This document shows positions 1-64,000 of a stretch of DNA of 64,000 nucleotides, one piece after another (within the stretch, counting starts at the first letter, position 1; every line of letters starts with the position of its first letter). The position numbers were made by a program, and so were the translations under genes. The notes under the pieces are model-generated. The model was not told the origin of the DNA. It was given only the letters and a program-made list of their open reading frames with translations, and did not search any database. Source of the DNA: a virus (Duplodnaviria > Heunggongvirae > Uroviricota > Caudoviricetes); the IMG/VR virus record IMGVR_UViG_3300015214_000024, positions 9,787-73,786 of that record. One strand, written 5' to 3'.

Positions 1-10
1 TAGATGATGG

Positions 11-55
11 TTGACTGGTGGCCAGATTCTGCTAAAAGGATCTGGTAACAAGGAG
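11..55 (+). promoter_or_regulatory. promoter/leader cassette copy A: TTGACT-N16-TGcTAAAAG then conserved leader GGATCTGGTAACAAGGAG carrying the RBS
   Basis: near-identical to cassettes at 2324, 4349 and 9984; -35/-10 spacing 16 nt; palindromic arms CCAGAT/ATCTGG flank the -10. Confidence 0.45.
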
Positions 56-62
56 ACACAAG

Positions 63-311
63 ATGGCAAAGCTTCAGATTGTCGACGGTAGTAAGTTCAC
101 CTGGAAGGGCACTCACGGCACTTCCGAGGCAAGCGACCTGTTGTTCCGGGAATGGCCTGCCAGCTTCTACATTATGTCTCCCAAGACAGGTCAGCAGAAG
201 CTGTTCCTGCAGGGTGAAGCAAAGCGTTGCGGCACTGCTGACAACGAGCTTCAGAGCGTCGACTATTTCAATCCGGGTGGCGGGATCACTGTCACAATCT
301 TCAACGATTGA
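63..311 (+). CDS. hypothetical protein (82 aa)
   Basis: ATG preceded by AAGGAG in conserved leader; intact ORF. Confidence 0.6.
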   Translation: MAKLQIVDGSKFTWKGTHGTSEASDLLFREWPASFYIMSPKTGQQKLFLQGEAKRCGTADNELQSVDYFNPGGGITVTIFND

Positions 312-697
312 TTGGTTGACTTAGCATCAACCAGATGCTAGAAGAAGGAATACAAAGGGGCGGTTGCAAACGTCCTGGAGTTGTCGACAAGCCGAAAGGT
401 TTGGAGCCTGTCGTCTATTAGCCAGCGGTGTTCGAAAGCTTCTGGTTCAGGTAAGACGCCACCTCTTGTATAGGGGAAAAGTGGGGTTCGAAGCCCACCA
501 GGCCTTACGATCTGTGCCCAAGACCACTAGGGCCTTGTTAGGGTGGCACTGAAGGAGAAGGTATTTTTACGTCTTCCCGGAGGTTTTGAAAGGGTGTGTA
601 GAAACCGGCCAGCCATCAATGGCTCGTGGAGGAAGCCTCATCTTAGGTTGAGTGCAGGTACATAGAAGCGTGTGCCGGACCCACTTTTTAGGAGATT

Positions 698-979
698 GTG
701 ATGCGAGTTATTCTTTTTGCTTTGGCAGCACTAGCACTTATCCCAGCAGGGATTTGGCTCGAATTTGTCCATCCGGTCAATTCGATCACTGCTGACTTGG
801 AAGCCGATGGGGTAACTGATATCAATCTCCAGTATCGTATGTTCAGCGGCACGATTTTTACCCGCTGCAACCACGAACACGCAACCATCCGTTCGTTCAC
901 CGGCATCAAAAATGGCCGCTATGTGCAGGGTATTTCCTGCTATGCGCCTCTTTGGGGTTCCACACATTGGTTTGATTGA
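698..979 (+). CDS. hypothetical small protein with hydrophobic N-terminus (93 aa)
   Basis: AGGAG 7 nt upstream; N-terminal signal/TM-like segment. Confidence 0.5.
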   Translation: MMRVILFALAALALIPAGIWLEFVHPVNSITADLEADGVTDINLQYRMFSGTIFTRCNHEHATIRSFTGIKNGRYVQGISCYAPLWGSTHWFD

Positions 980-1026
980 CTAACTTCCAAAACTGTAGTA
1001 TTAAAAGCGGGAAATGGAGGTTAGTT

Positions 1027-1386
1027 ATGTATCAGATTGTCGTCAGCGTAATGCCCAAGTTTTTCGATGCATTCAATGGTCCTGCTGGAAATAGTGGCCG
1101 GCCCCACTCGTGGGTTTCGGCTTCCGGCGATGAACTTCCGGATATGATCCAAAGCCTGCGTAAGCACGCTGCTCGTGATATGAAAATGTCCGATGACGAG
1201 CTGGGCTTGATGGAACGTCTTGTCCTCAATGCTTGGACCAATCAGCTCAAGAACTCCATAGCAGTGTTCAGCAGCGATGAATTTGTCAACATCTCCATAT
1301 TGGATGCTGAAGACATTGCTGCCCGTGATGCAGCCTTGGCTGAGCTTGGCTTTGGTGGGTTCAGCACAGGAGGTACTATCCATTGA
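1027..1386 (+). CDS. hypothetical protein (119 aa from internal ATG)
   Basis: GGAGG RBS before ATG at 1027; track ORF 976..1386. Confidence 0.55.
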   Translation: MYQIVVSVMPKFFDAFNGPAGNSGRPHSWVSASGDELPDMIQSLRKHAARDMKMSDDELGLMERLVLNAWTNQLKNSIAVFSSDEFVNISILDAEDIAARDAALAELGFGGFSTGGTIH

Positions 1387-1571
1387 AAGTGCTGGCAGAT
1401 TTCGAAACCCGTGCTGGGGATTATGAGATCGTCGAATTTCCTGACGGTACTTACAGGATACGATGCGATAGGGTTGACAAGCACGGCATATGCACAGCTA
1501 ATGATGTAATAGCTTGGCTCAGTAATGCTCTGCACAATGCAGAATTCCTACTCAACAAGCACAATATCTAA
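1383..1571 (+). CDS. hypothetical protein (62 aa), non-ATG (TTG/GTG) start overlapping upstream stop
   Basis: ORF with TTGA overlap coupling; no internal ATG; followed by terminator. Confidence 0.35.
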   Translation: MKVLADFETRAGDYEIVEFPDGTYRIRCDRVDKHGICTANDVIAWLSNALHNAEFLLNKHNI

Positions 1572-1572
1572 A

Positions 1573-1593
1573 GGGGCCCAGGCCCCTTTTTTT
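1573..1593 (+). terminator. rho-independent terminator GGGGCC-ca-GGCCCC followed by T7
   Basis: perfect GC hairpin followed by TTTTTTT. Confidence 0.7.
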
Positions 1594-1712
1594 ATTCATC
1601 ACCATTAACTATATCTGTTAAAGTTAATTTTTAGGCATAAATTTGTGACCTTTTTTTGTTGACCGCATCTTTTTTTCTGCTAGAAGGATGGGGTAACGAA
1701 GGAGATGTTAAG

Positions 1713-2120
1713 ATGCTCAATGCTGCTGAAATCGCCGCCCTCGAGAACAACATCGACAACGTGTGGTCGCTGGCTGACTACCTCTCCTACCTCAATGCCG
1801 ATGCGCGCAAGCGTATGGCTGAAACTCCCGGCCTGTGGTGCTCGGAATTCACCGAGGACCTGTCGCACTGGGCTGAAGTTAACATCACCACAGCTCGCGA
1901 TCTCGCGAACTATCTCGACGCTTGCTTCCAGCGAGAAGTTCAGAAGTCAATGTATGACTATGATCGGTTCGATGATGAAATCGAGGCTTCGCGCAAAGAG
2001 CAGGCACGTCGTGATAATGTTGAACGACGTGCCCTGAAAGCCCAATATGTGAATGTGGCACCTGAGCCCAACAATGCTATCGGGAATGCTCTCCTGCAGG
2101 CATTGGGGGTCAAATGCTAA
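1713..2120 (+). CDS. hypothetical protein (135 aa from internal ATG)
   Basis: AAGGAG before ATG 1713; track ORF 1656..2120. Confidence 0.6.
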   Translation: MLNAAEIAALENNIDNVWSLADYLSYLNADARKRMAETPGLWCSEFTEDLSHWAEVNITTARDLANYLDACFQREVQKSMYDYDRFDDEIEASRKEQARRDNVERRALKAQYVNVAPEPNNAIGNALLQALGVKC

Positions 2121-2293
2121 CTAATCCCAAGTTGGGCCAGGAGGTAATCTTCACCTCGCGAATCCGTGGCATCTGCTATAAGCGGGCCATTGTGGTCAGA
2201 GTCGATGGTGCTTGGGCAGTCAAGCTAAAAGAAGACGGTGATACGTTCTTTGTTGATTTGGCTGATGAAATCGAAAATGTGCGTGGTACGTGA
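2114..2293 (+). CDS. hypothetical small protein (59 aa), start overlaps upstream stop (ATGCTAA)
   Basis: uninterrupted frame, GGGGG 8 nt upstream; below ORF-track length cutoff. Confidence 0.3.
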   Translation: MLTNPKLGQEVIFTSRIRGICYKRAIVVRVDGAWAVKLKEDGDTFFVDLADEIENVRGT

Positions 2294-2323
2294 AAAAAAG
2301 ACCTGTTAACTACCTTTTTTTTG

Positions 2324-2351
2324 TCGACCAGGCCAATAATTCTGCTAAAAG
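2324..2351 (+). promoter_or_regulatory. promoter cassette copy D (TcGACC-N16-TGcTAAAAG)
   Basis: same -10 region CTGCTAAAAGGG as copies A/B/C; upstream of 2388 gene. Confidence 0.4.
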
Positions 2352-2387
2352 GGTGGCAGTTAAACGCAAACGCAAGGAGATACGAAG

Positions 2388-2978
2388 ATGGCTACTGCAA
2401 TTGAAAAGCTTCAGAATGTTATCGCCAAGGTCGGTGATGTCGACAACGCCGGCGAGATGATCGCACAGGGCATCAAGGCTCGCAAGAAGGCGGACCTGAA
2501 GGTGTTGGGCTTCACTGCAATGTCGGCGACGGTGGCAACGGACGAAGGCGACACGCTTCGCATCGTGTCCAAGCGTGATGCGGCTGATGCTCAGTTCCAG
2601 GGCTTTACGAAGCGCAAGACGTCCGTTATGTTACCCAAGACCGAGACGGTGGCGGACCTGGATGGTTTCCGGATCGACAAGATCGAGCAGCTGGTGCCGC
2701 TGAAGACTGTCATCGGCGACGACAATGATGCATTCAACAGCTGGCTGGCTCGCTATGCAGGTGCTCGTTCGACGGGCAAGGCAACTCGCGGCGCTCGCGA
2801 TGAAGCTGCTCCGGCATCCGTTCAGAACATCGTCCACGTCGGCAACCTGCGCGGTCTGGTCAACAAGATGGTCCAGTTCAATGCCGGCGCAATGGCGATG
2901 ACGTTCGATCGCTTCTCGGTCCGCGAGAACCAGGACGGCACGAAGCAGATCGTGATTACCGATCCCTTCAACGCCTGA
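2388..2978 (+). CDS. hypothetical protein (196 aa), strong RBS, GC-rich codon usage
   Basis: AAGGAGAT RBS; clean ORF; 9-bp hairpin GGGAGTCAA/TTGACTCCC downstream (2985-3030). Confidence 0.7.
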   Translation: MATAIEKLQNVIAKVGDVDNAGEMIAQGIKARKKADLKVLGFTAMSATVATDEGDTLRIVSKRDAADAQFQGFTKRKTSVMLPKTETVADLDGFRIDKIEQLVPLKTVIGDDNDAFNSWLARYAGARSTGKATRGARDEAAPASVQNIVHVGNLRGLVNKMVQFNAGAMAMTFDRFSVRENQDGTKQIVITDPFNA

Positions 2979-3052
2979 AACAAAATGGGAGTCAATGAAA
3001 TAAAGTAGTTGACTCCCATTCATCCAGGCCATAGAAGACGAATATCAAATGG

Positions 3053-3173
3053 GCCCGCGTAGCACAAGCGGCTAGTGCGCTCTTAGACTTTACCCGAGGT
3101 AGGCCACCGAGGGGCTTGGATAGGCCATCCAATGCGTCTGAGTGAGATTCCAGTTCGAATCTGGACGCGGGCA
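3053..3173 (+). ncRNA. tRNA-like RNA (121 nt): 7-bp acceptor stem, D-arm, T-arm with TTCGAAT loop, but 47-nt insertion in place of anticodon loop
   Basis: GCCCGCG...CGCGGGC acceptor pairing; GCAC/GTGC D-stem with GG loop; TCCAG-TTCGAAT-CTGGA T-arm; 9-bp extended anticodon-like helix 3080-3088/3136-3144. Confidence 0.45.
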
Positions 3174-3332
3174 GCAGTATAGAAGGCCGAAAGGCAGAAG
3201 TAAAACGAGGCGACTGAGCGCGCCTATCCACGGGACGGACGACTACGCGCGGTAGGTAATCAGCCCTTGGAGGACTATACTGGCACCCATATCCGTGGAT
3301 GGGCTTCCACGGAAGCACGTGGATGGAGAACA

Positions 3333-3554
3333 ATGGCGAAGCGATCATTTTGGCAGCCAACTGGTGGCGGCTACAATGTGTTCTATGCGGAATACAGATC
3401 CCGCGAGGATCCTACAATCAAACTGTGGAAACGATGCTCCTCCGGCAAGGAACGTGAGGAGTTCATTCGTGAGCAAAGCTTGATCATTCGGCGGTTTGAG
3501 ACTGAGAAAGAGTATCTGGATTTCTACAACTTTCTGTCGACATTAGTGGCATAG
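3333..3554 (+). CDS. hypothetical protein (73 aa), TAG stop
   Basis: internal ATG with GGAG-like RBS; preceded by TCCGTGGA hairpin; ends in rare TAG. Confidence 0.45.
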   Translation: MAKRSFWQPTGGGYNVFYAEYRSREDPTIKLWKRCSSGKEREEFIREQSLIIRRFETEKEYLDFYNFLSTLVA

Positions 3555-3583
3555 CCTGCTAGTACGATTCAAAGGAGATTCAT

Positions 3584-3934
3584 ATGCAGGTTGAAACTAA
3601 ATTCATCGCCAAGGATGGCAAGAAGTTCGACACTCAGCCTGAAGCTGAAGCCTACGAGGCTGAGCTGGATCGGAAAGCTGATGAGCGCTATACCAAATAT
3701 CTGACCAGCTCTGCTGGCAAGCGGCTGCTCCAGGACCACAGTTCCACGGAAGAGGGTTATTGGCACGCCATTGGAGAGAGCGACGATCCTGGGATTGGCG
3801 GTGGACGAGGACCTGACCTTGGAATCTACAAGGGCCGGCTCGTTGATGTTATTCGCAAGGTAACGGCTATGAATGCCTTCTGGTCCTGGGGTGGCGGTGG
3901 CTACATTACCAAGGTCAATGTGACCGAACTCTAA
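3584..3934 (+). CDS. hypothetical protein (116 aa), Gly-rich C-terminus
   Basis: AAGGAG RBS. Confidence 0.65.
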   Translation: MQVETKFIAKDGKKFDTQPEAEAYEAELDRKADERYTKYLTSSAGKRLLQDHSSTEEGYWHAIGESDDPGIGGGRGPDLGIYKGRLVDVIRKVTAMNAFWSWGGGGYITKVNVTEL

Positions 3935-3993
3935 ATTGACAAAATGTAAACTGAATGTTACCATTCGGTTGAATACTTTTGGAGATTTCAGAG

Positions 3994-4158
3994 ATGGAAA
4001 CTAAGGTTGTCAAGCCTTTTACTAGTTCAGAGCTAGAACGAATCAAGAAGCTTGCGAACGAATACCGACCCTCAATGGATAAAACAGTTGTCCACGCTTG
4101 GGGCGAAGACGTTGCTAAGCTTCTTAGAAGCTATCTCACGCGCATTGGAGAGCAGTGA
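3994..4158 (+). CDS. hypothetical small protein (54 aa)
   Basis: GGAG 9 nt upstream; TGATG coupling to next ORF. Confidence 0.4.
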   Translation: METKVVKPFTSSELERIKKLANEYRPSMDKTVVHAWGEDVAKLLRSYLTRIGEQ

Positions 4159-4346
4159 TGTTCAACGTGTATCCTTGCGAGCTAACGTACACTAGAACTA
4201 CGAAGACGGGCATTCTAGCAGGCATTCCGTGCCCTTGCATTATCGGTGTCGCGTCCAAGAAGGACGGTGAGAAACTGTTTGCTGATTTGGTCAAGAACAA
4301 TCCAGACATCTCATTTACAAATCCAAAGATCAATGAGCGAAAATAA
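4158..4346 (+). CDS. hypothetical protein (62 aa)
   Basis: ATG overlapping upstream TGA. Confidence 0.5.
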   Translation: MFNVYPCELTYTRTTKTGILAGIPCPCIIGVASKKDGEKLFADLVKNNPDISFTNPKINERK

Positions 4347-4348
4347 TT

Positions 4349-4394
4349 CTTGACCTAATTCCAGATCCTGCTAAAAGGGTCTGGTAACAAGGAG
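4349..4394 (+). promoter_or_regulatory. promoter/leader cassette copy B (TTGACC-N16-TGcTAAAAG + GGTCTGGTAACAAGGAG)
   Basis: near-identical to copy A. Confidence 0.45.
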
Positions 4395-4400
4395 AAAGAA

Positions 4401-4718
4401 ATGTCTCGCACTCATCGCCGGCATCATCCTAAGACCACCAAGTGGGCTCGACGCGAAGTCGAAGGTTACACGTTCTGTGGTTGCCGCTATGCTTTCGAGG
4501 ATAACAGCGATATGAGCCAGCGCCACACGCTCAGCATCCTGCGCGGTGATGATGGCCGTATCCGCTACGACAAGTGCGCTGGTGCTGTCTCGGACAACGA
4601 GGGTAACTGGAAGCTCAACACTTGGGACGAGTCCCCTAGCAAGCACAATGATGCCCACCGTCACCGCCGCCGCGCTGACAAGAAGCTCATTCGCAGCCAG
4701 CTCAAAGATATGGATTGA
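4401..4718 (+). CDS. hypothetical basic His/Arg-rich protein (105 aa)
   Basis: conserved leader + RBS. Confidence 0.6.
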   Translation: MSRTHRRHHPKTTKWARREVEGYTFCGCRYAFEDNSDMSQRHTLSILRGDDGRIRYDKCAGAVSDNEGNWKLNTWDESPSKHNDAHRHRRRADKKLIRSQLKDMD

Positions 4719-4751
4719 CAACCCGTGTGTAAGAACGTAATCAAGAACACG

Positions 4752-5492
4752 ATGGCCCGTCTGCCCTGGGAGAAGAAGGCAGAGTTCAATATCCGGCTCA
4801 CGCTAGTGCGGGCTGCTAAGCGGCAGCGGCTCTGGGTAGAGCAAGATGGCAAATGTCACTACTGCGATCAAGAAACAGTATTGCCCAGGCCAGGACAAAA
4901 CAACCGTGGCGGCAATCTGGCAACGTTAGACCACATCATTACACAGAGCAATGGTGGGACTGATAGCCTCAACAATCTGGTCGTCGCCTGCCATACTTGC
5001 AACAGCAACCGCCTTGATATGGATTATGAAATTTTTTATAATCTAATGAAGACTCCTGGTGCTTGGAAAGAACATTGTGCTGAAATGGCCCGGCAGAAAG
5101 CGGCTCGTGATGAAGAACGTCGCAAAGCAAACCTTCGCCGTCACGAAGAACTCCTGGCAATGGAAAAAGCTGCCGCATCTGCTCGCCAAATGGAACGGCT
5201 CCGCAAACACGCTCCGAATGTGATCAAATTTGCTCAGCGTGAGGGTTTTATTCTTCCTACTGATCCTGAAGAGCGTATCCAATGGGCTATCAATTATCAT
5301 CTTGAACAAGCTCGGCTCCACAAAATGTTCGGTCCTAATGGTGACAACCTTTTGAAGGATTGGCTCCATCGATCAAACTTCGCACCACGGAAGGATGGCC
5401 GTGGATGGGTAGCTATCCAGGAATGCTCTTCCAGGGACCCTCTTCCGTGGAGGGACTTGACTGGAGAGACGGAATTCTATATTATGAATTAA
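4752..5492 (+). CDS. HNH homing endonuclease
   Basis: CHYCD...LDHIITQSNGGTDSLNNLVVACHTCNSNR HNH motif; ends 3 nt before tRNA. Confidence 0.7.
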   Translation: MARLPWEKKAEFNIRLTLVRAAKRQRLWVEQDGKCHYCDQETVLPRPGQNNRGGNLATLDHIITQSNGGTDSLNNLVVACHTCNSNRLDMDYEIFYNLMKTPGAWKEHCAEMARQKAARDEERRKANLRRHEELLAMEKAAASARQMERLRKHAPNVIKFAQREGFILPTDPEERIQWAINYHLEQARLHKMFGPNGDNLLKDWLHRSNFAPRKDGRGWVAIQECSSRDPLPWRDLTGETEFYIMN

Positions 5493-5494
5493 TC

Positions 5495-5572
5495 GCAGGC
5501 GTAGTGCTCAGTGGCAGAGCCGGGGTCTCTAAAACCCGTCGGTCGTGGGTTCGATGCCCACCGCTTGCACCA
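5495..5572 (+). tRNA. tRNA with anticodon CUA (candidate amber suppressor), CCA encoded; atypical 4-nt spacer between acceptor and D stems
   Basis: acceptor GCAGGCG/CGCTTGC (one G-U), D-arm GCTC-AGTGGCA-GAGC, anticodon loop CUCUAAA, T-arm GTGGG-TTCGATG-CCCAC, A73-CCA, then T5. Confidence 0.5.
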
Positions 5573-5587
5573 TTTTTAGGAGGTTGA

Positions 5588-5821
5588 ATGGTTGACATTA
5601 AAATCGTTTTTGACCGAAAACTAGACATTGTTGAGCTAGAAGTCTTAGCGGCGAAATTTCGGTCTGGAATGTCAACCCATACTTCTTATAAAAAAAAGCC
5701 ATATGTATCTGGTTTAGCCAACACTGCGGTTATTTCAATACCCAAAAAGCATCTTTATAGTGTTATTAACTATCTTCTTACTTTCCCTGAAATCAAATAT
5801 GCGGATCCAATGTATGACTGA
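5588..5821 (+). CDS. hypothetical protein (77 aa)
   Basis: AGGAGG RBS. Confidence 0.6.
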   Translation: MVDIKIVFDRKLDIVELEVLAAKFRSGMSTHTSYKKKPYVSGLANTAVISIPKKHLYSVINYLLTFPEIKYADPMYD

Positions 5822-6197
5822 AAATGATGTCGTAAACAGTCAAGCATTCAAAGTCATCAACCTGATGATTGACCAGAAGGCTGAAGAACTCAAGCGATAT
5901 ATGCTCGGTCTCAAGGACCGTACTGAGATTCTGTTCCGTGAACAGAAATATCCTCCAGCCGTTCGCACTCGCATCCATTGTGAAAATCCTCGCAATAGTG
6001 GTGCCTACACAGCACTTCCAGCCCACCCCCACGAGGTCAAAGACCTTCAGCACTACCTAGATTCAATCGCCACGTTGGAGAAGGAAATCAACGAACTCCA
6101 GAAGATGAAATGTCGCTTGACTGGCGACTGGGATTTCACTAATGGTGATACATCCGATATGGAAGCCGTTTTTGGCGAAAAGATTGAAGGTATGTGA
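5814..6197 (+). CDS. hypothetical coiled-coil protein (127 aa)
   Basis: ATGACTGA overlap with upstream stop. Confidence 0.5.
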   Translation: MTENDVVNSQAFKVINLMIDQKAEELKRYMLGLKDRTEILFREQKYPPAVRTRIHCENPRNSGAYTALPAHPHEVKDLQHYLDSIATLEKEINELQKMKCRLTGDWDFTNGDTSDMEAVFGEKIEGM

Positions 6198-6772
6198 TGT
6201 ACATCAAGAATTTCCTTAACAAGAATATGTGCTCGAAGTATTTCGAGATGTTCTGGAATGACCTTGATTGGGAGCGTCGTCCGGATGCTCCGCGTCGCGA
6301 ATATTGGACTAACCTGTATGACCGCGATTATACATATGGCCGAGGTGCTGGCATTCGCACCTATCAGGCCCGTGAAGGACACCCAGATATTTGGGCTATC
6401 GGAACCTATTCAGAAATGGAAGCCTTTGACCACGGTATGATGGACAATGGCCAGATGTTTGAGGGGTGCTTCCTCAATGGTTACGAAGGGGCAAGGGACT
6501 GGCTGGGCTGGCACGCCGATGACGATCCAGCTATCGATCACAGTAAGCCTATCGCCATCGTGACACTGTATCGTGAGCCCGAGAAGAAGCCGCGTGTAAT
6601 CCAGTTCAGGGACAATGCTACGCAGACAGTTGAATCTGTCGAACTACACCACGGCTCCTTGTATTTGATGCCGCCCGGTTTTCAGTTTACACATCAGCAT
6701 CGAATCCCTAAAGCGGGATTTGAATGCAGTGACCGGATCTCCCTCACATTCAGGGGCTTAGTAAAAAACTAA
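6197..6772 (+). CDS. alkB: AlkB-like 2OG-Fe(II) dioxygenase (nucleic acid demethylase)
   Basis: HxD (GWHADDD), distal His (FTHQHRIP) and RISLTFR motif; TGATG coupling. Confidence 0.75.
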   Translation: MYIKNFLNKNMCSKYFEMFWNDLDWERRPDAPRREYWTNLYDRDYTYGRGAGIRTYQAREGHPDIWAIGTYSEMEAFDHGMMDNGQMFEGCFLNGYEGARDWLGWHADDDPAIDHSKPIAIVTLYREPEKKPRVIQFRDNATQTVESVELHHGSLYLMPPGFQFTHQHRIPKAGFECSDRISLTFRGLVKN

Positions 6773-6776
6773 GCCC

Positions 6777-6804
6777 TTGACTTTCGCTATAGTTAATGTA
6801 TGCT
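6777..6804 (+). promoter_or_regulatory. sigma70-like promoter TTGACT-N16-TATGCT
   Basis: consensus -35, 16-nt spacer; preceded by hairpin GGGCTTAG/CTAAGCCC (6756-6778). Confidence 0.4.
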
Positions 6805-6833
6805 TGCGTGGAGATAACTACGTGAGGTAAATT

Positions 6834-7145
6834 GTGGCGAAAACCCCATCGTGGAGAAAACGCGAACCCGTCGAGGCTCTAGAAGACCTAAGGGACGACT
6901 GTATCGCAATTGTCATCAATTCGAAGATGACATTCAAGCAAGTCCACGAACAGGGCGGGCCAACTCCTACAACCATCAGCAAATGGCTGTACAGGGAAAC
7001 GAAGTTCCCTAGATTAACGACCATACGGGCAATATTAAATGCCTGTGATCACGATTTAACAATAACATCACGTGGTGATCGTGTCAAGAGATATGGGCAC
7101 GAAGGAATCCAATATCCTCCGAACAAAACTCGTCGCAAAAAATAA
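6834..7145 (+). CDS. HTH-type DNA-binding protein (103 aa), GTG start
   Basis: GAGGT RBS; helix-turn-helix-like segment TISKWLYRETKFPRLTTIRAIL. Confidence 0.45.
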   Translation: MAKTPSWRKREPVEALEDLRDDCIAIVINSKMTFKQVHEQGGPTPTTISKWLYRETKFPRLTTIRAILNACDHDLTITSRGDRVKRYGHEGIQYPPNKTRRKK

Positions 7146-7195
7146 TCATTGACATTTCTCCGTAATCAGCTATCAGTCTGGTGACGGAGGAACAA

Positions 7196-7717
7196 ATGAA
7201 TCTTTTGGCGTACGAAATTCGTGGTGCCCAGGTCCACATCAAAGCAGCCACGAGCGTTAAGAAAGACGGATCGTTCCGCCTCAAGGAAACATACGGGATT
7301 GGTGGTAATCCGCAAGGAGTTCGCGGTTCTGAAAAGCATATCAAAAAGCTGAATCAAGTTTCCACCATCTTCTCAAATGCTACTGGCGATGACTGGGACA
7401 TTGGTGAGTTAGTTTACATTGATTCTCCCCGCCAATATTATGGCTACATTACAAATGGGGAGGATAAACTTCTCTATATGTATATCGCCACCCACGCACC
7501 GGGCAGTGGGCAACAGTATTTCTTCTCACCACATTTAAGCCCGACACGGGTATTGAACTCCAATTTCAATCCCGAACTGGCAGCTTGGATTATCAAAAGT
7601 CGGTTTTCCAAAGATTATCAGAAAATCGGTTGGAATGATCAGCAAATAATGATTGACCTACTCCGCCAAGGTGTTACAGCTGATGTTGTAAACACCGCGC
7701 TTGCCGTAATGCGCTGA
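7196..7717 (+). CDS. hypothetical protein (173 aa)
   Basis: GGAGG 6 nt before ATG. Confidence 0.6.
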   Translation: MNLLAYEIRGAQVHIKAATSVKKDGSFRLKETYGIGGNPQGVRGSEKHIKKLNQVSTIFSNATGDDWDIGELVYIDSPRQYYGYITNGEDKLLYMYIATHAPGSGQQYFFSPHLSPTRVLNSNFNPELAAWIIKSRFSKDYQKIGWNDQQIMIDLLRQGVTADVVNTALAVMR

Positions 7718-7728
7718 GGAGGTTATAA

Positions 7729-8016
7729 ATGAAACCGACGGTTAAGGAACGCACGAAGGTTATTGGTGATACCCGTATCACGTCTTTGGTTTCGACCACC
7801 AAAGCTACCTGGAAGCGAATCTCGACTTACTGGCGATTGCCTTGCGGATGTGTCAATCCAGATATTTGGACCTCGGATGATCTCCACCAGTCAGAATGCA
7901 CGGATTGCGGGCGACGATGGAAGCATATGACCACTACTTGCGAAATGCTCGATGGGCAGCCGCAAGGTCCTGAAGTGTATGTGCTGACTGAAAAGATGAT
8001 CTTCAATGGTGTCTGA
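7729..8016 (+). CDS. hypothetical Cys-rich protein (95 aa)
   Basis: GAGGAGG RBS. Confidence 0.55.
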   Translation: MKPTVKERTKVIGDTRITSLVSTTKATWKRISTYWRLPCGCVNPDIWTSDDLHQSECTDCGRRWKHMTTTCEMLDGQPQGPEVYVLTEKMIFNGV

Positions 8017-8314
8017 GGACTTATCAGCTGGTGATCGGCAGGGTATTATTGATGCCCTGAACAAAGCTATTATGAACCTCTATGAACAAGCGAAGGATTG
8101 TGTAAATGATCCCGAGTTTGCTGACTTGGAGGATATGTATAAGGGCGATGCCTCTGATCACGAAGGAATTCTCGAGCGGTTTATCGCCGGGGATTACAAG
8201 TCAGCAGCCCGTCAATTCCAATATATGGACACTGCATCAAGGGACAATGTGTTCGCGTTCTTCCAAAGCAAACAACACGAGCGGGCATTCATTTACTTTC
8301 TGGAGAACAGTTAA
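8006..8314 (+). CDS. hypothetical protein (102 aa)
   Basis: overlapping start. Confidence 0.5.
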   Translation: MVSEDLSAGDRQGIIDALNKAIMNLYEQAKDCVNDPEFADLEDMYKGDASDHEGILERFIAGDYKSAARQFQYMDTASRDNVFAFFQSKQHERAFIYFLENS

Positions 8315-8592
8315 TGTTCAAATGGGTTGAGGGTCGACAGAACAGTGGCTATTTCAAAATGCTTCTGTTTCGATCCAAACTGCTCAAAATGGATATGTAC
8401 CTTCTCAAATTTGAAGAAGGGGTCGTAGTGCCTTGGCATAAGGACCCTGCCAAAACTGGTCAACATTTTCGTTTCAATTTATATCTCACTCGTCCTGGTG
8501 GTGGCGAGCTTCTAATAGAAAAAAATAAGAAGGCTATTTTTCCAATCGACTTTGTCACCTGTTTCGTGCAGATGATATTCAACACGCAATGA
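8314..8592 (+). CDS. hypothetical protein (92 aa)
   Basis: TAATG coupling. Confidence 0.5.
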   Translation: MFKWVEGRQNSGYFKMLLFRSKLLKMDMYLLKFEEGVVVPWHKDPAKTGQHFRFNLYLTRPGGGELLIEKNKKAIFPIDFVTCFVQMIFNTQ

Positions 8593-8644
8593 CGCAGGTA
8601 GAAGGTGGAACCCTCTATATGCTCTCTATCGGGAAGGTTATATA

Positions 8645-9004
8645 ATGTTTGGCATCATGTTTTTGATCGGTCTTTTTCTGTGTCTAGTTCTATTTGTGTG
8701 CTATACATTTTATGACGGATCAGTATGGCAAGCATCGCGCAACCCGGACAAATATACAGTCATCGACGTCCGAACTGCCAAGACTCCAGTCAAGCATGGA
8801 GTTGCCGTTGTGCAATATGATGCTTGGGGTGACCCATATGTCGACTTTGGTATTTCTGGCAGTTACCCACTCACTGGTACTTTGAAGGTGCTAGAGAACG
8901 GTAAGATCCAGGAGCTGTACCACAACACTGAATGGCGTTTGCGTTCTGGTCCAGAGATCATTTGGCCGAACAATTCTGGCCGCAAAGCATTTGATGGATT
9001 TTAA
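8645..9004 (+). CDS. hypothetical membrane-anchored protein (119 aa)
   Basis: N-terminal TM helix. Confidence 0.55.
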   Translation: MFGIMFLIGLFLCLVLFVCYTFYDGSVWQASRNPDKYTVIDVRTAKTPVKHGVAVVQYDAWGDPYVDFGISGSYPLTGTLKVLENGKIQELYHNTEWRLRSGPEIIWPNNSGRKAFDGF

Positions 9005-9066
9005 TTTTTTCTATTGACTGCTTTCTAAATTTTGCTATTGTCCTGACATAGCAAACGGAGATTCCA

Positions 9067-9783
9067 ATGACTGACCTCAACGCAACCTGGAACGAAGCAC
9101 AGCGTGGTCCACGTATGTCAGAAGCAACTGGCAAGGTAATGTTCAAGTATCAGATGCCCGTTAAGGAACAGTTCACTATGGAACTCCCTACCGGCGCACA
9201 GATTATCCGTATGCAGGATATGGATGGCTTCTTCTGGCTGTGGGCAGTCGTCGATACTGACGCGCCGACCGAGAAGCGTTTCTTTCGTGCGTTCAAGACC
9301 GGCGCCAAGATTCCCGACGATTTCGACACCAGTCACTACGTTGGCTTCTGTGCCGTGTTCGTGCAGATGGAACTGGGCCTCTACATTTTCGAAGATCGTG
9401 CAGCGTATGACCAGCTGAATCGAATCAAGGACCGTTTCCAGGTCGAGGATGCTCCTATCACAAAGAGTGCCACGCTTCGTGAGATCGCACAGAATGCTGG
9501 TAAGAAGGTGATTGACATCAAGCTGTCCAGTCAAAGTGCTGAAGACTTTGCTGGCATTCCCTCTTTTCACGTCAACGAAGAAAACGCCCGCAAGTGGTTC
9601 AAAGAAGCAACCGCTTGGATGTATGAGGATCCGAAGAAGCAACTGAAGCTTGACATTGACGAAGTGCTGTCAGAATTCGAAGATGTACTACGGCCGATCA
9701 TTTTTCCCACTGTTAAAAAGCTGACCCAAAAGCTCATCGACGAAATCGAAGCGGCTGGCGGTTTCGAGGAGGACGAGGAATGA
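9067..9783 (+). CDS. hypothetical protein (238 aa)
   Basis: GGAG RBS; promoter TTGACT-N16-TATTGT upstream. Confidence 0.65.
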   Translation: MTDLNATWNEAQRGPRMSEATGKVMFKYQMPVKEQFTMELPTGAQIIRMQDMDGFFWLWAVVDTDAPTEKRFFRAFKTGAKIPDDFDTSHYVGFCAVFVQMELGLYIFEDRAAYDQLNRIKDRFQVEDAPITKSATLREIAQNAGKKVIDIKLSSQSAEDFAGIPSFHVNEENARKWFKEATAWMYEDPKKQLKLDIDEVLSEFEDVLRPIIFPTVKKLTQKLIDEIEAAGGFEEDEE

Positions 9784-9980
9784 AAGTACATCTCCATTCG
9801 GAACAATTTGACGGCTACTTACACGCCGCCTGTTACCGAGCACCATTTGATCCTCCGGCTCCTGATCCCAGAATTGTCGGCGAAGATGATTTTGAGAAAC
9901 TGCCAAGAGCGGCCAGGTGTCATTACTGCACTCGAATCAATTGGCCGCGTGGTGGAGATCCTATCAACGGTGAAATTTAA
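9780..9980 (+). CDS. hypothetical protein (66 aa)
   Basis: ATGA coupling. Confidence 0.45.
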   Translation: MKVHLHSEQFDGYLHAACYRAPFDPPAPDPRIVGEDDFEKLPRAARCHYCTRINWPRGGDPINGEI

Positions 9981-9983
9981 TTA

Positions 9984-10029
9984 TTGACTCTTATGCCATT
10001 TCCTGTAAAAGGGACTGGTAACAAGGAGG
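9984..10029 (+). promoter_or_regulatory. promoter/leader cassette copy C (TTGACT-N16-TGtAAAAG + GGACTGGTAACAAGGAGG)
   Basis: same architecture as A/B. Confidence 0.45.
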
Positions 10030-10031
10030 CA

Positions 10032-10688
10032 ATGATGCGTTACGGAAATCTTCCCACTGATCTCGGCCTAGTGGATATCTCTCCCAAGGAGATGATGTTC
10101 CATATGTATATGCCAATCAGTCTTCCAGGATCGGATCAAGTATATCTTCCTGAGCACCTCGAAGTGTTCAAGCCCCTCGTTGTCAAGGCGTGGGAAGATG
10201 AGCGCGAACGTTTCCGCGAAGAATATGTTTACCTGACTGCCAAGACCCTTTGGGTCAGCGGCCAGTATATTGGTAATCGGCCCGGATGGCACTCAGATGG
10301 ATTCGGCACAAACGACCTCAATTATATTTGGGCCGATCGAGCGCCGACTGATTTCCTCCACAGCCGCGAGGGTTTTGAATTTGAAGGTCACAATTGTGAC
10401 CACTTCTACACCTTGTGCGATATTATGGAAGAAGATACGTGGCGGCGGGACTGTGGTCGATCCTGGAGTATCAAGCAGTTTGCTGACAAGCATTTGCTCA
10501 AGTTGGATCCGAGCGTGATCCATCGTAGCCCAGTCGACTTTGAAGATGGAATGCGTTCCTTCGCCAAGGTCAGTATCTCTCCTGACCAGTATAATCTGGA
10601 GGGTAATGCCAGCAATTACCTTTTGGATCTTGACTGGAAGATGAAACCGCGTAATGTAGATCGCAATCATCCCAACAAAAGAGACTGA
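10032..10688 (+). CDS. hypothetical protein with HxD...H motif (possible cupin/2OG-oxygenase-like)
   Basis: GWHSDG and downstream His; assignment tentative. Confidence 0.55.
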   Translation: MMRYGNLPTDLGLVDISPKEMMFHMYMPISLPGSDQVYLPEHLEVFKPLVVKAWEDERERFREEYVYLTAKTLWVSGQYIGNRPGWHSDGFGTNDLNYIWADRAPTDFLHSREGFEFEGHNCDHFYTLCDIMEEDTWRRDCGRSWSIKQFADKHLLKLDPSVIHRSPVDFEDGMRSFAKVSISPDQYNLEGNASNYLLDLDWKMKPRNVDRNHPNKRD

Positions 10689-10689
10689 T

Positions 10690-10881
10690 ATGATTTTCAA
10701 AATCACTCCCAAAACTGCGCACGAGCGAAATCGTGTGCGTGAACACGGAAATCTTTGGGAGACCTACTCTGGCAATTGTGTCACCAAAGGTGATTCAAAA
10801 CTCCTAACGTCTACCCAGACTGGATACAGCCGTTGGTGGATGAACGATCAGATAGAAAAAGTAGTTGACAACGAGGGTTGA
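10690..10881 (+). CDS. hypothetical protein (63 aa)
   Basis: overlapping start. Confidence 0.45.
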   Translation: MIFKITPKTAHERNRVREHGNLWETYSGNCVTKGDSKLLTSTQTGYSRWWMNDQIEKVVDNEG

Positions 10882-11065
10882 TTTAGCTACATTGACCTTA
10901 CCAGCGGCGGGGACGCTCAATCAACCCGGTCCTAAGCATCTGCGGACTAAAGAGGATGGCCTTACGGTGTTGGGTGTCAACACTGCCCGGGACACTGGAG
11001 GAAAGTGTGTCGCTTGTTTTGGGATCAAGATTCAAAAACCGAGGGCGAGAGTCCTGGACGAGGCA

Positions 11066-11102
11066 AAAGTCCAAGGGGAGGCAACGTGGTAAACTGCCTC
11101 CC
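11066..11102 (+). terminator. rho-independent terminator GGGGAGGCA...TGCCTCCCC + ATTTTCTT
   Basis: 9-bp GC stem plus T-rich tail. Confidence 0.7.
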
Positions 11103-11148
11103 CATTTTCTTGACTTGACTCCTTGTTGGTTTGTGCTATCAATCAAAT

Positions 11149-11478
11149 ATGAAATATCAATTCATCCTCGTCGAAATGAATGTCCCTCTGGATGACGTGA
11201 TTGGGTTCATACGTGACGATGAACGCAATTATAATCGAGTAGAAGAACCCCTCCAAATCGAAGCCGTGAAGGCTTGGCCTGGGTGTCTGGAATATATGGC
11301 AAAACCATCAAAAGCAGTCCAGGAAGCAGCCATTAGGCACAACCCAATCAACATTGGGCGCATCCGAAAACCGACCAAAGAGATTCAATTACTGGCAGTG
11401 CAGCTAGATCCTAGGGCGATCGAAATGATTGAAAAGCCTTGTGACGAAGCTAAGTCATTGGCAACACTTTTAGCTTGA
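11149..11478 (+). CDS. DUF4116-like repeat protein (109 aa)
   Basis: repeats of P..E.Q..AV...P.ai.yi pattern as in the 27.8-31.1 kb array. Confidence 0.5.
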   Translation: MKYQFILVEMNVPLDDVIGFIRDDERNYNRVEEPLQIEAVKAWPGCLEYMAKPSKAVQEAAIRHNPINIGRIRKPTKEIQLLAVQLDPRAIEMIEKPCDEAKSLATLLA

Positions 11479-11529
11479 CGGGAAATTTGTTTTTGCTATA
11501 AGCCTTGTACCAACTAGAGGAGAATGGTA

Positions 11530-11724
11530 ATGCGTACCCCCGATCAGGTCATTGCAGATCTCAAGAAGGCCGAAAAGACTGTCGAAGATGCTATCGCTGC
11601 TCGAGATCGTCTTAAGCAGGAACTGCTTGATATGGCAAAGCTCGTCAATGATGAAGTTGCGGCTATGAAGCCCAAGCCGGTTCTGGTTGCCCGGAATCAA
11701 GGCCGCACGAAGGCAGCGGCTTGA
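11530..11724 (+). CDS. hypothetical coiled-coil protein (64 aa)
   Basis: GAGGAG RBS. Confidence 0.45.
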   Translation: MRTPDQVIADLKKAEKTVEDAIAARDRLKQELLDMAKLVNDEVAAMKPKPVLVARNQGRTKAAA

Positions 11725-11748
11725 CAAATATCAAATCCGTGTTACAAT
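11721..11748 (+). promoter_or_regulatory. sigma70-like promoter TTGACA-N16-TACAAT
   Basis: near-consensus; ATG of next ORF at about +1 (leaderless). Confidence 0.5.
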
Positions 11749-11754
11749 GGTAAT

Positions 11755-12003
11755 ATGGATTTAAGTGATTTTTATGAAGAGTGCGGGAAATTGTTAGGGG
11801 TTGGCCATCAAGGCCAACCCTTTCCTTATTATAAAAGAACTCGATGGAATAACCGCACGCCTGGTCAGGGTCGATATCCTGGTCGTGGTATAATTCGAGT
11901 TTATGGTGATGTTGTCCACATTGCCCTGCAGAATCCTTCCCTATATAAAATATGCTCTCAACAAGAATGTTTGGACATATTGAGAGCTCTTGACTTGGCT
12001 TAA
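11755..12003 (+). CDS. hypothetical protein (82 aa), possibly leaderless
   Basis: ATG 7 nt after -10. Confidence 0.4.
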   Translation: MDLSDFYEECGKLLGVGHQGQPFPYYKRTRWNNRTPGQGRYPGRGIIRVYGDVVHIALQNPSLYKICSQQECLDILRALDLA

Positions 12004-12042
12004 TTTCTCCATTATGCGATGTGAATCGTAACGGAGATTCGT

Positions 12043-12213
12043 ATGAGCAAAATTTCAAGATCACTAATTATCGGTGCTTGTATGATTGCACCTGGTGGTC
12101 TTATTGCTCTAACTGCATTGGCGGTCGTCGATAAAGAGACAAGAAAGAAACTCATCGATATGAAAGACCAAGCCATCAACTATTTGAAGGAACGTGGAAA
12201 TGACAAAGATTAA
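12043..12213 (+). CDS. small membrane protein (56 aa)
   Basis: GGAG RBS; single TM; below track cutoff. Confidence 0.45.
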   Translation: MSKISRSLIIGACMIAPGGLIALTALAVVDKETRKKLIDMKDQAINYLKERGNDKD

Positions 12214-12964
12214 AGCGGCTGTTGCCATTGCCCTCTTGTGTGTTTCCACTTCTGCTATTGCCAAGAGCAGGGAGTTTTCCGATATGGAACGACTTGCCAG
12301 ACGTGGTGATATGGATGCTGAATATCGAATTGGTCTTGCATATAGGACTGGGACTGATGATGTCAGGGTGAATCCTGAAAGAGCATTGGATTGGATCCGT
12401 AGAGCAGCCCAACAGGGCCATCCAGGTGCTATTGCATTGTACGGGCTAATGCTCTATGAAGGCGATATGAAGGAACAGTCAGAGTACTGGCTTAAGATGG
12501 CTGCAACCAACGGAGATGCTCGCTCTCAGTATGTGCTCGGGCTCGAATACTGGAATGGCGGCATTGTGGAAAAAGACCCGCAAGCTGCTGTCTATTTTTT
12601 GAAACGAGCAAGTGACCAAGGGCTTGAACCAGCGCAAAAGGCTTATAACGAAGTGATGGAGGTCCTTCACCCAACGCCTGTTATCGAAACCCAAGTGGTG
12701 GAACTTGACGACACGTTGGCTGGGCAAACAACTGGCAATTATTATATCCAGCTAGGCGCTTTTAGCATCAAATCAAATGCCACAACATATTGGGATCAAA
12801 TTAAAGCCCAAATTGCTTTTGGCGATCACGAAATGAGAATTGATGACCAACGGCTTCACTTCTTGAGGGTTTACGGCTATCAAGCAGCTCAAGCCCGGAA
12901 CATTTGCAATCAGATCAAATCGCTTGGCAAAGATTGTTTAGTTAACCGCAATAAAAGCAATTGA
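12200..12964 (+). CDS. secreted Sel1-repeat protein with C-terminal SPOR (peptidoglycan-binding) domain
   Basis: signal peptide; Sel1-like repeats (AEYRIGLAY...GHPGA); SPOR-like YYIQLGAF... Confidence 0.65.
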   Translation: MTKIKAAVAIALLCVSTSAIAKSREFSDMERLARRGDMDAEYRIGLAYRTGTDDVRVNPERALDWIRRAAQQGHPGAIALYGLMLYEGDMKEQSEYWLKMAATNGDARSQYVLGLEYWNGGIVEKDPQAAVYFLKRASDQGLEPAQKAYNEVMEVLHPTPVIETQVVELDDTLAGQTTGNYYIQLGAFSIKSNATTYWDQIKAQIAFGDHEMRIDDQRLHFLRVYGYQAAQARNICNQIKSLGKDCLVNRNKSN

Positions 12965-13031
12965 CATTATTAGACACTAATGTAGGTTGGAACTGTAACG
13001 CAGTGTTACACTCTTAGCAAGGAGAAGTTGA

Positions 13032-13244
13032 ATGGAAATTGGTTCGAAGATTGATTACAAGACCCCTGGCAGTGGCCGCGGCCGTCCCTCGAGCGGCACC
13101 ATTACTGGCAAGGGCGATATGCTTACCATCGTTACCCGTCTCGGCGCCACCCTCGAAATCGACCCCAACTGGGTCATCGGAGCACACAAGGGCTCCTATG
13201 CTCGCAAGACGATCGAATCGACGGAAGCTGCGACGGCTGCCTAA
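13032..13244 (+). CDS. hypothetical protein (70 aa)
   Basis: AAGGAG RBS. Confidence 0.5.
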   Translation: MEIGSKIDYKTPGSGRGRPSSGTITGKGDMLTIVTRLGATLEIDPNWVIGAHKGSYARKTIESTEAATAA

Positions 13245-13400
13245 AAACAGCCTCAAATGACGAAGAGGGTCGGTAGAAATGCCGGCCTTTTTTGTGACTA
13301 CGTGATGGATTTGTTAACGTTAATTGATAGGGTTAATGAAAATATCCATTGACTAGACTCCTTATTTTCTTTAATGCTGGCATACAGGAGGAAATTAAGA

Positions 13401-13589
13401 ATGGATAAAGTGAAGGTTACGAACACCAACAATGGGCGGACTGTTGAGGCAGAAGTTCTCCAGCGCTCAGACAAGCGTCTCCGCGTTGTCCTTGTTGGGA
13501 CCAGCATTACCCTCACGATGACCCGAGAGGACACTCGTCGAGCATATGTGGGCAATTCCAACGGCCTCGAATTTACGAGTATGGGCTAA
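13401..13589 (+). CDS. hypothetical protein (62 aa)
   Basis: AGGAGG RBS; TTAACGTTAA palindrome upstream at 13320. Confidence 0.5.
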   Translation: MDKVKVTNTNNGRTVEAEVLQRSDKRLRVVLVGTSITLTMTREDTRRAYVGNSNGLEFTSMG

Positions 13590-13813
13590 TGGAGGAGCCC
13601 AGAACTGACTATAAACACGGAGTGAGCTTAACGCTCGTCGGACTTATGAACCGCTTCGAGCAGGGTGAAGTTACCAAAGAACAATACCTGACTGTCGTCG
13701 ACGCTCTCCAAGCAGTTTCAGTAGACGATCAGCAGAGGGATTTCTTCGACGCCATCAAGGCGCTCCTGGATAAGGTTGAAAAAGCAGTTGCTGGGGTTGA
13801 CACTGACGACTAA
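13589..13813 (+). CDS. hypothetical protein (74 aa)
   Basis: TAATG coupling. Confidence 0.5.
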   Translation: MEEPRTDYKHGVSLTLVGLMNRFEQGEVTKEQYLTVVDALQAVSVDDQQRDFFDAIKALLDKVEKAVAGVDTDD

Positions 13814-13830
13814 TATGTTAGGATGGGATT

Positions 13831-14133
13831 ATGAAAAAATTTGGGCTTATGTTGTTGGTTGTTTGGTCGTGCTATACGACCTTACTATCTATTAAGTTTG
13901 TGTTTTTCACGCACGTTCCAGCCTATAGTCATTCTGACATTGATGAAGAGATAGCAACACAAAACATAAAAAAATTCACAATGGCTACTAAACAAAATGA
14001 TAAATCTTGGGCGTGTGTTTTATCTCGAGATTTATCTGATTATTATATGAGTAAGGTAGATCAACATAATTATGATGTATGGGAAAATAACGAAAAGAAA
14101 TGGTGTGCTGACTTTAACGCATTATCCATCTAA
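13831..14133 (+). CDS. hypothetical membrane/secreted protein in AT-rich island
   Basis: low GC relative to flanks. Confidence 0.4.
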   Translation: MKKFGLMLLVVWSCYTTLLSIKFVFFTHVPAYSHSDIDEEIATQNIKKFTMATKQNDKSWACVLSRDLSDYYMSKVDQHNYDVWENNEKKWCADFNALSI

Positions 14134-14833
14134 ATCCTCCAGCTTTTAATGGATGGCCAGATTTTGTTTTCTTATTAATAGCATTTGAAATGGCGCCTTG
14201 TCCAATCCCTAAGGTTTGAGCTGCTTGTTTCATAGACTCCCATTCCTTTATAACTTCTCCAGATAAATCACACTGATAAACTCTCATACGCTGCGATTGG
14301 GCGTTCTTTCTACACAGTGCCCGAGTTTGTTCTAATTTGGATCCAGAAAGAGGTTGTGCCCAAGTTCCGTTTAAGAGCTTTGTCGCCTTGATTTTGTCTC
14401 TAACAGCTTGCCCCTTAACTGGATCATTATAAGTGGCCCTAACTGAGTCAGATCGTTTTTGAATTATTTTATCACATTCTGGATGATCGCCAATAGTATT
14501 TCCACCAGTTCCTCCTGATGTGATATTCATCAATGTTCCGTTTTTGTCAATACCCTTTCTACCATATTGAGATATCAATTCCATTTCAAAATTTAAGGCT
14601 TGCTCTTTGGATTCAAATTCAGTATAAGAGTATTCAACAGAACGTCCTTCTTTAAGGAGTTTTTTAATCTTGCGAGTTTTTCTTGGATTATAATCTTCCC
14701 CTAACCCATATCCAAGATCCTTGTCGCCCCTGGCGAATTTTTCGTGTGAATACATTCTATCACCAGTGCCGTATCCCACATAGAACGGCGTGCCTTGATC
14801 TGATAAAATATATGTATAATAAACTTTCGCCAT
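14114..14833 (-). CDS. GIY-YIG homing endonuclease with C-terminal DNA-binding region
   Basis: VYYTYIL...PFYVGYGTGDRMYSHE GIY-YIG motif; AT-rich; opposite strand to flanks. Confidence 0.75.
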   Translation of the reverse strand: MAKVYYTYILSDQGTPFYVGYGTGDRMYSHEKFARGDKDLGYGLGEDYNPRKTRKIKKLLKEGRSVEYSYTEFESKEQALNFEMELISQYGRKGIDKNGTLMNITSGGTGGNTIGDHPECDKIIQKRSDSVRATYNDPVKGQAVRDKIKATKLLNGTWAQPLSGSKLEQTRALCRKNAQSQRMRVYQCDLSGEVIKEWESMKQAAQTLGIGQGAISNAINKKTKSGHPLKAGGFRWIMR

Positions 14834-14867
14834 TGACTCAAGTTCCTTTCAATGTTATTGTGTATTT

Positions 14868-15548
14868 ATGACAGAAGTATCCCGCTACCCTCGAACACTA
14901 CACTGGCCAACTAGCCCTGGGGTGCAGTCCGATGACAAGATTCATCGAGACATTGATCGCCTGATCGGGATGCCGGTCACTATCACGGAAAAGATGGACG
15001 GCAGCAACGTAACTCTCTGCAATGGAGAAGTTTATGCTCGTTCCACAGCCGTATCTAGTCAACACGCTTGGCACGGTATGGTGCGAAAGCACCACGCTTG
15101 GAAGACTCAAGAGCTTGGTCCAGACTATAAAATCTGTGGCGAAGATATGTATGCCATCCATTCAATTGAATATGATGGCTTCCGAGAAGATGAGACTTTT
15201 CGAGTCTTTAATATCCTCTACAAAGATACTTGGCTGTCGTTTGCTGATCGAGCTGCTCTTTGCCAACAGCTTGGGCTTATGATGGCCCCTGTTTGGATTA
15301 CTGGGGCCGTGTTCCAGAATCAAAAAGACGTCGACAAATGGTTCGCAAATGTTATGAAGATGGGAAGCAAGCTCGGCCCTGTCAGCGAAGGATTTGTAAT
15401 TCAGATCGAAGACGCCTTTCATAAAGATGATTTTCGAAATTGTGTTGCGAAATACGTTAGGGCTGGCCACGTTCAAACAGATCAACACTGGTCAAGGAAC
15501 TGGAAGCCTTGTAGGCTACTTCGTCCGTCGACGGACTTCCATCCGTGA
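14868..15548 (+). CDS. ATP-dependent RNA ligase-like nucleotidyltransferase (PF09414-type)
   Basis: motif I TEKMDGSN, III GEDMYA, IV EGFVIQ, V KYVRAGH. Confidence 0.6.
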   Translation: MTEVSRYPRTLHWPTSPGVQSDDKIHRDIDRLIGMPVTITEKMDGSNVTLCNGEVYARSTAVSSQHAWHGMVRKHHAWKTQELGPDYKICGEDMYAIHSIEYDGFREDETFRVFNILYKDTWLSFADRAALCQQLGLMMAPVWITGAVFQNQKDVDKWFANVMKMGSKLGPVSEGFVIQIEDAFHKDDFRNCVAKYVRAGHVQTDQHWSRNWKPCRLLRPSTDFHP

Positions 15549-15580
15549 GCTTCCATCCGTGGAAGCTCTTCCACGGAGAC
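15539..15580 (+). promoter_or_regulatory. hairpin/repeat element TCCGTGGAAG-ctc-TTCCACGGA (member of CCACGGA family)
   Basis: perfect inverted repeat just upstream of RBS of 15599 gene. Confidence 0.35.
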
Positions 15581-15598
15581 ACTTGAAAGGAAATGTAG

Positions 15599-15967
15599 AT
15601 GGCATTTTGGGATCGTTCTAAAACCAATCGGCTGAAGAAGCCGAAAGGTGTGAAATTAGCATATATGACTGATCCAAATGTCATCAATAAAACTCGCACT
15701 ACTTTCTACGGCTGTCCTTGGCCAAATCTGGGCGATTATGTGTTTGTCGGTAATAGTCCAAGTGCTGGCACTGTAGGCCGCGTTCGCCGATATGAGACTG
15801 GGTATGAATGCCACGGCGGCCCCGCAATTGAGATTGAAATGCTCTCTGGAGAGATCAAGACTGAATGGGTTTCTTATTCCCTAGTGATTGATTATGCCGC
15901 CGTCCAGGAAGTCAAAGATTTCTACATTGCTGACGGTCGTCCGCAGCGAATTCAAGTGCCTTGGTGA
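15599..15967 (+). CDS. hypothetical protein (122 aa)
   Basis: RBS AAGGAAATG. Confidence 0.55.
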   Translation: MAFWDRSKTNRLKKPKGVKLAYMTDPNVINKTRTTFYGCPWPNLGDYVFVGNSPSAGTVGRVRRYETGYECHGGPAIEIEMLSGEIKTEWVSYSLVIDYAAVQEVKDFYIADGRPQRIQVPW

Positions 15968-16029
15968 TTTTTTCCTGTTGACTGTATAGTCCAAGTGCCG
16001 TATAAGAATACAAATTTTCGGAGGTTTAT

Positions 16030-16689
16030 ATGAGCGTTTTGGACAAGATCAAAGAAGCCAACAAGCAGGGCAAAGTGTATCGTGTAAGTGACCCTTCCGA
16101 ACTGGTTGAACAGCTTCCTGACGGTCGTTCAGTCATCGTTGTCCTTAGCCAGGGCAAGTATGAAGACTCGAATATGAAAACGAGTCGCTATATGGGCCCG
16201 TTCCGCAGCGAACCTGCCGTTTTACTCAAGCCCCTCAAGTATGTTGTCCGCGGCGGCCCAAAGGGTGGCATCACCTCCAAGGGCACGTATCAGGCTGGTG
16301 AAGCAGTGCGTATTATGGGTTGGCCTGGCTTTACGGACAAGACTTGCTGCGATCTCATTACTCTGCTGGGAGACCAAGACCTTCCTAAGGGTGAAGGCGC
16401 CCGCGAGGATCTGTATTCTCGAATCATTTCCTGCAAAGAAGGAACTTACGTTAACCTTCAGGAAGGCGTTGATTTTGAATATACTGGTGCGGCTCCGATC
16501 TCTGCTGCTAAGACGAAAGTCGATGCTATTGCGGTGCGAGATATTGATTACGTGGACGAGATGTTTTGCGATGGTACCATCTATGCAATGACTTCTGTTC
16601 ATCTTTGCACACAGTTCGGCGAAACTTTCCTGGAATACGAAGGAACTCGAATCCTCGACAATCCAGTTGAAGGCGAGGACTACATCTAA
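16030..16689 (+). CDS. hypothetical protein (219 aa)
   Basis: GGAGG RBS; promoter TTGACT-N17-TATAAG upstream. Confidence 0.65.
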   Translation: MSVLDKIKEANKQGKVYRVSDPSELVEQLPDGRSVIVVLSQGKYEDSNMKTSRYMGPFRSEPAVLLKPLKYVVRGGPKGGITSKGTYQAGEAVRIMGWPGFTDKTCCDLITLLGDQDLPKGEGAREDLYSRIISCKEGTYVNLQEGVDFEYTGAAPISAAKTKVDAIAVRDIDYVDEMFCDGTIYAMTSVHLCTQFGETFLEYEGTRILDNPVEGEDYI

Positions 16690-16809
16690 TGTCAGTCTGC
16701 CACGAAGGATACGATACCGTCTGTGGCAAATTCTGTACGTATCCGGAGTGTATGAGACTTCGCCATCTCTCCGATCCAGGCCCGTATGATAAATCCAACG
16801 AGGAAGAAG

Positions 16810-17016
16810 ATGAAAACGTATCAGGATATGTTCAACGGCCCAGTTGATTATGAAGTCGGAGAACTGATCAAACTTCTTCGAAAAAGTCATCTCGAATCTG
16901 GCGGAGATCCTGTTGACTTCCCGGCATTTCTTGCTAAACAAGGGATAACAGCCGTTGGCCCATTCATCAAAATCGATGATAACGCCAAGTCCATTATCGC
17001 TTTGTTGAAGGATTAA
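16810..17016 (+). CDS. small protein (68 aa), paralog of the next gene
   Basis: GAGGAAG RBS; shares RKS.LESGGD..DFP.FL..GI motif with 17022..17228. Confidence 0.5.
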   Translation: MKTYQDMFNGPVDYEVGELIKLLRKSHLESGGDPVDFPAFLAKQGITAVGPFIKIDDNAKSIIALLKD

Positions 17017-17021
17017 ATTTG

Positions 17022-17228
17022 ATGGATCAATTTTTTAGCCAATTCGGAGAGAAAGGTTGTTTTGACCTTAGTGCTAAGGTACGACTCTTCCGCAAGTCGT
17101 TCCTGGAAAGCGGTGGCGATCTTGCCGATTTTCCAAAATTTCTGGAAGAAAATGGTATTAAGGCTGATGGGGCATCGATTACTGTCGACGATCGTGCTAA
17201 TACTCTGGAACAATTTTTGAAGGATTGA
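17022..17228 (+). CDS. small protein (68 aa), tandem paralog of 16810..17016
   Basis: sequence similarity to preceding gene. Confidence 0.5.
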   Translation: MDQFFSQFGEKGCFDLSAKVRLFRKSFLESGGDLADFPKFLEENGIKADGASITVDDRANTLEQFLKD

Positions 17229-17231
17229 AAG

Positions 17232-17702
17232 ATGCTTATTCACGCTAAGGGTAATCTTCTCGCTATGGCCGCCGAAGGCCAATTTGATGTTATCGTCCAC
17301 GGCTGCAACTGTCAGGTTGATATGGGTGGCGGGATTGCTAAGCAAATTGCAGAGCAGTATCCGGAAGTGGCTGATTTGGATGCCAGCTTCAATGAAATGT
17401 TCGTCCACAAAGCTCTAATGCTTGGCAACATTGAATGGACTGATGTCGACGATGATGCTTTTACCATCGTCAACGGATATACCCAATTGATGGGCGGAAG
17501 TGGCACTTTCAGCTATGCTGCTCTGGAACTGGTGCTGATGAAAGTCGGAGCCGTATTTGCCGGTAAGCGCATTGGACTTCCTTACATCGGCTGTGGCATC
17601 GCCGGCGGGGACCAGAACAAAGTCGTTGACTTGTTCGAACTATTTGCTATAAAGGCTGCAAAGGACGGGACGAAAGTGACGCTCGTCGAATTTGCCCCGT
17701 AA
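17232..17702 (+). CDS. macro-domain (ADP-ribose binding/hydrolase)-like protein
   Basis: DVIVHGCNCQ..MGGGIAKQI and IGLPYIGCGIAGG resemble macro motifs. Confidence 0.5.
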   Translation: MLIHAKGNLLAMAAEGQFDVIVHGCNCQVDMGGGIAKQIAEQYPEVADLDASFNEMFVHKALMLGNIEWTDVDDDAFTIVNGYTQLMGGSGTFSYAALELVLMKVGAVFAGKRIGLPYIGCGIAGGDQNKVVDLFELFAIKAAKDGTKVTLVEFAP

Positions 17703-17711
17703 GGAGATAAA

Positions 17712-18206
17712 ATGCCCCATTACCTATACATTCTAACTGTTACGAAGGATATGCCTTCGATGGGTCGCGGTAAGAGCGTTGCTCACGCTGCCCACGCTGC
17801 TAATTTGTTCACGTATGATCATTACGTAACAACGGACAATGACAATCCGCCATTGGATGAAGTAGTGGAATGGCACGAAAGTGCTAATGGTTTCGGCACC
17901 ACCATTGCCTTGGATATTGGCACTGTTGCTGAAATGGAAGCTATTATTGCAGAATCAAAGGGTCACGAATGTCTGTCTGGCATTGTAGTCGATCCCACAT
18001 ATCCGTATTTTGTGGATGCTGAGATCGTATCGCTGATCCAGCCGGAACTCCACACAATGGAACCAATTCGGTTGGATACTGGCTCGTATCTCTGCCACCG
18101 CAAGCAGGCAACTGCTGCTTATATTTTCGGCGACAAGGAGGCTCTTGCGCCGCTGTTGAGCAAATATAATCTGCTGTCCAATGACACAGTGCCTCGCGCT
18201 CGCTGA
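17712..18206 (+). CDS. peptidyl-tRNA hydrolase, PTH2 family-like
   Basis: MGRGKSVAHAAHAA matches PTH2 GKGK..AQ.AHAA motif. Confidence 0.6.
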   Translation: MPHYLYILTVTKDMPSMGRGKSVAHAAHAANLFTYDHYVTTDNDNPPLDEVVEWHESANGFGTTIALDIGTVAEMEAIIAESKGHECLSGIVVDPTYPYFVDAEIVSLIQPELHTMEPIRLDTGSYLCHRKQATAAYIFGDKEALAPLLSKYNLLSNDTVPRAR

Positions 18207-18268
18207 TCGCCTTATGGGGAATTACATCCTGCTCCGTCATTGACGGAGCAGGACCCCTCAATGGTAAG

Positions 18269-18487
18269 ATGACATTTGAGCGTCGATTTAATATGGATCA
18301 CGTTCAGATTGTTGCTGGGGCTGCTCTCAAGAAGCTAGAGGCTGGCGAGCCTCATACTAATGTCGGTGTTGAGTTCATCATTGAGCAGCTACTGGTGGAA
18401 AAAGACTGGGCTGGCTTGGGCCTAGATCCGTATGTGGCTCCTATCAATTACGAAGCCGTTGAGGAACTGAAAAAGTACCTTACTTAA
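18269..18487 (+). CDS. hypothetical protein (72 aa)
   Basis: ORF; 9-bp hairpin CCTGCTCCG/CGGAGCAGG upstream. Confidence 0.45.
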   Translation: MTFERRFNMDHVQIVAGAALKKLEAGEPHTNVGVEFIIEQLLVEKDWAGLGLDPYVAPINYEAVEELKKYLT

Positions 18488-18752
18488 TTTTACCGCCACA
18501 TTCTACAAAGCTGGCTTCAAGTTCAATAACATACTCTTTGAGTTGAGCCAACGATTTTCTCATAACAGTGTTTTGCTCTTCTAAATGCATACCAGTTCGT
18601 GCGCGGTCTAAATCTGTTGATTTTCTTTTAACAGTAACATCACATATTACAACTTGAGCTGTTGGGATTGGTTGCACAACAGGATGACTTTTCGGTGTCG
18701 ATGCACACGCTGCCAGTAAACTAATGACTGGTATGATTATCCATTTTTTCAT
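18480..18752 (-). CDS. lipoprotein (o-spanin-like or exclusion lipoprotein), 90 aa
   Basis: signal peptide with lipobox LLAAC; 4-nt overlap with upstream membrane protein. Confidence 0.55.
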   Translation of the reverse strand: MKKWIIIPVISLLAACASTPKSHPVVQPIPTAQVVICDVTVKRKSTDLDRARTGMHLEEQNTVMRKSLAQLKEYVIELEASFVECGGKIK

Positions 18753-19264
18753 TTATTAGCGCTCCAATCTATGATGAATTGATCATTAATCTGTTCTTCA
18801 GTTTCAACTCGTTGTGCTGGTGTCTTACCACTTGGGGCTGGGCGGCTATATTTTCTAACTAAATGCTGGTAATAAGTCTTTTCTCTGCGTAGCTGGGCTG
18901 CTTCTTGCTTAGATTCAGCTATTTCCTGCTGTAATTGCTGAACCGTTACATTGACTACTTTTACTTTACCAGGAAGCCTAACAGTGCGTTCTTTAACTTT
19001 ATAAGTTTCGATAACTTTAGCTTGTTCCTGGATGATTTTAGTCTTTTCCTGGATAATGTATCTTGTTTCAACCAATGTACCAATAGTAACTACCCAAACA
19101 CAGCAAAGAACTACGGCTAAAGTCATAAGGAATGCTTCTGCTTCTGAAGCTGGTGTTTTAATTATTCGCTTTCGGGCCCATTGCCAGATAGCTTTCAAAA
19201 ATTTCCCCACCATTCGAAATGGAAAAAGTAAAGCTGATAAAACCTTTTTAAAATTTATTTTCAT
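18749..19264 (-). CDS. membrane protein with N-terminal TM and long coiled coil (i-spanin-like), 171 aa
   Basis: GAGGA RBS; TM + coiled coil; paired with lipoprotein. Confidence 0.55.
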   Translation of the reverse strand: MKINFKKVLSALLFPFRMVGKFLKAIWQWARKRIIKTPASEAEAFLMTLAVVLCCVWVVTIGTLVETRYIIQEKTKIIQEQAKVIETYKVKERTVRLPGKVKVVNVTVQQLQQEIAESKQEAAQLRREKTYYQHLVRKYSRPAPSGKTPAQRVETEEQINDQFIIDWSANK

Positions 19265-19349
19265 AAATTTTCCTCGCCTTTCGCGTATTTATTTCATTTG
19301 ACTGGCTGACGCACTTATGCTATTGGTTCAATATACACAAGGAGACAAT

Positions 19350-19424
19350 AATGATTGCTATTAAGTATTATGCTTACCAGGTGGCATTCTTCCTCACAAA
19401 ATATGTCAATCCCTGGTTGCCGTG
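19350..19424 (+). CDS. 24-aa leader ORF, strong RBS, GTGA-coupled to next gene
   Basis: AAGGAG 7 nt upstream of ATG. Confidence 0.25.
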
Positions 19425-19787
19425 AAACAGGTTTACACAATTGGCGGTCTGAATCGTGGATCGTTCAGGCGCAGCCTACAGGCCTACAGTATCCACTATG
19501 TGGAGGACAAAGGTTTGTTAGATAGTCAATTTGTAGTTGACGCAACACCAGCACAGCATCAGGCTATTATGGATCACATCGACCAAATCAATTATCAGGC
19601 AGAATTTTCATTCTTCACTTTCAAAATCAAAAATGGTGGAGAAGCGAACGAATTCGAAGCTTATGTGGAAATGTTTCCAGAAGCAAAGATGACAAAAAAG
19701 AAAGGCTGGTTCAAGACCACCTTTGATATCTTTTGTCATCCGACTAATGCCAAACATTTTCAGAATATGGCATCCGAATTGAGTTGA
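19422..19787 (+). CDS. hypothetical protein (121 aa), GTG start
   Basis: ORF coupled to leader peptide. Confidence 0.45.
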   Translation: MKQVYTIGGLNRGSFRRSLQAYSIHYVEDKGLLDSQFVVDATPAQHQAIMDHIDQINYQAEFSFFTFKIKNGGEANEFEAYVEMFPEAKMTKKKGWFKTTFDIFCHPTNAKHFQNMASELS

Positions 19788-19812
19788 CATCGACGGGTCA
19801 ACTCACTATAAT
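19784..19812 (+). promoter_or_regulatory. consensus sigma70 promoter TTGACA-N17-TATAAT
   Basis: perfect -35 and -10. Confidence 0.6.
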
Positions 19813-19941
19813 GGAATCATAGTGTTGTTGAGCTGGCCTCCAACACTATGAGGGGATGGGGTGGAGTTGAGCTTAGGTTCCTCCACCCCAATGTTTATAA
19901 TTAATAATAAATATTCCTATACTATTAAGGAATATTCCCCT

Positions 19942-20658
19942 ATGAACGACGAAGATTTAGTTAAGCGCGTTGTCAAGATGATTGAGGATTTAAGATCACT
20001 TGGTGGATCTGATCGTCTCTATATCTTCTCGCCTTATTTCAAACCAATCGACATCAGTATGCCAACATTGTTCGGTGCATTGATGAACTTCACCAATTTC
20101 CAGGACTTTTCAGAAGACAAAGTCCAAGGCTTCAAGAAAATTGTCAATGATAATGAAGACATTCTAACTGGATATGTACGCATCGGTAATTCAGTTTATA
20201 AAGCTGAAATGGATCACGAATACAAGACTCTTCCAGAAACAAAAGGCCGCGAACTCATCAAGGCATTAGTAAGCCGCGCTGTTAAAGTTGGCCGCTTTGA
20301 TTTGTCAATGTTAAATCCTGGTTGGCTTAAAAACAACGAAGCGCACAACACGGTCGAAGCAGATCCGCATCATACAATGCAGGAAGCTACTTGGGCGCAC
20401 GATGAAGTTCCTATCCACGATGTAGCTAATGAGCCAGGCGAAGCTGTGCAGACAGCTCTTAAAATGCTAACTGAAGTATTTGGTCAATGCACTCATAACA
20501 ACATACAGGTCCAAGAAATGGAAGAGATGTTGGAAGACGCAGTTGCTCCTTACCACATCGAACTCACTCCTAGCAAAGACGGTATTCAAATCGTTGGTCA
20601 GAATCACGTCGGAGTTATGCTATATAACAACGACGGTGAACTTTACTGGGAATTCTAA
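19942..20658 (+). CDS. hypothetical protein (238 aa)
   Basis: AAGGAA RBS; two hairpins in leader. Confidence 0.55.
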   Translation: MNDEDLVKRVVKMIEDLRSLGGSDRLYIFSPYFKPIDISMPTLFGALMNFTNFQDFSEDKVQGFKKIVNDNEDILTGYVRIGNSVYKAEMDHEYKTLPETKGRELIKALVSRAVKVGRFDLSMLNPGWLKNNEAHNTVEADPHHTMQEATWAHDEVPIHDVANEPGEAVQTALKMLTEVFGQCTHNNIQVQEMEEMLEDAVAPYHIELTPSKDGIQIVGQNHVGVMLYNNDGELYWEF

Positions 20659-20694
20659 TTGACTTCACATTAGTCCACGTGTAAGTTAGACATT

Positions 20695-21537
20695 ATGAAA
20701 TTTGATCTTATGTCTGACCTTCACGTGGACCTTTCTCCGAGTTTTAGACTCGATTATGGTTCTATGGCAACTAGCCCTATTGCAATTGTTGCTGGTGATA
20801 CTTCAAACGATCCAGATACTACAATCTTCGAACTAGAACGAATCGCTTCCCATTATGAGCAAGTATTGTTCATTGACGGGAACCACGAACATTATGATAA
20901 TCGTGATGAGACTCGTCGCCGCTCAGACAGGATGCCTGAGTGGGTATATGCTTACCTGCATAGCAACTTTAGGGATCACCCTAATATCACGTATCTGGGC
21001 TCTGGAATCAAGCCTGTCATTATTGGCACTACCGCATTTGTTGGTGCTAATGGATGGTACGACTTTAATTGGTTGTCTACTCCTCAGGATTATTGCATCC
21101 AGAACTGGTACAGCAAAATGAATGATTCTTATTGGGCGAACATTGATCACGGCTGGGTCTTGAATGAGTGTACAAGGCTAACAAATAACATCGTGCAGAC
21201 AGTCGATCAACTAAACCAAGACCCAGCAATTAAAGATATTGTGTTGGTAACCCACACGATTCCTATTGAAGCTGGGGTTTATTATCACCCCACAGATCCG
21301 ACTTGGAATGCACTCAACGGGTGCTATTTGAACTCACAAATCAAAGCAGCACACAAAGGCAAAGTACGTGTCCATTGCTTTGGACACACTCACAGAAGGC
21401 AATTGTTCAACATCAATGGCATCGACTTTGCCTGCAACCCACGAGGCTATCAAGGCGAGCCTGGATTTGCCAGCTGGACTCCTATGGAGATAGATCTTGG
21501 GAGCTTTAAAGTTTCAGCTTTTGGAGAGATTGAATGA
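20695..21537 (+). CDS. calcineurin-like metallophosphoesterase
   Basis: GDTSND ... GNHEHYD motifs. Confidence 0.7.
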   Translation: MKFDLMSDLHVDLSPSFRLDYGSMATSPIAIVAGDTSNDPDTTIFELERIASHYEQVLFIDGNHEHYDNRDETRRRSDRMPEWVYAYLHSNFRDHPNITYLGSGIKPVIIGTTAFVGANGWYDFNWLSTPQDYCIQNWYSKMNDSYWANIDHGWVLNECTRLTNNIVQTVDQLNQDPAIKDIVLVTHTIPIEAGVYYHPTDPTWNALNGCYLNSQIKAAHKGKVRVHCFGHTHRRQLFNINGIDFACNPRGYQGEPGFASWTPMEIDLGSFKVSAFGEIE

Positions 21538-21701
21538 GCCCGTTTTGGAAAGGATTCTTTAGCATTTTTAGCTTTGGGGCTCCAATGAAAGATCCTTATG
21601 TGAAATACAAACAAAAGGAATTTCAATGGTATCACAAGGGTGAATGGTGGGAACATCCTATGTGGGGCGATACTTGGACAAAGAAAAAGGACCGGGATTA
21701 A
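21534..21701 (+). CDS. small Trp-rich protein (55 aa)
   Basis: ATGA coupling; followed by terminator. Confidence 0.4.
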   Translation: MSPFWKGFFSIFSFGAPMKDPYVKYKQKEFQWYHKGEWWEHPMWGDTWTKKKDRD

Positions 21702-21714
21702 CCGGTCCTTTTTT
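21689..21714 (+). terminator. rho-independent terminator GGACCGG-gattaa-CCGGTCC-T6
   Basis: end of plus-strand block. Confidence 0.75.
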
Positions 21715-21933
21715 ATTGCCTTACTTTACAGTCTCTCGACCTCGCATACTCTACACTAATGGCCATCTAAGGGCTTCACAAGAGCGCTTTTGATCTAACC
21801 AGTAATGCTCGTAACTTAAGGCTTTCCAATACACCAATAGAGGTGGGGATGATTGAAATCATCCCCCACATATCAAAGGGTTGGCTTACTTGATACCCCA
21901 GCCCGTATGCACAGTCTACCTCGAGAAAGGCAA

Positions 21934-22335
21934 TTAACGATCGCGGCGGTAATAACCCCGGCGGCGATCATATTCACGATCACGATTTCGATAGTAGTGA
22001 CGATAGCCGTAGCCATTGTCCTGATACCAACGATCCCGATAATAATAGCCGTCTTCGCGGTAATAGTAGCCCTGATACCAGTAGCATCCTTCTGAGAAAT
22101 AACGACTCTCATAGGGAGAACGTAAATGCTCCCATTGATCATAGCCATCACGCTCACGTTGATTGGATAATGCCAGTCCGAGAATTACACCAGCAACACC
22201 AACTGCAACGACCGTTCCAGCATCTGCACGGCCACGATGATCGTGATATGGATTTTGCTGCCAGCGTTGATGAGCCATAGCAGGAGTTGTCAGTGCTACT
22301 GATGCCATAAGGGCTAAAGCGACGAGTTTTTTCAT
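21934..22335 (-). CDS. secreted low-complexity Arg/Tyr/Gly/Asp-rich protein
   Basis: signal peptide MKKLVALALMASVALTTPAMA; GGAG RBS; YYYRDRWYQDNGYGYRHYY repeats. Confidence 0.55.
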   Translation of the reverse strand: MKKLVALALMASVALTTPAMAHQRWQQNPYHDHRGRADAGTVVAVGVAGVILGLALSNQRERDGYDQWEHLRSPYESRYFSEGCYWYQGYYYREDGYYYRDRWYQDNGYGYRHYYRNRDREYDRRRGYYRRDR

Positions 22336-22392
22336 AAACCTATCTCCTATACGTTTATCGTATATAGTAGCACTGACAACTTTAATCAAGCC

Positions 22393-23076
22393 TTAATTGC
22401 CAGCCTCCATTGCTTCATAATCGAGGTCCAGTTTCAGCTTAGTACGAAGGCCATCAAAGCCGTCGTAAAGCATATATGTGGTATGAAGCTCTGGAGTGAA
22501 TTCGATCTTAATTAGCGTCGTCGCTCCTTCAGTCATTTCCTCAACTTGCTCACCTTGCTTGTTGGTTACCATCACCCAAGCATTGCCGGCAGCAGAAAGA
22601 CGATTCAACTTACCCAGCACTGGTTTGTGGGCGCGTTTGGGCTTGCAAATAACCCAATCACCTACCTTGATAGTGTTGCCCAGCATATCAGGCACAGCCG
22701 TTTCCTTAATAACTGCTTTAGGTTTGCCCTTCTCAAACTTGACGACGTGGCCGCCAGTATAACCGACAAGAAATTTATGATTGTTATGGTATGCTTTGAT
22801 ACCAACTTTGATCTGCTTTGCAGGCTTATCACCTTCTGCAGGCGAAACTTCTACCAATATCGACCGATCCAGATAAACATTTCCTGAATATCCGGTTGTT
22901 TGGAATATAGTAGGATCGACCACCTTAGCAATGGAACCTTCCCGGGCACCATCTTGAAATTCGTACCAAATGTCCTCACCATTATTAGCAGCATCAATCA
23001 GCTTTCGATAAGGATGCTCTTCCGGCTTACCATAATGGTACGTCTGCCGCGCGGTCACAATAACTGATTCAACCAA
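22393..23076 (-). CDS. hypothetical protein, paralog of 49050..49844
   Basis: shared GAR.GSIA.V..P..IF...TGY.G and C-terminal motifs. Confidence 0.6.
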   Translation of the reverse strand: MVESVIVTARQTYHYGKPEEHPYRKLIDAANNGEDIWYEFQDGAREGSIAKVVDPTIFQTTGYSGNVYLDRSILVEVSPAEGDKPAKQIKVGIKAYHNNHKFLVGYTGGHVVKFEKGKPKAVIKETAVPDMLGNTIKVGDWVICKPKRAHKPVLGKLNRLSAAGNAWVMVTNKQGEQVEEMTEGATTLIKIEFTPELHTTYMLYDGFDGLRTKLKLDLDYEAMEAGN

Positions 23077-23371
23077 TTGTTTTCTCCTGAAAATGCCAGA
23101 TCCTTATAGCAAATCTGGCATACATATGCAAGCCAAAACTTATTCTTGGTGTTCTGCAGGGGAGGTTTTGACCTTAATTGATGCCTTTGGGAATTCCTCC
23201 AAAATATTTTTCTTGGCGATTCTTACTTGCTGTTCTGAAAAACAAGTAATTACGTGCAAGACTTCATTATTAGGACCGTAAGCAACTACGGCGTGAATTA
23301 AGGCAGACATCAACAGGCCTCCAGAGGGTTGTAGTTCAATATCTATACTACAGTTTTGTTACAATGTCTAC

Positions 23372-24136
23372 TTAGTTAGTCAATCCGACGTGGAAATGTA
23401 CCGGATAAATGCTCATATCGTGATCAGTCATCTGCATAGCAGTTGCCAGACTTTCATCAACGTCAATTTTAACACCGTAGATAGTGTTGGTAATTTCCTT
23501 GCCGCCGGAATTGAGCCCAACCCGGATAACTGTGCCGCCTTCAGTAGGACGACACCCATTAACTGTGAGGGCGTCGTCGTGCATTTTCACGTAGGTAAAT
23601 TGTGCTTGCTTCTCAGAGCGTTTCCCGGTGTAGCGAAGCATCCTGAACGGGCTTCCAGTTTGCTTTAACTCAAACGGGCCACTATACATAAGGACATAGT
23701 CACCGTCTACAATTTCACGGCCGAAAAAGTCAACCAAGTTTTTGGCTGCGTTCTTTTCCTTCTTGACGATTTCTGTTTGGCGATCACCACCAATGACAAT
23801 CGAGAAAGGGTATTCGCGGCCATAGCGCGGTATTGCTTTCCGGAGACGGAATTGGAAGTTCCGATTAGTTCCTTCAGCAGTTCCTTCCCAATAATGGTCT
23901 TCGTTAATGTTGGGGCCATATTGGACGCTTCTGAACACTTTAGCAAGGTCGGACGGTCGTCGATACTTATTCACCTTCAAGCGCACAGTTGAACCGGCGA
24001 AAGTGCCATATGGTACAGTGAAATATACAGGAACATCTGCCTCGATGGCTTCCTGGATTATCGCATTGATATTCGTCAGATCTTCAATCTTTTTGCGACA
24101 AAAATTACGATCAACGTGAAATACTTTTTCTTCCAT
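23372..24136 (-). CDS. hypothetical protein (254 aa)
   Basis: AAGGAG RBS before MEEKVF; terminator upstream. Confidence 0.6.
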   Translation of the reverse strand: MEEKVFHVDRNFCRKKIEDLTNINAIIQEAIEADVPVYFTVPYGTFAGSTVRLKVNKYRRPSDLAKVFRSVQYGPNINEDHYWEGTAEGTNRNFQFRLRKAIPRYGREYPFSIVIGGDRQTEIVKKEKNAAKNLVDFFGREIVDGDYVLMYSGPFELKQTGSPFRMLRYTGKRSEKQAQFTYVKMHDDALTVNGCRPTEGGTVIRVGLNSGGKEITNTIYGVKIDVDESLATAMQMTDHDMSIYPVHFHVGLTN

Positions 24137-24217
24137 ACCAATCTCCTTTGCATTATTCATACAAAAAGGGCCGGCACGTGTCAATCACGAACCGACCCTA
24201 TTGGAAAGGTAACGATA

Positions 24218-24892
24218 TTAGTCGTTATTGCTGAAAATACCCATAATGCGCAGGATATACAGGAACATATTGACAAAGTCCAGATAAAGCTCGAGAGCGC
24301 CGGAAATTGCCATCACGTCATCGCCGTAACCTTGATTATAAAGGTCCTTGATCTTCTGTGTATCATAAGCTGCAAGTCCGGCAAATAGCAACACGCCAGC
24401 AAAAGAAACAGCAAGTGTAAACACAGTGCTAACGATAAACATATTGAGGATCAAGAGACCAATCATACCAAACAGTGCAATGGTAAAGAAAGATCCAAGG
24501 CTGCTCATATCAATCTTAGTCGTATAACCAAATAGACTCGTACCAGCAAAGCCGACAGCAGTAGCAAAGAATGCCTGAGCGATCAGTCCCAGCTTGTATG
24601 TGAGAAAGATAGTAGACATACTGGCGCCCATTGCTGCCGCCAGAGCAAGAAACAGAGCGCCGTGGACCATTGGATCACGTGGCAAAAGCCACATACCCAA
24701 AAGTGCAGCAAATGGTGACAGGATGACAGCCCAAGTCATTACCGGCGATGCCAGCATCGCAACAGTAGCACCGCTGGTGAACATAGCCCAAGCAACGCCA
24801 CCAGTGAGAACGAGACCAAGTGTCATCCAATTGTAGACCTTGAGCATAAAGCTGCGCAAGCCTGAATCATAGGAAACAGTAGCAGTAGTCAT
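24218..24892 (-). CDS. Bax inhibitor-1/YccA family membrane protein
   Basis: 7-TM; C-terminal AAYDTQKI..LY..G.......ALELYLDF.N.F family signature. Confidence 0.7.
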   Translation of the reverse strand: MTTATVSYDSGLRSFMLKVYNWMTLGLVLTGGVAWAMFTSGATVAMLASPVMTWAVILSPFAALLGMWLLPRDPMVHGALFLALAAAMGASMSTIFLTYKLGLIAQAFFATAVGFAGTSLFGYTTKIDMSSLGSFFTIALFGMIGLLILNMFIVSTVFTLAVSFAGVLLFAGLAAYDTQKIKDLYNQGYGDDVMAISGALELYLDFVNMFLYILRIMGIFSNND

Positions 24893-24906
24893 TTTCAAAT
24901 TCCTCC

Positions 24907-25569
24907 TTAAAGGATAATTGTGCAGATAATCAGTGCAGAGATGCCAGTAGTAATAAGACCGCCAAGTGCGCCGCTCCACCAAATTTCATCGGCATCGCGG
25001 TATTGGTATTCTGTCACATACTTCTTATTCATTAGTCCAAACAACACAGGCTTGGTCTCGAATGCTTTCGGAGTGCGACGAAAAGTATTCCACACCTTAA
25101 AGAAAGCGAACCAAATCGTGATCACGAACGGAATGCCGATGACAATCCCGCCCAGCTTAGACCAGAAAAGATAAATGGTAATGAGGATGCCGGCTGGTGT
25201 GCGAAGGAAGTCATTGACTGCAATGCCTAGTTCCTTTGCAGTCTGCCCAATAGCCGACCCAAACTCCTTGGCAAGGCCTGCCCATTCCCTGACATTATCA
25301 GGACTCAAAGTCTCACCAACAGGGGCGGCTGCCTTGACTGAATCGCAGGCGCGGCGGACATTGATAATGTCCTGATCTGACATCTGGCTGATATCGAGAG
25401 CATTACAATTAAGTGATGCACCGTCTGGCCCTTTAACCATAGCGGTTGCAACCGTACCAACAGCAGCGCCAGCAGCAGCCGAAACAGCAGTAGATGTGTC
25501 ATCAGCAAAAGCTGGAGTGGTGATGGCCATAGCAGCAGCCAACATAGAAATCAGAGCAAACTTACGCAT
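24907..25569 (-). CDS. secreted/membrane-anchored protein (signal peptide + C-terminal TMs)
   Basis: MRKFALISMLAAAMAITTPAFA signal. Confidence 0.55.
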   Translation of the reverse strand: MRKFALISMLAAAMAITTPAFADDTSTAVSAAAGAAVGTVATAMVKGPDGASLNCNALDISQMSDQDIINVRRACDSVKAAAPVGETLSPDNVREWAGLAKEFGSAIGQTAKELGIAVNDFLRTPAGILITIYLFWSKLGGIVIGIPFVITIWFAFFKVWNTFRRTPKAFETKPVLFGLMNKKYVTEYQYRDADEIWWSGALGGLITTGISALIICTIIL

Positions 25570-25625
25570 TTCATCTCCTTGCAAATATTCATTTTATCTA
25601 TACATTGTGTTGGCCCATTAGTCAA

Positions 25626-25979
25626 TCATTTTTGGATGATCAACCTACACCCTTCCTTGCAAGCATCGACTAGCCGATCATAAACGTCAGGCATAATGTT
25701 AATGCATCCATTAGTCACTCGAACTCTGACTGTTGGGTTATTAGCTTGGAGCCTCCAAACTCGACGCTCACTCGGCCTAAGTGTCCAAACACGATGAATA
25801 GCAAAAACTGTGGAAGGAGATTCATCATACTTCAAGACATCGCCACCATATCCAGGCGATTCAGTATAGCGACGGATGATCTGATACGTTCCAGGAGTCG
25901 TGCGATCGCCCACCAATGCTGGGTAGCACTGATGGGCGAAGCATAGGGTCGCAGCAGTTAAGCTAACGAAAATGTCCAA
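25626..25979 (-). CDS. L,D-transpeptidase (YkuD) catalytic-domain protein
   Basis: TPGTYQI...AIHRVW...TNGCINI motif. Confidence 0.6.
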   Translation of the reverse strand: MDIFVSLTAATLCFAHQCYPALVGDRTTPGTYQIIRRYTESPGYGGDVLKYDESPSTVFAIHRVWTLRPSERRVWRLQANNPTVRVRVTNGCINIMPDVYDRLVDACKEGCRLIIQK

Positions 25980-27770
25980 TTACTGGCCCACCGGCTTGGC
26001 TGGGACCTCGCGTTCGACTGGTACATACTTGACAGTACCAACTTCACACTGGGCAACCTGGATGTTAGTGACCAAGCGAGTGTTGCTTGAGCTGGTACCA
26101 AAGCCACCCTGTCCCCAGGATTGGTTGCCACCACCGCCACCAATTGCGAGGTTACCACCACCGCTGATGCCGATCACAGTTGAGAACATCACAACCTGGC
26201 TGCCGAAGAGACGGTAGCCTGAACCATCTGGAAGTGCAACCTGACGGTAGTCGACAATGTTGCCATCCTTGTCAGTGTATGGTGCAAGGTCGTAAGTGAA
26301 TCCCTGGTCAACCTTGGACTTGCCAATGAGACCACTACGGGTTCCGACAATCGGAGTCTTCACGACAGTCTGGAGCGGACCACAAGCAAGGGTTTCCTTG
26401 ATGATGTTACCGATAGCAACCTGGCTTGGCGGAGTTGCTGGAACGACTGGCGGGATGAACAGCGTCTTGCTTGAATAGTTCGTAACACTGCGGTCAGATG
26501 CATCAACGCTGGTGGTGTTACCCTGAGCGGCATTTGACGAATTATTGCCGGCGTTCGTCTGGGTTGACTTGCTGTTATTGCCAGCGTTTGACTGGTTGGT
26601 CGAATTTGACGAATTGTTACCAGCGTTGGTCTGAGATGCCGAAGCATTTTGCGTTGCCTTGCTGTTATTGCCTTCGTTCGTCTGCGACGTAGCACCAGTG
26701 GTCATCGATGCGTTGTTACCAGCATTGGTCTGCGTAGTAGCACCTGTGCTCACAGCAGTGTTCTGCTTATTACTGTTGGCGCTTGATGCATCAACATTGT
26801 TGCGCTGATCAGCAGTAGTGTTGTTAGACACTTCAGTATTCTGACCCTGAGCATTAAGCTGGCCTTGTGTGTTACCACCAGAGTAACTGTTGCCCGAATC
26901 CTTTACAGCACCACCGGCTGAATAGCTGTTGCCACCAGTGAGTGTTTGGTCACCACCAGTTACACGAGTATCGCCTTCGAGGATAGTGGTGTCGACGCCC
27001 AGCTTAACATCCTGGCTACCAGCAACAGTGTTGCCCGAACCGTTACCATTGGCGTTAGCGTTCTGCATCTGGCCCTGGGCGTTACCGAGGGTGTTTCCGC
27101 CGGAGTTGGAACCGCTGATCGACTTAGAGTCGTTGTTGAAGTCGTTGCCTGAACCGTTGCCATTGCCGCTGTTCGCGCCAGCGCCGGCCCCAGCTAGAGC
27201 ACCTGCCCCGGCGCCTGCATATTGACCAGCATTCTGGCCGGCGTTCTGACCAGCTTGAGTGCCAACATTACCGACTGACGAATTACCACCAAAGCCAATA
27301 CCGCCAGTTGCGTTGCCACCTTCAGCCTTGCCACCGGTTACCGTGCCATTGAAGTCGGAAGAGCCGCCATTACCGCCCATACCAACACCAACTCCGAGGC
27401 CGCCTGCGCCACCATTGGCTGTATTAGTGTTATTGATGTCGTTGCTGGAATTTCCAGACCCAATAGTGCCAGAAATGGCGCCGCTGGATGAATTAGATCC
27501 TGCAATTGCCCCTGCAGCCGCGCCAGCATTAGCATTTGATGTACCACCGGCTCCACCGTGACCGCCCTGGCCGCCGGTTCCACCATTACCACCATTACCA
27601 CCATTACCATCAGATGGCGGAGTAGGGGTCTGACAATGAGGATTGCCAGTATGCTTACCGTTACCACAAACGGAATCTGGCTTGTCACTGTCATTACCAT
27701 AAGTTGCATAGGCCGGTGAAGCAACTGCAAGAGCAGCCGTAGAAGCCATAAGAATTAAAATTGATCGCAT
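25980..27770 (-). CDS. large secreted Gly/Asn/Ser/Thr-rich low-complexity protein with structured C-terminal domain (596 aa)
   Basis: signal peptide MRSILILMASTAALAVASPAYA; GGNGGNGGTGG-type repeats; RBS. Confidence 0.6.
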   Translation of the reverse strand: MRSILILMASTAALAVASPAYATYGNDSDKPDSVCGNGKHTGNPHCQTPTPPSDGNGGNGGNGGTGGQGGHGGAGGTSNANAGAAAGAIAGSNSSSGAISGTIGSGNSSNDINNTNTANGGAGGLGVGVGMGGNGGSSDFNGTVTGGKAEGGNATGGIGFGGNSSVGNVGTQAGQNAGQNAGQYAGAGAGALAGAGAGANSGNGNGSGNDFNNDSKSISGSNSGGNTLGNAQGQMQNANANGNGSGNTVAGSQDVKLGVDTTILEGDTRVTGGDQTLTGGNSYSAGGAVKDSGNSYSGGNTQGQLNAQGQNTEVSNNTTADQRNNVDASSANSNKQNTAVSTGATTQTNAGNNASMTTGATSQTNEGNNSKATQNASASQTNAGNNSSNSTNQSNAGNNSKSTQTNAGNNSSNAAQGNTTSVDASDRSVTNYSSKTLFIPPVVPATPPSQVAIGNIIKETLACGPLQTVVKTPIVGTRSGLIGKSKVDQGFTYDLAPYTDKDGNIVDYRQVALPDGSGYRLFGSQVVMFSTVIGISGGGNLAIGGGGGNQSWGQGGFGTSSSNTRLVTNIQVAQCEVGTVKYVPVEREVPAKPVGQ

Positions 27771-27838
27771 TAACAAATACCTTTCCCTGTTACAATCGTC
27801 TGCTCGTATAATTTCTTTCGTATCGTTTGTCAATCGTT

Positions 27839-28513
27839 TTAGGCAACAAAAACGCAATAAGATTTCATTTCTGGGGTCGGACTATTGACATATTGAATAT
27901 ATCTAGGATCGTATTCCAACGCTTTCCATATGTCATCTTCTGTCTGATCAGACAAATATTGGAAATAAGATGTATCGTTTTCAAAGGCTTCGCGGCGAGC
28001 GCGTGGGCACCATTCAATTCTTCGATCACATATTAGTGAAGGCTTCTTGCGAATAGCAATGATTTGGAATTCTTCGTCAGCCGTCGCAGAATTTAAAATA
28101 GTGTCTGGATTTTCTTCAAACAGCAACTTCCAAAGACTACGTGATGGATTTTTGATCTTTTTAAACACCTGACCAGCAGTCAAGGTCCCGTGCTTTGCGG
28201 CTGCCATCTGAACCGTCTCTGTTGGCTCATCAATAAAGCCAATCAGACCAGGGTCTTCATAGATCGCCTTCAGGCATTCATCCTCGGTAGGATTTGCAAT
28301 GTATTGGATATTGGCGTGGTTGATCGCAAGAAGAATCTGTCTCAAAATAGGAGTGCGATCAACCTTTTCTTTTTTCGAAATCCATTCAGTCAGCTTATCA
28401 GCTTCGTGCTTAGTAAGCTGATTTGGCGGGACCATTTTGTTCACCAGATATTCCAGTCCTGCCTCAGGCAGGATGGTTATCATATTAAAAAGATCTCGAA
28501 TGGACATCGTCAT
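27839..28513 (-). CDS. DUF4116-like repeat protein (paralog 1 of 5)
   Basis: repeats; C-terminal PEMKSY motif shared with neighbours. Confidence 0.6.
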   Translation of the reverse strand: MTMSIRDLFNMITILPEAGLEYLVNKMVPPNQLTKHEADKLTEWISKKEKVDRTPILRQILLAINHANIQYIANPTEDECLKAIYEDPGLIGFIDEPTETVQMAAAKHGTLTAGQVFKKIKNPSRSLWKLLFEENPDTILNSATADEEFQIIAIRKKPSLICDRRIEWCPRARREAFENDTSYFQYLSDQTEDDIWKALEYDPRYIQYVNSPTPEMKSYCVFVA

Positions 28514-28544
28514 ACATCACCTATATGGTGACGCGTGTCATATG

Positions 28545-29333
28545 TCAACCACAAATAATAGCAGTAGCAATCATTTCTGGAGTTGGATCGTTTATAAAAT
28601 CAATCGACTTAGGTTGGTTCATAATAGCTGACCACTTGACTGACCGGCTAGGAGATTTAACTCGTGAAATGTTAGATGGGCCGTGCTTGACATATTCTAT
28701 TGATGCTGCCTCTGGCGGGTTTTTGATTTTGAGATAATAGCTAGGGTCATTGGCAATAGCAATAACCATAGCTTCTGGACAAGGACGACGTATTGAACGA
28801 ATAAGATGATGATTCTTATTCATTGCATAAAGTTGTTCAGCTACAGTTGGATTACTAATGTGCTGGATGTTTTCTGGATAACGCTCAAGTGCTATCTTAC
28901 GCACAGTTTTGGTTGGATGCTTGAAGAAACAAAACGACATCGGTGCCGAACGTAATGCAAGCATCTGTAATTCAGTCGTCTGTTGCTTAACAAACTGAAT
29001 TGCGTTACCGTCATTACCTACCGCAGCAAAAATCATCGCCTTCGTAGGATTACGAAAGTTTTGAAGATTCATACCATACAACGCACAAGATTTAACAAGT
29101 GCGTCTGGATGAATGTTCCGAATCATCTTATAAGCATTCTTTGGATCTTTTTCAATAGCAAAGAGCTGAAGATCTGTCTCAGGATAGCGGATGAACTGAA
29201 TTGCTTTCCAGTTGTTAGTTACTGCTACAAGCTGGACTGGTCGTGGAGGATTCTTCATCCACTTGATAGCGAGCGGATCAGAAGCCAATTTCAGTATAGC
29301 TTGCTCAATCTCCGTCTGAGACCAGCTTTGCAT
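28545..29333 (-). CDS. DUF4116-like repeat protein (paralog 2)
   Basis: NPPRPVQLVAV..NWKAIQFI repeats. Confidence 0.6.
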   Translation of the reverse strand: MQSWSQTEIEQAILKLASDPLAIKWMKNPPRPVQLVAVTNNWKAIQFIRYPETDLQLFAIEKDPKNAYKMIRNIHPDALVKSCALYGMNLQNFRNPTKAMIFAAVGNDGNAIQFVKQQTTELQMLALRSAPMSFCFFKHPTKTVRKIALERYPENIQHISNPTVAEQLYAMNKNHHLIRSIRRPCPEAMVIAIANDPSYYLKIKNPPEAASIEYVKHGPSNISRVKSPSRSVKWSAIMNQPKSIDFINDPTPEMIATAIICG

Positions 29334-30048
29334 AGCTTACCATCTCCGGTGAAGGATTTCGAATCTTCTTGATGAGAGTCCCATCAGCGTAGAGAGCAGC
29401 CCAACAGCATTCTTCAGTCTGATTGACCATAAGCTCAATCTGATCAGGGTATTCAGTAATATGACGCAGAGCAATGTCTTCGTCAATCTCGTTCAAATAA
29501 TGGATGCCATCATCTGGACGTTCTTTGAGGATGAATTCCTGATGATCACGATGAGGATGCTTAACCCATTCAATTGAACAAGGATTTTCCTTGATCATCA
29601 TCGCGACCATTTCATATGTAGGCTCATTGATGAACTGAGCATTTTTGTGATCGTGTCCAATCGCAATTACTTGCAACACGTGATCTGGATTCTGAATGTG
29701 CTTGATGGCATCACCATCACGAGTAACTGCTCGATGCTGTTGAGCGTACGAAGGATTTTCGATGAGGCTAATACAATTGCCATTGATACTAATGGCTGAA
29801 TCAAGGACCTTCTGATCAATGTCAGAGATCATTTCGACCAATTCAAAGATACCATCGCGATCGATATAGCCCTGTGCCTTGATGGCTTCCTGCTGCTCAA
29901 GCACAGTAGGATTATCAAAATACTGGATAGCTGTAGGAGAACGCTGGATAGCCGCCATACGGAAATCTTCGTCAATTAGATCCTTGGGGACCATCCTGAC
30001 GAGGTTACCATTTTGTTTGATCAAGTTCAGGGCGTATTCGCGGTCCAT
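29305..30048 (-). CDS. DUF4116-like repeat protein (paralog 3)
   Basis: LIKQNGNLVRMVP...AIQRSPTAIQYF repeats. Confidence 0.6.
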   Translation of the reverse strand: MDREYALNLIKQNGNLVRMVPKDLIDEDFRMAAIQRSPTAIQYFDNPTVLEQQEAIKAQGYIDRDGIFELVEMISDIDQKVLDSAISINGNCISLIENPSYAQQHRAVTRDGDAIKHIQNPDHVLQVIAIGHDHKNAQFINEPTYEMVAMMIKENPCSIEWVKHPHRDHQEFILKERPDDGIHYLNEIDEDIALRHITEYPDQIELMVNQTEECCWAALYADGTLIKKIRNPSPEMVSYAKLVSDGD

Positions 30049-30096
30049 AACAATTCCTCTAAATTTCCATATCTATACTGGATTAATTGTTATGCG

Positions 30097-30750
30097 TCAA
30101 CCACAAAGTATAGCGTAGCTTTTCTGTTCTTTGGTCAGGTTCATAATTCCATATTCTTGCGGGAATTCTTGAACCAAATCCCACCATTGATCAGTGGTTA
30201 GATTGTGATTCTTGAGATCAATTTTGCCGCGGCGGAATGATTGATTCTTACCCATAGCTATTGCCAGCTTGATAGCATAGACATCGGCATTAACAACCTC
30301 ATTGATTAAAGAATAATTATCATCCAATGCCAATAGTTGGGCATCAAGGCACGGATGTTTGATTCGAGTTATAGCTTTCGAAATGTTGGCTACTGCTGCC
30401 TTTTGAACAGTTTCAGACGGTTCTACGATCAAACCAACTAAAAGGCCATTCTTTGAAATAGCCTCAAGCTGGACTTCTTCATCCGGATCTGGAATATATT
30501 TGAGAGCTCGGGGGTCATTCCTGACAGCAAAGAGCTCAATAGACTTATCCTGTTTCGGGAGGCCACGCAAAGCAACGATATTTCGTTTGATGGCCAACTT
30601 GACCAATTCGGGACTCGGATTGTCCAGATGCCAAATGACCTGATAATTGATTTCAACAGCCTTAACCAGGAACTCTGGCGAGGGGTTTTGTATTCGAGAA
30701 ATTTGGGTCGGATCATTCCGTATCCGACCCAGCTGTAACGTTTTCAACAT
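30097..30750 (-). CDS. DUF4116-like repeat protein (paralog 4)
   Basis: repeats; C-terminal EQKSYAILCG. Confidence 0.6.
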   Translation of the reverse strand: MLKTLQLGRIRNDPTQISRIQNPSPEFLVKAVEINYQVIWHLDNPSPELVKLAIKRNIVALRGLPKQDKSIELFAVRNDPRALKYIPDPDEEVQLEAISKNGLLVGLIVEPSETVQKAAVANISKAITRIKHPCLDAQLLALDDNYSLINEVVNADVYAIKLAIAMGKNQSFRRGKIDLKNHNLTTDQWWDLVQEFPQEYGIMNLTKEQKSYAILCG

Positions 30751-30751
30751 A

Positions 30752-31144
30752 TTAACTCATGATGGTGGCTGCGGCTTTCATTTCCTCGGAAATGTTCTGC
30801 ACGTGGTCAGCCAGGGAAGGATCTGCACACAATACGGCCCAAACCGTATCATCGCTGGGCTTCTTGATGAAACGGATAACTGAGGCATTTTGAAGGACAG
30901 CTCGGTGCCACATTTCATCAGTAGCCGTATCTCGGAACTGGAGGATAGCCAAGCCCTGCACATCAACGAGAGCAAGTCGAACTGCTTCATTTTCCTGCAA
31001 TGCTTCAGGCAGGTAGCGGAACGAATCTATATCCGTCTGTACGGCGAGGACCGCAGCATCTTCCGTAAGGTTACCAATGTTGGCAACAGCAAACGGATTG
31101 GCAGTGATCTTCTTGATCTGGACCTCAGGCTTGTAATTGCGCAT
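30752..31144 (-). CDS. DUF4116-like repeat protein (paralog 5, short)
   Basis: EDAAVLAVQTD...EAVRLALVDVQGLAILQF. Confidence 0.55.
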   Translation of the reverse strand: MRNYKPEVQIKKITANPFAVANIGNLTEDAAVLAVQTDIDSFRYLPEALQENEAVRLALVDVQGLAILQFRDTATDEMWHRAVLQNASVIRFIKKPSDDTVWAVLCADPSLADHVQNISEEMKAAATIMS

Positions 31145-31199
31145 TGTTATCTCCTTTACCTCCGCACAATAGCACGAAACGTACCGCAGTCAAGAAAAA

Positions 31200-31481
31200 T
31201 TAGGTGAAAATTTCACCATAACACATTGTGAAGACCATCTTATCCTGAGGGTCTGTAAAATAGAACACAACGTCCTTGGTATGATCAGTCCAGCTTCGAC
31301 GCTCTTTAGTGATATAAAAAGGCGAAATGCAATTGGCTTCCAGCCATTTCACAATAGGTCTAAGCTGCTCTTTAATTTGGGCTTGCGTAGGGCGCACGTC
31401 GACTGGGCGGCGATGAAAGCTTTCTTTACCAAACTGTTTACACAGTTGTTCAAATTGTGCAGTTGTTAACTGGCTAACCAT
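31200..31481 (-). CDS. hypothetical protein (93 aa)
   Basis: AAAGGTGA RBS before internal ATG. Confidence 0.5.
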   Translation of the reverse strand: MVSQLTTAQFEQLCKQFGKESFHRRPVDVRPTQAQIKEQLRPIVKWLEANCISPFYITKERRSWTDHTKDVVFYFTDPQDKMVFTMCYGEIFT

Positions 31482-31582
31482 TCGTTCACCTTTCACAGGA
31501 CGATTTATGTGTTAGCAAAAGTATGGTTTTTAGTCAAGAAAAAAGGGCGGGGTTACCGCCCTTAATTCCAAAGCCCCAGGGC

Positions 31583-32413
31583 TTACTTAATGTTGATGAA
31601 CGGGGTCGTTCCAGGACCAGCAATGACCTGCGGCACATCGCCGTTCCACTTCTTGATCGCTTCCTGCTGGAGGATCTCAGGATTGGTGCGGATAGCTTCA
31701 CCGCGGACTCGCATAGCTTCAGCCTCACCAGTTGCTTCTGCAACCTTCGATTCTGCTTCTGCCTTCGCCTTAGCGACGTTTGCCTGAGCAGCAAGAGCAG
31801 CCTGTTCGTTGGCGATCTTCTGGTTGATCTGAGCCTGCACCTGCTTCGGCATACGAATGTCCGACGCCCAATACAGTTCGTCAACTACCAGGCCTTGCTT
31901 GGCGAAGTATGCACGAACCCTCACCAGGGCCTTCGCGATCAGCTCAGCCTTACGAGGACCATAAATTTCCTCAACGCCCATCTGCGATGCTTCCTGCACA
32001 ATCGCATTGCGGATGTTATTGCGCATCGGGCCGGCGACCAAGCGATCCATTTCCATACGATATGTAGTGAACAGCTTTGGAGCCAGGGCAGGATCGACTC
32101 GATAGGCCACCGAAACATCAGCGCTCAGGCCGAGACCGTTCTTGTCCTGGAACGTGAATGCTTCGCTGTTCGGGCTCTGGTCAGTTGAATCAGCTGTCCA
32201 GGCGTAAGTGTTGGTGAAGGTCGGATATTCGTACATATTCACGCCTGGAGGGGTGAAGTACCAACCAACACCCTTGGCGACTTCGTCAACGCCACCGCCG
32301 AGGTTGCTGACCTTGATACCAACATAGCCCGGAGTGACTCGGGTAAAGCTGCACGAACCGACGAGCAGCACGATAAAAAGTGCAATAGCACCAAGAACAA
32401 ACTTAAAATTCAC
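31583..32413 (-). CDS. SPFH/band-7 (prohibitin/HflC-like) membrane protein
   Basis: N-terminal TM, SPFH core, C-terminal Ala/Glu-rich coiled coil. Confidence 0.65.
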   Translation of the reverse strand: MNFKFVLGAIALFIVLLVGSCSFTRVTPGYVGIKVSNLGGGVDEVAKGVGWYFTPPGVNMYEYPTFTNTYAWTADSTDQSPNSEAFTFQDKNGLGLSADVSVAYRVDPALAPKLFTTYRMEMDRLVAGPMRNNIRNAIVQEASQMGVEEIYGPRKAELIAKALVRVRAYFAKQGLVVDELYWASDIRMPKQVQAQINQKIANEQAALAAQANVAKAKAEAESKVAEATGEAEAMRVRGEAIRTNPEILQQEAIKKWNGDVPQVIAGPGTTPFINIK

Positions 32414-32416
32414 GTG

Positions 32417-32644
32417 TTAACCTTCCTTGGATTTGTCAGCAAAATCCTGGGCAATAACTTTAAGTGCAGGAGTGAGCCGACGGGCAGAGATATATGCAGT
32501 GACAGGGATGCTAATGATCCACATCAAAGCAAGCGGTACGAGGATCGATCCGTGACTGGAGAGCATCCCCATAATTGTAAATATTGCCACAGCGTGGTAC
32601 ACAACCACTACTGCCAGCAATATATAACTTCTAAGAAGAGACAT
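32417..32644 (-). CDS. small 2-TM membrane protein, SPFH partner candidate
   Basis: immediately upstream of SPFH gene, same strand. Confidence 0.5.
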   Translation of the reverse strand: MSLLRSYILLAVVVVYHAVAIFTIMGMLSSHGSILVPLALMWIISIPVTAYISARRLTPALKVIAQDFADKSKEG

Positions 32645-32795
32645 TAATTTTCCTTCGTCTTCAAATGTGACGTTGGCTTTATGATATCTTTCAATTTATG
32701 TCAATGGAAAAAGGGAAGAACTGAATAAGTTTTTAGAATCTGAAAACTTCCTAATGTGGTGGTGATTGGTCTCGAACTGCCAACCGATAAATAAG

Positions 32796-32870
32796 TGGTG
32801 CGGGGTGAGGGATTCGAACCCCCAACCTACCGGTTATGAGCCAGCTGCTCTACCGTTGAGCTAACCCCGC
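32796..32870 (-). tRNA. tRNA-Met (anticodon CAU; elongator or Ile-lysidine type)
   Basis: cloverleaf: GCGGGGT acceptor, D GCTC/GAGC, loop CUCAUAA, T-loop TTCGAAT, CCA encoded. Confidence 0.85.
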
Positions 32871-32904
32871 ATCGTATGTTTATTTATACTGGAAAACCTT
32901 AACA

Positions 32905-33351
32905 ATGTCAACGTGCCATCACCCAAATTGTGAAAAAGTTTTATCTGGCCATCAAAAGAAATATTGCTCTAAAAGTTGTGCTACAAAAATGAATAATACT
33001 GGGAAACGGCGACACGGAAAACCAGTCAACATTTGCCCAGTTTGTTTATCACCTACAAAAAGATCATCAAGCACTTATTGTTCAAACAAATGCCAAAATT
33101 CGGTAAGAAGAAAATCCGAAAAAGAATTATTATCAAATAATGCTGCTCGACAATCAACATACCGAGCGAAAGGCTACAGAGCCATTGCCCCCAATGCTGA
33201 TCGTGATTTAATTAAAGAAATATATAAAAACTGCCCTGAAGGATATGAAGTGGATCACATCACACCAGTATCAAAAGGTGGTTTACACCACCAAGATAAT
33301 CTTCAATATCTAACGATTAGTGGAAATCGTGCTAAAGGAAATCGAATTTAA
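32905..33351 (+). CDS. HNH endonuclease
   Basis: EVDHITPVSKGG..HH.DNLQ HNH motif; adjacent to tRNA. Confidence 0.7.
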   Translation: MSTCHHPNCEKVLSGHQKKYCSKSCATKMNNTGKRRHGKPVNICPVCLSPTKRSSSTYCSNKCQNSVRRKSEKELLSNNAARQSTYRAKGYRAIAPNADRDLIKEIYKNCPEGYEVDHITPVSKGGLHHQDNLQYLTISGNRAKGNRI

Positions 33352-33629
33352 CGTCTTGTTGCGACTTTTTCAGTAAATTTGGTTTTTTGTATGCGTAGTA
33401 TTTCTGCGGTAATTGCTTTAAGCTCTTGGATTGTATTTTCCAAGTCGCTAGTTTTATCACACAATTCGTCAAACTTCTTATCGCATTTTTTCACAGATTC
33501 ATTCCTTTTAGGAATATCGATGTTTCTATTTATTATTTTTTTAAGCGATATACTCTTCCAGCGCCAGCATTTTAAGTTGAACACGATCCAGATCGTGCTG
33601 ACACGCATTACGCTCACGAAGCTCAGCAT
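33348..33629 (-). CDS. hypothetical coiled-coil protein; start uncertain (overlaps 3' end of HNH gene)
   Basis: ORF only. Confidence 0.3.
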   Translation of the reverse strand: MLSFVSVMRVSTIWIVFNLKCWRWKSISLKKIINRNIDIPKRNESVKKCDKKFDELCDKTSDLENTIQELKAITAEILRIQKTKFTEKVATRR

Positions 33630-34005
33630 ACCAAAGAGCCATCTTATAATATTTATTGATCAAAACTTGGCGACATTTGTACCGACGAGTAGACGGATCA
33701 TAGCCTAGCTTTTCATTAACTCTCTCGAGCATCTCGATCTCGAAATCAGTCGGCAAACGTTCGCCTTTATCCTGATTGCAGTCATAATGACTGAGTAGTA
33801 GATTACCAGCATTGACTTGATACAAATGAAGAGGATAGACGTGATCAACCGTGACATCGTTTGATACAAGTCGTTCTCTGCAAATCGGACAGGTATGATC
33901 CTGCGCTTTAAGCATCAAAGGAACACCAACATTGGCTACAATCAATCGAGCCTGGTGCCGAAGCTTCCTATACTTTGCTTGGTTTATCTTTGCCATAGCA
34001 CACAA
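33541..34005 (-). CDS. HNH endonuclease
   Basis: CPICRERL...VDHVYPL...NLLLSHYDCNQDKG. Confidence 0.65.
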   Translation of the reverse strand: MCAMAKINQAKYRKLRHQARLIVANVGVPLMLKAQDHTCPICRERLVSNDVTVDHVYPLHLYQVNAGNLLLSHYDCNQDKGERLPTDFEIEMLERVNEKLGYDPSTRRYKCRQVLINKYYKMALWYAELRERNACQHDLDRVQLKMLALEEYIA

Positions 34006-34041
34006 CTATGGCAAAGATATAAGTCAGTCAAGTCCTACTTT

Positions 34042-34551
34042 TCAATATCCTTTAGAAAAATAGTCATCAATCAACTCTTGGACCATCTCAACCATTCGGA
34101 TATCTCCGTCGCGCAAAACCTCCAAGAGATCACGCTTCTCACGGAAATAAACTTTGGCGAAATTCGGATCGCTGACCCGAATATCCTTCAAGTTATCGTA
34201 AGAATCAATCAGCTTAACTGTCTTAATAACAGTCGGTGCCTGAGCGATATGGTTCTTATCGATCAGCTTTCGGGCTTTGCGATTTCCATCTTCCGGCTTG
34301 GATTGGTCACTCAGCCACCACACACCTTGAGATGCATCGTTGCCGAACAAGACTGACAAAAGCTCAAACGGAACATCTTGATCCTCGTGACTGTCGTGCA
34401 AATATGCTGCAATAACAGCCCACTCTGTAAGTCCCAGCCACATAGCCATATCGCCCACAGCCTCAGTGTGAGTCGTATATGCCTTACCAGTGAACTTACG
34501 AACCTGGTCGCGGTGGACATAACGTCCAAACAGGATAGCATTTTGAATCAT
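34042..34551 (-). CDS. HD-domain phosphohydrolase resembling SpoT/RelA (p)ppGpp hydrolase domain (small alarmone hydrolase-like)
   Basis: RYVHRDQ...H...LHDSHEDQD HD motifs. Confidence 0.55.
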   Translation of the reverse strand: MIQNAILFGRYVHRDQVRKFTGKAYTTHTEAVGDMAMWLGLTEWAVIAAYLHDSHEDQDVPFELLSVLFGNDASQGVWWLSDQSKPEDGNRKARKLIDKNHIAQAPTVIKTVKLIDSYDNLKDIRVSDPNFAKVYFREKRDLLEVLRDGDIRMVEMVQELIDDYFSKGY

Positions 34552-34581
34552 ACCTCCTATTAGGACATTTCCAGGACAGTG

Positions 34582-34773
34582 TCAACCCGGAATGAAGAAA
34601 CTTACCTCGACTTGAATTATGTTACCATTGCTGGCAAAACGATTCGTCTTTGCACCGCGGTACGTTTTGAATGTGCGAGCAGATTCAATGTGCCGAGTCA
34701 TTCGACCGCGGCGATGACAGGTGACATACCCTTGTGGGGTTTTAATCACATACCGGGTGTAAGTTTCATTCAT
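34582..34773 (-). CDS. hypothetical basic protein (63 aa)
   Basis: GGAG RBS. Confidence 0.35.
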   Translation of the reverse strand: MNETYTRYVIKTPQGYVTCHRRGRMTRHIESARTFKTYRGAKTNRFASNGNIIQVEVSFFIPG

Positions 34774-34782
34774 TCTCCAGCC

Positions 34783-35058
34783 TCAATAACTAGTGTGTGA
34801 TACTCGCTCAGAAATAAAGAGCTCAGTATCATCAACAATGCCTTCATCGTTCAAAAGATGAAGTTCGTCCGGACAATCACGGATCGAAGCTGCCTCGACT
34901 TCAAAAGTGACCATAACTTCTGACGGCTCAATAACATCCATCTCGATGAATTCCATATCAGTATTTTCATACTCAGACAGATATGCTTCCAGGTCTGACA
35001 GATCAATATCACTGTCGTCGCGAGTCTTGACTGAGAAGGTAAGTTCAAAAGTTTTCAT
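34783..35058 (-). CDS. hypothetical acidic protein (91 aa)
   Basis: ORF, coupled. Confidence 0.45.
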   Translation of the reverse strand: MKTFELTFSVKTRDDSDIDLSDLEAYLSEYENTDMEFIEMDVIEPSEVMVTFEVEAASIRDCPDELHLLNDEGIVDDTELFISERVSHTSY

Positions 35059-35488
35059 AAGTCTCCTGTATATGCTTTAAATTTGGAATCTGGTCGCTTG
35101 GCCAACAAGGCTCAAGGGTGAAATCAATTACTTCTTGGGGGGTTCTCAGTCGTGCTACAATGTCCTCCCAAAAATATTCTTTAGCCCTACGCCGGCTCAT
35201 TACAATAACATCAGGTATGTATTTGTCACTACCATATCGAAATTGAGTTGCGGTAACATCAATAACGTGGTGTTGAGTCATCACAAATGCGTGTTGGCCA
35301 CCAGGAATTTTTGAGATAGCCACATACGCATTGATTGATTCTTCCTGGAGGCGATGGAGAATGTAAGTAGATGCCCAAGCGCAAGCCCCACAAAAGTCTT
35401 TACCAAAATTACTACGACTGAGATTTCTTTCAATCCAACTACGCCCCTTCATCGCAGCAATGTTGACTTTTGAACGCACCTCTGACAC
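35045..35488 (-). CDS. hypothetical protein (147 aa)
   Basis: ORF. Confidence 0.5.
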   Translation of the reverse strand: MSEVRSKVNIAAMKGRSWIERNLSRSNFGKDFCGACAWASTYILHRLQEESINAYVAISKIPGGQHAFVMTQHHVIDVTATQFRYGSDKYIPDVIVMSRRRAKEYFWEDIVARLRTPQEVIDFTLEPCWPSDQIPNLKHIQETYENF

Positions 35489-35780
35489 TTTTCATCCTCG
35501 CTAAAGAACGTTGAAACCATACCAAATCGGATTTGTGGTACATAAGCAAATGTTTGGAAACTGTCAACGCCAAGTTAATGTTTTTCTGAACTTTTGACAC
35601 AGTTTCATCATCAAAGACTGTTAGAAATTCGTCAGCCATCTGAGCAACTGGTTCCCTGTTCACACAGCATTTGAACACAAACGAGTCTGGATCAATTTTC
35701 ATATCCCACGTGATGAGAATGGGCATATCCTGACGAAGGATATTGTAGAACAGGGGTCGGTTGATAGTCTTACTAATCAT
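35439..35780 (-). CDS. hypothetical protein (113 aa)
   Basis: ATGA coupling with upstream gene. Confidence 0.45.
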   Translation of the reverse strand: MISKTINRPLFYNILRQDMPILITWDMKIDPDSFVFKCCVNREPVAQMADEFLTVFDDETVSKVQKNINLALTVSKHLLMYHKSDLVWFQRSLARMKSVRGAFKSQHCCDEGA

Positions 35781-36160
35781 TTCAGGATATGGAAAAGAAC
35801 AGCGCCGCTATCAATTGCGTCATTCACAGTCTTTTCATCCATTACTGCACTGTCTTCGAACCAGTGTTCCGTTGCACCAGTTTCTTCAGAAGTCCAAGAT
35901 GCATTATTAGTTACTTCAAATGGGCCGTAGAAATTGATTATTGACCCAGAATCATACGCACTGATGGGAGTTTCTTTTTTATAACGTTCCCTCAATCCAT
36001 AGCAGTAGGCCAGCAATTCTTCTTTAGTATCTCGGGTGATGACTTCAGTCTCATTAAATTCATTGACAGAATGATAGCGCGAGTCTGAGTTCTCACGAAC
36101 ATTAACCAGCACAGTAATCATCATCCAAGATGTTGTGCGAGTCACGCAAACTGTGACCAA
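35777..36160 (-). CDS. hypothetical protein (127 aa)
   Basis: ORF. Confidence 0.5.
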   Translation of the reverse strand: MVTVCVTRTTSWMMITVLVNVRENSDSRYHSVNEFNETEVITRDTKEELLAYCYGLRERYKKETPISAYDSGSIINFYGPFEVTNNASWTSEETGATEHWFEDSAVMDEKTVNDAIDSGAVLFHILK

Positions 36161-36408
36161 TTTTCGTCAATGTATGATTTGATATCATAGGGAGTGACTA
36201 CGTGGCGTTCGATCGGATTGCGAGGATAGCCCATCAATTCGCTGGTAGTGATCTCAATAGATTTGCGAATATCTTTGATAATCACAACAAACCCATCAGT
36301 CATCCAGAACAGTTCTCGGCCATTGACTTCAATAGACCTGTATCCTTTGGGCTTTTTCATCCGGTTCAGGTTAGGATCATCACCACGAACTTTACGACGT
36401 TTTTCCAT
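36142..36408 (-). CDS. hypothetical protein (88 aa)
   Basis: ORF. Confidence 0.45.
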   Translation of the reverse strand: MEKRRKVRGDDPNLNRMKKPKGYRSIEVNGRELFWMTDGFVVIIKDIRKSIEITTSELMGYPRNPIERHVVTPYDIKSYIDENWSQFA

Positions 36409-36409
36409 T

Positions 36410-36760
36410 TCACTTCCTTATATAAGTTGGCTTCGGTGAAGTCGGTTTCACATATTCCCACTTACCTAAAAGGCCAGGAACACTTGCTACTTTTTTCTCC
36501 ACATATGGCGCCGCCAACAAGTCATATTCACCATTAGCACCATATCGGTTCGGATTCAACCAAAAAGCTGATGGATTTTCAAGATATAGTTCTTTTTCTC
36601 GTTGATCATCAGCAGCCGTCCAGAGATCAGGTAGTGCTGGAGTTGGGGAGGATTTAAGCTCTGTCTCTAAAGTGTCCGCAATATTGAGCAATGGCAACAA
36701 ATAGGATAAAGCGAGAGATCCTATAACCACTGCGGTGAATATAAAAACGAACGTAAGCAC
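36410..36760 (-). CDS. hypothetical protein with N-terminal TM/signal (116 aa)
   Basis: hydrophobic N-terminus. Confidence 0.5.
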   Translation of the reverse strand: MLTFVFIFTAVVIGSLALSYLLPLLNIADTLETELKSSPTPALPDLWTAADDQREKELYLENPSAFWLNPNRYGANGEYDLLAAPYVEKKVASVPGLLGKWEYVKPTSPKPTYIRK

Positions 36761-36866
36761 AAGATCCTCATAAAAAAGGACATTTTCATCAACCCCTCCC
36801 TCCTTGAGGGGTCAGCGACCTGTATGTCCAAACGCAAACTTGATTTATTATATTTGGATCACCGTG

Positions 36867-37415
36867 TCAAGCACAAATCGTCATAGCCATCTTTTGATCT
36901 TCAGATAGTGTTTGGTGGAATGACGAGGGCATAACTGGACCTATACCAGCCATAATGATTTTGTAAATCAATTCGTCGTCATATTTGATCAAAGTCGACA
37001 CTCGTTCAAAATACAGCATCTCACTTTGGATCTTGTAAGCAACCATATCTGGATCGTGTGACCAATTTGTCAAGAATTGCTCAAGAGCCCACCGAGCAAC
37101 TACAGGACATTGAAGAATCCTGGATCCAAGAAAATGAGATGAGCTTAAATTATATTCGTGAATCAAATCCAAAGGAGGGAAACGGCAATAGAGGATAGGG
37201 TTAGTGTCCAAAGGACGTAATGCGCTCCTGGTGCCGTTCACGGTGCGATGTTCCCAGCACTCCAAGGCGTGCTTGAGCAGGTGGCGGTGCTCATTATCCT
37301 TGTAGATGGCAAGCATATATGGATGTAGTTCAACATCCTTCAGTTTTTCACGCATACCAACCATTAGAATATTCCCGCCTTCTGTAACATACTGTTCCAC
37401 TGATCTTCGACCCAT
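36867..37415 (-). CDS. hypothetical protein (182 aa)
   Basis: ORF. Confidence 0.5.
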   Translation of the reverse strand: MGRRSVEQYVTEGGNILMVGMREKLKDVELHPYMLAIYKDNEHRHLLKHALECWEHRTVNGTRSALRPLDTNPILYCRFPPLDLIHEYNLSSSHFLGSRILQCPVVARWALEQFLTNWSHDPDMVAYKIQSEMLYFERVSTLIKYDDELIYKIIMAGIGPVMPSSFHQTLSEDQKMAMTICA

Positions 37416-37696
37416 TTCTGGATTTCAGTGTAGTCACCAAGCATAGCTGCGGTGCCGATTCGTTTATATGCGACAGGATTGCCAAGATATGTGGCAAAGT
37501 TTTTGCGGGTTTTAATCACAGCAGACGTGGCAGAAAGTTCATTGAAGTGGCGATCACCGCCTTCATCGTAAAAGAATGATGCATTGATCCACCCAATACG
37601 AAAATCTTTGACCCAAGCTTCAAAGATCAGAGTTTCATAAAGGGCGCGATCGCCCTTTTGGGTCTTAGCAGGTAACGCCTTCCAATGAATCTTCAC
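37364..37696 (-). CDS. hypothetical protein (110 aa)
   Basis: ORF. Confidence 0.45.
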   Translation of the reverse strand: MKIHWKALPAKTQKGDRALYETLIFEAWVKDFRIGWINASFFYDEGGDRHFNELSATSAVIKTRKNFATYLGNPVAYKRIGTAAMLGDYTEIQKWVEDQWNSMLQKAGIF

Positions 37697-37714
37697 TGCT
37701 ACGTTTTCCTAAAT

Positions 37715-37797
37715 TGGTGCCCCTGGCCGGACTCGAACCAGCACTCCGAAGAATTCGATTTTGAGTCGAACGCGTCTACCAATTTCACCACAGGGGC
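37715..37797 (-). tRNA. tRNA-Leu (anticodon CAA), long variable arm
   Basis: acceptor GCCCCTG/CAGGGGC, anticodon arm TTCGA-CUCAAAA-TCGAA, T-loop TTCGAGT, CCA encoded. Confidence 0.8.
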
Positions 37798-37840
37798 TCT
37801 GTGTCTGTTGTCCCCATATTAGTTGAACAGGGAGCATCAG

Positions 37841-38566
37841 TCAACCAAATTCTTTAAGCGTTTCCTCAATGTATTCAAGGGCATTGACTCGTTGCTTTTG
37901 TGAACGGCGAGTCATAAAATCAACCATATCGCCAGTATATTCCAATCCATATGCCGCAGAGAACGCTTCATCGCTTTCATAGCGATCACGCTGTTTGTAC
38001 ATATCAGCCAAATACTGTGCATCTTTTTGAGGCTTGTCTGAAGGGTAAGCGCCCCAATATCGGTTACTGTCCGGGGACAAAAACCAATCACGGCATTTAC
38101 CATAATACCAAACAGCAGCGTTAACCCACTCGTCTCCAGCAACCTTGCGAAAATTTGGAAACCAAATGGCTGAGTATTGCTTTTGGAAATTTGGATACGG
38201 TGTCCATCGGCAATAGCTACATTCCATCCAATGTTTGACTTCCGGATGCTCGTCGCGTTCCCAATCGCCAACAGTAATAGATTCACCTTCCCCAATGGGG
38301 AAATCGCCAATCATTCTGACCTCAAGGTAGCCATAATAGGCCTGCTCGCCATTACAGAATCGAATGGCCCGCTCTCGATCAAATTGGTGAGCTTTGAGTT
38401 CAGCTGCCAGTTCATCTTCATCCCGGATGCCATTACCAATGACATTGAAGAACTGGTCATAGACCCGAAGCTTCGCTTCATCAAAAGTCTTGGCCGAATA
38501 CAATGAAGGATATTGATCCACACGGGCCAACACCATTTCCTCAGGTGTAAAAATCTTCCTTGCCAT
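37841..38566 (-). CDS. hypothetical protein (241 aa)
   Basis: TGATG coupling with upstream small ORF. Confidence 0.6.
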   Translation of the reverse strand: MARKIFTPEEMVLARVDQYPSLYSAKTFDEAKLRVYDQFFNVIGNGIRDEDELAAELKAHQFDRERAIRFCNGEQAYYGYLEVRMIGDFPIGEGESITVGDWERDEHPEVKHWMECSYCRWTPYPNFQKQYSAIWFPNFRKVAGDEWVNAAVWYYGKCRDWFLSPDSNRYWGAYPSDKPQKDAQYLADMYKQRDRYESDEAFSAAYGLEYTGDMVDFMTRRSQKQRVNALEYIEETLKEFG

Positions 38567-38745
38567 CAGAGTTCCTTGATAAAGACGCGGTGGCAGCAAA
38601 TGTCCAACTTAGGGCTGAACATTGCATTGACCCAAGCAGCACGGGCAAGCTCATAAGTCTCGAATGGACCATAATGCTCTTCAGTGCCTGGCTCCAGGTC
38701 TTTGAATTCCGTCGATGTATAAATTCCGCCTTCGACGATATACAT
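38566..38745 (-). CDS. hypothetical small protein (59 aa) not in ORF track
   Basis: GAGGA RBS 8 nt upstream; MYIVEGGIYTSTEFKDLEPG... Confidence 0.45.
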   Translation of the reverse strand: MYIVEGGIYTSTEFKDLEPGTEEHYGPFETYELARAAWVNAMFSPKLDICCHRVFIKEL

Positions 38746-38746
38746 T

Positions 38747-38974
38747 TCAATTCCTCTTTTTCAGTCGGACATCAAGCTGGCGAAGATTTCGCCGGCGGCG
38801 GAAAGGACGAGTGAGCTTTTCATAAACGTAGGCCAGGAGGATCAAACAAAATCCACCAACTGCGGCGGCGATCAATGCAAGCATCCCAAGCAGTATGACC
38901 CACAGCGGCCACGTAATATAAACTGCTATGATCACAACAGCAATTGCAATAACAGTCGTCGGGTCCATCAACAA
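38747..38974 (-). CDS. small 2-TM membrane protein, holin candidate
   Basis: 75 aa, two TM helices, charged C-terminus, directly downstream of endolysin. Confidence 0.5.
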   Translation of the reverse strand: MLMDPTTVIAIAVVIIAVYITWPLWVILLGMLALIAAAVGGFCLILLAYVYEKLTRPFRRRRNLRQLDVRLKKRN

Positions 38975-39021
38975 TTCCTTTCAACGACGGAACTATATGA
39001 TAGCCAGCACCTTGTCAACGG

Positions 39022-39504
39022 TTATCTTTTGAAGATGTGAGCGCCAATAATTGCAGTAGTCTGCCGATGGCGACCAAGATTTGGTGAAACTCGTCGATTG
39101 TGAAAATACAATGCGCCGTTGGATGGGTCATCGTACTTAGCTGATAAAATTTGACGAGCAAGTGCAATACTGCGGGCCCAAGCAACTGGATTCAATTTAA
39201 CGCCGCGGCGCACTGATGGTTGTATCCACGAGAATTGGCTACGTTGAAAGACAACTCCGCATACTGTTGACGGGAATTGTGGATTTTCAACTCGATTCAT
39301 CACAACAGCACCAACAGCCAGACGGCCTTGCTCGCTCTCGCCTCGGGCTTCATAATAAATCACGCAAGCCATACAGGACAAATCATTTCCTGTATTATAT
39401 GGACAATCTCTAAAAACTAATGTGTTATCTACTTCTTGCGCAAACGCGGACGTCGACGCAAACAACATTAAGATTGCCATCATTGTTGAAATGATGGTTC
39501 TCAT
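39022..39504 (-). CDS. secreted cell wall hydrolase, SleB/CwlJ family (endolysin candidate)
   Basis: AAGGAG RBS; signal peptide; CMACVIYYEARGE...AVGAVVMNR family signature. Confidence 0.7.
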   Translation of the reverse strand: MRTIISTMMAILMLFASTSAFAQEVDNTLVFRDCPYNTGNDLSCMACVIYYEARGESEQGRLAVGAVVMNRVENPQFPSTVCGVVFQRSQFSWIQPSVRRGVKLNPVAWARSIALARQILSAKYDDPSNGALYFHNRRVSPNLGRHRQTTAIIGAHIFKR

Positions 39505-39885
39505 AATTCTTTCTCCTTTTCTCAAAGGACGAAGATAGCTAAACGCCAGCAAGACAGAGTCTTACTGGGTTGAAAGGCCTATATTCAAACGCTTTGATGA
39601 AGGAGAATTCCTTCTACGAACGGATCCCGGACAAGCCGGTCAGGAGAGTTCAAGTCCTATGACACTTCAGTGTTCCGCACGATTTCTTGGTTGTAAGGGC
39701 TAACCCTAACTGGCTGTCTATCAGTTACCTGTTAGACAATTGCGTTTTCATCGCCAAGCAATCTATGTTTCATCCTTAGTTGTTTCGGTAACAGTTATAT
39801 TTATACGATATTGACGTGAGTTAGTCAAGTAGATATTGCGTCGCAGCAAATAGGATCAAACATTCGAACGTTAAATCAGCACGGT

Positions 39886-40452
39886 CTATCTTTTCTTTTT
39901 TTGCTTCTTATCCAAAATGCGAGCCATACGGGCATTTCGATATTCTTTCAGGTGAGTAACTTCTTCACCCAGCCAGAATGGAATTCGTATAAACCGATCA
40001 GGCTTATCGAGCTCAATCTCAGCTAATGCCAGGCCTTTAAACTCTGGATTAAGGAACTCATCAACTTCCCAAGCGAATCGTCGCTCTTCACCATATGTGA
40101 TGCGATGACGATTTTTAATCAATGCCGGAGTGGTAAGAGTGCGGTCTTTGGCCAAAAACTTGAAAGACTTTTTATCAATCTTTTCTTCAAGCTCAATTGA
40201 AGTGCGATCATCAATCCGCTTCTTCATAGTCTGATAATAATGGTAAACTTCTTCACCATTGAGCCACTCTTTGATCTGGCGCACACGGATTGCCCAATCA
40301 CCAGTCTTTTTTAGATAGTGTTGAGTTATTTCCGTTGTGATCCAGATCTCACCGTGCTGGCCATCATAAAGGTCGCTGTTAGTATTGGTCGCCTGTATCA
40401 GGTAATCAATATCAACGTTGACCTTAAATTTGCGTTCGATTTCGTGACTCAT
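39886..40452 (-). CDS. CYTH (CyaB/thiamine triphosphatase-like triphosphate tunnel) domain protein
   Basis: N-terminal HEIERKFKV (ExExK) signature. Confidence 0.6.
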   Translation of the reverse strand: MSHEIERKFKVNVDIDYLIQATNTNSDLYDGQHGEIWITTEITQHYLKKTGDWAIRVRQIKEWLNGEEVYHYYQTMKKRIDDRTSIELEEKIDKKSFKFLAKDRTLTTPALIKNRHRITYGEERRFAWEVDEFLNPEFKGLALAEIELDKPDRFIRIPFWLGEEVTHLKEYRNARMARILDKKQKKKR

Positions 40453-40817
40453 CTTGTAATCTTCCACCAAATCCGACCCGGGGCCATCCAAAGTTCAGCC
40501 ACCACAACCAATACAAGCCAAGTTACAGACCCGGCTGCAATTGACATAAGAATGCAGTAGAACGGATTGATCATAAAGCCCGCAATGCCATAAGAGAAAA
40601 CAATCCCTAATAGCCAAAAGACCACACAGGCCCCATAAAGTGTAAACACTCTAACGAAAAACTTAATCAGGATGGCAGCACCGAAGATATAAACGAATGC
40701 CATCAACCAGGAGGGGTCAAAGTTATCCAGTTCCTCCCAATGGATTTGTGGGATAGGATCAGCCTGCGACACTGTCGCGTGATGCTGTTCAACCCGGGGT
40801 ATCTGATATTCAGTCAT
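40449..40817 (-). CDS. membrane protein (3-4 TM), 122 aa
   Basis: ATGA coupling to CYTH gene. Confidence 0.5.
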   Translation of the reverse strand: MTEYQIPRVEQHHATVSQADPIPQIHWEELDNFDPSWLMAFVYIFGAAILIKFFVRVFTLYGACVVFWLLGIVFSYGIAGFMINPFYCILMSIAAGSVTWLVLVVVAELWMAPGRIWWKITR

Positions 40818-41082
40818 TGTGCTCTCGTATCTTGATAAAATCGATTACGACATCATCATACACGAAATCATCTGGGATGCCAATAGGAAAATTCAAACCA
40901 GATTTACGAATCAATTCCAGCTCTGCTTTAAGCTCTGCTCTATCTGTGAATTCGTAAACTTCCGGATCAAATGCATCTGGACGCCAAAAGGTCATCTCGT
41001 CAGCAGCCGGGTCACAATCAGAGCCTTCCCAGCCAGCGAAATAGTATTCTTCATTGCCATCATCAACGACAATAACGTACAT
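40810..41082 (-). CDS. hypothetical acidic protein (90 aa)
   Basis: AAGGA RBS before MYVIVVDD. Confidence 0.45.
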   Translation of the reverse strand: MYVIVVDDGNEEYYFAGWEGSDCDPAADEMTFWRPDAFDPEVYEFTDRAELKAELELIRKSGLNFPIGIPDDFVYDDVVIDFIKIREHND

Positions 41083-41113
41083 ACAGTTGCATCCTTTCAA
41101 TGAAAGAAGTAGC

Positions 41114-41392
41114 CTATTTCTCGTTGTCAGTCAAGTTACGAAGCCAAGGCGTCTCTAACATTTCAATTTCTTCTTCCATCCATTCCAAAAACTTATTTTG
41201 GTCAAAGGATGAATCAATGATTGCCAAGCCAGGTAACATATGCTTAATAAAATTAAGCAAGAAGCCCGCCTCGCGTTCTGTTTCTGTTGACTTAAAGAAG
41301 GATATGGCTACAACTTTAGCCAACTGTTTATAAAACTGATCGCCTTTGTCGCCAGAGGGCATCGTGTCGTGATGGATTTTATAATTACTCAC
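41114..41392 (-). CDS. hypothetical protein (92 aa)
   Basis: ORF. Confidence 0.45.
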   Translation of the reverse strand: MSNYKIHHDTMPSGDKGDQFYKQLAKVVAISFFKSTETEREAGFLLNFIKHMLPGLAIIDSSFDQNKFLEWMEEEIEMLETPWLRNLTDNEK

Positions 41393-41799
41393 GTGTGAAC
41401 CACCTTCTTAATTCCATAGTGATGGATCGCTGCTGCGCATCCAGTGCAAGGCTTGGCGGTGCCAATGTGTTCCATATCTTCACCAAAGACCCGTCCAACA
41501 TACAACGTCGCATTAACCAAATCTTCTGGATCATTGTTACGAAGAAAATTCACCAAACAATTGATTTCAGCGTGTTGAAAGATGGCATCTGGACGCCGGG
41601 CAAATCTCTTCTGCAAAGGATGGGTCTTGTACATATTTTGACCCATTGATACAACCCGGTTACCAATAACCAACAAAGCGCCCAGGCGTGCTCCACCCAC
41701 ACGCTCTCCAGCCCTTGCAAGCTGGAGAGCTTCATCAATGTACTTAGTGTCGCGTTGGTTCATATGTCGCACGGTAGACATTTTCATCACCATAGTCAA
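41389..41799 (-). CDS. CDA-fold nucleotide/nucleoside deaminase (dCMP/cytidine deaminase-like)
   Basis: HAEINCL ... PCTGCAAAI zinc-binding motifs. Confidence 0.65.
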   Translation of the reverse strand: MTMVMKMSTVRHMNQRDTKYIDEALQLARAGERVGGARLGALLVIGNRVVSMGQNMYKTHPLQKRFARRPDAIFQHAEINCLVNFLRNNDPEDLVNATLYVGRVFGEDMEHIGTAKPCTGCAAAIHHYGIKKVVHT

Positions 41800-42990
41800 T
41801 TACTGAAGTTCAGTCGTTTCACCCTTGCGTGTCAGATAATCAGGTGATACCATCTTAAGCATCTTGCGGCCAATGAAGCCAGTATCAGCATTGTCGTCAT
41901 CACGGATGACAATACCTTCCTTGAGAGTCTTACCGTCAATTGACGACTTGCCATCACGCAGTGTGATCAGGTCAGCATCACCATATCGGCCCTTGAACAG
42001 TAGCGGAACCGTTTCAACACCCAAGCTCTTGGTGACTTTTTCAAAATTCCGATATGAATCAACCTCGCCGTCAGACACTGTATCAAATGCCAGGAACTTC
42101 GGCGGAGTGCTGTAGCCAAGATCCTGAATGCCTTGGCCAAAAGTTTCGCCAAGAATCAGGAATGCTGATTCGTTTTCAGTCTCACCATACAGGTTAGCAA
42201 GCTGCTCAGAGGTTCGCGAATCAAGGAACGTCTTGAGCGACCTCATATAGAGATTCTTGGCCAAGTTCGTTTCGTTGGCCCTGAAGCAGAGCCCCTTAGA
42301 ACCAAGGCCCTTACTATATGCAGTAGCATACAAGGTGCCTTCCTCAGTCACAACTTCCAAGAAATCTTCACGCTTTTCAGTCGTAAAGATGAAACCGGTA
42401 AAAGTGCCGTGAAGCTTTTCAGTAATATTCACAATGTCGTCAGGGAAGAAGACATTTTCGAACTTCTGAGCATTTTCAATGTCGAACTTGTAGATGAGAT
42501 CATACGAATGACTGAACACTTCACCACCCATACTGGCTGGAATAGGCGGCTCATACTTCGTGATGCCAAGCTGTTCAGCAACGTCCCAGCCGATGCCCAC
42601 CTTGTGGATTTCGCCATCAGCCATACGCATCCACTTGCGGTAATGCGTACCAGTTTCTTCGTTAGTGATGCCACAGCAGGGATAGATAACACCCTGGCTC
42701 AAGATGCCGCGCAGCCGCATTGCCTTGATACGATCGCCGTTAGATCCGTTAAGACGGCCTTTGCCCTTCTCATCGTCCCAAAAATCCAACTCCTTGAGGA
42801 GCCATTCAGGAAGCACTGAGCCTTCCGGGATATATGCAACAGGATCACCATCCTTATAGCGATGGCTCCCATCTTCCAGCTTCGCGCTAATACACGTAAA
42901 GCCGTTGATATCAAGAAGGCTTAGCCTGTCAGCATTCGGATGATCACGAACGTTCTTGACCTGCTCAACCAGCACTTCAAACTTAGACAT
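41800..42990 (-). CDS. RNA ligase (Rnl2/PF09414 family) fused to N-terminal tRNA-binding (EMAP/Myf-like) domain
   Basis: N-term VEQVKNVRDHPNADRLSLLDI...MRLRGILSQG; ligase motifs I EKLHGT, III LILGETFG, IV EGIVIR, V KMLKMV. Confidence 0.7.
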   Translation of the reverse strand: MSKFEVLVEQVKNVRDHPNADRLSLLDINGFTCISAKLEDGSHRYKDGDPVAYIPEGSVLPEWLLKELDFWDDEKGKGRLNGSNGDRIKAMRLRGILSQGVIYPCCGITNEETGTHYRKWMRMADGEIHKVGIGWDVAEQLGITKYEPPIPASMGGEVFSHSYDLIYKFDIENAQKFENVFFPDDIVNITEKLHGTFTGFIFTTEKREDFLEVVTEEGTLYATAYSKGLGSKGLCFRANETNLAKNLYMRSLKTFLDSRTSEQLANLYGETENESAFLILGETFGQGIQDLGYSTPPKFLAFDTVSDGEVDSYRNFEKVTKSLGVETVPLLFKGRYGDADLITLRDGKSSIDGKTLKEGIVIRDDDNADTGFIGRKMLKMVSPDYLTRKGETTELQ

Positions 42991-43096
42991 ATAAACTCCT
43001 CAAATTTCCTGTCCGCTTATATATGAAGGAGTGGCAGTGTCAACCCAAAAAGTTTAGGCTTGACGGTTTTTTTCCACTTACGTAAAAGCAGGACCT

Positions 43097-43654
43097 ATGG
43101 TAATGCGTAATCCCTCCTTGGCTGCCAGAGCCCTTGCCCAACTAGTAGATGGGTGGTCCATCTACAGCCACGGCGAGCACCTTTCTGGACATCTCAGTTT
43201 GGCTGGGTTTGAAGTAGTTAACCACGGAAATTTTGCATCAGTGGTGAACGGTTTGCCTAATCAGGTAATCAAGATTTTTGGTTTGAATGATATTGGCTAT
43301 CAGCAGTTGCTTCACGAATTCATCCATAACAAATCAGATCATTATCCAGCAGTGTACTCTTTTACTACCAGCGGTAATTATGGCATCGTGGAAATGGAAA
43401 AGCTAACACACAACACTAAAACGGCTGTTGCTATTTCAAATTACGCAGATCGTCTGAAGAGCGGTTGCTCACTTAAAAGCCATAAATGGGGAATTACGTT
43501 CAAGGATGCAGTGTTGCATCTTGATATGAAAAGTAAAGAATACAATAAGAAGCTCAAAGCAGTACAGCTTCATTGGGATGGTCACGAAGACAATATTATG
43601 TTTCGTGGAACCATCCCTGTGTTGTGTGACGTATTCTATGGTGAAAAAAATTAA
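43097..43654 (+). CDS. small protein-kinase-fold protein (PK-like; substrate unknown)
   Basis: Gly-rich loop VNHGNFASVV, Lys in VIKIFG, catalytic HxDxxxxN (HWDGHEDN), DVF(Y)G. Confidence 0.45.
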   Translation: MVMRNPSLAARALAQLVDGWSIYSHGEHLSGHLSLAGFEVVNHGNFASVVNGLPNQVIKIFGLNDIGYQQLLHEFIHNKSDHYPAVYSFTTSGNYGIVEMEKLTHNTKTAVAISNYADRLKSGCSLKSHKWGITFKDAVLHLDMKSKEYNKKLKAVQLHWDGHEDNIMFRGTIPVLCDVFYGEKN

Positions 43655-44142
43655 TTAGCGATTTGGGTATGATACTTGTTTGCTACAAGATATAGTGAAC
43701 GAGCATAATCCATCAAGGTCACAATTGATTCGTTGGATATTTTAAAAGTTCCAAGACTTGAATTAAAAGCGTGTTCTGGTTCTTTAGCGTTGTGGTACAT
43801 ACCAGTCGATTGTTTGACTACTCTGTCAGGGATCTGTTTTGTTTTAACACTTTCAATATGCACTAAGAAATCTTCCAACATCCTTTTAACTAATTCTGGA
43901 TCAAGATCAAAACTTTCTTTCATAACTTGATCAGCAGCACTCTTGATTGCCTTGACTGGTATCGGCACCTTGACATTTAAAATATTGTTGATTTTATGGA
44001 TACCGGCGCGTGCAGCCTTAGTCTTAATTGCTTGAACCAAATTCTTCACACCTTGCTTTTTGGCAATAGGATCAGCAGCCCATTCAGATTCAGGTATGCT
44101 TGCACTTACGATTTTTGTCAATTCAACTAATGGGTGCTTCAT
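43651..44142 (-). CDS. hypothetical protein (163 aa)
   Basis: ORF. Confidence 0.5.
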   Translation of the reverse strand: MKHPLVELTKIVSASIPESEWAADPIAKKQGVKNLVQAIKTKAARAGIHKINNILNVKVPIPVKAIKSAADQVMKESFDLDPELVKRMLEDFLVHIESVKTKQIPDRVVKQSTGMYHNAKEPEHAFNSSLGTFKISNESIVTLMDYARSLYLVANKYHTQIAN

Positions 44143-44513
44143 TTTACAGTTCCTGCCTTTTAGTTTTATTTATTTTCACAAGATATAGTAAAAAACAGCC
44201 GATTTAAACACAATCAGTAGATTATCTACTACATTTAGTAGTATGACACTACATCTATGTACTACATATAGTAGTGGCTCAAATAATTAAAATTCTTGCA
44301 TTTTTCACGTATCGATACATAGGATTTTTGACATTTTTTACCACATACTATATGTTGTGGTGAATAGTGCTGATTCAACACGATATAGCACAAGATATAG
44401 TAGCTAGATCTAGTTTTTGGCTTATTTCAATTTTTTTTCGTCATATTAGAAAAATCTGTTGACTCGTTCCGGCATTCATATAGAAGGGCTTGGTAATCCA
44501 AGAAGGAATCAAA

Positions 44514-45686
44514 ATGTTCAAGTTTGTCCACATTTACCACCTCGACGACGTGCGTCACGCGATCTCGGAAGACTTCTTCCTGGCAGAGCGCGATTGGGGA
44601 TATGTGATCAACTATCACATCAACGCTTTTCCGGAAATCAAGGACGAGATGAGCGACGAGGAAAAGGCGCTTGAATATGCTCGTCGTGAATTCCGCGGCA
44701 TCAAGTTTGCCAAGGATGGTACGCTGCTGGCTCGTCCGTTCCACAAGTTTTTCAACTGGGGTGAGAAGGAAGCTGAGATGGCTCAGTTCGACTTCGATAT
44801 GCCTTTCGTGATTATGGACAAGCTGGATGGTTCGATGATCCATCCGATGTTGGTGGATAACAAGATCGTGTGGTGCTCCAAGATGGGCCCGACGGATGTT
44901 GCCCTACAGGCCGAAGCGTTTGTGGGAACCCATCCGGAATATGTGGAGTTTGTGCTGGCTGCTATGGGCGGCGGCTATACTCCGATTTTTGAATGGTGCT
45001 CGCGTAAGCAGCGCATTGTGGTCGACTATCCGGAAGATGCACTGATCCTGACTGCCATCCGCGACAACCGGACTGGCGAATATGTGGGTATGCCGTCAAT
45101 GAAAGCGAAGGCTGAGCATTACGGTATCCCGGTGGTGAAGACCTGGAATGGCACCTTCAACGGCATCACGGACTTTATGGAAGCCGTTGGTGGTGAAGAG
45201 CAGTGTGAGGGTTATATCATCCGGTTCGAGAATGGCCATATGGTCAAGCTCAAGAACGCCTGGTACTTGAATCTGCACCGTGCCAAGGATCAGCTGAGCA
45301 ACGAAAAGAATGTCTACCGTCTAGTGCTCAGCGAGCATCACGATGACCTCTTGCCGCAGTTGGATCCGGATACCCGCAAGGCTCTGGAAAACTTTGCTTC
45401 TGACCTGAGCAACGCTGTGAAGGTACAAGCTGCTACGCTGGCCAACGCTGTGGCTGAGAATTGGAAGCTCTACAGCAACCGCCGTGATTTTGCTCTCAAC
45501 TTTGGTAGCAAACAGGAACTCTCCGCCGTGGTCTTCAAGATCCTGGATGGTAAGGATTCCTACGAAGCTCTTGTTGATTGGCTGCTGGCTCAGACGTCGA
45601 CTCAAGCCAAGCTGGATGCTGCTAAGAAGAAGTTCGGTCAGCTCAACTGGTCGGAATATTATTACGCGGTGGATATGGATGGCTAA
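44514..45686 (+). CDS. rnlA: RNA ligase 1 (T4 RnlA-like)
   Basis: collinear similarity to T4 Rnl1: FRGIKFA, PFHKFFNWGE, motif I IMDKLDGSM, DNRTGEY, EGYIIRFENGHMVKLKNAWY. Confidence 0.8.
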   Translation: MFKFVHIYHLDDVRHAISEDFFLAERDWGYVINYHINAFPEIKDEMSDEEKALEYARREFRGIKFAKDGTLLARPFHKFFNWGEKEAEMAQFDFDMPFVIMDKLDGSMIHPMLVDNKIVWCSKMGPTDVALQAEAFVGTHPEYVEFVLAAMGGGYTPIFEWCSRKQRIVVDYPEDALILTAIRDNRTGEYVGMPSMKAKAEHYGIPVVKTWNGTFNGITDFMEAVGGEEQCEGYIIRFENGHMVKLKNAWYLNLHRAKDQLSNEKNVYRLVLSEHHDDLLPQLDPDTRKALENFASDLSNAVKVQAATLANAVAENWKLYSNRRDFALNFGSKQELSAVVFKILDGKDSYEALVDWLLAQTSTQAKLDAAKKKFGQLNWSEYYYAVDMDG

Positions 45687-45745
45687 GGCTCGAGCCTTTA
45701 TGCTTAATGTGATGATGGTCATTATTGTGGTCATCATCACATTCA
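45676..45745. repeat. two palindromes: AAGGCTCGAGCCTT and 12-bp arms AATGTGATGATG/CATCATCACATT
   Basis: perfect inverted repeats downstream of rnlA stop. Confidence 0.45.
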
Positions 45746-46086
45746 TATTCTAATCTATAAGAGATAATGATTCATTATATCAGATCGAATGTTATCGATC
45801 TGTCAGAGTCAAATGTCGAGTGATCTGTGTGAGTGAATCAGTAAGATGAGTGTATGATTATATTCGAATCAATGGTCCTGCTCAACACCGTATCAAAAAA
45901 TATAAAATTTTTTTCACGGCCCGCAGGCCCATTATACAGTATGAAAAAATACTGTCAATAAAAAAAGGCAAAGAAAATAGAGCTTTATTCACTTTTTTTA
46001 GCAGAATTTCGAACTTTAGTCAATAAAATACGCTGGATGAATACAACTTTTTCATCCAGTCAAACTTTTAGTAATGCGAGGAAAAA

Positions 46087-46160
46087 TGTTGGTCAATGTT
46101 AGTAGATGGTGGCCAATGTTAGTAGGTGTTAGTAGAACAGAGTAGGTGTTAGTAAGTACA
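46087..46160. repeat. iteron cluster: about 5 direct repeats of GTTAGTAG
   Basis: CAATGTTAGTAG x2, GTGTTAGTAG, AGAGTAG, GTGTTAGTAAG. Confidence 0.45.
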
Positions 46161-46244
46161 TTATTATATAGCACGTCTGAAGGAAATATTTCAACCTTGT
46201 TAACGTTATTTTGTAGGGTTAACGAAAAAAAATGAAAAAAGTCA

Positions 46245-46277
46245 TTGACGGCCCTTGGTACATTTTATATAAGGGCG
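46245..46277 (+). promoter_or_regulatory. sigma70-like promoter TTGACG-N17-TATAAG(GGCG)
   Basis: upstream of MoxR-type gene. Confidence 0.4.
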
Positions 46278-46390
46278 ATGTAACGACGCAGATGCACTAA
46301 AAAATTTGCAAAATGCAAAATTAGGTGCTGACGCAGAGTTACCGAATGCGTATAACGCAATTGTTCAACCATTGAGAAGGAAGAAGTTTA

Positions 46391-47512
46391 ATGCGTCCCA
46401 TCGAAGTTTCTGAAGCAATTAGCGTTTACGCTACTGCTAACGTCCCCGTTATGCTGTGGGGACAGCCGGGCGTTGGCAAGTCGGACGTTGTCCGCCAGCT
46501 TGCTGCCAAGACCCCGGGCAAGTTCCTCAACCCGCTGACGGGCAAGAAGGAACGCAAGGTTTTCGACGTTCGCCTCGCACTGCTGGATCCGACCGACCTG
46601 CGCGGCATTCCCTACTACGACCCCGAGATGAAGACCGCCCGCTGGGGCCAGTCCTGCATCCTTCCGATGATGGGCCGTGAGGAAGACGAGGATGCTATCC
46701 TGTTCCTCGACGAGATCAACTCCGCTCCCCCGGTTATCCAGGCAGCCGCTTACCAGCTTGTCCTCGACCGCAAGGTTGGCGAATACGAGCTTCCGAAGGG
46801 CGTGACGATTATCGCTGCTGGTAACCGCCAGTCCGACAAGGGCGTGGTGTTCCAGATGCCCACTCCGCTGCTCAACCGCTTTGCCCACATTGACTTTACG
46901 GTCAGCAACGACGACTGGATCGAATTCGCGGTCGGCGCCGGCATCCACCCCAGCATCATCGGCTTCATCAACTTCAAGAAGGATATGCTCAACAAGTTCG
47001 ACAGCCGTGGCAAGAACTCCGCGTTCGCTACCCCGCGCGCCTGGGCGTTCCTGGACCGCGTTATCCGGGCTGCTGAAGCTGCTGGCACCAAGGACACGAT
47101 GATCCGCAAGCTCGCAGACGGCGTGGTTGGTGAAGGCGCTGCTGTTGAGTTTATGAGCTACCGCAAGTCCGCGGAGAAGCTTCCGAACCCGGACAGCATC
47201 CTCGATGGAACGCTGAAGAAGCTTCCGGAAGATGTCAAGCAGGATATCAGCATCCACTTTGCGCTCGTGACCAGCCTGGTTGCGGCCATCAAGGAACGCT
47301 TCGAGAACGCCAACAAGAACCCCAAGGACGAGAAGTTCGCGAAGGCTGGTGGTAACTTCCTCAAGTTCCTTAACACGGAACTCAAGGACGAGCTGACGCT
47401 GTTTGGCATCCGTTCAGCAATGAAGACTCACCAGGTTATGCTTGCTACTCTTCCCGAGTTCCGCACTGACGTTAACCAGAAGTTCCAGAAGGTGCTCTCA
47501 ATGGTTGGCTAA
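46391..47512 (+). CDS. MoxR/CbbQ/CobS-type AAA+ ATPase (AAA_5)
   Basis: Walker A GQPGVGKS, Walker B ILFLDEIN, sensor AAGN. Confidence 0.8.
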   Translation: MRPIEVSEAISVYATANVPVMLWGQPGVGKSDVVRQLAAKTPGKFLNPLTGKKERKVFDVRLALLDPTDLRGIPYYDPEMKTARWGQSCILPMMGREEDEDAILFLDEINSAPPVIQAAAYQLVLDRKVGEYELPKGVTIIAAGNRQSDKGVVFQMPTPLLNRFAHIDFTVSNDDWIEFAVGAGIHPSIIGFINFKKDMLNKFDSRGKNSAFATPRAWAFLDRVIRAAEAAGTKDTMIRKLADGVVGEGAAVEFMSYRKSAEKLPNPDSILDGTLKKLPEDVKQDISIHFALVTSLVAAIKERFENANKNPKDEKFAKAGGNFLKFLNTELKDELTLFGIRSAMKTHQVMLATLPEFRTDVNQKFQKVLSMVG

Positions 47513-47526
47513 TCCCCAACTATGTT

Positions 47527-47562
47527 GAGGGGTGGGGTTAATTTCTCCACCCCTCCTTTTTT
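47527..47562 (+). terminator. rho-independent terminator GAGGGGTGG...CCACCCCTC-T6
   Basis: 9-bp GC stem plus T-run. Confidence 0.75.
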
Positions 47563-47565
47563 GTA

Positions 47566-47594
47566 TTGACTGAGTTGGCTTGTCACTGTATAAG
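47566..47594 (+). promoter_or_regulatory. sigma70-like promoter TTGACT-N17-TATAAG
   Basis: upstream of vWA gene. Confidence 0.5.
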
Positions 47595-47622
47595 ATAAGT
47601 CTAACAAGCAAAGGAACGCTAA

Positions 47623-48870
47623 ATGAGTAATCCTACCGCATCCGAGATTATGACCGCAGGCCGGTTTTTTATGATGCAGAAGTTTCCGTTCTTCGCTTAC
47701 CTGCTCTTCAACCTCGAAGTTATTGAGCTCGGCGAGGATAACAATCCCTGGAAGCTTCAGACCGCTGCTGTTGACGGAAAGCGCTTCTGGTATAACCCTA
47801 GCTTCATCCAGGAAATTTACCAGGAAGGGCTCAAGGAGAGCAAGGAAATTGGTAACCACAAGGTGGCCTTCCTTTGCGCCCACGAAGTGATGCACTGTGC
47901 CCTTGGTCACTTGGGCCGCCGAATCGACCGCGATCCTGAAATCTGGAACCAGGCGGCAGACTACGCCATCAACGCGATGCTCGTTGAGGCGAAGCTCACT
48001 ATGCCCAAAATTGGTCTGTATGACAAGAAATACAGCGGTTGGTCGGCAGAAGAGATTTATGACGACCTGCTCAAGAATCCGGACAAGACCAAAGGTAAGT
48101 CCACGCTGGACGTTCACGCTGGCCAACCTGGCTTCCCTGGCGAGGGTGATGGCCAGGGCCAGGATCCTAATGGCGGCGGCGACCCGGCTGATGCCCTGAG
48201 CCCTGAAGAGCTTCAGGACCTCAAGGACCAGTGGGAAGAGAATATGGTCCAGGCTGCCCAAAACTGCAAGGACGCTGGTAACATTCCGGCCGGCTTTGAG
48301 CGACTGATCAAGAAGATCACTGAGCCCAAGGTTAAGTGGAACGAATATATCGAGACTGTCATCAAGTCGCTCGTGCGTTCGGACTACACCTGGCGCATTC
48401 CGAACAAGCGGGTGTTCGCTAACGGCATTACTATGCCCAGCTTGGACTATGATGACTCCGTGGAGATTGGCATTGCGATCGATATGAGCGGATCCATTAG
48501 CGACGAAGAAGCGGCTGTTTTCCTTGGGGAAATTAAGTCCATTATGGGACAGTTCACTAACTTCAAGATCCACATCGCTTGCTTCGATAGCGCTCTCCAC
48601 GCGCCCGCAACGCTGGAGAGTGAGGAAGACCTGGATAACTACGAACCCAAGGGCGGTGGCGGTACCACCCCTATGGCGTGGTGGAACTGGGCTATGAAGC
48701 AGGATTGGTACGATACGGTCGGTACTGTGATTATGTTCACGGACGGCTACATTGGTGGTCCAGAGCACTGGGGTCCGGGTGAGGAGAAGAGCCCTAACAC
48801 GATTTGGCTCGTGAAGGGCAGTGACTACGAGGGCCCATACGGTACCACGATCCTCTACGAAAAGCTCTAA
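47623..48870 (+). CDS. vWA-domain protein with N-terminal zincin-like HExxH domain (DUF2201/CobT-like partner of MoxR ATPase)
   Basis: HEVMHCALGH; MIDAS-like IAIDMSGSISDEE. Confidence 0.7.
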   Translation: MSNPTASEIMTAGRFFMMQKFPFFAYLLFNLEVIELGEDNNPWKLQTAAVDGKRFWYNPSFIQEIYQEGLKESKEIGNHKVAFLCAHEVMHCALGHLGRRIDRDPEIWNQAADYAINAMLVEAKLTMPKIGLYDKKYSGWSAEEIYDDLLKNPDKTKGKSTLDVHAGQPGFPGEGDGQGQDPNGGGDPADALSPEELQDLKDQWEENMVQAAQNCKDAGNIPAGFERLIKKITEPKVKWNEYIETVIKSLVRSDYTWRIPNKRVFANGITMPSLDYDDSVEIGIAIDMSGSISDEEAAVFLGEIKSIMGQFTNFKIHIACFDSALHAPATLESEEDLDNYEPKGGGGTTPMAWWNWAMKQDWYDTVGTVIMFTDGYIGGPEHWGPGEEKSPNTIWLVKGSDYEGPYGTTILYEKL

Positions 48871-49049
48871 CGGGCTCTCCATAGGGGCTTTCCCGTGCGC
48901 AAGTTAGCGTGGATGGGGCTGGCAGGTAACTGTCGGCCCCATCGTTTTGGCTTGTGCTTTATCCACAGAAATGCACAACTCGCCCTAAAATACTCATTGA
49001 CTCGTCGTTGGCATCTGCTATGTAGAAGATGCGTAGGAGGCGCACATCA

Positions 49050-49844
49050 ATGGATAATAAAGAATACAGTCTTAAAATTTTGACTAAGACTGGGAGTAAC
49101 ATTTTAGATCCAGATTATTTCGGATATAAGTCGCTGGAAAGGAAGCTCGGACGCGCCCCTATCCTCTCAGATTTTGATCGGTTTAGTCTCAACTCGTATG
49201 CTGAATATCAGGCAATCAATGAGCTCAAAGCCATATTGTCTGATCCCAGCAACACTATTCACATTCGTTTCAACCACGGTGCCCGCGCCGGATCGATTGC
49301 TCGCGTGTCTAACCCTGCTGATATTTTCAGGTCAGATACTACTGGGTATCGTGGCAGCGTTATGTTGGATTGGGATTGCAAGCTGGAAGTCGTCTGGGAC
49401 GACAAGAAAACTTGGAAGTTCAAGTTCACTCGCCACGTTGATGACAAGGTTATTGGTGAAGGCAAGCATCACGATTTCTTGATCAATTACGCCGGGCCTA
49501 GCGTCAAATCCTTTGAAAAGAAGGAACGAGTCGAACTCCCGCCAGCGTATGTTGAAGACGCATATGGTCGTGAAATCCAAGTAGGCACTTGGGTTTTGGA
49601 CAACCGGTTCAAGCTGGGCCGCATTGAGCGGATCAGTCACGCAGGCACCCTGTGGATTGATTTCCTCCAGCAATCTCTTGGATCCAAGTATGCAGTCAAG
49701 GGCCACGTGCAACAGTTTGGGCGTTCCCCTAGGGAATTGCTGGTGATGGAATTGCCTGATGGTTTCGAGACTACTGCAATCATTATGGACAAGGACATTC
49801 GGGATTTCGTAATCACGCCCACATTCAAGTTTGGCTACGAATGA
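49050..49844 (+). CDS. hypothetical protein, paralog of 22393..23076
   Basis: AGGAGG RBS; shared motifs. Confidence 0.55.
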   Translation: MDNKEYSLKILTKTGSNILDPDYFGYKSLERKLGRAPILSDFDRFSLNSYAEYQAINELKAILSDPSNTIHIRFNHGARAGSIARVSNPADIFRSDTTGYRGSVMLDWDCKLEVVWDDKKTWKFKFTRHVDDKVIGEGKHHDFLINYAGPSVKSFEKKERVELPPAYVEDAYGREIQVGTWVLDNRFKLGRIERISHAGTLWIDFLQQSLGSKYAVKGHVQQFGRSPRELLVMELPDGFETTAIIMDKDIRDFVITPTFKFGYE

Positions 49845-50224
49845 CCAAGGAAGAATTCCTTGAGAAATACGAACACCGGAGACCATTCCTAGAATGGTGC
49901 TCCGGTGGGATGGATGGTGGCAATTGCTGGGGTGACGAGGCCACTGAAATCTACCCGGATGAAGAACCCAAAATTGACGATGCCATCTGGGATTTCTTGA
50001 ATCTATTCACAGACAATGTATCTGACCAGGAGTTTGCGGCTATTAAATATGCGCCCGGGCTTGAGGTAGAAAAGGAATGGACAGATAACGAGTATTATGG
50101 TAACTATTACTACCGCCATTCTAAAACTATTGACCTTGAGGTAATTTGGCCCTTCATTGAATTAATCATTGACGTGCCTGAATCAGATGCTAGAAAGGCG
50201 CATTATATTTTGATGGAGGATTGA
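49841..50224 (+). CDS. hypothetical acidic protein (127 aa)
   Basis: ATGA coupling. Confidence 0.5.
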   Translation: MTKEEFLEKYEHRRPFLEWCSGGMDGGNCWGDEATEIYPDEEPKIDDAIWDFLNLFTDNVSDQEFAAIKYAPGLEVEKEWTDNEYYGNYYYRHSKTIDLEVIWPFIELIIDVPESDARKAHYILMED

Positions 50225-50225
50225 T

Positions 50226-50510
50226 ATGAAGAAATACAATCGGAATATCAATGTGAAAATTTACCACTCTGTGGAAGAAATTTATGACTCCGTCAACAAC
50301 GACCCCAAGCGCCCTGGCTTCCAGATAGCTTATCTGGATCGCTCCTCTAACACTAAAACCAAACAAGCCTGGATGCAGCACCTTATTCAAAATGGTTACT
50401 CTGTTGCAGAGATAGCAGAGAAACGGCCCCACCTCGGTAACGAGGAATATGTCGCACTCATCATCAAGGCTGGCCCTGCTGATGTGCTGGCTTTGAAATT
50501 TTGTTTCTGA
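50226..50510 (+). CDS. hypothetical protein (94 aa)
   Basis: coupled. Confidence 0.5.
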   Translation: MKKYNRNINVKIYHSVEEIYDSVNNDPKRPGFQIAYLDRSSNTKTKQAWMQHLIQNGYSVAEIAEKRPHLGNEEYVALIIKAGPADVLALKFCF

Positions 50511-50574
50511 TTTTTGTTGACGCTCGTAGCAAAAACAAATAGACGGGTGGCATAGCAAGCAAGGAGTAATTGAA

Positions 50575-51411
50575 ATGGCACGTATGAATTTCGTTACCGC
50601 AGTCAAGACCGGCCTCACGATCGACCAGATCCGCGAAGCCGCCCCCTCAGTGTTCAACCTTCACGCTCACGAAAGCCGTAGCGAGCGTTACAATGTGGCG
50701 CCCACTGTCGAGGTCGTGGAAGCTATGATGGCTGATGGCTTCAAGGTTGTCCTTGCAGGGCAGCAGCGGAGCCGCTCTGCAGACAAGCTGCTCTTCACTC
50801 GCCACGTGCTGCGCCTCCGTAAAGACGGCGTCCACAGCATCAATGATTGCTTCCCTGAAGTGATCCTCACTAACAGCCACGATGGCTCCTCGAGCTATCG
50901 CCTGATGTTCGGTATGTTCCGCTCGCTTTGCCAGACCCAGCTGTCGGTAGGTGATGCGACGATTGCCGGCCAGAAGGTCACTCATAGCGCCAAGGACACT
51001 GCTGAAAAAGTGGTTGAAGGTGCAAATGATGTGCTGGCCAAGACCCCTGTCCTCAAGGAAGCTATGGACAAGTGGCTGGGTATTGACCTCACGGAGAAGG
51101 AGCAGGAACTCCTTGCCAAGCAGGCACTGACTCTCCACTATGGCGATCGCGTCCCTCCGATTACTGAGCACGAAGTCCTGCGCGCGACTACTCGTTACGA
51201 TGAAGGCGCCAGCCTCTGGAACACCTTTCTCCGGATCCAGAAGAATCTCACGGAGGGCGGCATTGTTTACCAGCGCACTGGTGGTAAGCACAAGCGCGGC
51301 ACCACTCGTGGCATCCGGGGCATTCACCGTAGCCTCCAGTTCAACCGCAAGCTCTGGGACCTGGCATCGGCTACTGCTGAGATGGCGCCGTCTTCGACTC
51401 CAGCAGTATAA
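50575..51411 (+). CDS. DUF932-like phage/plasmid protein
   Basis: NSHDGSSSY signature; AAGGAG RBS. Confidence 0.5.
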   Translation: MARMNFVTAVKTGLTIDQIREAAPSVFNLHAHESRSERYNVAPTVEVVEAMMADGFKVVLAGQQRSRSADKLLFTRHVLRLRKDGVHSINDCFPEVILTNSHDGSSSYRLMFGMFRSLCQTQLSVGDATIAGQKVTHSAKDTAEKVVEGANDVLAKTPVLKEAMDKWLGIDLTEKEQELLAKQALTLHYGDRVPPITEHEVLRATTRYDEGASLWNTFLRIQKNLTEGGIVYQRTGGKHKRGTTRGIRGIHRSLQFNRKLWDLASATAEMAPSSTPAV

Positions 51412-51420
51412 CAATTAAAA

Positions 51421-51447
51421 AGGAGGGTTAACGCCCTCCTTTTTTTC
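51421..51447 (+). terminator. rho-independent terminator AGGAGGG-ttaacg-CCCTCCT-T7
   Basis: stem plus T-run. Confidence 0.75.
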
Positions 51448-51572
51448 TGATCATCCATCTGTTAACTTTACTAATTAACGTTAACAAAAATCAGAAGGTT
51501 TTTTCGTCGCAAAAACAAATTAGGATTGACTCTGCTTCGAATTAGCTTATAACTCTTGAACAAGGAGATTTT

Positions 51573-52313
51573 ATGAGCACCCTCGAACGTTTAAAGGCGC
51601 AGTTCAATGTGATGGAGGATATCGTTGGCAAAGTTGCCTCCGGTAACCTCCGCGGGCTCATCATTACTGGTCCTGCTGGCATTGGTAAAACCTTCAACGT
51701 CCTCAAAACCCTCAAGGATTATCAGCTCTATGTCGCTCCCCTAGCTGGCATCCAGGCTGAGATTGAGGTTTGTGCCGGGCATATGACGACCGTAGGGCTA
51801 GTGCAAGCGCTGTGGCGTAATCGCCAAGAGGCTAACACCTTAGTGCTTGATGATATCGACACTGTGCTTGATACGCTCGATGCTATCAACATTCTCAAGG
51901 CGGCGCTTGATACTGGCAGTCAGCGTCACGTGTCGTATATGACTCAGAATGCTGCATTGCGTAAAGCAGGCATCCCTCAGCATTTCAATTTCAATGGTGC
52001 AATTATCTTGATCACAAACCAGGATATGGAAAATTGCAAGGGCAAGATGGCTCCCCATTTCAAGGCATTGGTGAGCCGCTGCTTCTATTTCGATCTCGGC
52101 TTTGAGGGTCGTGAAGACTGTATGACTTGGATCCAGCACGTTTCCGAAACTACTGGTATGCTGGGTGATGCAAAGAAAACTTCGGATATCCTCCGTTATA
52201 TGCGTCGCAACTTGAAGGACATTCGCGAGCTTAGCTTGCGCACTGCCGTCAAGCTTTCGTCCATTTACGGCAAAGGCTGGAAGGAAGTGGCTGATTTTAC
52301 GGTGTTGACATAG
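51573..52313 (+). CDS. AAA-family ATPase (P-loop NTPase)
   Basis: Walker A GPAGIGKT, Walker B LVLDDID. Confidence 0.6.
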   Translation: MSTLERLKAQFNVMEDIVGKVASGNLRGLIITGPAGIGKTFNVLKTLKDYQLYVAPLAGIQAEIEVCAGHMTTVGLVQALWRNRQEANTLVLDDIDTVLDTLDAINILKAALDTGSQRHVSYMTQNAALRKAGIPQHFNFNGAIILITNQDMENCKGKMAPHFKALVSRCFYFDLGFEGREDCMTWIQHVSETTGMLGDAKKTSDILRYMRRNLKDIRELSLRTAVKLSSIYGKGWKEVADFTVLT

Positions 52314-52361
52314 GATTCAAAATATTATATCAGCCGTGATATTGCTACAAGGAAAGGAAAT

Positions 52362-52520
52362 ATGAAGTACAATTATCGCCAGTACGATGAGGAAGATTAC
52401 AGCCTGGGTGATGAATACCGGGATAGTAAGCGTTCCCGTCGTGACAAGCGCGCTCGTGGCAAATATCGCCGCGACTCATTTGAAGGTCGTGATCGCGATG
52501 ATGATTGGGGATGGAACTGA
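52362..52520 (+). CDS. small highly charged Arg/Asp/Tyr-rich peptide (52 aa)
   Basis: AAGGAAAGGAAA RBS; TGATG coupling to next gene. Confidence 0.35.
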   Translation: MKYNYRQYDEEDYSLGDEYRDSKRSRRDKRARGKYRRDSFEGRDRDDDWGWN

Positions 52521-52987
52521 TGGAAATCGTCCCCAGCCCGCCAATTCCAGCCCCTGAGCTGCCACCGGTCAAGGTGTACAAACATCCTTTCCTTATGAGA
52601 ACGATGTTCGCTCTCGGACTGGGTTTGATCGGCGCGGCGATAACTTTCGCATTTGGATACTATTTGGTCCTAGGTGCAGCACCATTGATGATGAACTATG
52701 TCATCACGATGTCTGGTATTGCTTTTGTGCTGATGGGCTCAATGTATTTTTGGATGGATCTCTCCAAGCCTACAGTTACCCTGGAAGAGATGTGGTTCCG
52801 TAAACGCTTGGATCAAGCCCGCCATTGCGACACTCGTGTTGCTCAACTCAAAGCAGACTATGCTTTGCTGGAAGCGGCTGCTGATAGTCTGTATAATTCC
52901 CTAGGCAAGGAAGGCTTTGCAAAGCTGAAGGATGCTGACATCATCAATCACGCTGTCGAACTTGCTCGCAAAAAAACTGTTGACTGA
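52520..52987 (+). CDS. membrane protein (3 TM)
   Basis: hydrophobic helices. Confidence 0.5.
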   Translation: MEIVPSPPIPAPELPPVKVYKHPFLMRTMFALGLGLIGAAITFAFGYYLVLGAAPLMMNYVITMSGIAFVLMGSMYFWMDLSKPTVTLEEMWFRKRLDQARHCDTRVAQLKADYALLEAAADSLYNSLGKEGFAKLKDADIINHAVELARKKTVD

Positions 52988-53041
52988 CATTTCTGCCCTG
53001 CTATAAGGGCAAGGTATTCCACGCTAAACAAAGGATTAGTA

Positions 53042-55354
53042 ATGAAGATTGAAGAAGCAGGCGTTGAGACTTTCTCGCTTGGTCAGAAGGAAGTTTCCGT
53101 TGCCAAGATCCAAGCAAGTGCCAAAGCGTTTGAGATCCTGAGCTCAAGCCTTTATTCCAACAACATTCTCGCAATCATCCGTGAGCTTTCTGCAAATGCG
53201 AAGGACTCGCACAAGGCTGCTGGCTGCCCTGAGAAGCCGTTTGACATTCAGCTGCCCAATAAGCTGGACCCTAGCTTCAAGGTTCGTGACTACGGTGTAG
53301 GTATGGATCATCAATTCGTGATGACTCGCCTGAACACTTACTTCGATTCTACCAAGAACGACAGTAATGAAGAAATCGGCGGCTTCGGTCTCGGCATCAA
53401 GTCAGGCTTCAGCTATACTTCCAGCTATATGATCGTCACATTCGACGGCACGACACGCCGTGTCTACGCTTTCCAGATCGGCGCCAGCGGACTTCCTGAG
53501 ATCAGCTTCCTGGCTGAAACTCCGTCGACTGAGCCTCGCGGTGTTGAGCTCAGCATTCCGGTTATGGACAAGGACTATGACCGCTTCCGCGAAGAAGCTA
53601 TCGAAGCTCTGACGTTCTACGAACCCAAGCCCAACATCAGCGGCGTTGATGCTTCCGCGTTCGACATTAAGCCTTTGTTCCAAGGCACTGGCTGGAAGAT
53701 TTACCAGAATCCTGGCCGCCTCAAGAATGAAAACTATGTCGAGATGGGCAATGTGATCTATCCGGTCATTGAAGAAAACAATCCTTACGACGAATCTCGC
53801 CACTACCGCCACCATCGCCGCGGCCGCGGCGCAGATATGATTATGGTCTATAGCGCCGGCATTGGTGAGATTGACATCACTCCGAACCGCGAGCAGATCA
53901 AGCTGACCGATCGATCCAAGGCCCGAATCACCAAGTTTGAAGAAACGGTAACTGAAGAATTGATGGCCACTATCCAAGGCTGGCTGGATAAGGAAACTGG
54001 TACGCTTTGGGAAGTCCTGCGCGGCGATACGGTGCGCCGTATCCACGACCAGTCCTACTTCTTCGAGAGCCGCAAGGTTGATCTGAAGAAGCTCAAGTAT
54101 AAGGGCTATCAGATTATGGTCGGCGAGTTCCGTTATACTGAAAAGAGCCCGGCTGCTGACAAGGTGGTAAAAGGTCACACCTTGCAAGAGCAGTATGGCG
54201 AGATTCGTATGGATGAGCATCGGATGGCTCATTATGGCATCCAAATCTCAGCCCGGCATTCGGAAAGCGTTGGTATCATTATTGGCACTCCTGGTTGGAC
54301 GGCGAAACTGAACCAAGCCGGCGCTCGTAAGTTGATCAATCAGACAAAGAAGGTGCTTTATCTGCTCGACGTCAAGGCTGCTGATCAGGCCGATGTTATT
54401 GCCGGTCTCAATAAAACCTTCCCGGACTTTGCTGATAACATTTACAATTGGGATGATTTCAAAGCTGGGATCAAGGCAGCCAAGCCGGAAAATGACTACT
54501 ATACTTATGACCTGAAGGATGGTAACTCACGTTATTATAATGAAGGTAATAAGAAGGAGTTCAATATCAAGGACTTCAGCAAGAAGAAGACCATTTATTA
54601 TGGCACGTATAAGCCTAAGGCAAATAACCTTAGGAATTACCATTACAACCGCGAGTCGACGCGAATTCAGGAAATCTTGAGTAGCTGTTATGACGAGACC
54701 TATGATGAGATCCTGGCCAAGCTGAACGGCGAGAAGGTTGTATATGCTTTCCTTGAATCCCAGGTCAAGGAACTGGAAGCTGCAGGATTCAAGCTGGTGG
54801 ACTTTGTTACCACTTTCGAAGAACTGCTCCATCAGGTCGCCGTTGAATTTGCTGCTGAACGTCCTACAATGACGCTGAAGGAATACCTGAAGCCGTTGCA
54901 GGAAAAGAACCCTGAGATTAGCATCTCCACGTTCTACAAGGCAGTGAAGCGTTGGGCCCGCGAATGCGGTATGGAGGACGAGTATCAGCTTCTCCTCAAG
55001 CTGAACGACCCGTCATCATCCTCTTACCGTGCCTCGGCTAATGACCAGCTGTTCCGCCAGGTTCACAAGATGACCATCAAGGAATATGTGAAGAAGCACA
55101 ACCTCAAGCCGGCCAAGCCGACCAGTAACCAGTTCGCGATCGACCTCCGTGACAAGGCCCCGCTGCTCAGCTACTTGATCACTCGCTATAGCGTCCCTGA
55201 TGTTATTGATTATGTGAAGAAGGAAGTGGCTGGTATTGTGAAGGCTCCTGCTCCGGCTGCTACCGTGAAGGCTCCGCCAAAGCGTAAGCCTAGGCCGCAA
55301 CCGGTGGTGATTCAGACCATCAACCCGTTGTCGCTTATCCCGACAGCACAGTAA
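53042..55354 (+). CDS. rIIA: rIIA-like protein (GHKL ATPase N-domain), paralog 1 (770 aa)
   Basis: collinear with T4 rIIA: ASAKAFEILSSSLYSN, IRELSANAKDS (N-box), VRDYGVGM (G1), IGGFGLGIKS (G2). Confidence 0.8.
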   Translation: MKIEEAGVETFSLGQKEVSVAKIQASAKAFEILSSSLYSNNILAIIRELSANAKDSHKAAGCPEKPFDIQLPNKLDPSFKVRDYGVGMDHQFVMTRLNTYFDSTKNDSNEEIGGFGLGIKSGFSYTSSYMIVTFDGTTRRVYAFQIGASGLPEISFLAETPSTEPRGVELSIPVMDKDYDRFREEAIEALTFYEPKPNISGVDASAFDIKPLFQGTGWKIYQNPGRLKNENYVEMGNVIYPVIEENNPYDESRHYRHHRRGRGADMIMVYSAGIGEIDITPNREQIKLTDRSKARITKFEETVTEELMATIQGWLDKETGTLWEVLRGDTVRRIHDQSYFFESRKVDLKKLKYKGYQIMVGEFRYTEKSPAADKVVKGHTLQEQYGEIRMDEHRMAHYGIQISARHSESVGIIIGTPGWTAKLNQAGARKLINQTKKVLYLLDVKAADQADVIAGLNKTFPDFADNIYNWDDFKAGIKAAKPENDYYTYDLKDGNSRYYNEGNKKEFNIKDFSKKKTIYYGTYKPKANNLRNYHYNRESTRIQEILSSCYDETYDEILAKLNGEKVVYAFLESQVKELEAAGFKLVDFVTTFEELLHQVAVEFAAERPTMTLKEYLKPLQEKNPEISISTFYKAVKRWARECGMEDEYQLLLKLNDPSSSSYRASANDQLFRQVHKMTIKEYVKKHNLKPAKPTSNQFAIDLRDKAPLLSYLITRYSVPDVIDYVKKEVAGIVKAPAPAATVKAPPKRKPRPQPVVIQTINPLSLIPTAQ

Positions 55355-55433
55355 AAATAGTTCAATTTAAGGCTTGCAATTGGTGCCCCGTCCTGTATAA
55401 GGGCGGGGTAAACCATTCAACAAGGGATTAGAA

Positions 55434-57608
55434 ATGAAGATTGAAGAGCAGAAGGTTCCCACGTTCAATGTTGGACGCAAGGAAACGGCAGTTGCCTCGA
55501 TCCAGGCCAGTGCGAAGGCTTTTGAAATCCTTAGCTCGGGCCTCTACAGCGATGCTGAGTTTGCCATCGTGCGCGAGATTGCTGCTAACGCTTGGGATAG
55601 CCACAAGGCTGCTGGTTGCCCCGAGAAGCCCTTCAAAGTGCAGGTCCCTAACGGACTTGATCCTCGTTTCTGTGTCCGCGACTACGGCACAAGTATGTCA
55701 CACGAGTTTATGATGACTCGGGTTAACCGCTATTTCGATTCTACGAAGGCGGAAAACAACGACGAAATTGGCGGCTTTGGACTTGGCATCAAGAGTGTGT
55801 TCAGCTATGCCTCCAGCTTTATGATTTCCTGCTATATGGACAGCGTCCGCCGCGTTTATGTTTACCAGATTGGCGAAAGTGGCCTGCCTGAGATCAGCTT
55901 GATGGCTGAGACTGAGACTGACGAGCCAAATGGCGTGGAAGTCAGCATTCCGGTCAAGAGCGAAGACTATCAGAAGTTTTCAATCGCTATCCAGAAAACG
56001 TTTGCCTTTTATAAGGTCAAGCCTGAAATTGCTGGCGTGGAACTGGCCATTCCGGAATTTGACAAGCTTCTGGAAGCTGACGACTGGTTCGTTTGCCGTT
56101 GTCAGAGCATTTTCAATAAGGCTTCTTATATCGAGATGGGCGGCATTGCTTATCCGCTGGACGAACAGCTGACTGGCCTGCGTTCCTATTACAGTAACCA
56201 CCACACTCTGTTCATCAAGGCAGAGATTGGCGATGTTGATATCACTCCGAACCGTGAACAGATCAAGATGACTGAGCGCACTCGCAGATTTGTCAAGGAC
56301 AAGTTGAAGACCATTAACGACCAGGCTGAGAGCATTATCCAGGATCTGATCGATGCCCAAGGCCACACGTATTATTGGGACTTCATTGCTGAAGTGGTCA
56401 AGTATGATATTGATCTGCTCCGCAGCATCGGCTTCTCCAAATCCAAGATCACGTTCAATGGAAAGAAGTTTGACGACAATACGTTCACTATCCGTATTGC
56501 TCCCAAGCCGGCTCCTGAAGATCCAATGGATCCTAATTCGCCGATCAAGCAGCCTACCCTTACGCCGGAAATGGTCGAAGGCATCACCCGCTTTGGTGAA
56601 TGGTCACTGCACGATAGTGGTCGAGTTAAGAAGGATGAAGATCGCTGGAGTTATCAGAATGCTTGGAATTTTGATCGCTTCAACAAGCCGCGTCCGATTG
56701 TGGTCGCTGACGAAGCTTCAGTTCGTCGTATTGCCCCTTGGATGCGTTACAGCGATACTGACAAGATCATCCTGGTCAAAGTCGAGCCCGGTAAGATCAC
56801 TGATGTGATGGCCGCAATCAAGGAGCGTCTTCAGGACTTCAACAACATCCACGATGCTTCCACCGTGCATTTCGAGAAGGCACCGAGGGCTGCGGCTGCT
56901 GAGCGCAAGTATTATATGTACCACACCAGCACTTGGAATGAAGTTGTCCGCAAGGAAATGGATCTCGGTTCACTACCTAATGAGATCTACTATTTCCAGA
57001 CCGATGGCCGCCAGCGTAGTGAAGTGTTTGGCCGCACTACGGACTTTAACAAGGATGCGTCATTCATTGCAGTGGCTAGGACTTGGATCCCGAATGTTAG
57101 CTTTTACTTCCTCACAGAAGCAATGATCAAGAAGATTGAAAAGGCCAATCCTTCGGCAGTTTTGATCGAAACATCTGCCAAGCTGGCTGAAATGCTTGAC
57201 GACAAGGTTCGTGAAGCTGGGCAGAATTATGTTTCCCGCAGCCTTGAGGATATCAAGGCACCATTTGCTCGCTCGGGCGGCAGCTGGCGGACAGCATCTG
57301 CTCTTGACTTTTGGGCCAAAGAGTTCAATTTGTCCGATTATGAACAGGCAAAGAAGGATCTCGAAACCCACAAGCCGGATAGCAGCCTTGAGAAGATGTG
57401 CAAGCTGATCAAAGGCAAGACCATCTTCGAAATGTTCACAGAGCTTGGTGTCAATACGCGCAACGTCACTGTACCGAGCTTTGATAATATGCTGGCAAAG
57501 ATGCCTTATGTCTTTGCAATGGTTGATGACTATTCCGAGGAAGAAGTTGTGAACCATATTGGCGAAACGATGGGCTGGAAAAGAAACACCCAGCCTGTCA
57601 CAATTTGA
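55434..57608 (+). CDS. rIIA: rIIA-like protein, paralog 2 (724 aa)
   Basis: same GHKL motifs; similarity to paralog 1 is strongest in the N-terminal region that was compared. Confidence 0.8.
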   Translation: MKIEEQKVPTFNVGRKETAVASIQASAKAFEILSSGLYSDAEFAIVREIAANAWDSHKAAGCPEKPFKVQVPNGLDPRFCVRDYGTSMSHEFMMTRVNRYFDSTKAENNDEIGGFGLGIKSVFSYASSFMISCYMDSVRRVYVYQIGESGLPEISLMAETETDEPNGVEVSIPVKSEDYQKFSIAIQKTFAFYKVKPEIAGVELAIPEFDKLLEADDWFVCRCQSIFNKASYIEMGGIAYPLDEQLTGLRSYYSNHHTLFIKAEIGDVDITPNREQIKMTERTRRFVKDKLKTINDQAESIIQDLIDAQGHTYYWDFIAEVVKYDIDLLRSIGFSKSKITFNGKKFDDNTFTIRIAPKPAPEDPMDPNSPIKQPTLTPEMVEGITRFGEWSLHDSGRVKKDEDRWSYQNAWNFDRFNKPRPIVVADEASVRRIAPWMRYSDTDKIILVKVEPGKITDVMAAIKERLQDFNNIHDASTVHFEKAPRAAAAERKYYMYHTSTWNEVVRKEMDLGSLPNEIYYFQTDGRQRSEVFGRTTDFNKDASFIAVARTWIPNVSFYFLTEAMIKKIEKANPSAVLIETSAKLAEMLDDKVREAGQNYVSRSLEDIKAPFARSGGSWRTASALDFWAKEFNLSDYEQAKKDLETHKPDSSLEKMCKLIKGKTIFEMFTELGVNTRNVTVPSFDNMLAKMPYVFAMVDDYSEEEVVNHIGETMGWKRNTQPVTI

Positions 57609-57663
57609 TTGACGCATTAAACAAAATGCCGTATTACGGTAGCACCAACTAAGGAGGTTTTGA

Positions 57664-59184
57664 ATGACAATTCTTGCAGTTTCTTTTTCGGGTGGCACGG
57701 AAAAGGCTATCGGTAGCCTTGTAGTCACCACCGACTCCCGAGTGTTTACGCTCACAAATGATCACAAGGATTTCGACGATATCCTTGCTCTGCTCAAGTC
57801 AGGCGATCACGCCCAGGCTGAACTTCGTCTGGACCGCGCTATGCACGTTCGCGCCGCAGTTGCCGACACGGCATTCAGCATTAACGGCAACGTCGTTACT
57901 TACAACGGCCGCCAGTTGCCGGCGGTGATGGCGCAGTACATTATCCGACTCAATACTGAAGGTTTCGACCTCTCGCCGCTCGAGAAGTTCACCGCCAATC
58001 TGTTCGCCAACCCCAGCTATCGCGCCACGCAGGAATGCTTCAAGTTCCTCGAAGCCAATGAGATGCCGATCACGGAAGACGGCTGCTTTATCGCTTACCG
58101 CTCTGTTACGCTGGACTACAAGGATCACCGCACTGGTACGTTCGACAATAGCGTCGGCGCCGTTTGTAAGGAAGACCGCAACCTGGTCGATGAAGATCCG
58201 AACAACACCTGTTCCAAGGGTCTGCACGTTTGCGCTCTCGGCTACATCCACGGCCCTGAATCGCACGGCTACGGCGGCAGCCGTTCGCACTGGGTGATTG
58301 TCAAGGTCAACCCGCGTGATGTGGTCGCTGTACCGCACGATTACAAGAACACCAAGATGCGCGTTTGCGAATTTGAAGTGGTCGGCCAGCTGGACAAGAG
58401 CAAGATCGCTCCTACGGCCAAGAAGTCCTACGCTGAAGACAATGTGGTCTACAAGCCGGCACCGAAGGCTGCTCCTGCTGCTCCAAAGGCTGAATCCGAT
58501 CAGTCGATGATCCAAGCTGGTAAGTTCTACGAACTCGGCCAGAAGCACGCCGCTCGTAATGACGAGCGCGGTAGCGGTGATCCGCTCACGTCGGTCAGCT
58601 TCAATAGCAGCACCAGCTATGAACTTTATATGGCCGGCTACGAAGGTCGTCCCCGACCGACTGCGGTGATGACGGCTGTCCCGGCTGCCGGCGGCAACGC
58701 AGGCATTGCCCGTCAGATGTTCAACGAGGGCCGCTATACTGACCTGATGCGTTTCAAGAAGGAAAAGCGCGTTGGTTTTGGGCGCCTCGGCTTTACGGCT
58801 GCTGAAGAGGCGATCATTGAGCAGAACCGTAATCAGAACGGCACTGTCTCATCGCCTGCCACCTACACCGACTCGCTGGGCTTTATTGTTCCCGCCAAGC
58901 TGGTGTTCGATGCTCACGGCTATGATCAGTTCGGCTTCCGCCGCTCGGGTAAGAACCGCAAGGGACAGACCCGCGGTGATCTTGGCTTTACCCGCACCAC
59001 TGCACCGCTTGCTCAGGTAAGCACCACAATCGCTTCGCCGGCTGCTACTTCTAATCAGTCAGCCAAGTATCAGGAAGGCTACCGTGATGGTCAGGCTGCT
59101 ACCAGCTTCAAGCCTCTCCAGGTTGGTAATGAATACTGGTCAGGCTACACGGCTGCTTGGAATGTGAATCCGAATCGCAAGTAA
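57664..59184 (+). CDS. rIIB: rIIB-like protein with long low-complexity C-terminal extension (506 aa)
   Basis: ITEDGCFIAYRSV..TFDNSVG..CSKGLHVC..VKVNPRDVVAVPHDY..KMRVCEFEVV matches T4 rIIB core. Confidence 0.75.
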   Translation: MTILAVSFSGGTEKAIGSLVVTTDSRVFTLTNDHKDFDDILALLKSGDHAQAELRLDRAMHVRAAVADTAFSINGNVVTYNGRQLPAVMAQYIIRLNTEGFDLSPLEKFTANLFANPSYRATQECFKFLEANEMPITEDGCFIAYRSVTLDYKDHRTGTFDNSVGAVCKEDRNLVDEDPNNTCSKGLHVCALGYIHGPESHGYGGSRSHWVIVKVNPRDVVAVPHDYKNTKMRVCEFEVVGQLDKSKIAPTAKKSYAEDNVVYKPAPKAAPAAPKAESDQSMIQAGKFYELGQKHAARNDERGSGDPLTSVSFNSSTSYELYMAGYEGRPRPTAVMTAVPAAGGNAGIARQMFNEGRYTDLMRFKKEKRVGFGRLGFTAAEEAIIEQNRNQNGTVSSPATYTDSLGFIVPAKLVFDAHGYDQFGFRRSGKNRKGQTRGDLGFTRTTAPLAQVSTTIASPAATSNQSAKYQEGYRDGQAATSFKPLQVGNEYWSGYTAAWNVNPNRK

Positions 59185-59190
59185 GCCTCC

Positions 59191-59721
59191 TTAGCTTGTG
59201 CGAGTGTGATGGGGTGGGACAAAATCCTGCCCCATCTTTTTTCTGTATTCGATTTGATGAATCGTTAACCCAGTGGCTACTGCTAATTCAGTCTTGGTCA
59301 AGTATTGACCATTATAAAAGAACGTTCTATATCGGTCCCTAAGTTTTTCTTTGTGATTTGACGACAATGTTCTACCAGCCATTGCTTTGGAAATTTTAGA
59401 TTTATGATCATCATCCATAGCCCCTCTCGTATAGCCACCGTTTCCTTTTCCTTTAGACTGGCCTTTATTATGTGCTGGCTTTCCTCGTTTTGCTTTTGAT
59501 ATTTTATTTCTAATTTCATTATTTTGGATAATGGCTCCGCTGACATTTTTATTTAACCATCGTTGATCTGATAGAAAATTATAAAATTCAGTCATTACTC
59601 GGAGCTCATTATGTAAAGCTTCTTCAGCAGTGGCGCAAGGAAATGACCATTTTACGTCAGGTAAACCATACTGCTCAATCATATTGTGGACATAAGTAGA
59701 CGATGTAAAATAAGTAGTCAT
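59191..59721 (-). CDS. homing-endonuclease-like protein with NUMOD3 repeats (possibly degenerate)
   Basis: ISKAKRGKPAHNKG and ISKAMAGRTLSSNHKEKL NUMOD3-like; AT-rich; opposite strand. Confidence 0.45.
   Translation of the reverse strand: MTTYFTSSTYVHNMIEQYGLPDVKWSFPCATAEEALHNELRVMTEFYNFLSDQRWLNKNVSGAIIQNNEIRNKISKAKRGKPAHNKGQSKGKGNGGYTRGAMDDDHKSKISKAMAGRTLSSNHKEKLRDRYRTFFYNGQYLTKTELAVATGLTIHQIEYRKKMGQDFVPPHHTRTS
59208..59242 (+). terminator. rho-independent terminator GATGGGG...CCCCATC-T6
   Basis: stem plus T-run after rIIB. Confidence 0.6.
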
Positions 59722-59921
59722 TAAATCTTTCGGGTTAGCTTTCTGCTTACCGTTAGTAATTCGACAACCAACATACCAGCGGTCTATCAGACCAACCGAT
59801 TATATAGAAATATGGTATATAAATATTCATAGCTGATGCTCCCTAAAGCATTAGGGCCCTTGGATGTTGACGCATCGCGAAGGGCATTTCATACCTATTT
59901 ATCTATTGACTCTTCCTTCGT

Positions 59922-60383
59922 ATGTGTTATTCGTCGCAATATCAAATGGAGGTTGAATTGGCTACTAGCTTGGTTGATGATTATGTTTTGAACTCGCGGG
60001 TGTATCGCGATGTTAAGGCTGACATCAAACTCCAAGATGACAGTAGCCGACTCTGTTACGATGCTGAAGGCATCATCTGGGCAACAGAGCAGATCGACTC
60101 AGACATTTATTGTCCGCTCCAAGCTCTGCAGATCGACAAGGGCATTATGTATAGTGATGCTGAGGTGGATGATTCCACATATATGGCAGAACTGATGGTC
60201 AACCTAGCCACTCTTTGTGGGGGCAATTTTGCACAAGATACCTTGTGCCAATATATGTTTGATTCTGAAATGCGTGTTTGCCAAATGCGAGTAGCTGAGT
60301 CATATAAACATTTCTTTGACAAAGTATCAGATCGCAGTACAGTGTTTCCTGAGGTAGAAAGCTATCTAAAGGTGATGTCGTGA
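59922..60383 (+). CDS. hypothetical acidic protein (153 aa)
   Basis: ORF. Confidence 0.45.
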   Translation: MCYSSQYQMEVELATSLVDDYVLNSRVYRDVKADIKLQDDSSRLCYDAEGIIWATEQIDSDIYCPLQALQIDKGIMYSDAEVDDSTYMAELMVNLATLCGGNFAQDTLCQYMFDSEMRVCQMRVAESYKHFFDKVSDRSTVFPEVESYLKVMS

Positions 60384-60760
60384 CCCCGGGACAAATACAG
60401 CTCATTGTGCATAGAAGCTTGCTTCACAAGCGCACACATCGTGAAATTCAAAACAGCGAAACTATTAACTGCAATGTAAGCATTTTATTCCAGCTAATGG
60501 TTGGTGATGCTGCTGCGGTGTTTCCTGATGCAGACCATACTGCAATATTTGACCAAAGCCCATTCATTTTAGATTATGTTGATAAAATTTGTGCTCAGAG
60601 CGATCACCGCTCGGCGAAAGAGTTTATCGTCGATTTAGGATATCTTGGTTTCTACAATTTACATTATAATCTGGTATGTAAGTGGCACCAAGCCTTTAGC
60701 AAATATGAGTTTCAAAAATTACAAGAAGAAGCTCGCAATCTGATGGTGTTGATCCGATGA
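60380..60760 (+). CDS. hypothetical protein (126 aa)
   Basis: coupled. Confidence 0.5.
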   Translation: MTPGQIQLIVHRSLLHKRTHREIQNSETINCNVSILFQLMVGDAAAVFPDADHTAIFDQSPFILDYVDKICAQSDHRSAKEFIVDLGYLGFYNLHYNLVCKWHQAFSKYEFQKLQEEARNLMVLIR

Positions 60761-61101
60761 ACCCTCAGACGATTGATATGATCAATGATTGGTATGATCA
60801 TTTACCTAATGGCTACCAGGCAACATCGTCTGAATCAATCAATGAGCTTCTAGGCCTGATTGACCACTGTGTTACAGTTCTTGATCCAGACCATTCCGTA
60901 TGGCGCGAACTTGACGAATGTGAAGACTTTGTCGAGTTTATCAGTGTTGTTTCTTCCTACTGTAATATAGAAGGCACCCAATGTCTGGCAATTTTTTGCC
61001 TTGACAGGGGTCTGTCAAACTGCCAGATGGAATTTCACGAAGAAATTTACCCAGAGTATTGGTGCTCTGAAGTAGCAACGTATAGGAAGCTAGTTAGCTA
61101 A
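60757..61101 (+). CDS. hypothetical Cys-rich protein (114 aa)
   Basis: coupled. Confidence 0.5.
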   Translation: MNPQTIDMINDWYDHLPNGYQATSSESINELLGLIDHCVTVLDPDHSVWRELDECEDFVEFISVVSSYCNIEGTQCLAIFCLDRGLSNCQMEFHEEIYPEYWCSEVATYRKLVS

Positions 61102-61102
61102 G

Positions 61103-61495
61103 ATGAACAAGGACAGATTGTTTGAGCGTATGCAAGGCTTACAAGACGACATTTTCGCTCGTCTGAAAGCTTCTGACAAGCGTCACGGTGGCGATCCTTA
61201 CCCTATGATAGGGCGCAAGTTTGATAATCTTATCAACTTTATGAAATCGCTCAACATTGATCCGGATACTGATGAAAATTTTACCGTGCTGGTAGACACG
61301 CTCGGACAGACGGTTTCGCGTGAGAAGTATATGGGCCCCACTGCAATGCTAGTTTGGGTTCTGACGCTCTTAGACAAGCATTCGCTATATGAACAGATGT
61401 GGTACGTGTACCAACATTCGGATGCAAAGCATCAGCCCTCATTAGTATCGTTCCTGCCTCCGCATTATCAATCTGCTGCGATTGTTATGCGATGA
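61103..61495 (+). CDS. hypothetical protein (130 aa)
   Basis: ORF. Confidence 0.5.
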   Translation: MNKDRLFERMQGLQDDIFARLKASDKRHGGDPYPMIGRKFDNLINFMKSLNIDPDTDENFTVLVDTLGQTVSREKYMGPTAMLVWVLTLLDKHSLYEQMWYVYQHSDAKHQPSLVSFLPPHYQSAAIVMR

Positions 61496-61881
61496 AAGCA
61501 GACAAAATCATCTCAATGCTGTTGACGCAAAACCAGCAATCCTGGAAGCGACGACAGCTCTGGGGTCAAGTTCAAATTCTGGAACGGGCTATGAGCCAGT
61601 GGGAGAACCTCAAAAAGGTTTCTCCCCGCCAGCATCACATATGGTCAAAGAAATTTTGGGATATGTGCGAATGGTTTTGCATTGAGTTGACTGACCACCT
61701 TGAAATCTACAAGGCGGCTCAATTTAAAGCCCCAGGGCGGCAGCCGCCCAACTATCCCCGTTTCCTGAAAAAGCTCTACGAATTCGACTCTGACAGAGCG
61801 CATCAGCTTATGATGAAACAACCTCTTGCCTTCTCTATTGTAGAAGAGGATTGGGCGCTCTGGACCAGGATCGTTATATGA
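61492..61881 (+). CDS. hypothetical protein, tandem paralog of next gene
   Basis: shared C-terminal LYEFD...LMM..P.A motif. Confidence 0.5.
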   Translation: MKADKIISMLLTQNQQSWKRRQLWGQVQILERAMSQWENLKKVSPRQHHIWSKKFWDMCEWFCIELTDHLEIYKAAQFKAPGRQPPNYPRFLKKLYEFDSDRAHQLMMKQPLAFSIVEEDWALWTRIVI

Positions 61882-62291
61882 CGCAAGATATAGTTGAGTT
61901 AGCCTGGAAGGATCTTGATCAGATAGTTGGCCGCTATTACCGCGAGTCATTAAATGACCAAAGATTTCGCTATACCGTAGCAAAGCTGATGCCTCATATG
62001 ATTCAAATAATTGATTGGTATGGGGATCACAAAGACTACGTTGATTTCAAAACCTATCTCATAATGACGGGCGTGATAATCACTAACTACGTTGAAGTTC
62101 TTGGTGCTGCTAAAAACCTCTGTCTGGAACGTGATGGAGCGATATCAAGTCACATTAGATCCCACGATGCTCTGCTGGAACTCCTTTACGAGTTTGACGA
62201 GCAATACAGCCTTGAGCTTATGATGCAATATCCTAAAGCATATGTGGGCATCAAAGGCGAATGGGTCAATCCAGCAAAGTTCTGCCTCTAA
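61878..62291 (+). CDS. hypothetical protein, tandem paralog of previous gene
   Basis: ATGA coupling; shared motif. Confidence 0.5.
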   Translation: MTQDIVELAWKDLDQIVGRYYRESLNDQRFRYTVAKLMPHMIQIIDWYGDHKDYVDFKTYLIMTGVIITNYVEVLGAAKNLCLERDGAISSHIRSHDALLELLYEFDEQYSLELMMQYPKAYVGIKGEWVNPAKFCL

Positions 62292-62294
62292 TTT

Positions 62295-62615
62295 TTTCCT
62301 GATCAGATTAACTATATTTGTTAACGTTAACCTTTAATCCTGATTGTTAACGTTAATAAGTAACGTTAACAAAAAACCGGCTTGACTTCCAGAAAAATCC
62401 TGCTAGGCTGGACCAATGAGCTCAATCTGGGCTCGTTAACTATTGGCATTAAGGATTGGTATGGTCTGATTAACTATATTGGTTAACGCTAATGAACAGG
62501 GTTAACACAGACCGTGGTCTGATTAACTATATTGGTTAATAGTAAACGTTAACTATTAACGTTAAGGACCGCCCCTATAGTTAACCACCGCCCGATCGCC
62601 CGATCGCCCCTTGAC
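62295..62615. repeat. iteron/operator cluster: multiple TTAACGTTAA palindromes, two 24-bp direct repeats GGTCTGATTAACTATATTGGTTAA (plus a 25-bp variant with one extra T), and a CGCCCGAT triplet
   Basis: repeats visible directly; 320-bp noncoding region. Confidence 0.5.
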
Positions 62616-62968
62616 TGACTTGTAATTAATTAATTATTTTCGGCCAGCGAAGCTCTGGCCCACTTCCTGCTTGGGATGTTGAAAAGGAAAGCCCCAGAAG
62701 AACGAATGTCCTCTGGGGCTCCTTAGCAAGGAGGTTGTCACACTTGACGCTATCATTTTTCCTTAAAAGGTAATGTTTAGCTATGACTCCTACAATATAT
62801 GGCAACCTTTGAAGTCTGTCAAATAGATTTTCACCTTTTATTATTTTGAAAATAAAGAATAAAGTCGCCACCAGTCTGACTTAATTTTCGTCGCAAAAAC
62901 AAATCTACATTTAAATCAGTCAATACAGTCATTGACACACAAATCATTTTCCTATATAGGAAGCTGTA

Positions 62969-63205
62969 ATGATTGGTGTATTTTTATATGAATGGTTGAC
63001 TGATATGATTAGAAAAAGTGATGCTGAGAAAATTATAAGAAAAGTGTCTTTAAACTCAGCTCGGTCTTCAGGACGCAAAATCAATACTTGGGTTTCCAAT
63101 ATAATTAATAATGCCAGCTGGCCGCCCACGGAGGCGGGCTCCTCCACGGAAGGGCCTCCACGGATGGACACGTCTCCACGGAAGAGCCTCAATGGAGACG
63201 TATGA
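62969..63205 (+). CDS. hypothetical protein (78 aa); C-terminal part coincides with CCACGGA direct repeats
   Basis: GGAAG RBS; promoter TTGACA-N17-TATAGG. Confidence 0.35.
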   Translation: MIGVFLYEWLTDMIRKSDAEKIIRKVSLNSARSSGRKINTWVSNIINNASWPPTEAGSSTEGPPRMDTSPRKSLNGDV

Positions 63206-63611
63206 ACCCATATTCACCCAAGTTGATGTAGCTGGGGAGGTTATAGATTGCCCCCAGACAGAACACGAATGGCTCTACCCAGATGAGTATGTGGGAAAGA
63301 ACATAATTTGGTTTATGGCCCATCACATTTGTTTAAACGATTTTGTCAGCACGGAAACGATTAACCGTTTTTTCCGAGTAGAAGGAAGTTGGAAACTTTT
63401 AAGTCAGATTCTTTCAATGGCCAATGGTCACGAATATCTTAATATAATTGACAATGCAAGAGAACACGTGACTGATTTGGATTTGCAGGAGCCATTGATT
63501 AGGATTATACTGGACAAACACAATTCAGGTTTGTACGAAGTATTTGTCAAAATGACAAAAAACCCATATTTAAAAACCGCTCGCCACAACATATGGAATT
63601 TCTTGAAATGA
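63192..63611 (+). CDS. hypothetical protein (139 aa)
   Basis: GGAAGAG RBS; 4x CCACGGA repeats immediately upstream. Confidence 0.5.
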   Translation: METYEPIFTQVDVAGEVIDCPQTEHEWLYPDEYVGKNIIWFMAHHICLNDFVSTETINRFFRVEGSWKLLSQILSMANGHEYLNIIDNAREHVTDLDLQEPLIRIILDKHNSGLYEVFVKMTKNPYLKTARHNIWNFLK

Positions 63612-63859
63612 ATGAGGAAGATGCAAACAAAATACTTTTCTACAATGGTTTCACGTGGGAATTTAATAAAGAATATCCGTCCACAATCAGTCTTCAGACG
63701 GTAATGGAATTGACTGATCCAAACATACAGGAAGGTATTGTCCACATTCTAAAGGCAAGTTTTAATGAGCCCAGAATAATTGAAAAATTTATTGACCAAC
63801 TTTCTCCCACGGAAGAACTAAAACAACTGAGGATGACTATATGGCAAATGATTCGCTAG
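63608..63859 (+). CDS. hypothetical protein (83 aa), TAG stop
   Basis: coupled; rare TAG terminator. Confidence 0.45.
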   Translation: MNEEDANKILFYNGFTWEFNKEYPSTISLQTVMELTDPNIQEGIVHILKASFNEPRIIEKFIDQLSPTEELKQLRMTIWQMIR

Positions 63860-63873
63860 AAGGACATATTTTG

Positions 63874-64000
63874 ATGGCTTGGATTAATGATCCAAGTTTT
63901 ATACAGGATACTGATAAGCAGGAACATTTTGCTGAACGATTCCTACATTGTCCCTTCACGGATCAATATAAGCTTATGGCCCATATGTTCAGTAATTTGA
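63874..64000 (+). CDS. hypothetical protein, 5' partial (runs off window)
   Basis: AAGGA RBS; open to window end. Confidence 0.35.
   Translation, partial: MAWINDPSFIQDTDKQEHFAERFLHCPFTDQYKLMAHMFSNL

Follow-up and report, generated by a model that had tools for sequence, protein, structure and literature searches.

A predicted stand-alone small alarmone hydrolase in a lineage of very large uncultured phages

The gene and its immediate surroundings

The window analysed here, meaning the whole 64,000-nt stretch of phage DNA, carries on its minus strand a short gene that we assign to the small alarmone hydrolases (SAHs) of the RelA/SpoT-homologue (RSH) superfamily. The following features lie at and around it.

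34042..34551, minus strand: SAH coding sequence, RSH hydrolase domain only, 169 aa (ORF list and sequence)
34552..34558, minus strand: AGGAGGT, Shine-Dalgarno-like, directly 5′ of the ATG (sequence)
34557..34585, minus strand: conserved non-coding promoter-like element (TTGACA at 34585–34580, a 17-nt spacer, TAATAG at 34562–34557)
32796–32870, minus strand: tRNA-Met
32905–33351, plus strand: HNH gene
33541–34005, minus strand: HNH gene
37715–37797, minus strand: tRNA-Leu

The SAH reading frame runs from an ATG at 34551–34549 to a TGA at 34044–34042 and encodes exactly the 169 residues given in the original prediction, which had also described the segment as rich in tRNA and HNH genes; two of each do lie around the gene. 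Its dN/dS against a 65%-identical orthologue is ~0.12, and its position is syntenic in relatives whose SAH proteins are 64–84% identical to it. The gene is real and under purifying selection. GenBank holds the identical protein as MCK9530935.1, labelled “hypothetical protein”, in a metagenome-assembled genome (MAG) binned as Gammaproteobacteria. A megablast search of 33000–36000 against 50,697 phage records gave no match, and since those records include no close sequenced relative, comparisons were made at the protein level.

Upstream of the gene, the GGAGG core of the Shine-Dalgarno-like sequence stands only 1 nt from the ATG, and AGGAGGT is not conserved in an alignment of seven relatives. 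The promoter-like element ends ~5 nt ahead of the ATG; neither its TTGACA nor its TGTnCTA varies among the same seven relatives (proteins 64–84% identical), while the upstream gene’s stop codon shifts. The window contains one copy of the pattern TTGACA-N17-TAnAnn where chance predicts 0.3, which carries weak statistical weight, and in 7/7 relatives the −10-like box is without its customary final T. A generic scan of 32400–38000 for sigma-70 promoters and terminators returned seven promoter-like sites, compared with 12.7 in shuffled sequence, and placed no promoter at the SAH start; the conserved element came to light only through the comparison of the seven relatives. We infer a promoter-like element here, and call it only that because of its single occurrence in the window and its non-canonical −10 box.

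Family, fold and catalytic motifs

Sequence searches place the protein among RSH-type hydrolases. Its best PHROG is 990 (E = 1.7e-24), followed by 32047. The best Pfam match is HD_4 (PF13328; 20.8 bits, E = 3.4e-4), below the gathering threshold of 27.2, and PF13328 is carried by 96/99 of its homologues. The best NCBIfam match, TIGR00691 spoT_relA (5.9e-8), covers only positions 3–128 of 687, the N-terminal hydrolase part. In the PDB, phmmer finds Drosophila Mesh1 (3.4e-10), a Leptospira SAH (5.8e-10) and Rel hydrolase domains, and all sequence matches with E ≤ 0.07 are Mesh1, SAH, Rel, SpoT or Aph1. A profile of the family, which numbers 5465 homologous cluster representatives at E ≤ 1e-3, gives 23 PDB matches, every one an RSH hydrolase (best 6.7e-26, Mesh1).

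Structure prediction agrees. The AlphaFold (AF2) model is confident (pLDDT 97, pTM 0.92) and shows an all-helical HD fold of ten helices; all 50 of the 50 listed Foldseek matches in the PDB are RSH hydrolases, with TM scores of 0.80–0.87 to Mesh1 and bacterial SAHs, and superposition on Mesh1 gives TM 0.85–0.87 at an rmsd of 2.1–2.4 Å. The earlier assignment to a SpoT/Mesh1-like HD hydrolase is thus borne out by the best NCBIfam match, PDB sequence and profile matches and predicted fold, with the best, though sub-threshold, Pfam match pointing the same way, and the protein is very probably an RSH-type hydrolase of the Mesh1/SAH family.

In RSH hydrolases the six motifs comprise the HD1 Arg, the HD2 His, the HD3 His-Asp, the HD4 Glu-Asp, the HD5 Asp (followed by Arg or Lys) and the HD6 Asn (PMC9293644). 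All six are present here, as R18, H28, H52-D53, E56-D57, D116 and N120. These residues are invariant in 59/59 homologues and in an alignment that joins phage homologues with fly and human Mesh1, RelH_Ll, Lmo0812 and Mtb Rel, so that the H...HD...D arrangement originally noticed (H28, H52-D53, D116) holds across both sets. Three stretches of codons carry most of the motifs and the family signature.

34381..34401, minus strand: codons L51-H52-D53-S54-H55-E56-D57, with the metal-binding His-Asp of HD3 and the catalytic Glu-Asp of HD4 (sequence and homologue alignments; roles from PMC9293644)
34267..34290, minus strand: codons D88-G89-N90-R91-K92-A93-R94-K95, the family signature (PE)DGNRxxRK (alignment column counts)
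34192..34206, minus strand: codons D116-S117-Y118-D119-N120, with the metal-binding Asp of HD5, then Ser, and the Asn of HD6 (alignments)

The sole deviation in the six motifs is Ser117, where Mesh1 and Rel enzymes have Lys or Arg. Within the protein’s own family this position is L, S or I, with Leu in most members, including the functional PaSpo of Salmonella phage SSU5, which thus tolerates a non-basic residue there. In the signature stretch, G89, N90, R91, R94 and K95 are invariant in the family alignment, and the DGN residues are without counterpart in the aligned Mesh1, Lmo0812 and RelH_Ll. The reference enzymes do not conserve the PEDGNR motif, which this protein has in common with SSU5 PaSpo and phage D6.

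These data bear on whether the protein could instead belong to an unrelated HD family (a dNTP triphosphohydrolase, an HD-GYP or cyclic-nucleotide phosphodiesterase, a 5′-nucleotidase) or be an inactive relic. A weak match to the generic HD model PF01966 (1.7e-3) and the sub-threshold HD_4 score might be read that way. However, no HD protein from outside the RSH group appears among the 23 PDB profile matches or the 50 listed fold matches, a dATP triphosphohydrolase in a viral structure library (BFVD) matches the model only at E = 0.18 and TM 0.46, and the RSH-specific HD1 Arg, HD4 Glu-Asp and HD6 Asn are all in place; strong purifying selection argues against a relic. We regard both possibilities as exceedingly improbable. 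The outcome named at the outset as refuting, a match to dNTPases or cyclic phosphodiesterases together with a loss of SAH residues, did not arise, and the PDB matches, RSH motifs and dN/dS effectively refute those HD families and a pseudogene.

Relatives and orphan status

The best characterised homologue and closest tested relative is SSU5 PaSpo (AFL47026), with 37% identity over 151 aa (E = 1e-27). Like our protein, it is phage-encoded and stand-alone without an adjacent synthetase; it has PHROG 990 as its best and 32047 as its second match, the same HD1–HD6 residues, a non-basic residue after the HD5 Asp, the PEDGNR...R signature and a DPxF..Y..EK block at the C-terminus. It differs in being 213 aa long with a C-terminal extension of ~45 aa, and in coming from a 103-kb Salmonella phage, whereas the phage studied here is far larger and uncultured. 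SSU5 PaSpo neutralised FaRel, FaRel2, PhRel, PhRel2 and CapRel, 5/5 toxic alarmone synthetases tested (Jimmy et al. 2020, PNAS, PMC7229694), in heterologous co-expression in E. coli rather than in infection. Of the two proteins, only SSU5 PaSpo has this experimental support for neutralisation of toxic alarmone synthetases (toxSAS) in E. coli. Its rank as best characterised homologue, the common PHROG and the common PEDGNR motif make our protein a candidate member of the PaSpo subfamily of SAHs (classification of Atkinson 2011 and Jimmy 2020).

Among solved structures Mesh1 is the best match (Drosophila CG11900, PDB 3nqw; human HDDC3, PDB 3nr1 and 5vxa). Both proteins are single-domain and of similar length, share the six catalytic motifs and align structurally over their full length at 23–25% identity. 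Unlike the phage protein, Mesh1 has Lys after the HD5 Asp, no DGN insertion and a longer loop after HD1, where in the reference alignment it carries a residue that the phage protein lacks; it is also metazoan, and NADPH phosphatase is its proposed main activity. The phage enzyme could accordingly be read as mainly an NADPH 2′-phosphatase, or as acting on another 2′- or 3′-phosphorylated cofactor, and as re-balancing NADPH and NADH in the infected cell. Fly and human Mesh1 being the closest solved structures, and human MESH1 (5vxa) an NADPH phosphatase, would fit this, as would the bacterial orphan XccSAH, which dephosphorylates NADPH too and affects NADH pools (PMC9765508). Yet XccSAH prefers alarmones ~1000-fold in kcat/Km (PMC9765508), identity to Mesh1 is low, and the closest characterised relative is a phage SAH that neutralises alarmone-making toxSAS; we consider a main role in NADPH turnover very unlikely.

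The bacterial SAHs RelH of Leptospira levettii (7qoe), its counterpart in Corynebacterium glutamicum (7qod) and PaSAH of Pseudomonas aeruginosa (6yvc) have the same fold (TM 0.80–0.84) and the same metal-binding and catalytic residues, and hydrolyse (p)ppGpp and (p)ppApp. The ‘SVEDQ’ of RelH_Ll resembles the ‘SHEDQ’ of the phage protein. Identity is 19–27%. Their genes are chromosomal, and they serve in housekeeping or self-protection; at HD1, where the phage protein keeps Arg, PaSAH carries Leu.

Two further enzymes, likened here by description only, belong to a different SAH subfamily (PbcSpo) in the published classification. One is ATfaRel, the type IV antitoxin of Cellulomonas marina FaRel, a single-domain SAH that neutralises its toxSAS by degrading the product and is operonic with its toxin, whereas the gene here is an orphan. 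The other is the SAH of phage PVP-SE1, also a stand-alone phage gene, which does not lie in the first 50 kb of that genome; its single-domain product likewise neutralises toxSAS by degrading what they make. Aph1 of a Bacteroides caccae prophage (PDB 7smg) is likewise an RSH-type HD hydrolase of a phage element. It is specific for (p)ppApp, a preference tied to an HD1 Asp and to Arg119; its fold is two helices shorter, it assembles as a tetramer, and its gene adjoins that of its toxin (PMC10083569). The phage protein, by contrast, has Arg at HD1 (the invariant R18), as do (p)ppGpp-capable enzymes (PMC10083569), the full ten-helix fold and no toxin neighbour, and Aph1 is a weak, partial profile match (2.4e-10, first 84 residues only). 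An Aph1-type (p)ppApp-specific hydrolase was rejected on account of the HD1 Arg, the ten-helix model and that weak partial match.

As originally noted, no synthetase domain is attached; the protein is a single-domain 169-aa ORF bounded by stops, free of TGS and ACT domains as well, and its NCBIfam match covers the hydrolase part only. Nor did searches find the PF04607 synthetase domain in any of the 109 ORFs of the window, among the called genes within ±10 kb on the SAH gene’s own contig, or next to the SAH genes of relatives in the neighbourhoods examined. These results weigh on whether the phage itself encodes, elsewhere in its ~465-kb genome, a toxic alarmone synthetase for which the protein serves as type IV antitoxin or immunity partner. 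FaRel operons and MuF-toxin prophages do contain SAHs with an antitoxin or immunity function (PMC7229694; PMC10083569), and the 64 kb examined is one part of that genome. But known SAH antitoxins adjoin their toxin, PF04607 is absent at all three scales, and HD1 is Arg rather than the Asp of Aph1, so that such a partnership seems a distant prospect, less probable even than a main role in NADPH turnover.

A PADLOC scan covering the SAH together with nine neighbouring genes gave no sign of a defence-system context; the SAH had no match, and the downstream endonuclease showed only generic HNH similarity. The upstream genes of 147, 91 and 63 aa are conserved only within the gene’s own phage lineage, and more distant SAH homologues have different gene neighbours. 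A two-gene system with a conserved partner was rejected on this ground.

The 147-aa upstream neighbour has only 10 homologues, all of the same lineage. Of its five AF2 models one was confident (pLDDT 82) and the other four scored 46–54; its best fold match was to NlpC/P60-type peptidases (E = 0.065).

Predicted chemistry, role and meaning

The enzyme is likely to act on 3′-pyrophosphorylated purine nucleotides. Most likely it would be a Mn2+-dependent 3′-pyrophosphohydrolase of (p)ppGpp and (p)ppApp, possibly also of 3′-pyrophosphate on the tRNA CCA end, an activity that we infer from residue conservation and by homology with SSU5 PaSpo. A single Mn2+ would be held by H28, H52, D53 and D116, and E56/D57 would activate the attacking water. 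R18 is expected to stack against the purine base, next to N120, and the 5′ phosphates would probably be held by K19, R94, K95, K113 and the family-specific R91. Cleavage of the 3′-pyrophosphate would turn (p)ppGpp or (p)ppApp into GDP/GTP or ADP/ATP plus pyrophosphate.

Phages evolve means of suppressing the stringent response, which is a barrier to their infection (bioRxiv 10.64898/2026.01.27.700999). Overall, the best explanation, which we judge likely, is an active stand-alone SAH that keeps alarmones low in the infected cell. It would be expressed from a block of small genes without assigned function in a very large phage of lytic type and, by keeping alarmones low, would let growth continue for the phage; the stringent response and toxSAS-type abortive-infection synthetases would then be unable to stop the translation, transcription and nucleotide synthesis that the phage needs. 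The enzyme would work alone: the window holds no synthetase to partner it, and beyond its own phage lineage none of its neighbours is conserved. That alarmone removal during infection is what selection has maintained is a narrower claim, to which we incline by a modest degree. SAHs are promiscuous (XccSAH also hydrolyses NADPH, PMC9765508; MESH1 and ATfaRel remove pyrophosphate from tRNA, bioRxiv 10.1101/2021.04.30.441581), and the physiological substrate is therefore not readable from sequence.

One possibility is that the same enzyme was selected for an RNA substrate. It would strip the 3′-pyrophosphate that toxSAS of the CapRel, PhRel or FaRel2 type put on the tRNA CCA end, thereby restoring aminoacylation and defeating abortive infection, as part of a tRNA-protection toolkit with the phage tRNAs and three RNA ligases. 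Besides two tRNA genes, the window holds three genes of the RNA-ligase family.

14868–15548: RNA-ligase-family gene
41800–42990: RNA-ligase-family gene
44490–45686: RNA-ligase-family gene

In keeping with such a role, tRNA modified by FaRel2 can be aminoacylated again in vitro once MESH1 or ATfaRel has acted on it (bioRxiv 10.1101/2021.04.30.441581), SSU5 PaSpo neutralised four tRNA-targeting toxSAS (PMC7229694), and CapRel is a proven anti-phage system (PMC9712102). However, we found in the literature no biochemical demonstration of tRNA de-pyrophosphorylation by a PaSpo-type enzyme, the protein bears no sequence mark of an RNA-binding surface, the ligase genes are not adjacent to the SAH gene (the nearest is 7 kb off), and the co-occurrence of tRNAs, ligases and SAH is anecdotal, coming from one genome lineage. 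We hold selection on tRNA to be possible and rather doubtful; it overlaps with, and does not exclude, alarmone removal.

A more far-reaching proposal extends this to the whole clade of phage SAHs with the PEDGNR signature, which would be primarily RNA 3′-end healing enzymes rather than alarmone scavengers, stripping 3′-pyrophosphate and perhaps 3′-phosphate from damaged tRNA. The SAH, the three RNA ligases, an AlkB-like oxygenase and the phage tRNAs would then form a tRNA-repair and counter-defence suite, in which the SAH replaces the Pnk 3′-phosphatase of T4-type repair and the invariant DGNR insertion forms the RNA-binding surface. We think this improbable.

Returning to an active stand-alone SAH that keeps alarmones low, the assignment is sound and the find an ordinary one. 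Stand-alone phage SAHs are already known, and one homologue has been shown to cancel alarmone-based growth arrest. That phage SAHs blunt the stringent response or degrade defence nucleotides, as the original prediction suggested for this one, is a published idea, tested for the SSU5 homologue (PMC7229694; PMC11245113). Phage SAHs are a published candidate route of escape from stringent-response restriction and from toxSAS systems such as CapRel, a role for which the literature we found reports E. coli co-expression only, not infection (PMC7229694); this phage, being uncultured, is not the best system for testing it. The gene opens no new question. What it provides is a confident assignment, as a small alarmone hydrolase, of a protein listed in GenBank as hypothetical, and, for an uncultured lineage of very large phages, a SAH gene that is conserved, syntenic and under purifying selection. 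It also adds breadth to a family of 5465 cluster representatives marked by an invariant DGNR signature and an HD1 Arg.

Family, fold and catalytic residues of the phage hydrolase

The small alarmone hydrolase (SAH) is encoded by one ORF, with AGGAGGT immediately 5′ of its ATG:

34042-34551, minus strand, SAH ORF (169 codons, ATG start, TGA stop)

This is a real gene, since its product matches PHROG 990 ("metal-dependent phosphohydrolase", E = 1.7e-24), its homologues are abundant (96/99 drawn from a 5.8-billion-protein index carry Pfam PF13328; an exhaustive search at E <= 1e-3 gives a family of 5465 cluster representatives), and purifying selection acts on it. With a 65%-identical orthologue as comparison, dN/dS is ~0.12; with an 84%-identical orthologue, dN is 0.118, synonymous sites are apparently saturated and no NG86 estimate was obtainable.

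The top Pfam match of the single sequence is HD_4 (PF13328), the RelA/SpoT hydrolase-type HD domain, at 20.8 bits against a gathering threshold of 27.2, and the top NCBIfam match, spoT_relA (5.9e-8), is confined to the N-terminal hydrolase part. Top PDB sequence matches are Drosophila Mesh1 (3.4e-10), the Leptospira SAH 7qoe (5.8e-10) and Rel/RelA hydrolase domains. A profile of 59 family sequences found 23 PDB matches, all 23 of them RelA/SpoT homologue (RSH) hydrolases, including Mesh1 (6.7e-26), Lmo0812, Rel, SpoT, RelH, PaSAH and Aph1. The AlphaFold2 model built on the same alignment has ten helices (pLDDT 97, pTM 0.92), and the 50 Foldseek matches listed from the PDB are all SAHs, Mesh1, Rel or SpoT (TM 0.85-0.87 to Mesh1, 0.80-0.84 to bacterial SAHs). 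The model also matches many phage proteins in a viral structure library, with TM up to 0.95.

RSH hydrolases are defined by six motifs, in which the HD1 Arg stacks on the base, the HD2 His, HD3 His-Asp and HD5 Asp bind Mn2+, the HD4 Glu-Asp serves nucleophilic attack and the HD6 Asn contacts the base (Bisiak et al., PMC9293644). We aligned the query with SSU5 PaSpo, a Pseudomonas phage D6 homologue, fly and human Mesh1, RelH_Ll, Lmo0812 and M. tuberculosis Rel. Invariant residues are Q16, R18, Y25, H28, V32, A48, L51, H52, D53, E56, D57, F69, G70, V77, D116 and N120. The translated protein contains the H...HD...D arrangement of the original prediction (H28, H52-D53, D116). Judged from these invariant columns, all six motifs are intact, and their residues are also unchanged in 59/59 family members. 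A SpoT/Mesh1-like hydrolase would have been contradicted by assignment to a different HD family and loss of SAH residues, an outcome that was looked for and did not occur; unrelated HD families are rejected, as the PDB profile matches and listed fold matches are RSH hydrolases and all six motifs are intact. A dead enzyme is likewise rejected given the motifs and purifying selection.

Two features set the family apart from the reference enzymes. Directly after the HD5 Asp, where those enzymes have Lys/Arg, the query has Ser and most family members, SSU5 included, have Leu; in addition, an invariant signature, D88-G89-N90-R91...R94-K95, includes a DGN without counterpart in Mesh1 or Rel. HD1 of the query is Arg, as in enzymes that are promiscuous or can act on (p)ppGpp, and not the Asp that confers (p)ppApp specificity in Aph1 (Ahmad et al., PMC10083569).

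An orphan gene with a conserved upstream element

The gene lies in the tRNA/HNH-rich setting originally described:

32796-32870, minus strand, tRNA-Met (Rfam-confirmed)
32905-33351, plus strand, HNH endonuclease gene
33541-34005, minus strand, HNH endonuclease gene
37715-37797, minus strand, tRNA-Leu (Rfam-confirmed)

Its neighbours are small minus-strand genes, arranged head to tail with it, for which PHROG, Pfam and PADLOC gave no family match. Relatives whose SAHs are 64-84% identical keep the gene order 147 aa - 91 aa - (62-66 aa) - SAH and differ in the genes downstream. Where synteny is otherwise kept (loci L006, L018-L021), the HNH genes may be present, missing or exchanged for others, a pattern that fits mobile homing endonucleases which insert between conserved genes close to tRNA genes. 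Homologues at about 40-45% identity have unrelated surroundings, for example small-gene arrays of other phages, and one distant homologue in a Balneolaceae MAG adjoins a MiaB-like gene.

No conserved partner gene was found across the near and distant neighbourhoods examined. The RelA_SpoT synthetase domain PF04607 is absent from all 109 window ORFs (complete Pfam lists of 16 and 18 families) and from genes called within ±10 kb of the SAH gene on its own contig. The SAH is an orphan, and a role as antitoxin to an adjacent toxin is rejected on the absence of PF04607 from both regions; its being the antitoxin of a synthetase encoded elsewhere in the phage genome, outside the window, is a minor possibility.

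Two genes upstream of the SAH lies the gene for the 147-aa protein (35045-35488, minus strand), whose 10 homologues are confined to this phage lineage. Its invariant C33-G-A-C36, H66 and D77 suggest a papain/NlpC-P60-like Cys-His-Asp enzyme; of its five AF2 models only a single one reached high confidence, and NlpC/P60-type peptidases are the top PDB fold match (E = 0.065).

Just upstream of the gene, a conserved element in non-coding DNA (TTGACA, 17 nt, TAnAnn; 34557-34585, minus strand) ends ~5 nt before the SAH ATG. All seven relatives compared share TTGACA and TGTnCTA unchanged, even though the stop codon of the upstream gene moves among them, and 6/7 also conserve the spacer TAACGCCCAACGTGTTC, more than a plain sigma-70 promoter would usually show. 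The element resembles a promoter whose -35 box is perfect, but its -10 box is non-canonical, the pattern occurs only once in the window, and a generic promoter scan did not flag it. If it is a promoter, transcription would start within a few nt of the AUG. Before the SAH of the relatives there is no Shine-Dalgarno sequence, a hint that the transcript may be leaderless or regulated.

The genome carrying the hydrolase

None of 50,697 phage records holds near-identical DNA for the window. Its content includes:

53042-59184, plus strand, two tandem rIIA genes and rIIB (the next three entries)
53042-55354, plus strand, rIIA paralogue 1 (770 aa)
55434-57608, plus strand, rIIA paralogue 2 (724 aa)
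57664-59184, plus strand, rIIB, following the rIIA pair
14868-15548, plus strand, RNA-ligase-family gene
41800-42990, minus strand, RNA-ligase-family gene
44490-45686, plus strand, RNA-ligase-family gene

Both rIIA proteins match PHROG 612 at about 1e-107 to 1e-114; the tandem paralogues are full-length, a duplication that looked unusual. Two of the three RNA ligases in the 64 kb are PF09414 Rnl2-like (one also with a PHA02142 OB domain) and one is PF09511 Rnl1/gp63-like. Together with a SleB-type endolysin-like hydrolase, a dCMP deaminase and HNH homing endonucleases, these genes make the window clearly phage; it also has long runs of small ORFs without a detected family. Candidates for host interaction are:

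12194-12964, plus strand, Sel1-repeat and SPOR-domain protein
17232-17702, plus strand, Macro-domain (weak match, 22.9 bits)
24218-24982, minus strand, Bax1-I family membrane protein (6.6e-52)
31583-32413, minus strand, Band_7/SPFH lipoprotein
39886-40491, minus strand, CYTH (triphosphate tunnel) protein

ARAGORN called an amber-suppressor tRNA candidate (anticodon CTA, labelled tRNA-Pyl; 5495-5572, plus strand) directly behind an HNH gene (4725-5492). It has no Rfam match at gathering score and only a sub-threshold tRNA-Sec match (30.8 bits, E = 2e-4). The call may be false, or the suppressor tRNA may be atypical; of the stop codons in the window, TAG is used least (9/109 ORFs).

The exact SAH protein occurs on two contigs, ENA ERZ27247376 k141_1276970 (465,559 bp) and one from Logan SRR6484323 (152,714 bp). 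Its GenBank entry, MCK9530935.1, reads "MAG: hypothetical protein [Gammaproteobacteria bacterium]" and carries no functional annotation. Given phage gene content under a Gammaproteobacteria MAG label, the carrier is either a very large lytic-type phage, uncultured and mis-binned into a bacterial MAG, or a chimeric assembly.

Proposed substrates and role in infection

A tblastn search with the SAH matched 129 phage records, one of them Salmonella phage SSU5. The product of its gene SSU5_099 shares 37% identity with the SAH over 151 residues (E = 1e-27) and has the same best and second-best PHROGs. This product is the "PaSpo" SAH assayed by Jimmy et al. 2020; PaSpo and PbcSpo of phage PVP-SE1 neutralised 5/5 validated toxic small alarmone synthetases (toxSAS) in E. 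coli, and alarmone hydrolases were proposed to let incoming phages bypass alarmone-mediated defence (PMC7229694). Later work routinely detoxified CapRel, PhRel2 and FaRel2 with PaSpo (PMC9712102, PMC11245113, bioRxiv 10.1101/2021.04.30.441581). T7 uses its portal protein to suppress the stringent response, which restricts phage infection (bioRxiv 10.64898/2026.01.27.700999). SAH annotation is now routine in phage genome papers. In light of these tests, that proposal and the later work, the functional idea of the original prediction is the standard published hypothesis.

By homology, the protein is most likely a Mn2+-dependent 3′-pyrophosphohydrolase that would convert (p)ppGpp and (p)ppApp to GDP/GTP or ADP/ATP plus PPi; low alarmone levels would then avert stringent-response or toxSAS-driven shutdown during infection. 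A less likely reading, which overlaps with alarmone hydrolysis, has pyrophosphorylated tRNA as the key substrate. The SAHs MESH1 and ATfaRel remove the 3′-pyrophosphate that CapRel, PhRel2 and FaRel2 put on tRNA CCA ends (bioRxiv 10.1101/2021.04.30.441581), and such a substrate would suit a phage with its own tRNA genes and three RNA ligases. The ligases may form an RNA-repair toolkit with two further genes, and no Pnk was seen in the window:

6194-6772, AlkB-like 2OG-Fe(II) oxygenase
20695-21537, calcineurin-type metallophosphoesterase

NADPH phosphatase activity, known for Mesh1 and weak in XccSAH (PMC9765508), is a minor alternative to alarmone hydrolysis.

Stand-alone phage SAHs are already described, classified and partly tested, and their family is very large; an uncultured example makes the question of which substrate counts in real infection no more tractable. 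The new findings are modest: an entry deposited as a hypothetical protein gains a functional assignment, an invariant DGNR signature and a conserved upstream element were observed, and very large uncultured phages of one lineage conserve an SAH gene.

What the first reader, a model, noticed from the sequence alone, without database searches (positions are those of the whole stretch)
46391..52313. MoxR-type AAA+ ATPase with a vWA/zincin partner, then DUF932 and a second AAA ATPase, directly upstream of duplicated rIIA-rIIB
The AAA_5 (MoxR/CbbQ/CobS-like) ATPase is paired with a vWA-domain protein that carries an N-terminal HExxH metallopeptidase-like domain. This is a known two-component chaperone-like module whose function in phages is not established. 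It is followed by a DUF932 protein (NSHDGSS motif) and another Walker-A/B ATPase, and all lie immediately upstream of the rII anti-exclusion genes. The co-location suggests a larger host-takeover or anti-exclusion module rather than a structural one. Three sigma70-like promoters and three terminators partition the block.
Basis: partly seen in the sequence, partly recalled or inferred. Interest (0 to 1): 0.6.

Follow-up and report, generated by a model that had tools for sequence, protein, structure and literature searches.

The report
Phage AAA+ ATPase with protease-vWA partner
This block holds an already-described, very widespread two-gene phage module: an AAA+ motor ATPase followed by a zinc-peptidase/vWA partner, whose function is still unknown. 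The other genes around it (DUF932, a T4 NrdC.10-like ATPase, rII) are separately transcribed neighbours rather than parts of one larger system.

Summary
The genes and motifs are real. They are an AAA_5/MoxR-clade ATPase (46391-47512), a DUF2201_N zincin + DUF2201 vWA protein (47623-48870), a DUF932 protein (50575-51411) and a second P-loop ATPase (51573-52313), which is a homologue of T4 NrdC.10.

Two corrections: downstream lie two diverged rIIA paralogs plus one rIIB, not a duplicated rIIA-rIIB pair. Two small genes separate them from the block.

Terminator-promoter cassettes do partition the block and are conserved in relatives.

The ATPase-then-zincin/vWA pair is the only conserved unit. 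In 154 phage, metagenome and bacterial loci holding both genes, the ATPase lies upstream on the same strand in 151. It corresponds to N4 gp24/gp25, which are core genes of N4-like phages, and to the jumbo-phage MoxR-peptidase/vWA pair described in 2021. It is not CobS/CobT.

DUF932 lies near the pair only in this clade. NrdC.10 sits elsewhere in T4-like phages. rII is loosely co-resident in three lineages and absent near the pair in most others.

Most likely mechanism (inferred): a midasin-like AAA+ ring plus MIDAS adaptor that remodels and cleaves a protein substrate early in infection. This is a new member of a known kind, of modest interest.

The parts
46245..46273 (+). Sigma-70-like promoter upstream of the ATPase gene (TTGACG-N17-TATAAG). 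A second, degenerate copy (CTGACG ... TATAAC) follows at about 46320-46350.
   Evidence: Pattern search. The -35 and -10 blocks are conserved in relatives L002, L005 and L090.
46391..47512 (+). AAA_5 / MoxR-clade AAA+ ATPase, 373 aa. Walker A is G24-S31 (46460-46483). Walker B is D107-E108 (46709-46714). Sensor-1 N145, R163 and R216 are also present.
   Evidence: Pfam AAA_5 at 39.2 bits and PHROG 1297 at E 3e-93. These residues are invariant in 27 homologues. The closest solved sequences by profile are midasin AAA modules, E 4e-17.
47527..47555 (+). Intrinsic terminator after the ATPase gene: 11-bp GC-rich stem followed by a T run.
   Evidence: It is conserved in three relatives with different but still pairing stem sequences.
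47566..47594 (+). Sigma-70-like promoter for the zincin-vWA gene (TTGACT-N17-TATAAG).
   Evidence: TTGACT and TATA are conserved in relatives.
47623..48870 (+). Zincin (DUF2201_N) + vWA (DUF2201) protein, 415 aa. HExxH lies at 47881-47895. The MIDAS DxSGS motif lies at 48481-48495.
48912..48943 (+). Intrinsic terminator after the zincin-vWA gene: 14-bp stem. A weak promoter-like site follows at 48962-48991; relatives have TTGACT at that position.
49029..50510 (+). Three clade-restricted genes of unknown function (271, 127 and 94 aa). By position they share a transcription unit with DUF932.
   Evidence: No Pfam, NCBIfam or PADLOC hits. The 271-aa protein has only 15 relatives among 1.84 billion representative proteins. 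Within the clade they are 28-59% identical, against 73-88% for the pair.
50575..51411 (+). DUF932 protein, 278 aa, with the NSHDG motif.
51417..51444 (+). Intrinsic terminator after DUF932 (GGAGGG-TTAACG-CCCTCC followed by T7). It is palindromic, so the scan reported it on the minus strand.
51526..51553 (+). Sigma-70-like promoter for the NrdC.10-like gene (TTGACT-N16-TATAAC).
51573..52313 (+). T4 NrdC.10-family P-loop ATPase, 246 aa. It lacks about 80 N-terminal residues of the T4-type protein.
   Evidence: PHROG 1250 E 5e-72, matching profile positions 83-326 of 327. tblastn finds 1299 phage records, annotated nrdC.10 in several.
52362..52987 (+). A 52-aa highly charged ORF overlapping (TGATG) the start of a membrane protein of about 155 aa. 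These lie between the block and rII.
   Evidence: The same two genes are called in relatives L090 and L091.
53042..59184 (+). Neighbours, not part of the module: rIIA (53042-55354), a second rIIA paralog (55434-57608) and rIIB (57664-59184). A promoter-like site lies at 52980-53007.
   Evidence: PHROG 612 E 4e-107 and 2e-114; rIIB PHROGs E 1.5e-61. The two rIIA paralogs are 32% identical. Promoter-like site.

Best explanation
The functional unit is the two-gene pair only.

Proposed mechanism:
- The 373-aa AAA_5/MoxR-clade ATPase forms an ATP-driven ring.
- The 415-aa partner docks on it through its C-terminal vWA domain.
- The metal-bound MIDAS site of the vWA domain grips a carboxylate on a protein substrate.
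- ATP hydrolysis pulls on or remodels that substrate, in the way midasin, CbbQ-CbbO and NorQ-NorD act on their targets.
- The N-terminal gluzincin-type HExxH peptidase then cuts the substrate, or processes the adaptor itself.
- In effect this would be a split, substrate-targeted AAA+ metalloprotease or remodelling machine.

In this phage both genes are transcribed early by host RNA polymerase. Each has its own sigma-70-like promoter and its own terminator, which may let the two proteins be made in different amounts. The substrate is unknown. From timing and neighbours I favour a non-virion target, either a host protein or an early phage protein complex.

DUF932, the three small genes, the NrdC.10-like ATPase and rIIA/rIIA'/rIIB are independent early accessory genes. 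They share the same strand and region in this clade only.

Shown here: domains, invariant catalytic residues, gene order conserved across phages and cells, and transcription signals.
Inferred: complex formation, proteolysis, timing of expression and the class of substrate.
For: 1. Both active sites are under selection.
- Walker A/B, sensor and arginine residues are invariant in 27 ATPase homologues.
- HExxH and all five MIDAS residues are invariant in 35 partner homologues.

2. The pairing is obligate.
- 154 loci from phages, metagenomes, bacteria and one archaeal MAG hold both genes.
- In 151 the ATPase is upstream on the same strand, with a median gap of 177 bp.
- The two proteins' identities to the window copies co-vary (r = 0.96), though most of that reflects the split between close and distant relatives.
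- Host breakdowns of the 852 and 772 phage records are nearly identical.

3. Mechanistic analogues.
- The closest solved sequences to the ATPase family are midasin AAA modules, E 4e-17.
- The vWA model matches MIDAS/vWA domains, including midasin-MIDAS, NorD and BchD.
- The peptidase region matches MJ1213 (PDB 4qhf), E 6e-4. From my own knowledge this is the active minigluzincin 'selecase'.

4. Early, non-structural setting here.
- Conserved TTGAC-N17-TATAA promoters and terminators flank each gene.
- Neighbours are Rnl1, Rnl2, NrdC.10 and rII.
- N4 gp24/gp25 are middle transcripts and 2 of the 14 core genes of N4-like phages (PMC4193335).
- In many other lineages the pair sits beside replication or nucleotide-metabolism genes: RNase H/FEN, QueE and GTP cyclohydrolase; helicase and polymerase; dCTP deaminase and ThyX.
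- The metagenomic phage loci L007 and L009 carry the pair as well as their own T4-type prohead protease and capsid genes. A second protease for head maturation is therefore not obviously needed.
Against: - No member of this family has been studied biochemically, as far as the searched literature shows.
- Peptidase activity, ring formation and the ATPase-vWA contact are all inferred. No multimer prediction could be run.
- Promoter timing is inferred from sequence alone.
- In Rak2-like GAP32 the pair directly follows tail sheath, tail tube and other virion genes.
- The PA5oct record flags its ATPase as detected by ESI-MS/MS, in a study that reports 93 virion-associated proteins. Both points fit a morphogenetic role better.
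- A Bacillus phage 0305phi8-36 deletion removing its MoxR-like and vWA-like genes is viable, with a growth defect (PMC3357382). The function is therefore dispensable in at least one phage.
- Stand-alone copies in ordinary bacterial chromosomal contexts give no clue to the substrate.
Confidence: 0.5

Rival explanations
1. Virion-assembly chaperone and protease, as proposed by Iyer et al. 2021. The MoxR-vWA pair would assist assembly of head or tail structures, and the fused peptidase would process structural proteins. The precedent is the MoxR/vWA pair p618/p892 in tail development of Acidianus two-tailed virus.
For: - The proposal is stated in PMC7824862.
- In GAP32 the pair lies immediately after tail sheath, tail tube, head completion and virion genes.
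- The PA5oct ATPase is flagged as MS-detected in a study of virion-associated proteins.
- In RPP1-type N4-like roseophages, virion protein genes lie near the gp24/gp25 homologues.
Against: - Here and in close relatives the genes have conserved sigma-70-like early promoters and lie among RNA ligases, NrdC.10 and rII, with no structural gene nearby.
- N4 gp24/gp25 are middle genes, not late genes.
- L007 and L009, which carry the pair, also have a T4-type prohead protease.
- Stand-alone copies exist in bacterial chromosomes without phage genes around them.
Confidence: 0.22
2. The pair, DUF932, the second ATPase and rII would together form one host-takeover or anti-exclusion module that works as a unit.
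For: - All genes are on one strand in a region rich in early promoters, and the whole order is kept in clade members at 78-96% identity.
- rIIA-rIIB lie 0.9-6 kb downstream of the ATPase or the pair in Vequintavirus RudolfGeigy, N4-like Moo19 and Litunavirus YH30.
- An NrdC.10-like gene lies about 1.5-2.5 kb upstream of the pair in one further metagenomic clade of 7 loci.
Against: - Separate promoters and terminators partition the block.
- Distributions are very unequal: 27 phage records for DUF932 against about 800 for the pair, 1299 for NrdC.10 and 2924 for rIIA.
- No DUF932 lies near the pair in about 170 other loci.
- No rII lies within about 10 kb in PA5oct, GAP32, Iguana, 4MG, Aeromonas 4L372XY, L007-L009 or the 80 IMG/VR loci. 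The tblastn control did detect rIIA at 24-28% identity.
- NrdC.10 of T4-type phages lies in the nrdC block.
- Synteny within a clade this closely related carries no functional weight.
Confidence: 0.1
3. CobS/CobT-like or Mg-chelatase-like metal-insertion module. The pair would load a metal into a tetrapyrrole or an enzyme cofactor.
For: - Architecture is similar: an AAA_5-type ATPase plus a vWA partner.
- There is a weak P-loop-only match to PHROG 249 'porphyrin biosynthesis' (E 7e-7, 28 residues).
- BchD appears among the structural vWA matches.
Against: - No CobS_N, CobT, CobT_C or CbbQ_C Pfam hits and no NCBIfam CobS/CobT equivalog hits.
- The partner carries an invariant HExxH peptidase domain that chelatase subunits lack.
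- No tetrapyrrole or cobalamin genes were seen in any neighbourhood examined.
Confidence: 0.03

Closest known systems
Phage N4 gp24 / gp25 (core gene pair of N4-like phages, Schitoviridae); PHROG 1297 + PHROG 1314
   Same: Same two families in the same order and orientation: ATPase, then zincin-vWA. PHROG matches are E 3e-93 and 5e-100. tblastn finds the pair in N4-like genomes. gp24/gp25 are middle genes and core genes. Function is unknown in both cases.
   Different: Identity is only about 25-32%. In N4-like phages the pair sits between the RNAP II genes and the replication genes. Here it lies between RNA ligase 1 and clade-specific genes, and each gene has its own promoter and terminator.
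MoxR AAA+ / (metallopeptidase-vWA) chaperone-cochaperone pair of group 2.2 jumbo phages (Iyer et al. 2021, PMC7824862)
   Same: Identical domain architecture. The jumbo phages named there and related ones (Atu_ph07, Rak2-like, PA5oct, phage G) are among the best tblastn matches, at 30-42%.
   Different: That paper proposes virion assembly. The context here is early and non-structural. The present clade is a new lineage: no near DNA match in 50,697 phage records and no close relatives in IMG/VR.
Midasin (Rea1/Mdn1): an AAA_5 ring with a MIDAS domain
   Same: The closest solved sequence relatives of the ATPase family, E 4e-17. Its MIDAS domain is among the structural matches of the vWA domain. 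The working principle is the one proposed here: a MIDAS site grips a substrate carboxylate and the AAA ring supplies force (established knowledge of midasin).
   Different: Midasin is a single 5000-residue eukaryotic polypeptide with six fused AAA modules and no peptidase. Here a 373-aa single-module ATPase and a separate partner are involved. This is an analogy of mechanism, not membership.
Bacterial MoxR-vWA pairs: CbbQ-CbbO, NorQ-NorD, RavA-ViaA, BchI-BchD, CobS-CobT
   Different: None of these partners has an N-terminal HExxH peptidase. There are no CbbQ_C, CobS_N or CobT domains here and no equivalog hits. RavA, CbbQ and NorQ are not among the profile's PDB hits at E of 0.01 or better.
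Selecase (MJ1213) and other minigluzincins / M48-type gluzincins
   Same: The HExxH-containing helix region of the family profile matches MJ1213 at E 6e-4, and an M48 peptidase weakly.
   Different: The match covers only about 50 residues. The window protein has a much larger helical domain and a fused vWA domain.
T4 NrdC.10
   Same: 38-39% identity over 98% of the 246-aa protein, and PHROG 1250 at E 5e-72. Both are P-loop ATPases of unknown function.
   Different: The window protein lacks about 80 N-terminal residues of the T4-type protein. In T4-type genomes the gene lies in the nrdC.2-nrdC.11 block, not near rII or a MoxR pair.
DUF932 (PF06067) / TIGR03299 phage-plasmid proteins
   Same: Pfam E 1.3e-31 with the conserved NSHDG motif. 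About 35-41% identical homologues occur in other phages and bacteria, for example Pantoea and Eleftheria.
   Different: It scores far below the TIGR03299 cut-off (18 bits against 110.7), so it belongs to another subfamily. DUF932 is rare in sequenced phages (27 records).

Membership tests
AAA_5 / MoxR-clade AAA+ ATPase | Pfam AAA_5 match above the curated cut-off | tested here: met
   39.2 bits against a cut-off of 22, covering profile positions 1-139 of 139.
AAA_5 / MoxR-clade AAA+ ATPase | Intact Walker A, Walker B, sensor-1, arginine finger and sensor-2 residues | tested here: met
   G24 P26 G27 G29 K30 S31, D107 E108, N145, R163 and R216 are invariant in 27 homologues.
AAA_5 / MoxR-clade AAA+ ATPase | A vWA-domain partner encoded next to it | tested here: met
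   The partner starts 110 bp downstream here. In 151 of 154 loci holding both genes the ATPase is upstream on the same strand.
AAA_5 / MoxR-clade AAA+ ATPase | Hexameric ring with ATPase activity | not testable with these tools
   Requires biochemistry or a multimer prediction.
DUF2201_N + DUF2201 (zincin-vWA; N4 gp25-like; PHROG 1314) | Both Pfam domains above cut-off, in N-to-C order | tested here: met
   137.5 bits (cut-off 23.2) for residues 11-273 and 49 bits (cut-off 26.4) for residues 284-410. PHROG 1314 E 5e-100.
DUF2201_N + DUF2201 (zincin-vWA; N4 gp25-like; PHROG 1314) | HExxH zinc-binding and catalytic motif | tested here: met
   H87 E88 H91 are invariant and H96 is nearly invariant. 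The profile matches the minigluzincin MJ1213. Catalysis itself was not tested.
DUF2201_N + DUF2201 (zincin-vWA; N4 gp25-like; PHROG 1314) | vWA fold with a complete MIDAS motif (DxSxS...T...D) | tested here: met
CobS/CobT aerobic cobaltochelatase | CobS_N / CobT / CobT_C domains or NCBIfam equivalog matches | tested here: not met
   No such hits in Pfam or NCBIfam. There is only a 28-residue P-loop match to PHROG 249.
CobS/CobT aerobic cobaltochelatase | Association with cobalamin or tetrapyrrole genes | tested here: not met
   None in the window or in any examined neighbourhood.
MoxR-vWA-beta-propeller ternary conflict systems (Kaur et al. 2020) | bpMoxR-type ATPase plus VMAP / beta-propeller third component | tested here: not met
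   bpMoxR scores 17.4 bits, below the cut-off of 27, over 44 residues only. No third conserved component was found. PADLOC gave only P-loop-level hits.
DUF932 (PF06067) | Pfam match above cut-off and the conserved NSHDG motif | tested here: met
   110.6 bits against a cut-off of 23. N100 S101 H102 D103 G104 are invariant in 32 sequences.
T4 NrdC.10 family (PHROG 1250) | Full-length similarity to annotated nrdC.10 products, with Walker A and B motifs | tested here: met
   E 5e-72 to PHROG 1250. 38-39% identity over 98% of the query to nrdC.10 of PEi20 and Acj61. The N-terminal 80 or so residues of the family are absent.
One conserved multi-gene module (pair + DUF932 + NrdC.10 + rII) | Co-occurrence and linkage of the components outside the immediate clade | tested here: not met
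   DUF932 is never near the pair elsewhere. NrdC.10 lies near the pair in only one other clade. rII is within 6 kb in 3 lineages and absent within about 10 kb in the other sampled lineages and in the 80 IMG/VR loci.

The most novel reading that the evidence does not exclude
The pair could be a phage counter-defence machine. The MIDAS site would capture a host abortive-infection, exclusion or membrane-stress protein. The AAA+ ring would extract or unfold it and the fused gluzincin would destroy it. Its recurrent, co-directional residence a few kb upstream of rIIA/rIIB, seen in this clade, in N4-like phages and in Vequintavirus, would then reflect cooperation in protecting the infected cell envelope from host-triggered collapse. 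Nothing found here excludes this. The early promoters and the non-structural setting are compatible with it.
Probability: 0.12. Interest if true: 0.75.

Novelty: new member of a known kind. Interest (0 to 1): 0.3.

Why it matters
The ATPase plus zincin-vWA pair is one of the most widely conserved phage gene pairs of unknown function. It is found in about 800 sequenced phages, is a core pair in N4-like phages, and occurs in many jumbo phages and in thousands of metagenomic proteins. It also has stand-alone copies in bacteria.

This window adds a divergent lineage and clean evidence that the two genes can be separate early transcription units. It also shows that the pair, and not the surrounding genes, is the unit to study.

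It does not by itself reveal the function. That question is better addressed in tractable phages such as N4 or the BASEL Vequintavirus isolates.

Practical by-product: PHROG 1314 is labelled 'HNH endonuclease', and this wrong name is propagating through GenBank phage records.

Tried and rejected
- Near-identity DNA search of the block against 50,697 phage records: no match.
- Close-relative scan of IMG/VR with the ATPase: nothing. Relatives came instead from the protein collection.
- PADLOC and NCBIfam scans of all eight proteins: only P-loop-level or sub-threshold hits.
- Sequence search of the PDB with single proteins: nothing useful for the partner, DUF932 or NrdC.10. Profile searches worked better.
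- Whether the nSTAND3/AAA proteins sitting between Rnl1 and Rnl2 in L007 and L009 are NrdC.10 homologues, which would have tied NrdC.10 to RNA repair: no detectable similarity.
- Whether the 271-aa protein matches the gene next to DUF932 in another phage (L092): no.
- DUF932 fold:
  - Foldseek against the PDB found nothing at E below 0.08.
  - No function could be assigned.
- An RNA-repair link for the pair.
  - RNA ligases lie nearby here and in L007, L009 and Iguana.
  - They are absent from the 80 IMG/VR loci and from the other phages sampled.
  - I treat this as co-residence of early genes.
- Cellular neighbourhoods in Comamonas, Cohnella, Arachnia and an Acidobacteriota MAG: no conserved informative neighbour.
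- Literature searches for experimental data on DUF2201, on N4 gp24/gp25, on nrdC.10, and in the PA5oct, phage G and CRISPRi-ART papers: nothing on function.
- Rfam search of the 700-bp intergenic region upstream of the ATPase: no credible match.

Full report
**What is in the sequence**

Between 46391 and 52313 all genes read on the + strand.

| Coordinates | Size | Identity | Evidence |
|---|---|---|---|
| 46391-47512 | 373 aa | AAA_5 ATPase | 39.2 bits, cut-off 22; PHROG 1297 E 3e-93 |
| 47623-48870 | 415 aa | DUF2201_N 'putative metallopeptidase' + DUF2201 'VWA-like' | E 8.5e-40 and 8e-13; PHROG 1314 E 5e-100 |
| 49029-50510 | 271, 127, 94 aa | three genes with no family | |
| 50575-51411 | 278 aa | DUF932 | E 1.3e-31 |
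| 51573-52313 | 246 aa | P-loop ATPase | PHROG 1250 E 5e-72 |

- The 246-aa ATPase is 38-39% identical over 98% of its length to genes annotated nrdC.10 in T4-type phages.
- A 52-aa charged ORF and a membrane protein follow. Then come rIIA, a second rIIA paralog (32% identical over the full length) and one rIIB.
- The title's 'duplicated rIIA-rIIB' and 'directly upstream' are therefore inexact. The domain calls are right.
- Upstream lie an Rnl2-like and an Rnl1-like RNA ligase.

**Transcription signals**

- The strict consensus scan finds no excess of promoters (8 found, 8.1 expected). It does find three strong terminators, directly after the ATPase, the partner and DUF932.
- A relaxed pattern, TTGACN-N16-18-TAYAWN, hits 17 times in the window against 1.8 in shuffles.
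- The + strand hits in the block sit just before the ATPase, the partner, NrdC.10 and rIIA-1.
- Alignments with relatives at 78-96% protein identity show that the terminator-promoter cassettes after the ATPase and after the partner are conserved. Their stems differ in sequence but still pair.
- It means that even the two genes of the pair are separate units with host-type, presumably early, promoters.

**The pair is the conserved unit**

- tblastn finds the ATPase in 852 phage records and the partner in 772, with nearly identical host breakdowns.
- Lineages include N4-like podoviruses, Vequintavirinae, Rak2-like and other jumbo phages, PA5oct, phage G and Atu_ph07.
- I collected the following loci:
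  - 80 IMG/VR loci;
  - metagenomic contigs carrying closer and more distant homologues;
  - annotated phage regions;
  - 80 loci from bacterial and archaeal genomes.
- Of 154 loci holding both genes, 151 have the ATPase upstream on the same strand, with a median gap of 177 bp.
- The exceptions are Vequintavirinae-type divergent arrangements and one MAG.
- The pair also occurs in cultured Comamonas, Acidovorax, Cohnella and Arachnia, in ordinary chromosomal surroundings.

**The pair is already in the literature**

- Iyer et al. 2021 describe a MoxR AAA+ / vWA pair with an N-terminal metallopeptidase in group 2.2 jumbo phages. They propose virion assembly with proteolytic processing (PMC7824862).
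- N4 gene 24 (unknown) and gene 25 (vWFA domain) are 2 of the 14 core genes of N4-like phages and are middle transcripts (PMC4193335).
- A Bacillus phage 0305phi8-36 deletion that removes its MoxR-like and vWA-like genes is viable with a growth defect (PMC3357382).
- No functional study was found.

**The rest of the block is not part of it**

- DUF932 occurs in only 27 phage records.
- In the Rak2-like phages that carry both, DUF932 is about 100 kb from the pair.
- A DUF932 profile finds no copy in any other collected locus.
- NrdC.10 homologues occur in 1299 records, mostly T4-type phages that lack the pair. There the gene lies in the nrdC.2-nrdC.11 block.
- NrdC.10 lies near the pair in one other metagenomic clade only (7 loci whose ATPases are 83-100% identical to one another).
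- The three small genes are clade-restricted and evolve fast. The 271-aa protein has 15 relatives among 1.84 billion representatives.
- The complete order is kept only in close relatives, which says nothing about function.

**rII**

Linkage is not zero.

| Phage | Arrangement |
|---|---|
| Vequintavirus RudolfGeigy | MoxR ATPase - hypothetical - cell-wall hydrolase - rIIA - rIIB |
| N4-like Moo19 | rIIA/rIIB about 4 kb downstream of the pair |
| Litunavirus YH30 | rIIA/rIIB about 6 kb downstream of the pair |

- No rII lies within about 10 kb of the pair in PA5oct, GAP32, Iguana, 4MG, Aeromonas 4L372XY, L007-L009 or the 80 IMG/VR loci.
- The same tblastn queries did detect the known rIIA genes at 24-28% identity, so the negative results are meaningful.
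- I read this as loose co-residence of early and middle genes. A proper permutation test is listed among the next steps.

**Mechanism**

- All ATPase motifs are invariant across 27 homologues.
- HExxH and the five MIDAS residues are invariant across 35 partner homologues. Both activities are therefore under selection.
- The family profile of the ATPase is closest to midasin AAA modules among solved structures, E 4e-17. RavA, CbbQ and NorQ do not appear at E of 0.01 or better.
- The partner's modelled C-terminal domain (pLDDT 82) matches vWA/MIDAS domains, including midasin-MIDAS, NorD and BchD.
- The HExxH region matches the minigluzincin MJ1213 (PDB 4qhf) at E 6e-4.
- The best-supported reading is a split, substrate-directed AAA+ remodelling and proteolysis machine:
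  - MIDAS grips the substrate;
  - the ring pulls on it;
  - the gluzincin cuts it.
- Complex formation, proteolysis and the substrate are all inferred.
- Timing and neighbours here favour a non-virion target. These include the N4 middle-gene status and the replication or nucleotide-metabolism neighbours in many lineages.
- The GAP32 context next to tail genes, and the MS flag on the PA5oct ATPase, keep the assembly hypothesis alive.
- CobS/CobT is excluded as a family assignment.

**DUF932 and NrdC.10**

- The DUF932 model is confident (pLDDT 88, pTM 0.86) but has no close solved relative.
- Its invariant residues H77, H102, C119 and H137 hint at a metal site. I assign no function.
- One preprint reports selection on a DUF932 gene of an integrated plasmid after phage exposure.
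- NrdC.10 remains an uncharacterised ATPase.

**Verdict**

- The pair is a new, divergent member of a known and widespread module whose function is unsolved.
- Interest is modest. The open question, what N4 gp24/gp25-type pairs do, is real, but this window does not make it more testable.

Noticed in passing
window 53042-57608: Two tandem rIIA paralogs, 32% identical over their full length, precede a single rIIB. The arrangement is kept across the clade (L002, L005, L090, L091). Tandem rIIA looks rare: the rIIA query found 2934 places in 2924 phage records.
   Followed up: partly
window 5495-5572: ARAGORN calls a tRNA with a CTA (amber-reading) anticodon, labelled 'Pyl', directly after an HNH endonuclease ORF (4725-5492). 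Rfam at gathering threshold does not confirm it as a tRNA. ORFs in the studied region look normal under the standard code.
   Followed up: no
window 45687-46390: A 700-bp intergenic region lies upstream of the ATPase gene. It holds a perfect-consensus minus-strand promoter (45958-45931, TTGACA-16-TATAAT) that is conserved in relatives and is followed by a short hairpin. It also holds TGTTAGTAG repeats phased at 10, 20 and 30 nt (46086-46157). There is no Rfam match and no explanation.
   Followed up: partly
window 24218-24982 (-): A Bax1-I / BI-1 family membrane protein (Pfam E 6.6e-52) encoded by the phage. From my own knowledge, bacterial members such as YccA modulate the AAA+ zinc protease FtsH. 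N4-like Moo19 encodes an SPFH/HflC-like protein near its pair.
   Followed up: no
window 41800-42990 (-) and 44490-45686 (+); L007, L009, L097: Rnl2-like and Rnl1-like RNA ligases lie just upstream of the pair. RNA ligases, and in two cases a kinase or phosphatase, also lie within 3-9 kb of the pair in L007, L009 and Klebsiella phage Iguana. They are absent from the other loci.
   Followed up: partly
window 52362-52987: A 52-aa Arg/Asp-rich ORF ends in TGATG, overlapping the ATG at 52520 of the downstream membrane protein. The true start of that protein is therefore probably 52520 (155 aa), not the TTG at 52505. Both genes are conserved in L090 and L091.
   Followed up: partly
GenBank phage records under hits H47-H80 and H176-H214: The zincin-vWA protein is widely annotated as 'HNH endonuclease' or 'homing endonuclease', following the label of PHROG 1314. 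No HNH domain is detectable and Pfam gives only DUF2201_N + DUF2201. This looks like a propagating mis-annotation.
   Followed up: yes
L127 7059-7940 (Acidobacteriota chromosome); probably also the Comamonas and Acidovorax loci: In some cellular copies a DUF3150 gene is inserted between the ATPase and the zincin-vWA gene, giving a three-gene version. The gap of about 1 kb in the Comamonas and Acidovorax loci suggests the same arrangement there.
   Followed up: no
Contigs of the clade (P0242 and others): Proteins of this clade occur on contigs up to 207 kb, so the phage may be a jumbo phage. It has no near relative among sequenced phages: the best rIIA matches are 33-37% identical over half the protein.
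   Followed up: no

What the first reader, a model, noticed from the sequence alone, without database searches (positions are those of the whole stretch)
62295..62615. Dense cluster of TTAACGTTAA palindromes and 24-bp direct repeats: candidate origin or master operator
A 320-bp noncoding stretch contains at least five copies of the perfect 10-bp palindrome TTAACGTTAA (or its close variant GTAACGTTAAC). It also has two 24-bp direct repeats GGTCTGATTAACTATATTGGTTAA (a 25-bp variant with one extra T is at 62299-62323) and a triplet CGCCCGAT-CGCCCGAT-CGCCCC. Single copies of the palindrome also precede genes at 13316-13330, 46198-46212 and 51468-51482. The pattern fits a dimeric DNA-binding protein with one high-density site array, as in a replication origin, a partition site or a repressor super-operator.
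Basis: seen in the sequence. Interest (0 to 1): 0.6.

Follow-up and report, generated by a model that had tools for sequence, protein, structure and literature searches.

The report
Conserved TTAAC operator array, huge phage
A 320-bp gene-free stretch of a roughly 465-kb uncultivated phage is packed with binding sites for an unidentified DNA-binding protein around a conserved promoter; the same sites sit in front of at least six other promoters of this phage, and a matching 25-bp element occurs in many unrelated phages.

Summary
GTTAAC occurs 9 times in 266 bp against about 0.07 expected, and at background frequency elsewhere. The repeating unit is TTAAY-N7-RTTAA, with TTAA starts 13 bp apart. 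Two units form a 25-bp composite, GTTAACGTTAAT-N7-GTTAAC. Composite arrays flank an invariant sigma-70-type promoter (P1) that reads into about 200 nt with no conserved ORF. The layout is kept in relatives down to 62% rIIB identity and is more conserved than third codon positions. Array indels come in 13-nt steps. Single composites lie between a terminator and a TTGAC promoter at six other places in the 80 kb seen.

I read this as the main operator cluster of a regulon. An origin is not excluded, but there is no skew inflection, DnaA box or initiator gene.

No candidate binding protein was found. The half-site and spacing equal those of Pseudomonas HigA/GraA antitoxin operators. The same 25-mer occurs in the TTAA-rich gap regions of alphaproteobacterial phages, which are attributed to CtrA. 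Canonical CtrA spacing (TTAA-N7-TTAA) is absent here.

This is a new variant of a known kind, of moderate interest.

The parts
62300..62370 (.). Upstream operator array O_U. Hexamers: ATTAAC 62307, GTTAAC 62320, 62326 and 62346, GTTAAT 62352, GTTAAC 62365. Units TTAAC-N7-GTTAA at 62308, 62334 and 62353. Its right end lies 11 bp before the -35 box of P1.
   Evidence: Conserved in all 7 relatives. This window carries one extra 13-nt step relative to the others.
62382..62409 (+). Promoter P1: TTGACT, 16-nt spacer, then TGc-TAGGCT (extended -10; TATGCT in relatives). The transcription start near 62416 is inferred.
   Evidence: GGCTTGAC...AAAAAnCCTGCTAkGCTG is invariant in 7 relatives. Identity is 0.76-0.79 against 0.43-0.62 at third codon positions.
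62415..62437 (+). Stem-loop at the 5' end of the inferred P1 transcript.
   Evidence: It folds in 4 of 5 lineages with different stem sequences (GAGCUC/GGGCUC, GCCCA/UGGGC, GGCUC/GAGCC), with z-scores of -1.7 to -4.2.
62462..62514 (.). Downstream operator O_D1: GGTCTG-ATTAAC-N7-GTTAAC|GCTAAT-N7-GTTAAC-a-CAGACC. It is a 52-bp two-fold symmetric site centred about +71 from the inferred start.
   Evidence: Identity to relatives is 0.74-0.81. The distance between the O_U and O_D1 composites is 134-149 bp in all relatives.
62515..62566 (.). Downstream operator O_D2: a chain of hexamers 13 bp apart (ATTAAC 62522, GTTAAT 62535, GTTAAC 62548, GTTAAG 61561+1000 i.e. 62561), including the palindrome TTAACGTTAA at 62556.
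   Evidence: L007-L009 carry one extra 13-nt unit here.
62567..62610 (+). C-rich block with two GATC sites and one more GTTAAC (62580). Candidate Rho-loading (rut) region for the P1 transcript; this role is inferred.
   Evidence: 100% identical in L007 and L014, where third codon positions are 62% identical. 84% in L016. Replaced by another sequence in L015.
62611..62640 (.). AT-rich tract AATTAATTAATTATTTTC, with stop codons in all frames on both strands.
   Evidence: Conserved in 6 of 7 relatives.
62683..62822 (-). Convergent small-RNA candidate (about 105 nt, 62683-62787) with its own promoter TTGACA-17-TATATT (62822..62794). It has a terminator hairpin at 62690-62720 and the invariant sequence ACCTCCTTGCTA.
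   Evidence: (z = -4.3). A 1-nt indel in the hairpin loop breaks the 40-aa ORF in relatives.
62887..62960 (+). Motif TTCGTCGCAAAAACAAAT followed by promoter P3 (TTGACA at 62932, -10 around 62953-62960), which serves the downstream run of small genes (ATG at 62969).
1604..1628 (.). Single operator ATTAAC-N7-GTTAAA|GTTAAT. It follows a terminator (1573-1592) and precedes TTGACC (1659) and the gene ATG at 1713.
13313..13337 (.). Single composite GTTAACGTTAAT-N7-GTTAAT, upstream of TTGACT (13349) and the gene ATG at 13401.
46199..46223 (.). Single composite GTTAACGTTAT..GGGTTAAC, upstream of TTGACG-17-TATAAG (46245). Downstream lie the AAA+ (MoxR-like) and DUF2201 genes.
51461..51485 (.). Single composite in reverse orientation. 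It follows a terminator and precedes TTGACT (51526). Downstream lie the 246-aa P-loop gene, rIIA and rIIB.
   Evidence: Conserved at the same place in L014 (3827) and L016 (3804).

Best explanation
The stretch is the densest cis-regulatory node of a phage regulon.

Shown:
- The elementary site is an inverted repeat TTAAY-N7-RTTAA.
- Two such units make a 25-bp composite.
- Composites and longer 13-bp-period chains lie on both sides of a strongly conserved host-type (sigma-70-like) promoter, P1. One array ends 11 bp upstream of the -35 box. Two more lie at about +46 to +150.
- Single composites sit upstream of at least six other TTGAC promoters of the same phage, out of roughly 75 such promoters in the window.

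Inferred:
- A dimeric DNA-binding protein occupies each unit, most simply a helix-turn-helix protein whose two reading heads are about 12-13 bp apart.
- Neighbouring dimers bind cooperatively along the 13-bp lattice.
- The arrays on either side of P1, which are 134-149 bp apart, act together by looping or as a roadblock to switch P1 off or on.
- P1 makes a non-coding leader of about 200 nt or more. The leader starts with a conserved hairpin and runs through a C-rich, probably Rho-dependent, stop region. It faces a convergent small RNA.

The binding protein was not identified. It may be phage-encoded elsewhere in the 465-kb genome, or host-encoded.
For: 1. Local, non-compositional enrichment.
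2. Strict lattice. TTAA-to-TTAA distances in the hub of five genomes peak at 6, 13, 19, 26 and 32, with none at 11.
3. Array indels between relatives come in 13-nt steps.
4. Conservation above neutral. O_D1 is 0.74-0.81 identical and P1 0.76-0.79, against third-codon identity of 0.43-0.62. The spacer 62611-62682 is only 0.28-0.57 identical.
5. Sites act at the DNA level. They are palindromic and occur in both orientations relative to the downstream promoter (13313, 46199 and 62346 forward; 1628 and 51485 reverse). At the single sites they lie between a terminator and the -35 box.
6. Only about 6 of roughly 75 TTGAC-N16-18-TA promoters carry the sites, so this is a specific regulon and not a general promoter element.
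7. The same single site is kept upstream of the orthologous 246-aa gene in L014 and L016.
8. Experimental precedent for the half-site and spacing. The GraA operator AAATTAACGAATAACGTTAAGCATTCAGCTCAT contains TTAAC-N7-GTTAA and is bound by two dimers (PMC6393540). PaHigA binds TTAAC|GTTAA (PMC6987408).
9. The 25-mer recurs in 12 IMG/VR contigs, often several times per contig, and in at least 112 metagenome loci. The 'free' N7 itself carries information (t.TTAAg).
10. It also recurs in intergenic gap regions of cultured Brevundimonas, Caulobacter, Sphingomonas and Erythrobacter phages. Such TTAA clusters there were shown to regulate transcription (PMC9437464).
Against: No binding protein was found.
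- There is no Xre/HigA-like, CtrA-like or other DNA-binding domain in the 114 window ORFs. The checks were a Pfam and PHROG scan of all ORFs (only the top 25 families are listed), a crude local HTH profile built from sequences recalled from memory, and direct scans of the operator-proximal ORFs.
- None was found in the flanks of other motif-bearing loci either.

Other weaknesses:
- Most single sites lie upstream of the -35 box (site end 11-40 bp before it) and do not overlap the core promoter. This suits activation or looping better than simple repression, so the sign of regulation is unknown.
- P1's -10 box is weak in this window (TAGGCT), and its activity is inferred only.
- Only 80 kb of about 465 kb was seen, so I cannot say the hub is unique in the genome.
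- A promoter reading into conserved non-coding DNA is also what a transcription-primed origin looks like.
Confidence: 0.6

Rival explanations
1. Replication origin. Either P1 makes a primer or R-loop RNA in the downstream AT-rich/C-rich non-coding DNA, as in T4 oriF/oriG or the T7 primary origin. Or the 25-bp direct repeats are iterons for an initiator. In this reading the TTAAC-binding protein licenses or blocks firing, as CtrA does at the Caulobacter origin.
For: - An invariant promoter is followed by at least 200 nt with no conserved ORF.
- There are three 25-bp direct repeats.
- A conserved AT-rich tract lies next to a GC-rich block that holds two GATC sites.
- The minus strand of the C-rich block is G-rich.
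- The element is the only multi-site cluster in the 80 kb seen.
Against: - The same composite sits at six or more ordinary promoters.
- There is no GC-skew inflection at 62 kb. In the window the skew follows gene orientation, with a maximum near 18-19 kb and a minimum near 43-44 kb; over the 80 kb joined the cumulative curve rises through the hub without a turn.
- There is no DnaA box with one mismatch or fewer in 62292-62968.
- No initiator, helicase or primase gene is recognised next to it.
- The TGGTCTG part of the 'iteron' is not conserved in relatives. Only the TTAAC-N7-GTTAA part is.
Confidence: 0.15
2. A structured non-coding RNA. On this view the palindromes matter as RNA hairpins in the P1 transcript, for example as a protein-sponge or a regulatory leader, and not as DNA sites.
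For: - The P1 transcript region folds better than shuffles (z = -3.05).
- The 5' hairpin shows stem changes that keep pairing.
- GGUCUG...CAGACC closes O_D1 as a hairpin, and L015 has GGUUUG/CAGGCC, which could pair through G-U.
Against: - Half of the array (O_U) and all the single copies lie upstream of promoters, after terminators, and in both orientations. RNA cannot explain these.
- Any palindrome-rich DNA folds well, so the z-score is expected.
- There is no Rfam match.
- The outer stem is absent in L016.
Confidence: 0.07
3. A centromere (parS-like partition site) or a packaging (pac/cos) recognition site, made of repeated binding sites for ParB or for the small terminase.
For: It is a dense array of short palindromes in one place. 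TGTTAACGTTAACA loosely resembles the style of parS and KorB operators; this comparison is from memory and was not tested.
Against: - No ParA, ParB or terminase gene lies nearby.
- Copies are scattered in front of promoters.
- The array brackets a promoter and sits in an early-gene-like region of small ORFs next to rIIA and rIIB.
Confidence: 0.04

Closest known systems
Operators of the HigA/GraA antitoxins (Xre-type HTH) of Pseudomonas aeruginosa and P. putida (PDB 6JPI, 6LB3; PMC6987408, PMC6393540)
   Same: - The central palindrome is identical: TTAAC|GTTAA.
- The dimer-sized unit is the same: TTAAC-N7-GTTAA, with TTAA starts 13 bp apart. An example is the GraA operator AAATTAACGAATAACGTTAAG.
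- Each operator has four half-sites taken by two dimers.
- Single palindromes in front of other promoters are also used (mvfR, nadA, pelA).
   Different: - In higBA/graTA the two inverted repeats interleave with a 7-bp offset, and the operator lies in the promoter of the antitoxin's own operon.
- Here the units are mostly tandem with a 19-bp offset. In the general 25-mer they interleave with a 6-bp offset.
- Here they form long arrays around a non-coding promoter.
- No HigA-like gene was found in the 80 kb seen.
TTAA-rich 'gap regions' and terminal repeats of phages of Alphaproteobacteria, bound by host CtrA (Mascolo et al. 2022, PMC9437464)
   Same: [quoted passage not shown]
- The very same 25-mer (24 or 25 of 25 bases) occurs in the gap regions of Brevundimonas phages Leszy, Poludnitsa and Delta, Sphingobium phage Lacusarx and Caulobacter phiCbK-like phages.
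   Different: - The defining CtrA dyad TTAA-N7-TTAA (11-bp spacing) is absent from the hub. It occurs once in the whole 64 kb, which is chance level.
- TTAACCAT half-sites are not enriched.
- The host is unknown. NCBI binned the contig as 'Gammaproteobacteria bacterium', and the rII proteins resemble those of T4-like and Vibrio phages.
gal operon OE/OI (GalR repressosome), and lambda OL/OR-type multi-operator looping
   Same: Two operator sets bracket a promoter, here at about -65 and +71. They are separated by 134-149 bp in all relatives. The site is palindromic with a central CG step.
   Different: There is no LacI/GalR-family protein in view. Extra 13-bp-period chains of sites are present. 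Looping is inferred only.
T4 oriF/oriG and the T7 primary origin (promoter plus downstream unwinding element)
   Same: A conserved promoter reads into conserved AT-rich, non-coding DNA in the early region of a large lytic-type phage.
   Different: The binding sites are shared with ordinary promoters. There is no evidence of priming or of a skew change.

Membership tests
HigA/GraA-type antitoxin operator | Central palindrome TTAAC|GTTAA (core TAACGTTA) | tested here: met
   There are 3 exact copies and 3 near copies in the hub, and 2 exact copies elsewhere.
HigA/GraA-type antitoxin operator | Dimer unit TTAAC-N7-GTTAA (half-sites about 12-13 bp apart) | tested here: met
   16 strand matches against 0.32 expected. 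The spacing histogram peaks at 13.
HigA/GraA-type antitoxin operator | Two inverted repeats interleaved with a 7-bp offset, giving a 24-28 bp operator encircled by two dimers | tested here: not met
   Hexamer starts lie at -13, 0, +6 and +19, so the units are tandem with a 19-bp offset. The general 25-mer has a 6-bp offset.
HigA/GraA-type antitoxin operator | The operator lies in the promoter of a higBA/graTA operon, or next to an Xre-HTH gene | tested here: not met
   No Xre, HigA or HigB hit in the window, in relatives or in other motif-bearing loci. Only 80 of 465 kb was seen.
HigA/GraA-type antitoxin operator | Bound by a HigA-family protein | not testable with these tools
   This needs EMSA or DAP-seq.
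CtrA-binding-site cluster of alphaproteobacterial phages | Canonical dyad TTAA-N7-TTAA(C), and/or the half-site TTAACCAT | tested here: not met
   TTAA-N7-TTAA: 1 in 64 kb and none in the hub. TTAA-N7-TTAAC: 0. TTAACCAT: 2, about chance.
CtrA-binding-site cluster of alphaproteobacterial phages | One intergenic region with a strongly skewed, high density of TTAA sites | tested here: met
   18 TTAA in 320 bp. It is the only cluster in 80 kb. The same 25-mer is present in the Leszy and Delta gap regions.
CtrA-binding-site cluster of alphaproteobacterial phages | The host is an alphaproteobacterium encoding CtrA | tested here: inconclusive
   Cultured-phage matches in unannotated DNA are all from alphaproteobacterial phages. 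However, the NCBI bin label is Gammaproteobacteria, and the nearest rIIA/rIIB relatives are T4-like and Vibrio phages.
Replication origin (iteron or DnaA type) | Iterons plus an adjacent initiator gene, DnaA boxes and a strand-skew switch | tested here: not met
   Direct repeats are present, but only their TTAAC-N7-GTTAA part is conserved. There is no DnaA box, no skew inflection and no initiator domain nearby.
Transcription-primed phage origin (T4 oriF/G, T7) | A promoter followed by a non-coding unwinding element in which the transcript primes DNA synthesis | tested here: inconclusive
   The promoter and the non-coding AT-rich tract are present. Priming cannot be tested with these tools.
Mycobacteriophage L5-type stoperators | Many asymmetric sites within transcribed regions, in one orientation relative to transcription | tested here: not met
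   The sites are symmetric, occur in both orientations, and lie upstream of promoters.

The most novel reading that the evidence does not exclude
The 25-bp TTAA lattice (two TTAAY-N7-RTTAA units) may be the operator of a regulator that has not been recognised and that is shared by many phage lineages. It would then also account for TTAA repeats spaced at distances other than 11 bp in the CtrA 'gap regions' of Brevundimonas and Caulobacter phages. The binder could be an Xre/HigA-type protein. It could even be the host's HigA-family antitoxin, which would couple phage early transcription to the state of a toxin-antitoxin defence. In this huge phage the hub could additionally gate an RNA-primed origin.
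Probability: 0.15. Interest if true: 0.75.

Novelty: new variant of a known kind. Interest (0 to 1): 0.5.

Why it matters
Gene regulation in huge, uncultivated phages is almost unknown. This locus gives a concrete and testable regulatory circuit:
- a defined 25-bp operator;
- a small regulon of about 7 promoters out of roughly 75 in the 80 kb seen;
- a conserved hub with a non-coding promoter and a convergent small RNA.

The same operator turns up in more than 100 unrelated metagenomic loci and in cultured alphaproteobacterial phages. In those cultured phages, TTAA clusters are currently attributed to CtrA alone. The strict 13-bp lattice instead matches the geometry solved for HigA/GraA antitoxins. 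Identifying the binding protein would show whether a second factor acts in those 'gap regions'. It would also show whether phages read host antitoxin or cell-cycle regulators to time their early genes.

Tried and rejected
- **Compositional artefact.** Rejected. GTTAAC outside the hub is at its expected frequency.
- **GenBank phage DNA match to the locus.** None found. A 19-mer and a 26-mer from the hub gave only chance hits or no hits in IMG/VR and GTDB genomes.
- **Rfam.** Nothing but a spurious mir-155 hit on the palindromes.
- **The 40-aa minus-strand ORF 62634-62756.** Rejected as coding, because a 1-nt indel breaks the frame in relatives.
- **HIP1-type cyanobacterial repeat as an explanation for CGATCGCCC.** Not enriched.
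- **TAGCAAGGAGG as a general phage RBS targeted by the small RNA.** Not enriched.
- **Search for the binding protein.** All of the following gave nothing convincing:
  - Pfam and PHROGs on flanking genes and on all 114 ORFs;
  - a local HTH profile;
  - ORFs of other motif-rich contigs.
  The only lead is a 115-131-aa protein of unknown fold that sits directly beside paired 25-mers in six loci of another phage group, with homologues in two more.
- **Formal covariation count on the P1 hairpin.** The alignment was not structurally consistent, so single-sequence folds were used instead.
- **Host inference.** The rIIB tblastn search was uninformative.
- **Motif of the Caulobacter/phiCbK XRE factors.** It is given only in a figure and could not be read.
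Full report
**What the sequence is**

The window is part of a very large uncultivated phage.
- The protein encoded just upstream of the finding is found, identical, on a 465,559-bp ENA contig and on a 152,714-bp Logan contig.
- Those loci match the window at 99.98% identity and extend it 8.3 kb to the right.
- A second look-up extends it 7.6 kb to the left.
- The window holds rIIA- and rIIB-like genes, RNA ligases, a MoxR-like AAA+ ATPase with a DUF2201 partner, and a DUF932 gene.
- It also holds three tRNA genes, one with an amber-reading anticodon, and many small ORFs of unknown function.
- No GenBank phage matches the locus at the DNA level.

**Checking the observation**

- The exact palindrome TTAACGTTAA occurs 5 times in the window against 0.03 expected. 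Three of these are in the 320-bp stretch.
- GTTAAC occurs 9 times within 266 bp. Elsewhere there are 17 copies, against about 17.7 expected from base composition.

So the signal is a local cluster and not a genome-wide bias.

**Anatomy**

The stretch is the left half of a 677-nt gene-free region (62292-62968). It lies between two runs of small plus-strand genes.

The repeating unit is not the 10-bp palindrome as such. It is the inverted repeat TTAAY-N7-GTTAA, which gives 11 places and 16 strand matches against 0.32 expected.
- Hexamers of the GTTAAC type sit at relative positions -13, 0, +6 and +19. This gives a 38-bp two-fold symmetric site whose core is the 25-mer GTTAACGTTAAT-N7-GTTAAC.
- In the hub of five genomes, distances between TTAA tetramers pile up at 6, 13, 19, 26 and 32 bp. 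There are none at 11 bp.

One such array (O_U, 62300-62370) ends 11 bp before a promoter, P1. P1 reads TTGACT, then 16 nt, then TGc-TAGGCT (62382-62409). Downstream of P1 come, in order:
- a hairpin (62415-62437);
- a lone GTTAACTAT;
- a second array (O_D1, 62462-62514);
- a chain of hexamers 13 bp apart (O_D2, 62515-62566);
- a C-rich block with two GATC sites (62567-62610);
- an AT-rich tract with stop codons in every frame (62611-62640).

Further right lie a convergent small-RNA candidate with its own promoter and terminator (62683-62822, minus strand) and promoter P3 for the downstream genes.

**Comparative evidence**

Relatives were found through the flanking 137-aa protein (88% identity) and through rIIB (81%, 67% and 62% identity). 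All have the same long gene-free region with the same order of parts.

| Segment | Identity to L007 / L014 / L015 / L016 |
|---|---|
| rIIB third codon positions (rough neutral yardstick) | 0.62 / 0.62 / 0.51 / 0.43 |
| O_D1 | 0.81 / 0.74 / 0.75 / 0.75 |
| P1 | 0.76 / 0.76 / 0.79 / 0.79 |
| C-rich block | 1.00 / 1.00 / 0.34 / 0.84 |
| Spacer 62611-62682 | 0.57 / 0.56 / 0.35 / 0.28 |

- Length differences inside the arrays come in 13-nt steps. This window has one extra step in O_U. L007-L009 have one extra in O_D2. L010 has a 13-nt duplication in O_U.
- The two composites that bracket P1 are 134-149 bp apart in every relative.
- The hairpin after P1 folds in four of five lineages with different stem sequences.

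**A regulon, not a general promoter feature**

The window contains about 75 TTGAC-N16-18-TA promoter-like sites, and they are strongly co-oriented with the genes. Only a handful carry TTAAC sites upstream.

Single composites lie at 1604-1628, 13313-13337, 46199-46223 and 51461-51485. Two more lie in the 7.6 kb left of the window.
- Each sits downstream of a terminator-like hairpin or in a divergent gap, 11-40 bp (about 75 bp at one site) before a TTGAC -35 box.
- Three are in one orientation and two in the other relative to the promoter. This argues for a symmetric DNA-binding protein and against an RNA signal or a promoter element.
- The site in front of the 246-aa gene that leads into rIIA and rIIB is kept in L014 and L016.

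**Origin or operator?**

Evidence against an origin:
- GC skew in the window follows gene orientation, with a maximum near 18-19 kb and a minimum near 43-44 kb. Nothing changes at 62 kb.
- There is no DnaA box with one mismatch or fewer in the hub.
- No initiator-type gene is recognisable nearby.
Only its TTAAC-N7-GTTAA part is.

Evidence that keeps an origin possible: an invariant promoter that reads into about 200 nt of conserved non-coding DNA, next to an AT-rich tract, is also how transcription-primed phage origins look. I therefore keep the origin as the main rival at 0.15 and do not exclude a dual role.

**Who binds?**

I could not find the protein. Four kinds of search gave no DNA-binding domain:
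- Pfam and PHROG scans of the flanking genes, and of all 114 window ORFs as a batch;
- direct scans of the genes behind each operator;
- a crude local HTH profile;
- scans of other motif-rich contigs.

The batch scans list only the top 25 families. The local profile was built from sequences recalled from memory. The negative result is therefore weak. About 385 kb of the genome was also not seen.

Two literature links bear on the identity of the binder.

*First link: HigA/GraA antitoxins.*
- TTAAC|GTTAA is exactly the palindrome bound by the Pseudomonas aeruginosa antitoxin HigA.
- The operator of its P. putida homologue GraA is AAATTAACGAATAACGTTAAGCATTCAGCTCAT. It contains TTAAC-N7-GTTAA, and two dimers take four half-sites.
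- Half-site and spacing therefore match a solved Xre-type HTH geometry.
- The arrangement of the two units differs: tandem with a 19-bp offset here, interleaved with a 7-bp offset there.

*Second link: CtrA clusters in alphaproteobacterial phages.*
- The 25-mer is widespread. It occurs in 12 IMG/VR contigs; one 16-kb contig has 10 copies.
- It occurs in only 28 loci in 596 Gb of bacterial genomes, roughly the chance number.
- Over 144 distinct sites the unconstrained N7 has its own consensus, t.TTAAg. This shows a third TTAA in the full element.
- In cultured phages, the 25-mer consensus matches at most one mismatch short (26 of 28 bases) and our 62346 copy matches 24 of 25 bases in unannotated, non-coding DNA of Brevundimonas, Caulobacter, Sphingomonas, Sphingobium and Erythrobacter phages. 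In phage Leszy it is repeated about five times in a 1.2-kb gap between divergent genes.
- Mascolo et al. (PMC9437464) described exactly such TTAA-dense gap regions. They showed that host CtrA binds canonical TTAA-N7-TTAA sites there and controls adjacent genes. They noted that only 12 canonical TTAA-N7-TTAA sites are formed among the 30 TTAA repeats in phage Delta.
- In our phage the canonical 11-bp dyad is absent: one copy in 64 kb and none in the hub. TTAACCAT is at chance level.

So the hub resembles the known CtrA clusters in kind and shares their 25-mer, but it fails their defining feature. My reading is that the 13-bp lattice is read either by a factor other than CtrA or by CtrA in an undescribed mode. 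I cannot decide between these.

Host identity is also open. The motif points to Alphaproteobacteria. The NCBI bin label (Gammaproteobacteria) and the rII relatives point elsewhere.

**Most likely mechanism** (inferred unless stated)
- Dimers of a TTAAC-specific protein bind each TTAAY-N7-RTTAA unit and cooperate along the 13-bp lattice.
- At ordinary promoters, a single composite at about -50 to -90 tunes a host-RNA-polymerase promoter.
- At the hub, arrays at about -65 and at +46 to +150 act together on P1, by looping or as a roadblock.
- The P1 RNA is a non-coding leader. It carries a 5' hairpin and a C-rich, G-poor segment that would suit Rho loading. It faces a convergent small RNA.
- Whether the protein activates or represses, and whether the hub also serves replication, cannot be told from sequence.

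**Verdict**

Among its three options the operator reading is best, the origin reading remains possible, and the partition reading has no support.

The element is a new variant of a known kind: phage operator networks, and TTAA-dense regulatory gap regions. Its distinctive points are the strict 13-bp lattice identical to HigA/GraA geometry, the absence of canonical CtrA dyads, its setting in a roughly 465-kb phage, and a 25-bp composite shared with many unrelated phages.

Noticed in passing
window 62683-62822 (minus strand): Candidate small RNA of about 105 nt. It has its own conserved promoter (TTGACA-17-TATATT), a terminator hairpin that keeps pairing through sequence changes, and the invariant sequence ACCTCCTTGCTA, which resembles the anti-Shine-Dalgarno end of 16S rRNA. 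Fold z = -4.3. It is convergent with P1.
   Followed up: partly
window 5495-5572 (+): A tRNA with anticodon CTA (amber-reading; ARAGORN labels it tRNA-Pyl). Rfam did not call it at the gathering threshold. It is a possible suppressor tRNA in a huge phage.
   Followed up: no
whole window: About 75 TTGAC-N16-18-TAnnnn promoter-like sites, strongly co-oriented with the genes. Nearly every small gene seems to have its own host-type promoter.
   Followed up: partly
window 51503-51520 and 62887-62904 (exact); variants at 7129, 50523, 59930: A second conserved motif, TTCGTCGCAAAAACAAAT, lies upstream of the -35 box at 51503 and 62887 (5 and 27 nt before it; the context of the three variants was not examined). 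There are 5 matches against 0.06 expected. It is kept in 6 of 7 relatives upstream of P3.
   Followed up: partly
window 62567-62610: The C-rich block GGACCGCCCCTATAGTTAACCACCGCCCGATCGCCCGATCGCCCC is 100% identical in relatives whose third codon positions are only 62% identical. In L015 it is replaced by the perfect palindrome GTTAGCGTTCGAACGCTAAC. In L016 its GATC part pairs with a downstream G-rich copy.
   Followed up: partly
window 59787, inside ORF 59191-59721 (minus strand): A 2-nt indel relative to the same phage from other samples (L005, L006). It shortens a homing-endonuclease-like ORF from 213 to 176 aa.
   Followed up: no
window 43000-46400: The cumulative GC-skew minimum and the switch of gene orientation lie here. 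So do long gene-free stretches (44143-44489, 45687-46390) with GTTAGTAG-type repeats at 46090-46160 and one operator copy at 46199. By skew, this is a better origin candidate than the hub.
   Followed up: no
window 59922-62291: Six tandem small genes (114-153 aa) just upstream of the hub. At least the last two are clear paralogues, sharing a C-terminal LYEFD...LMM..P.A motif. Six window ORFs hit the same PHROGs of unknown function (5925, 17056, 25923); which six was not shown.
   Followed up: partly
L026 (IMGVR_UViG_3300010368_000237), 1-14780: An unrelated phage contig with 86 GTTAAC, 10 copies of the 25-mer, 37 TTAACCAT and 60 TTAA-N7-TTAAC in 14.8 kb. These lie in short gaps between small genes. 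It has an extreme density of CtrA-type and lattice-type sites together.
   Followed up: partly
L027, L065, L079, L082, L108, L124 checked (homologues also in L139, L149): In another phage group, a 115-131-aa protein of unknown fold (...SIALKTLHDDIV...TTKQMR..LR...) is encoded directly beside paired 25-mers in the six loci checked; two further loci carry a homologue whose position was not checked. It is a candidate autoregulated binder. No homologue was seen in this window.
   Followed up: partly
L030 and L042 (Chlorogloeopsis fritschii PCC 6912 chromosome): A 63-nt tandem repeat in a cyanobacterial chromosome. Each unit contains GTTAACGTTAATAAG(A/G)AACGTTAAC.
   Followed up: no
window 13032-13244 (+): A 70-aa protein behind a promoter that has a lone GTTAAC upstream. 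It contains an AT-hook-like GRGRP motif.
   Followed up: no
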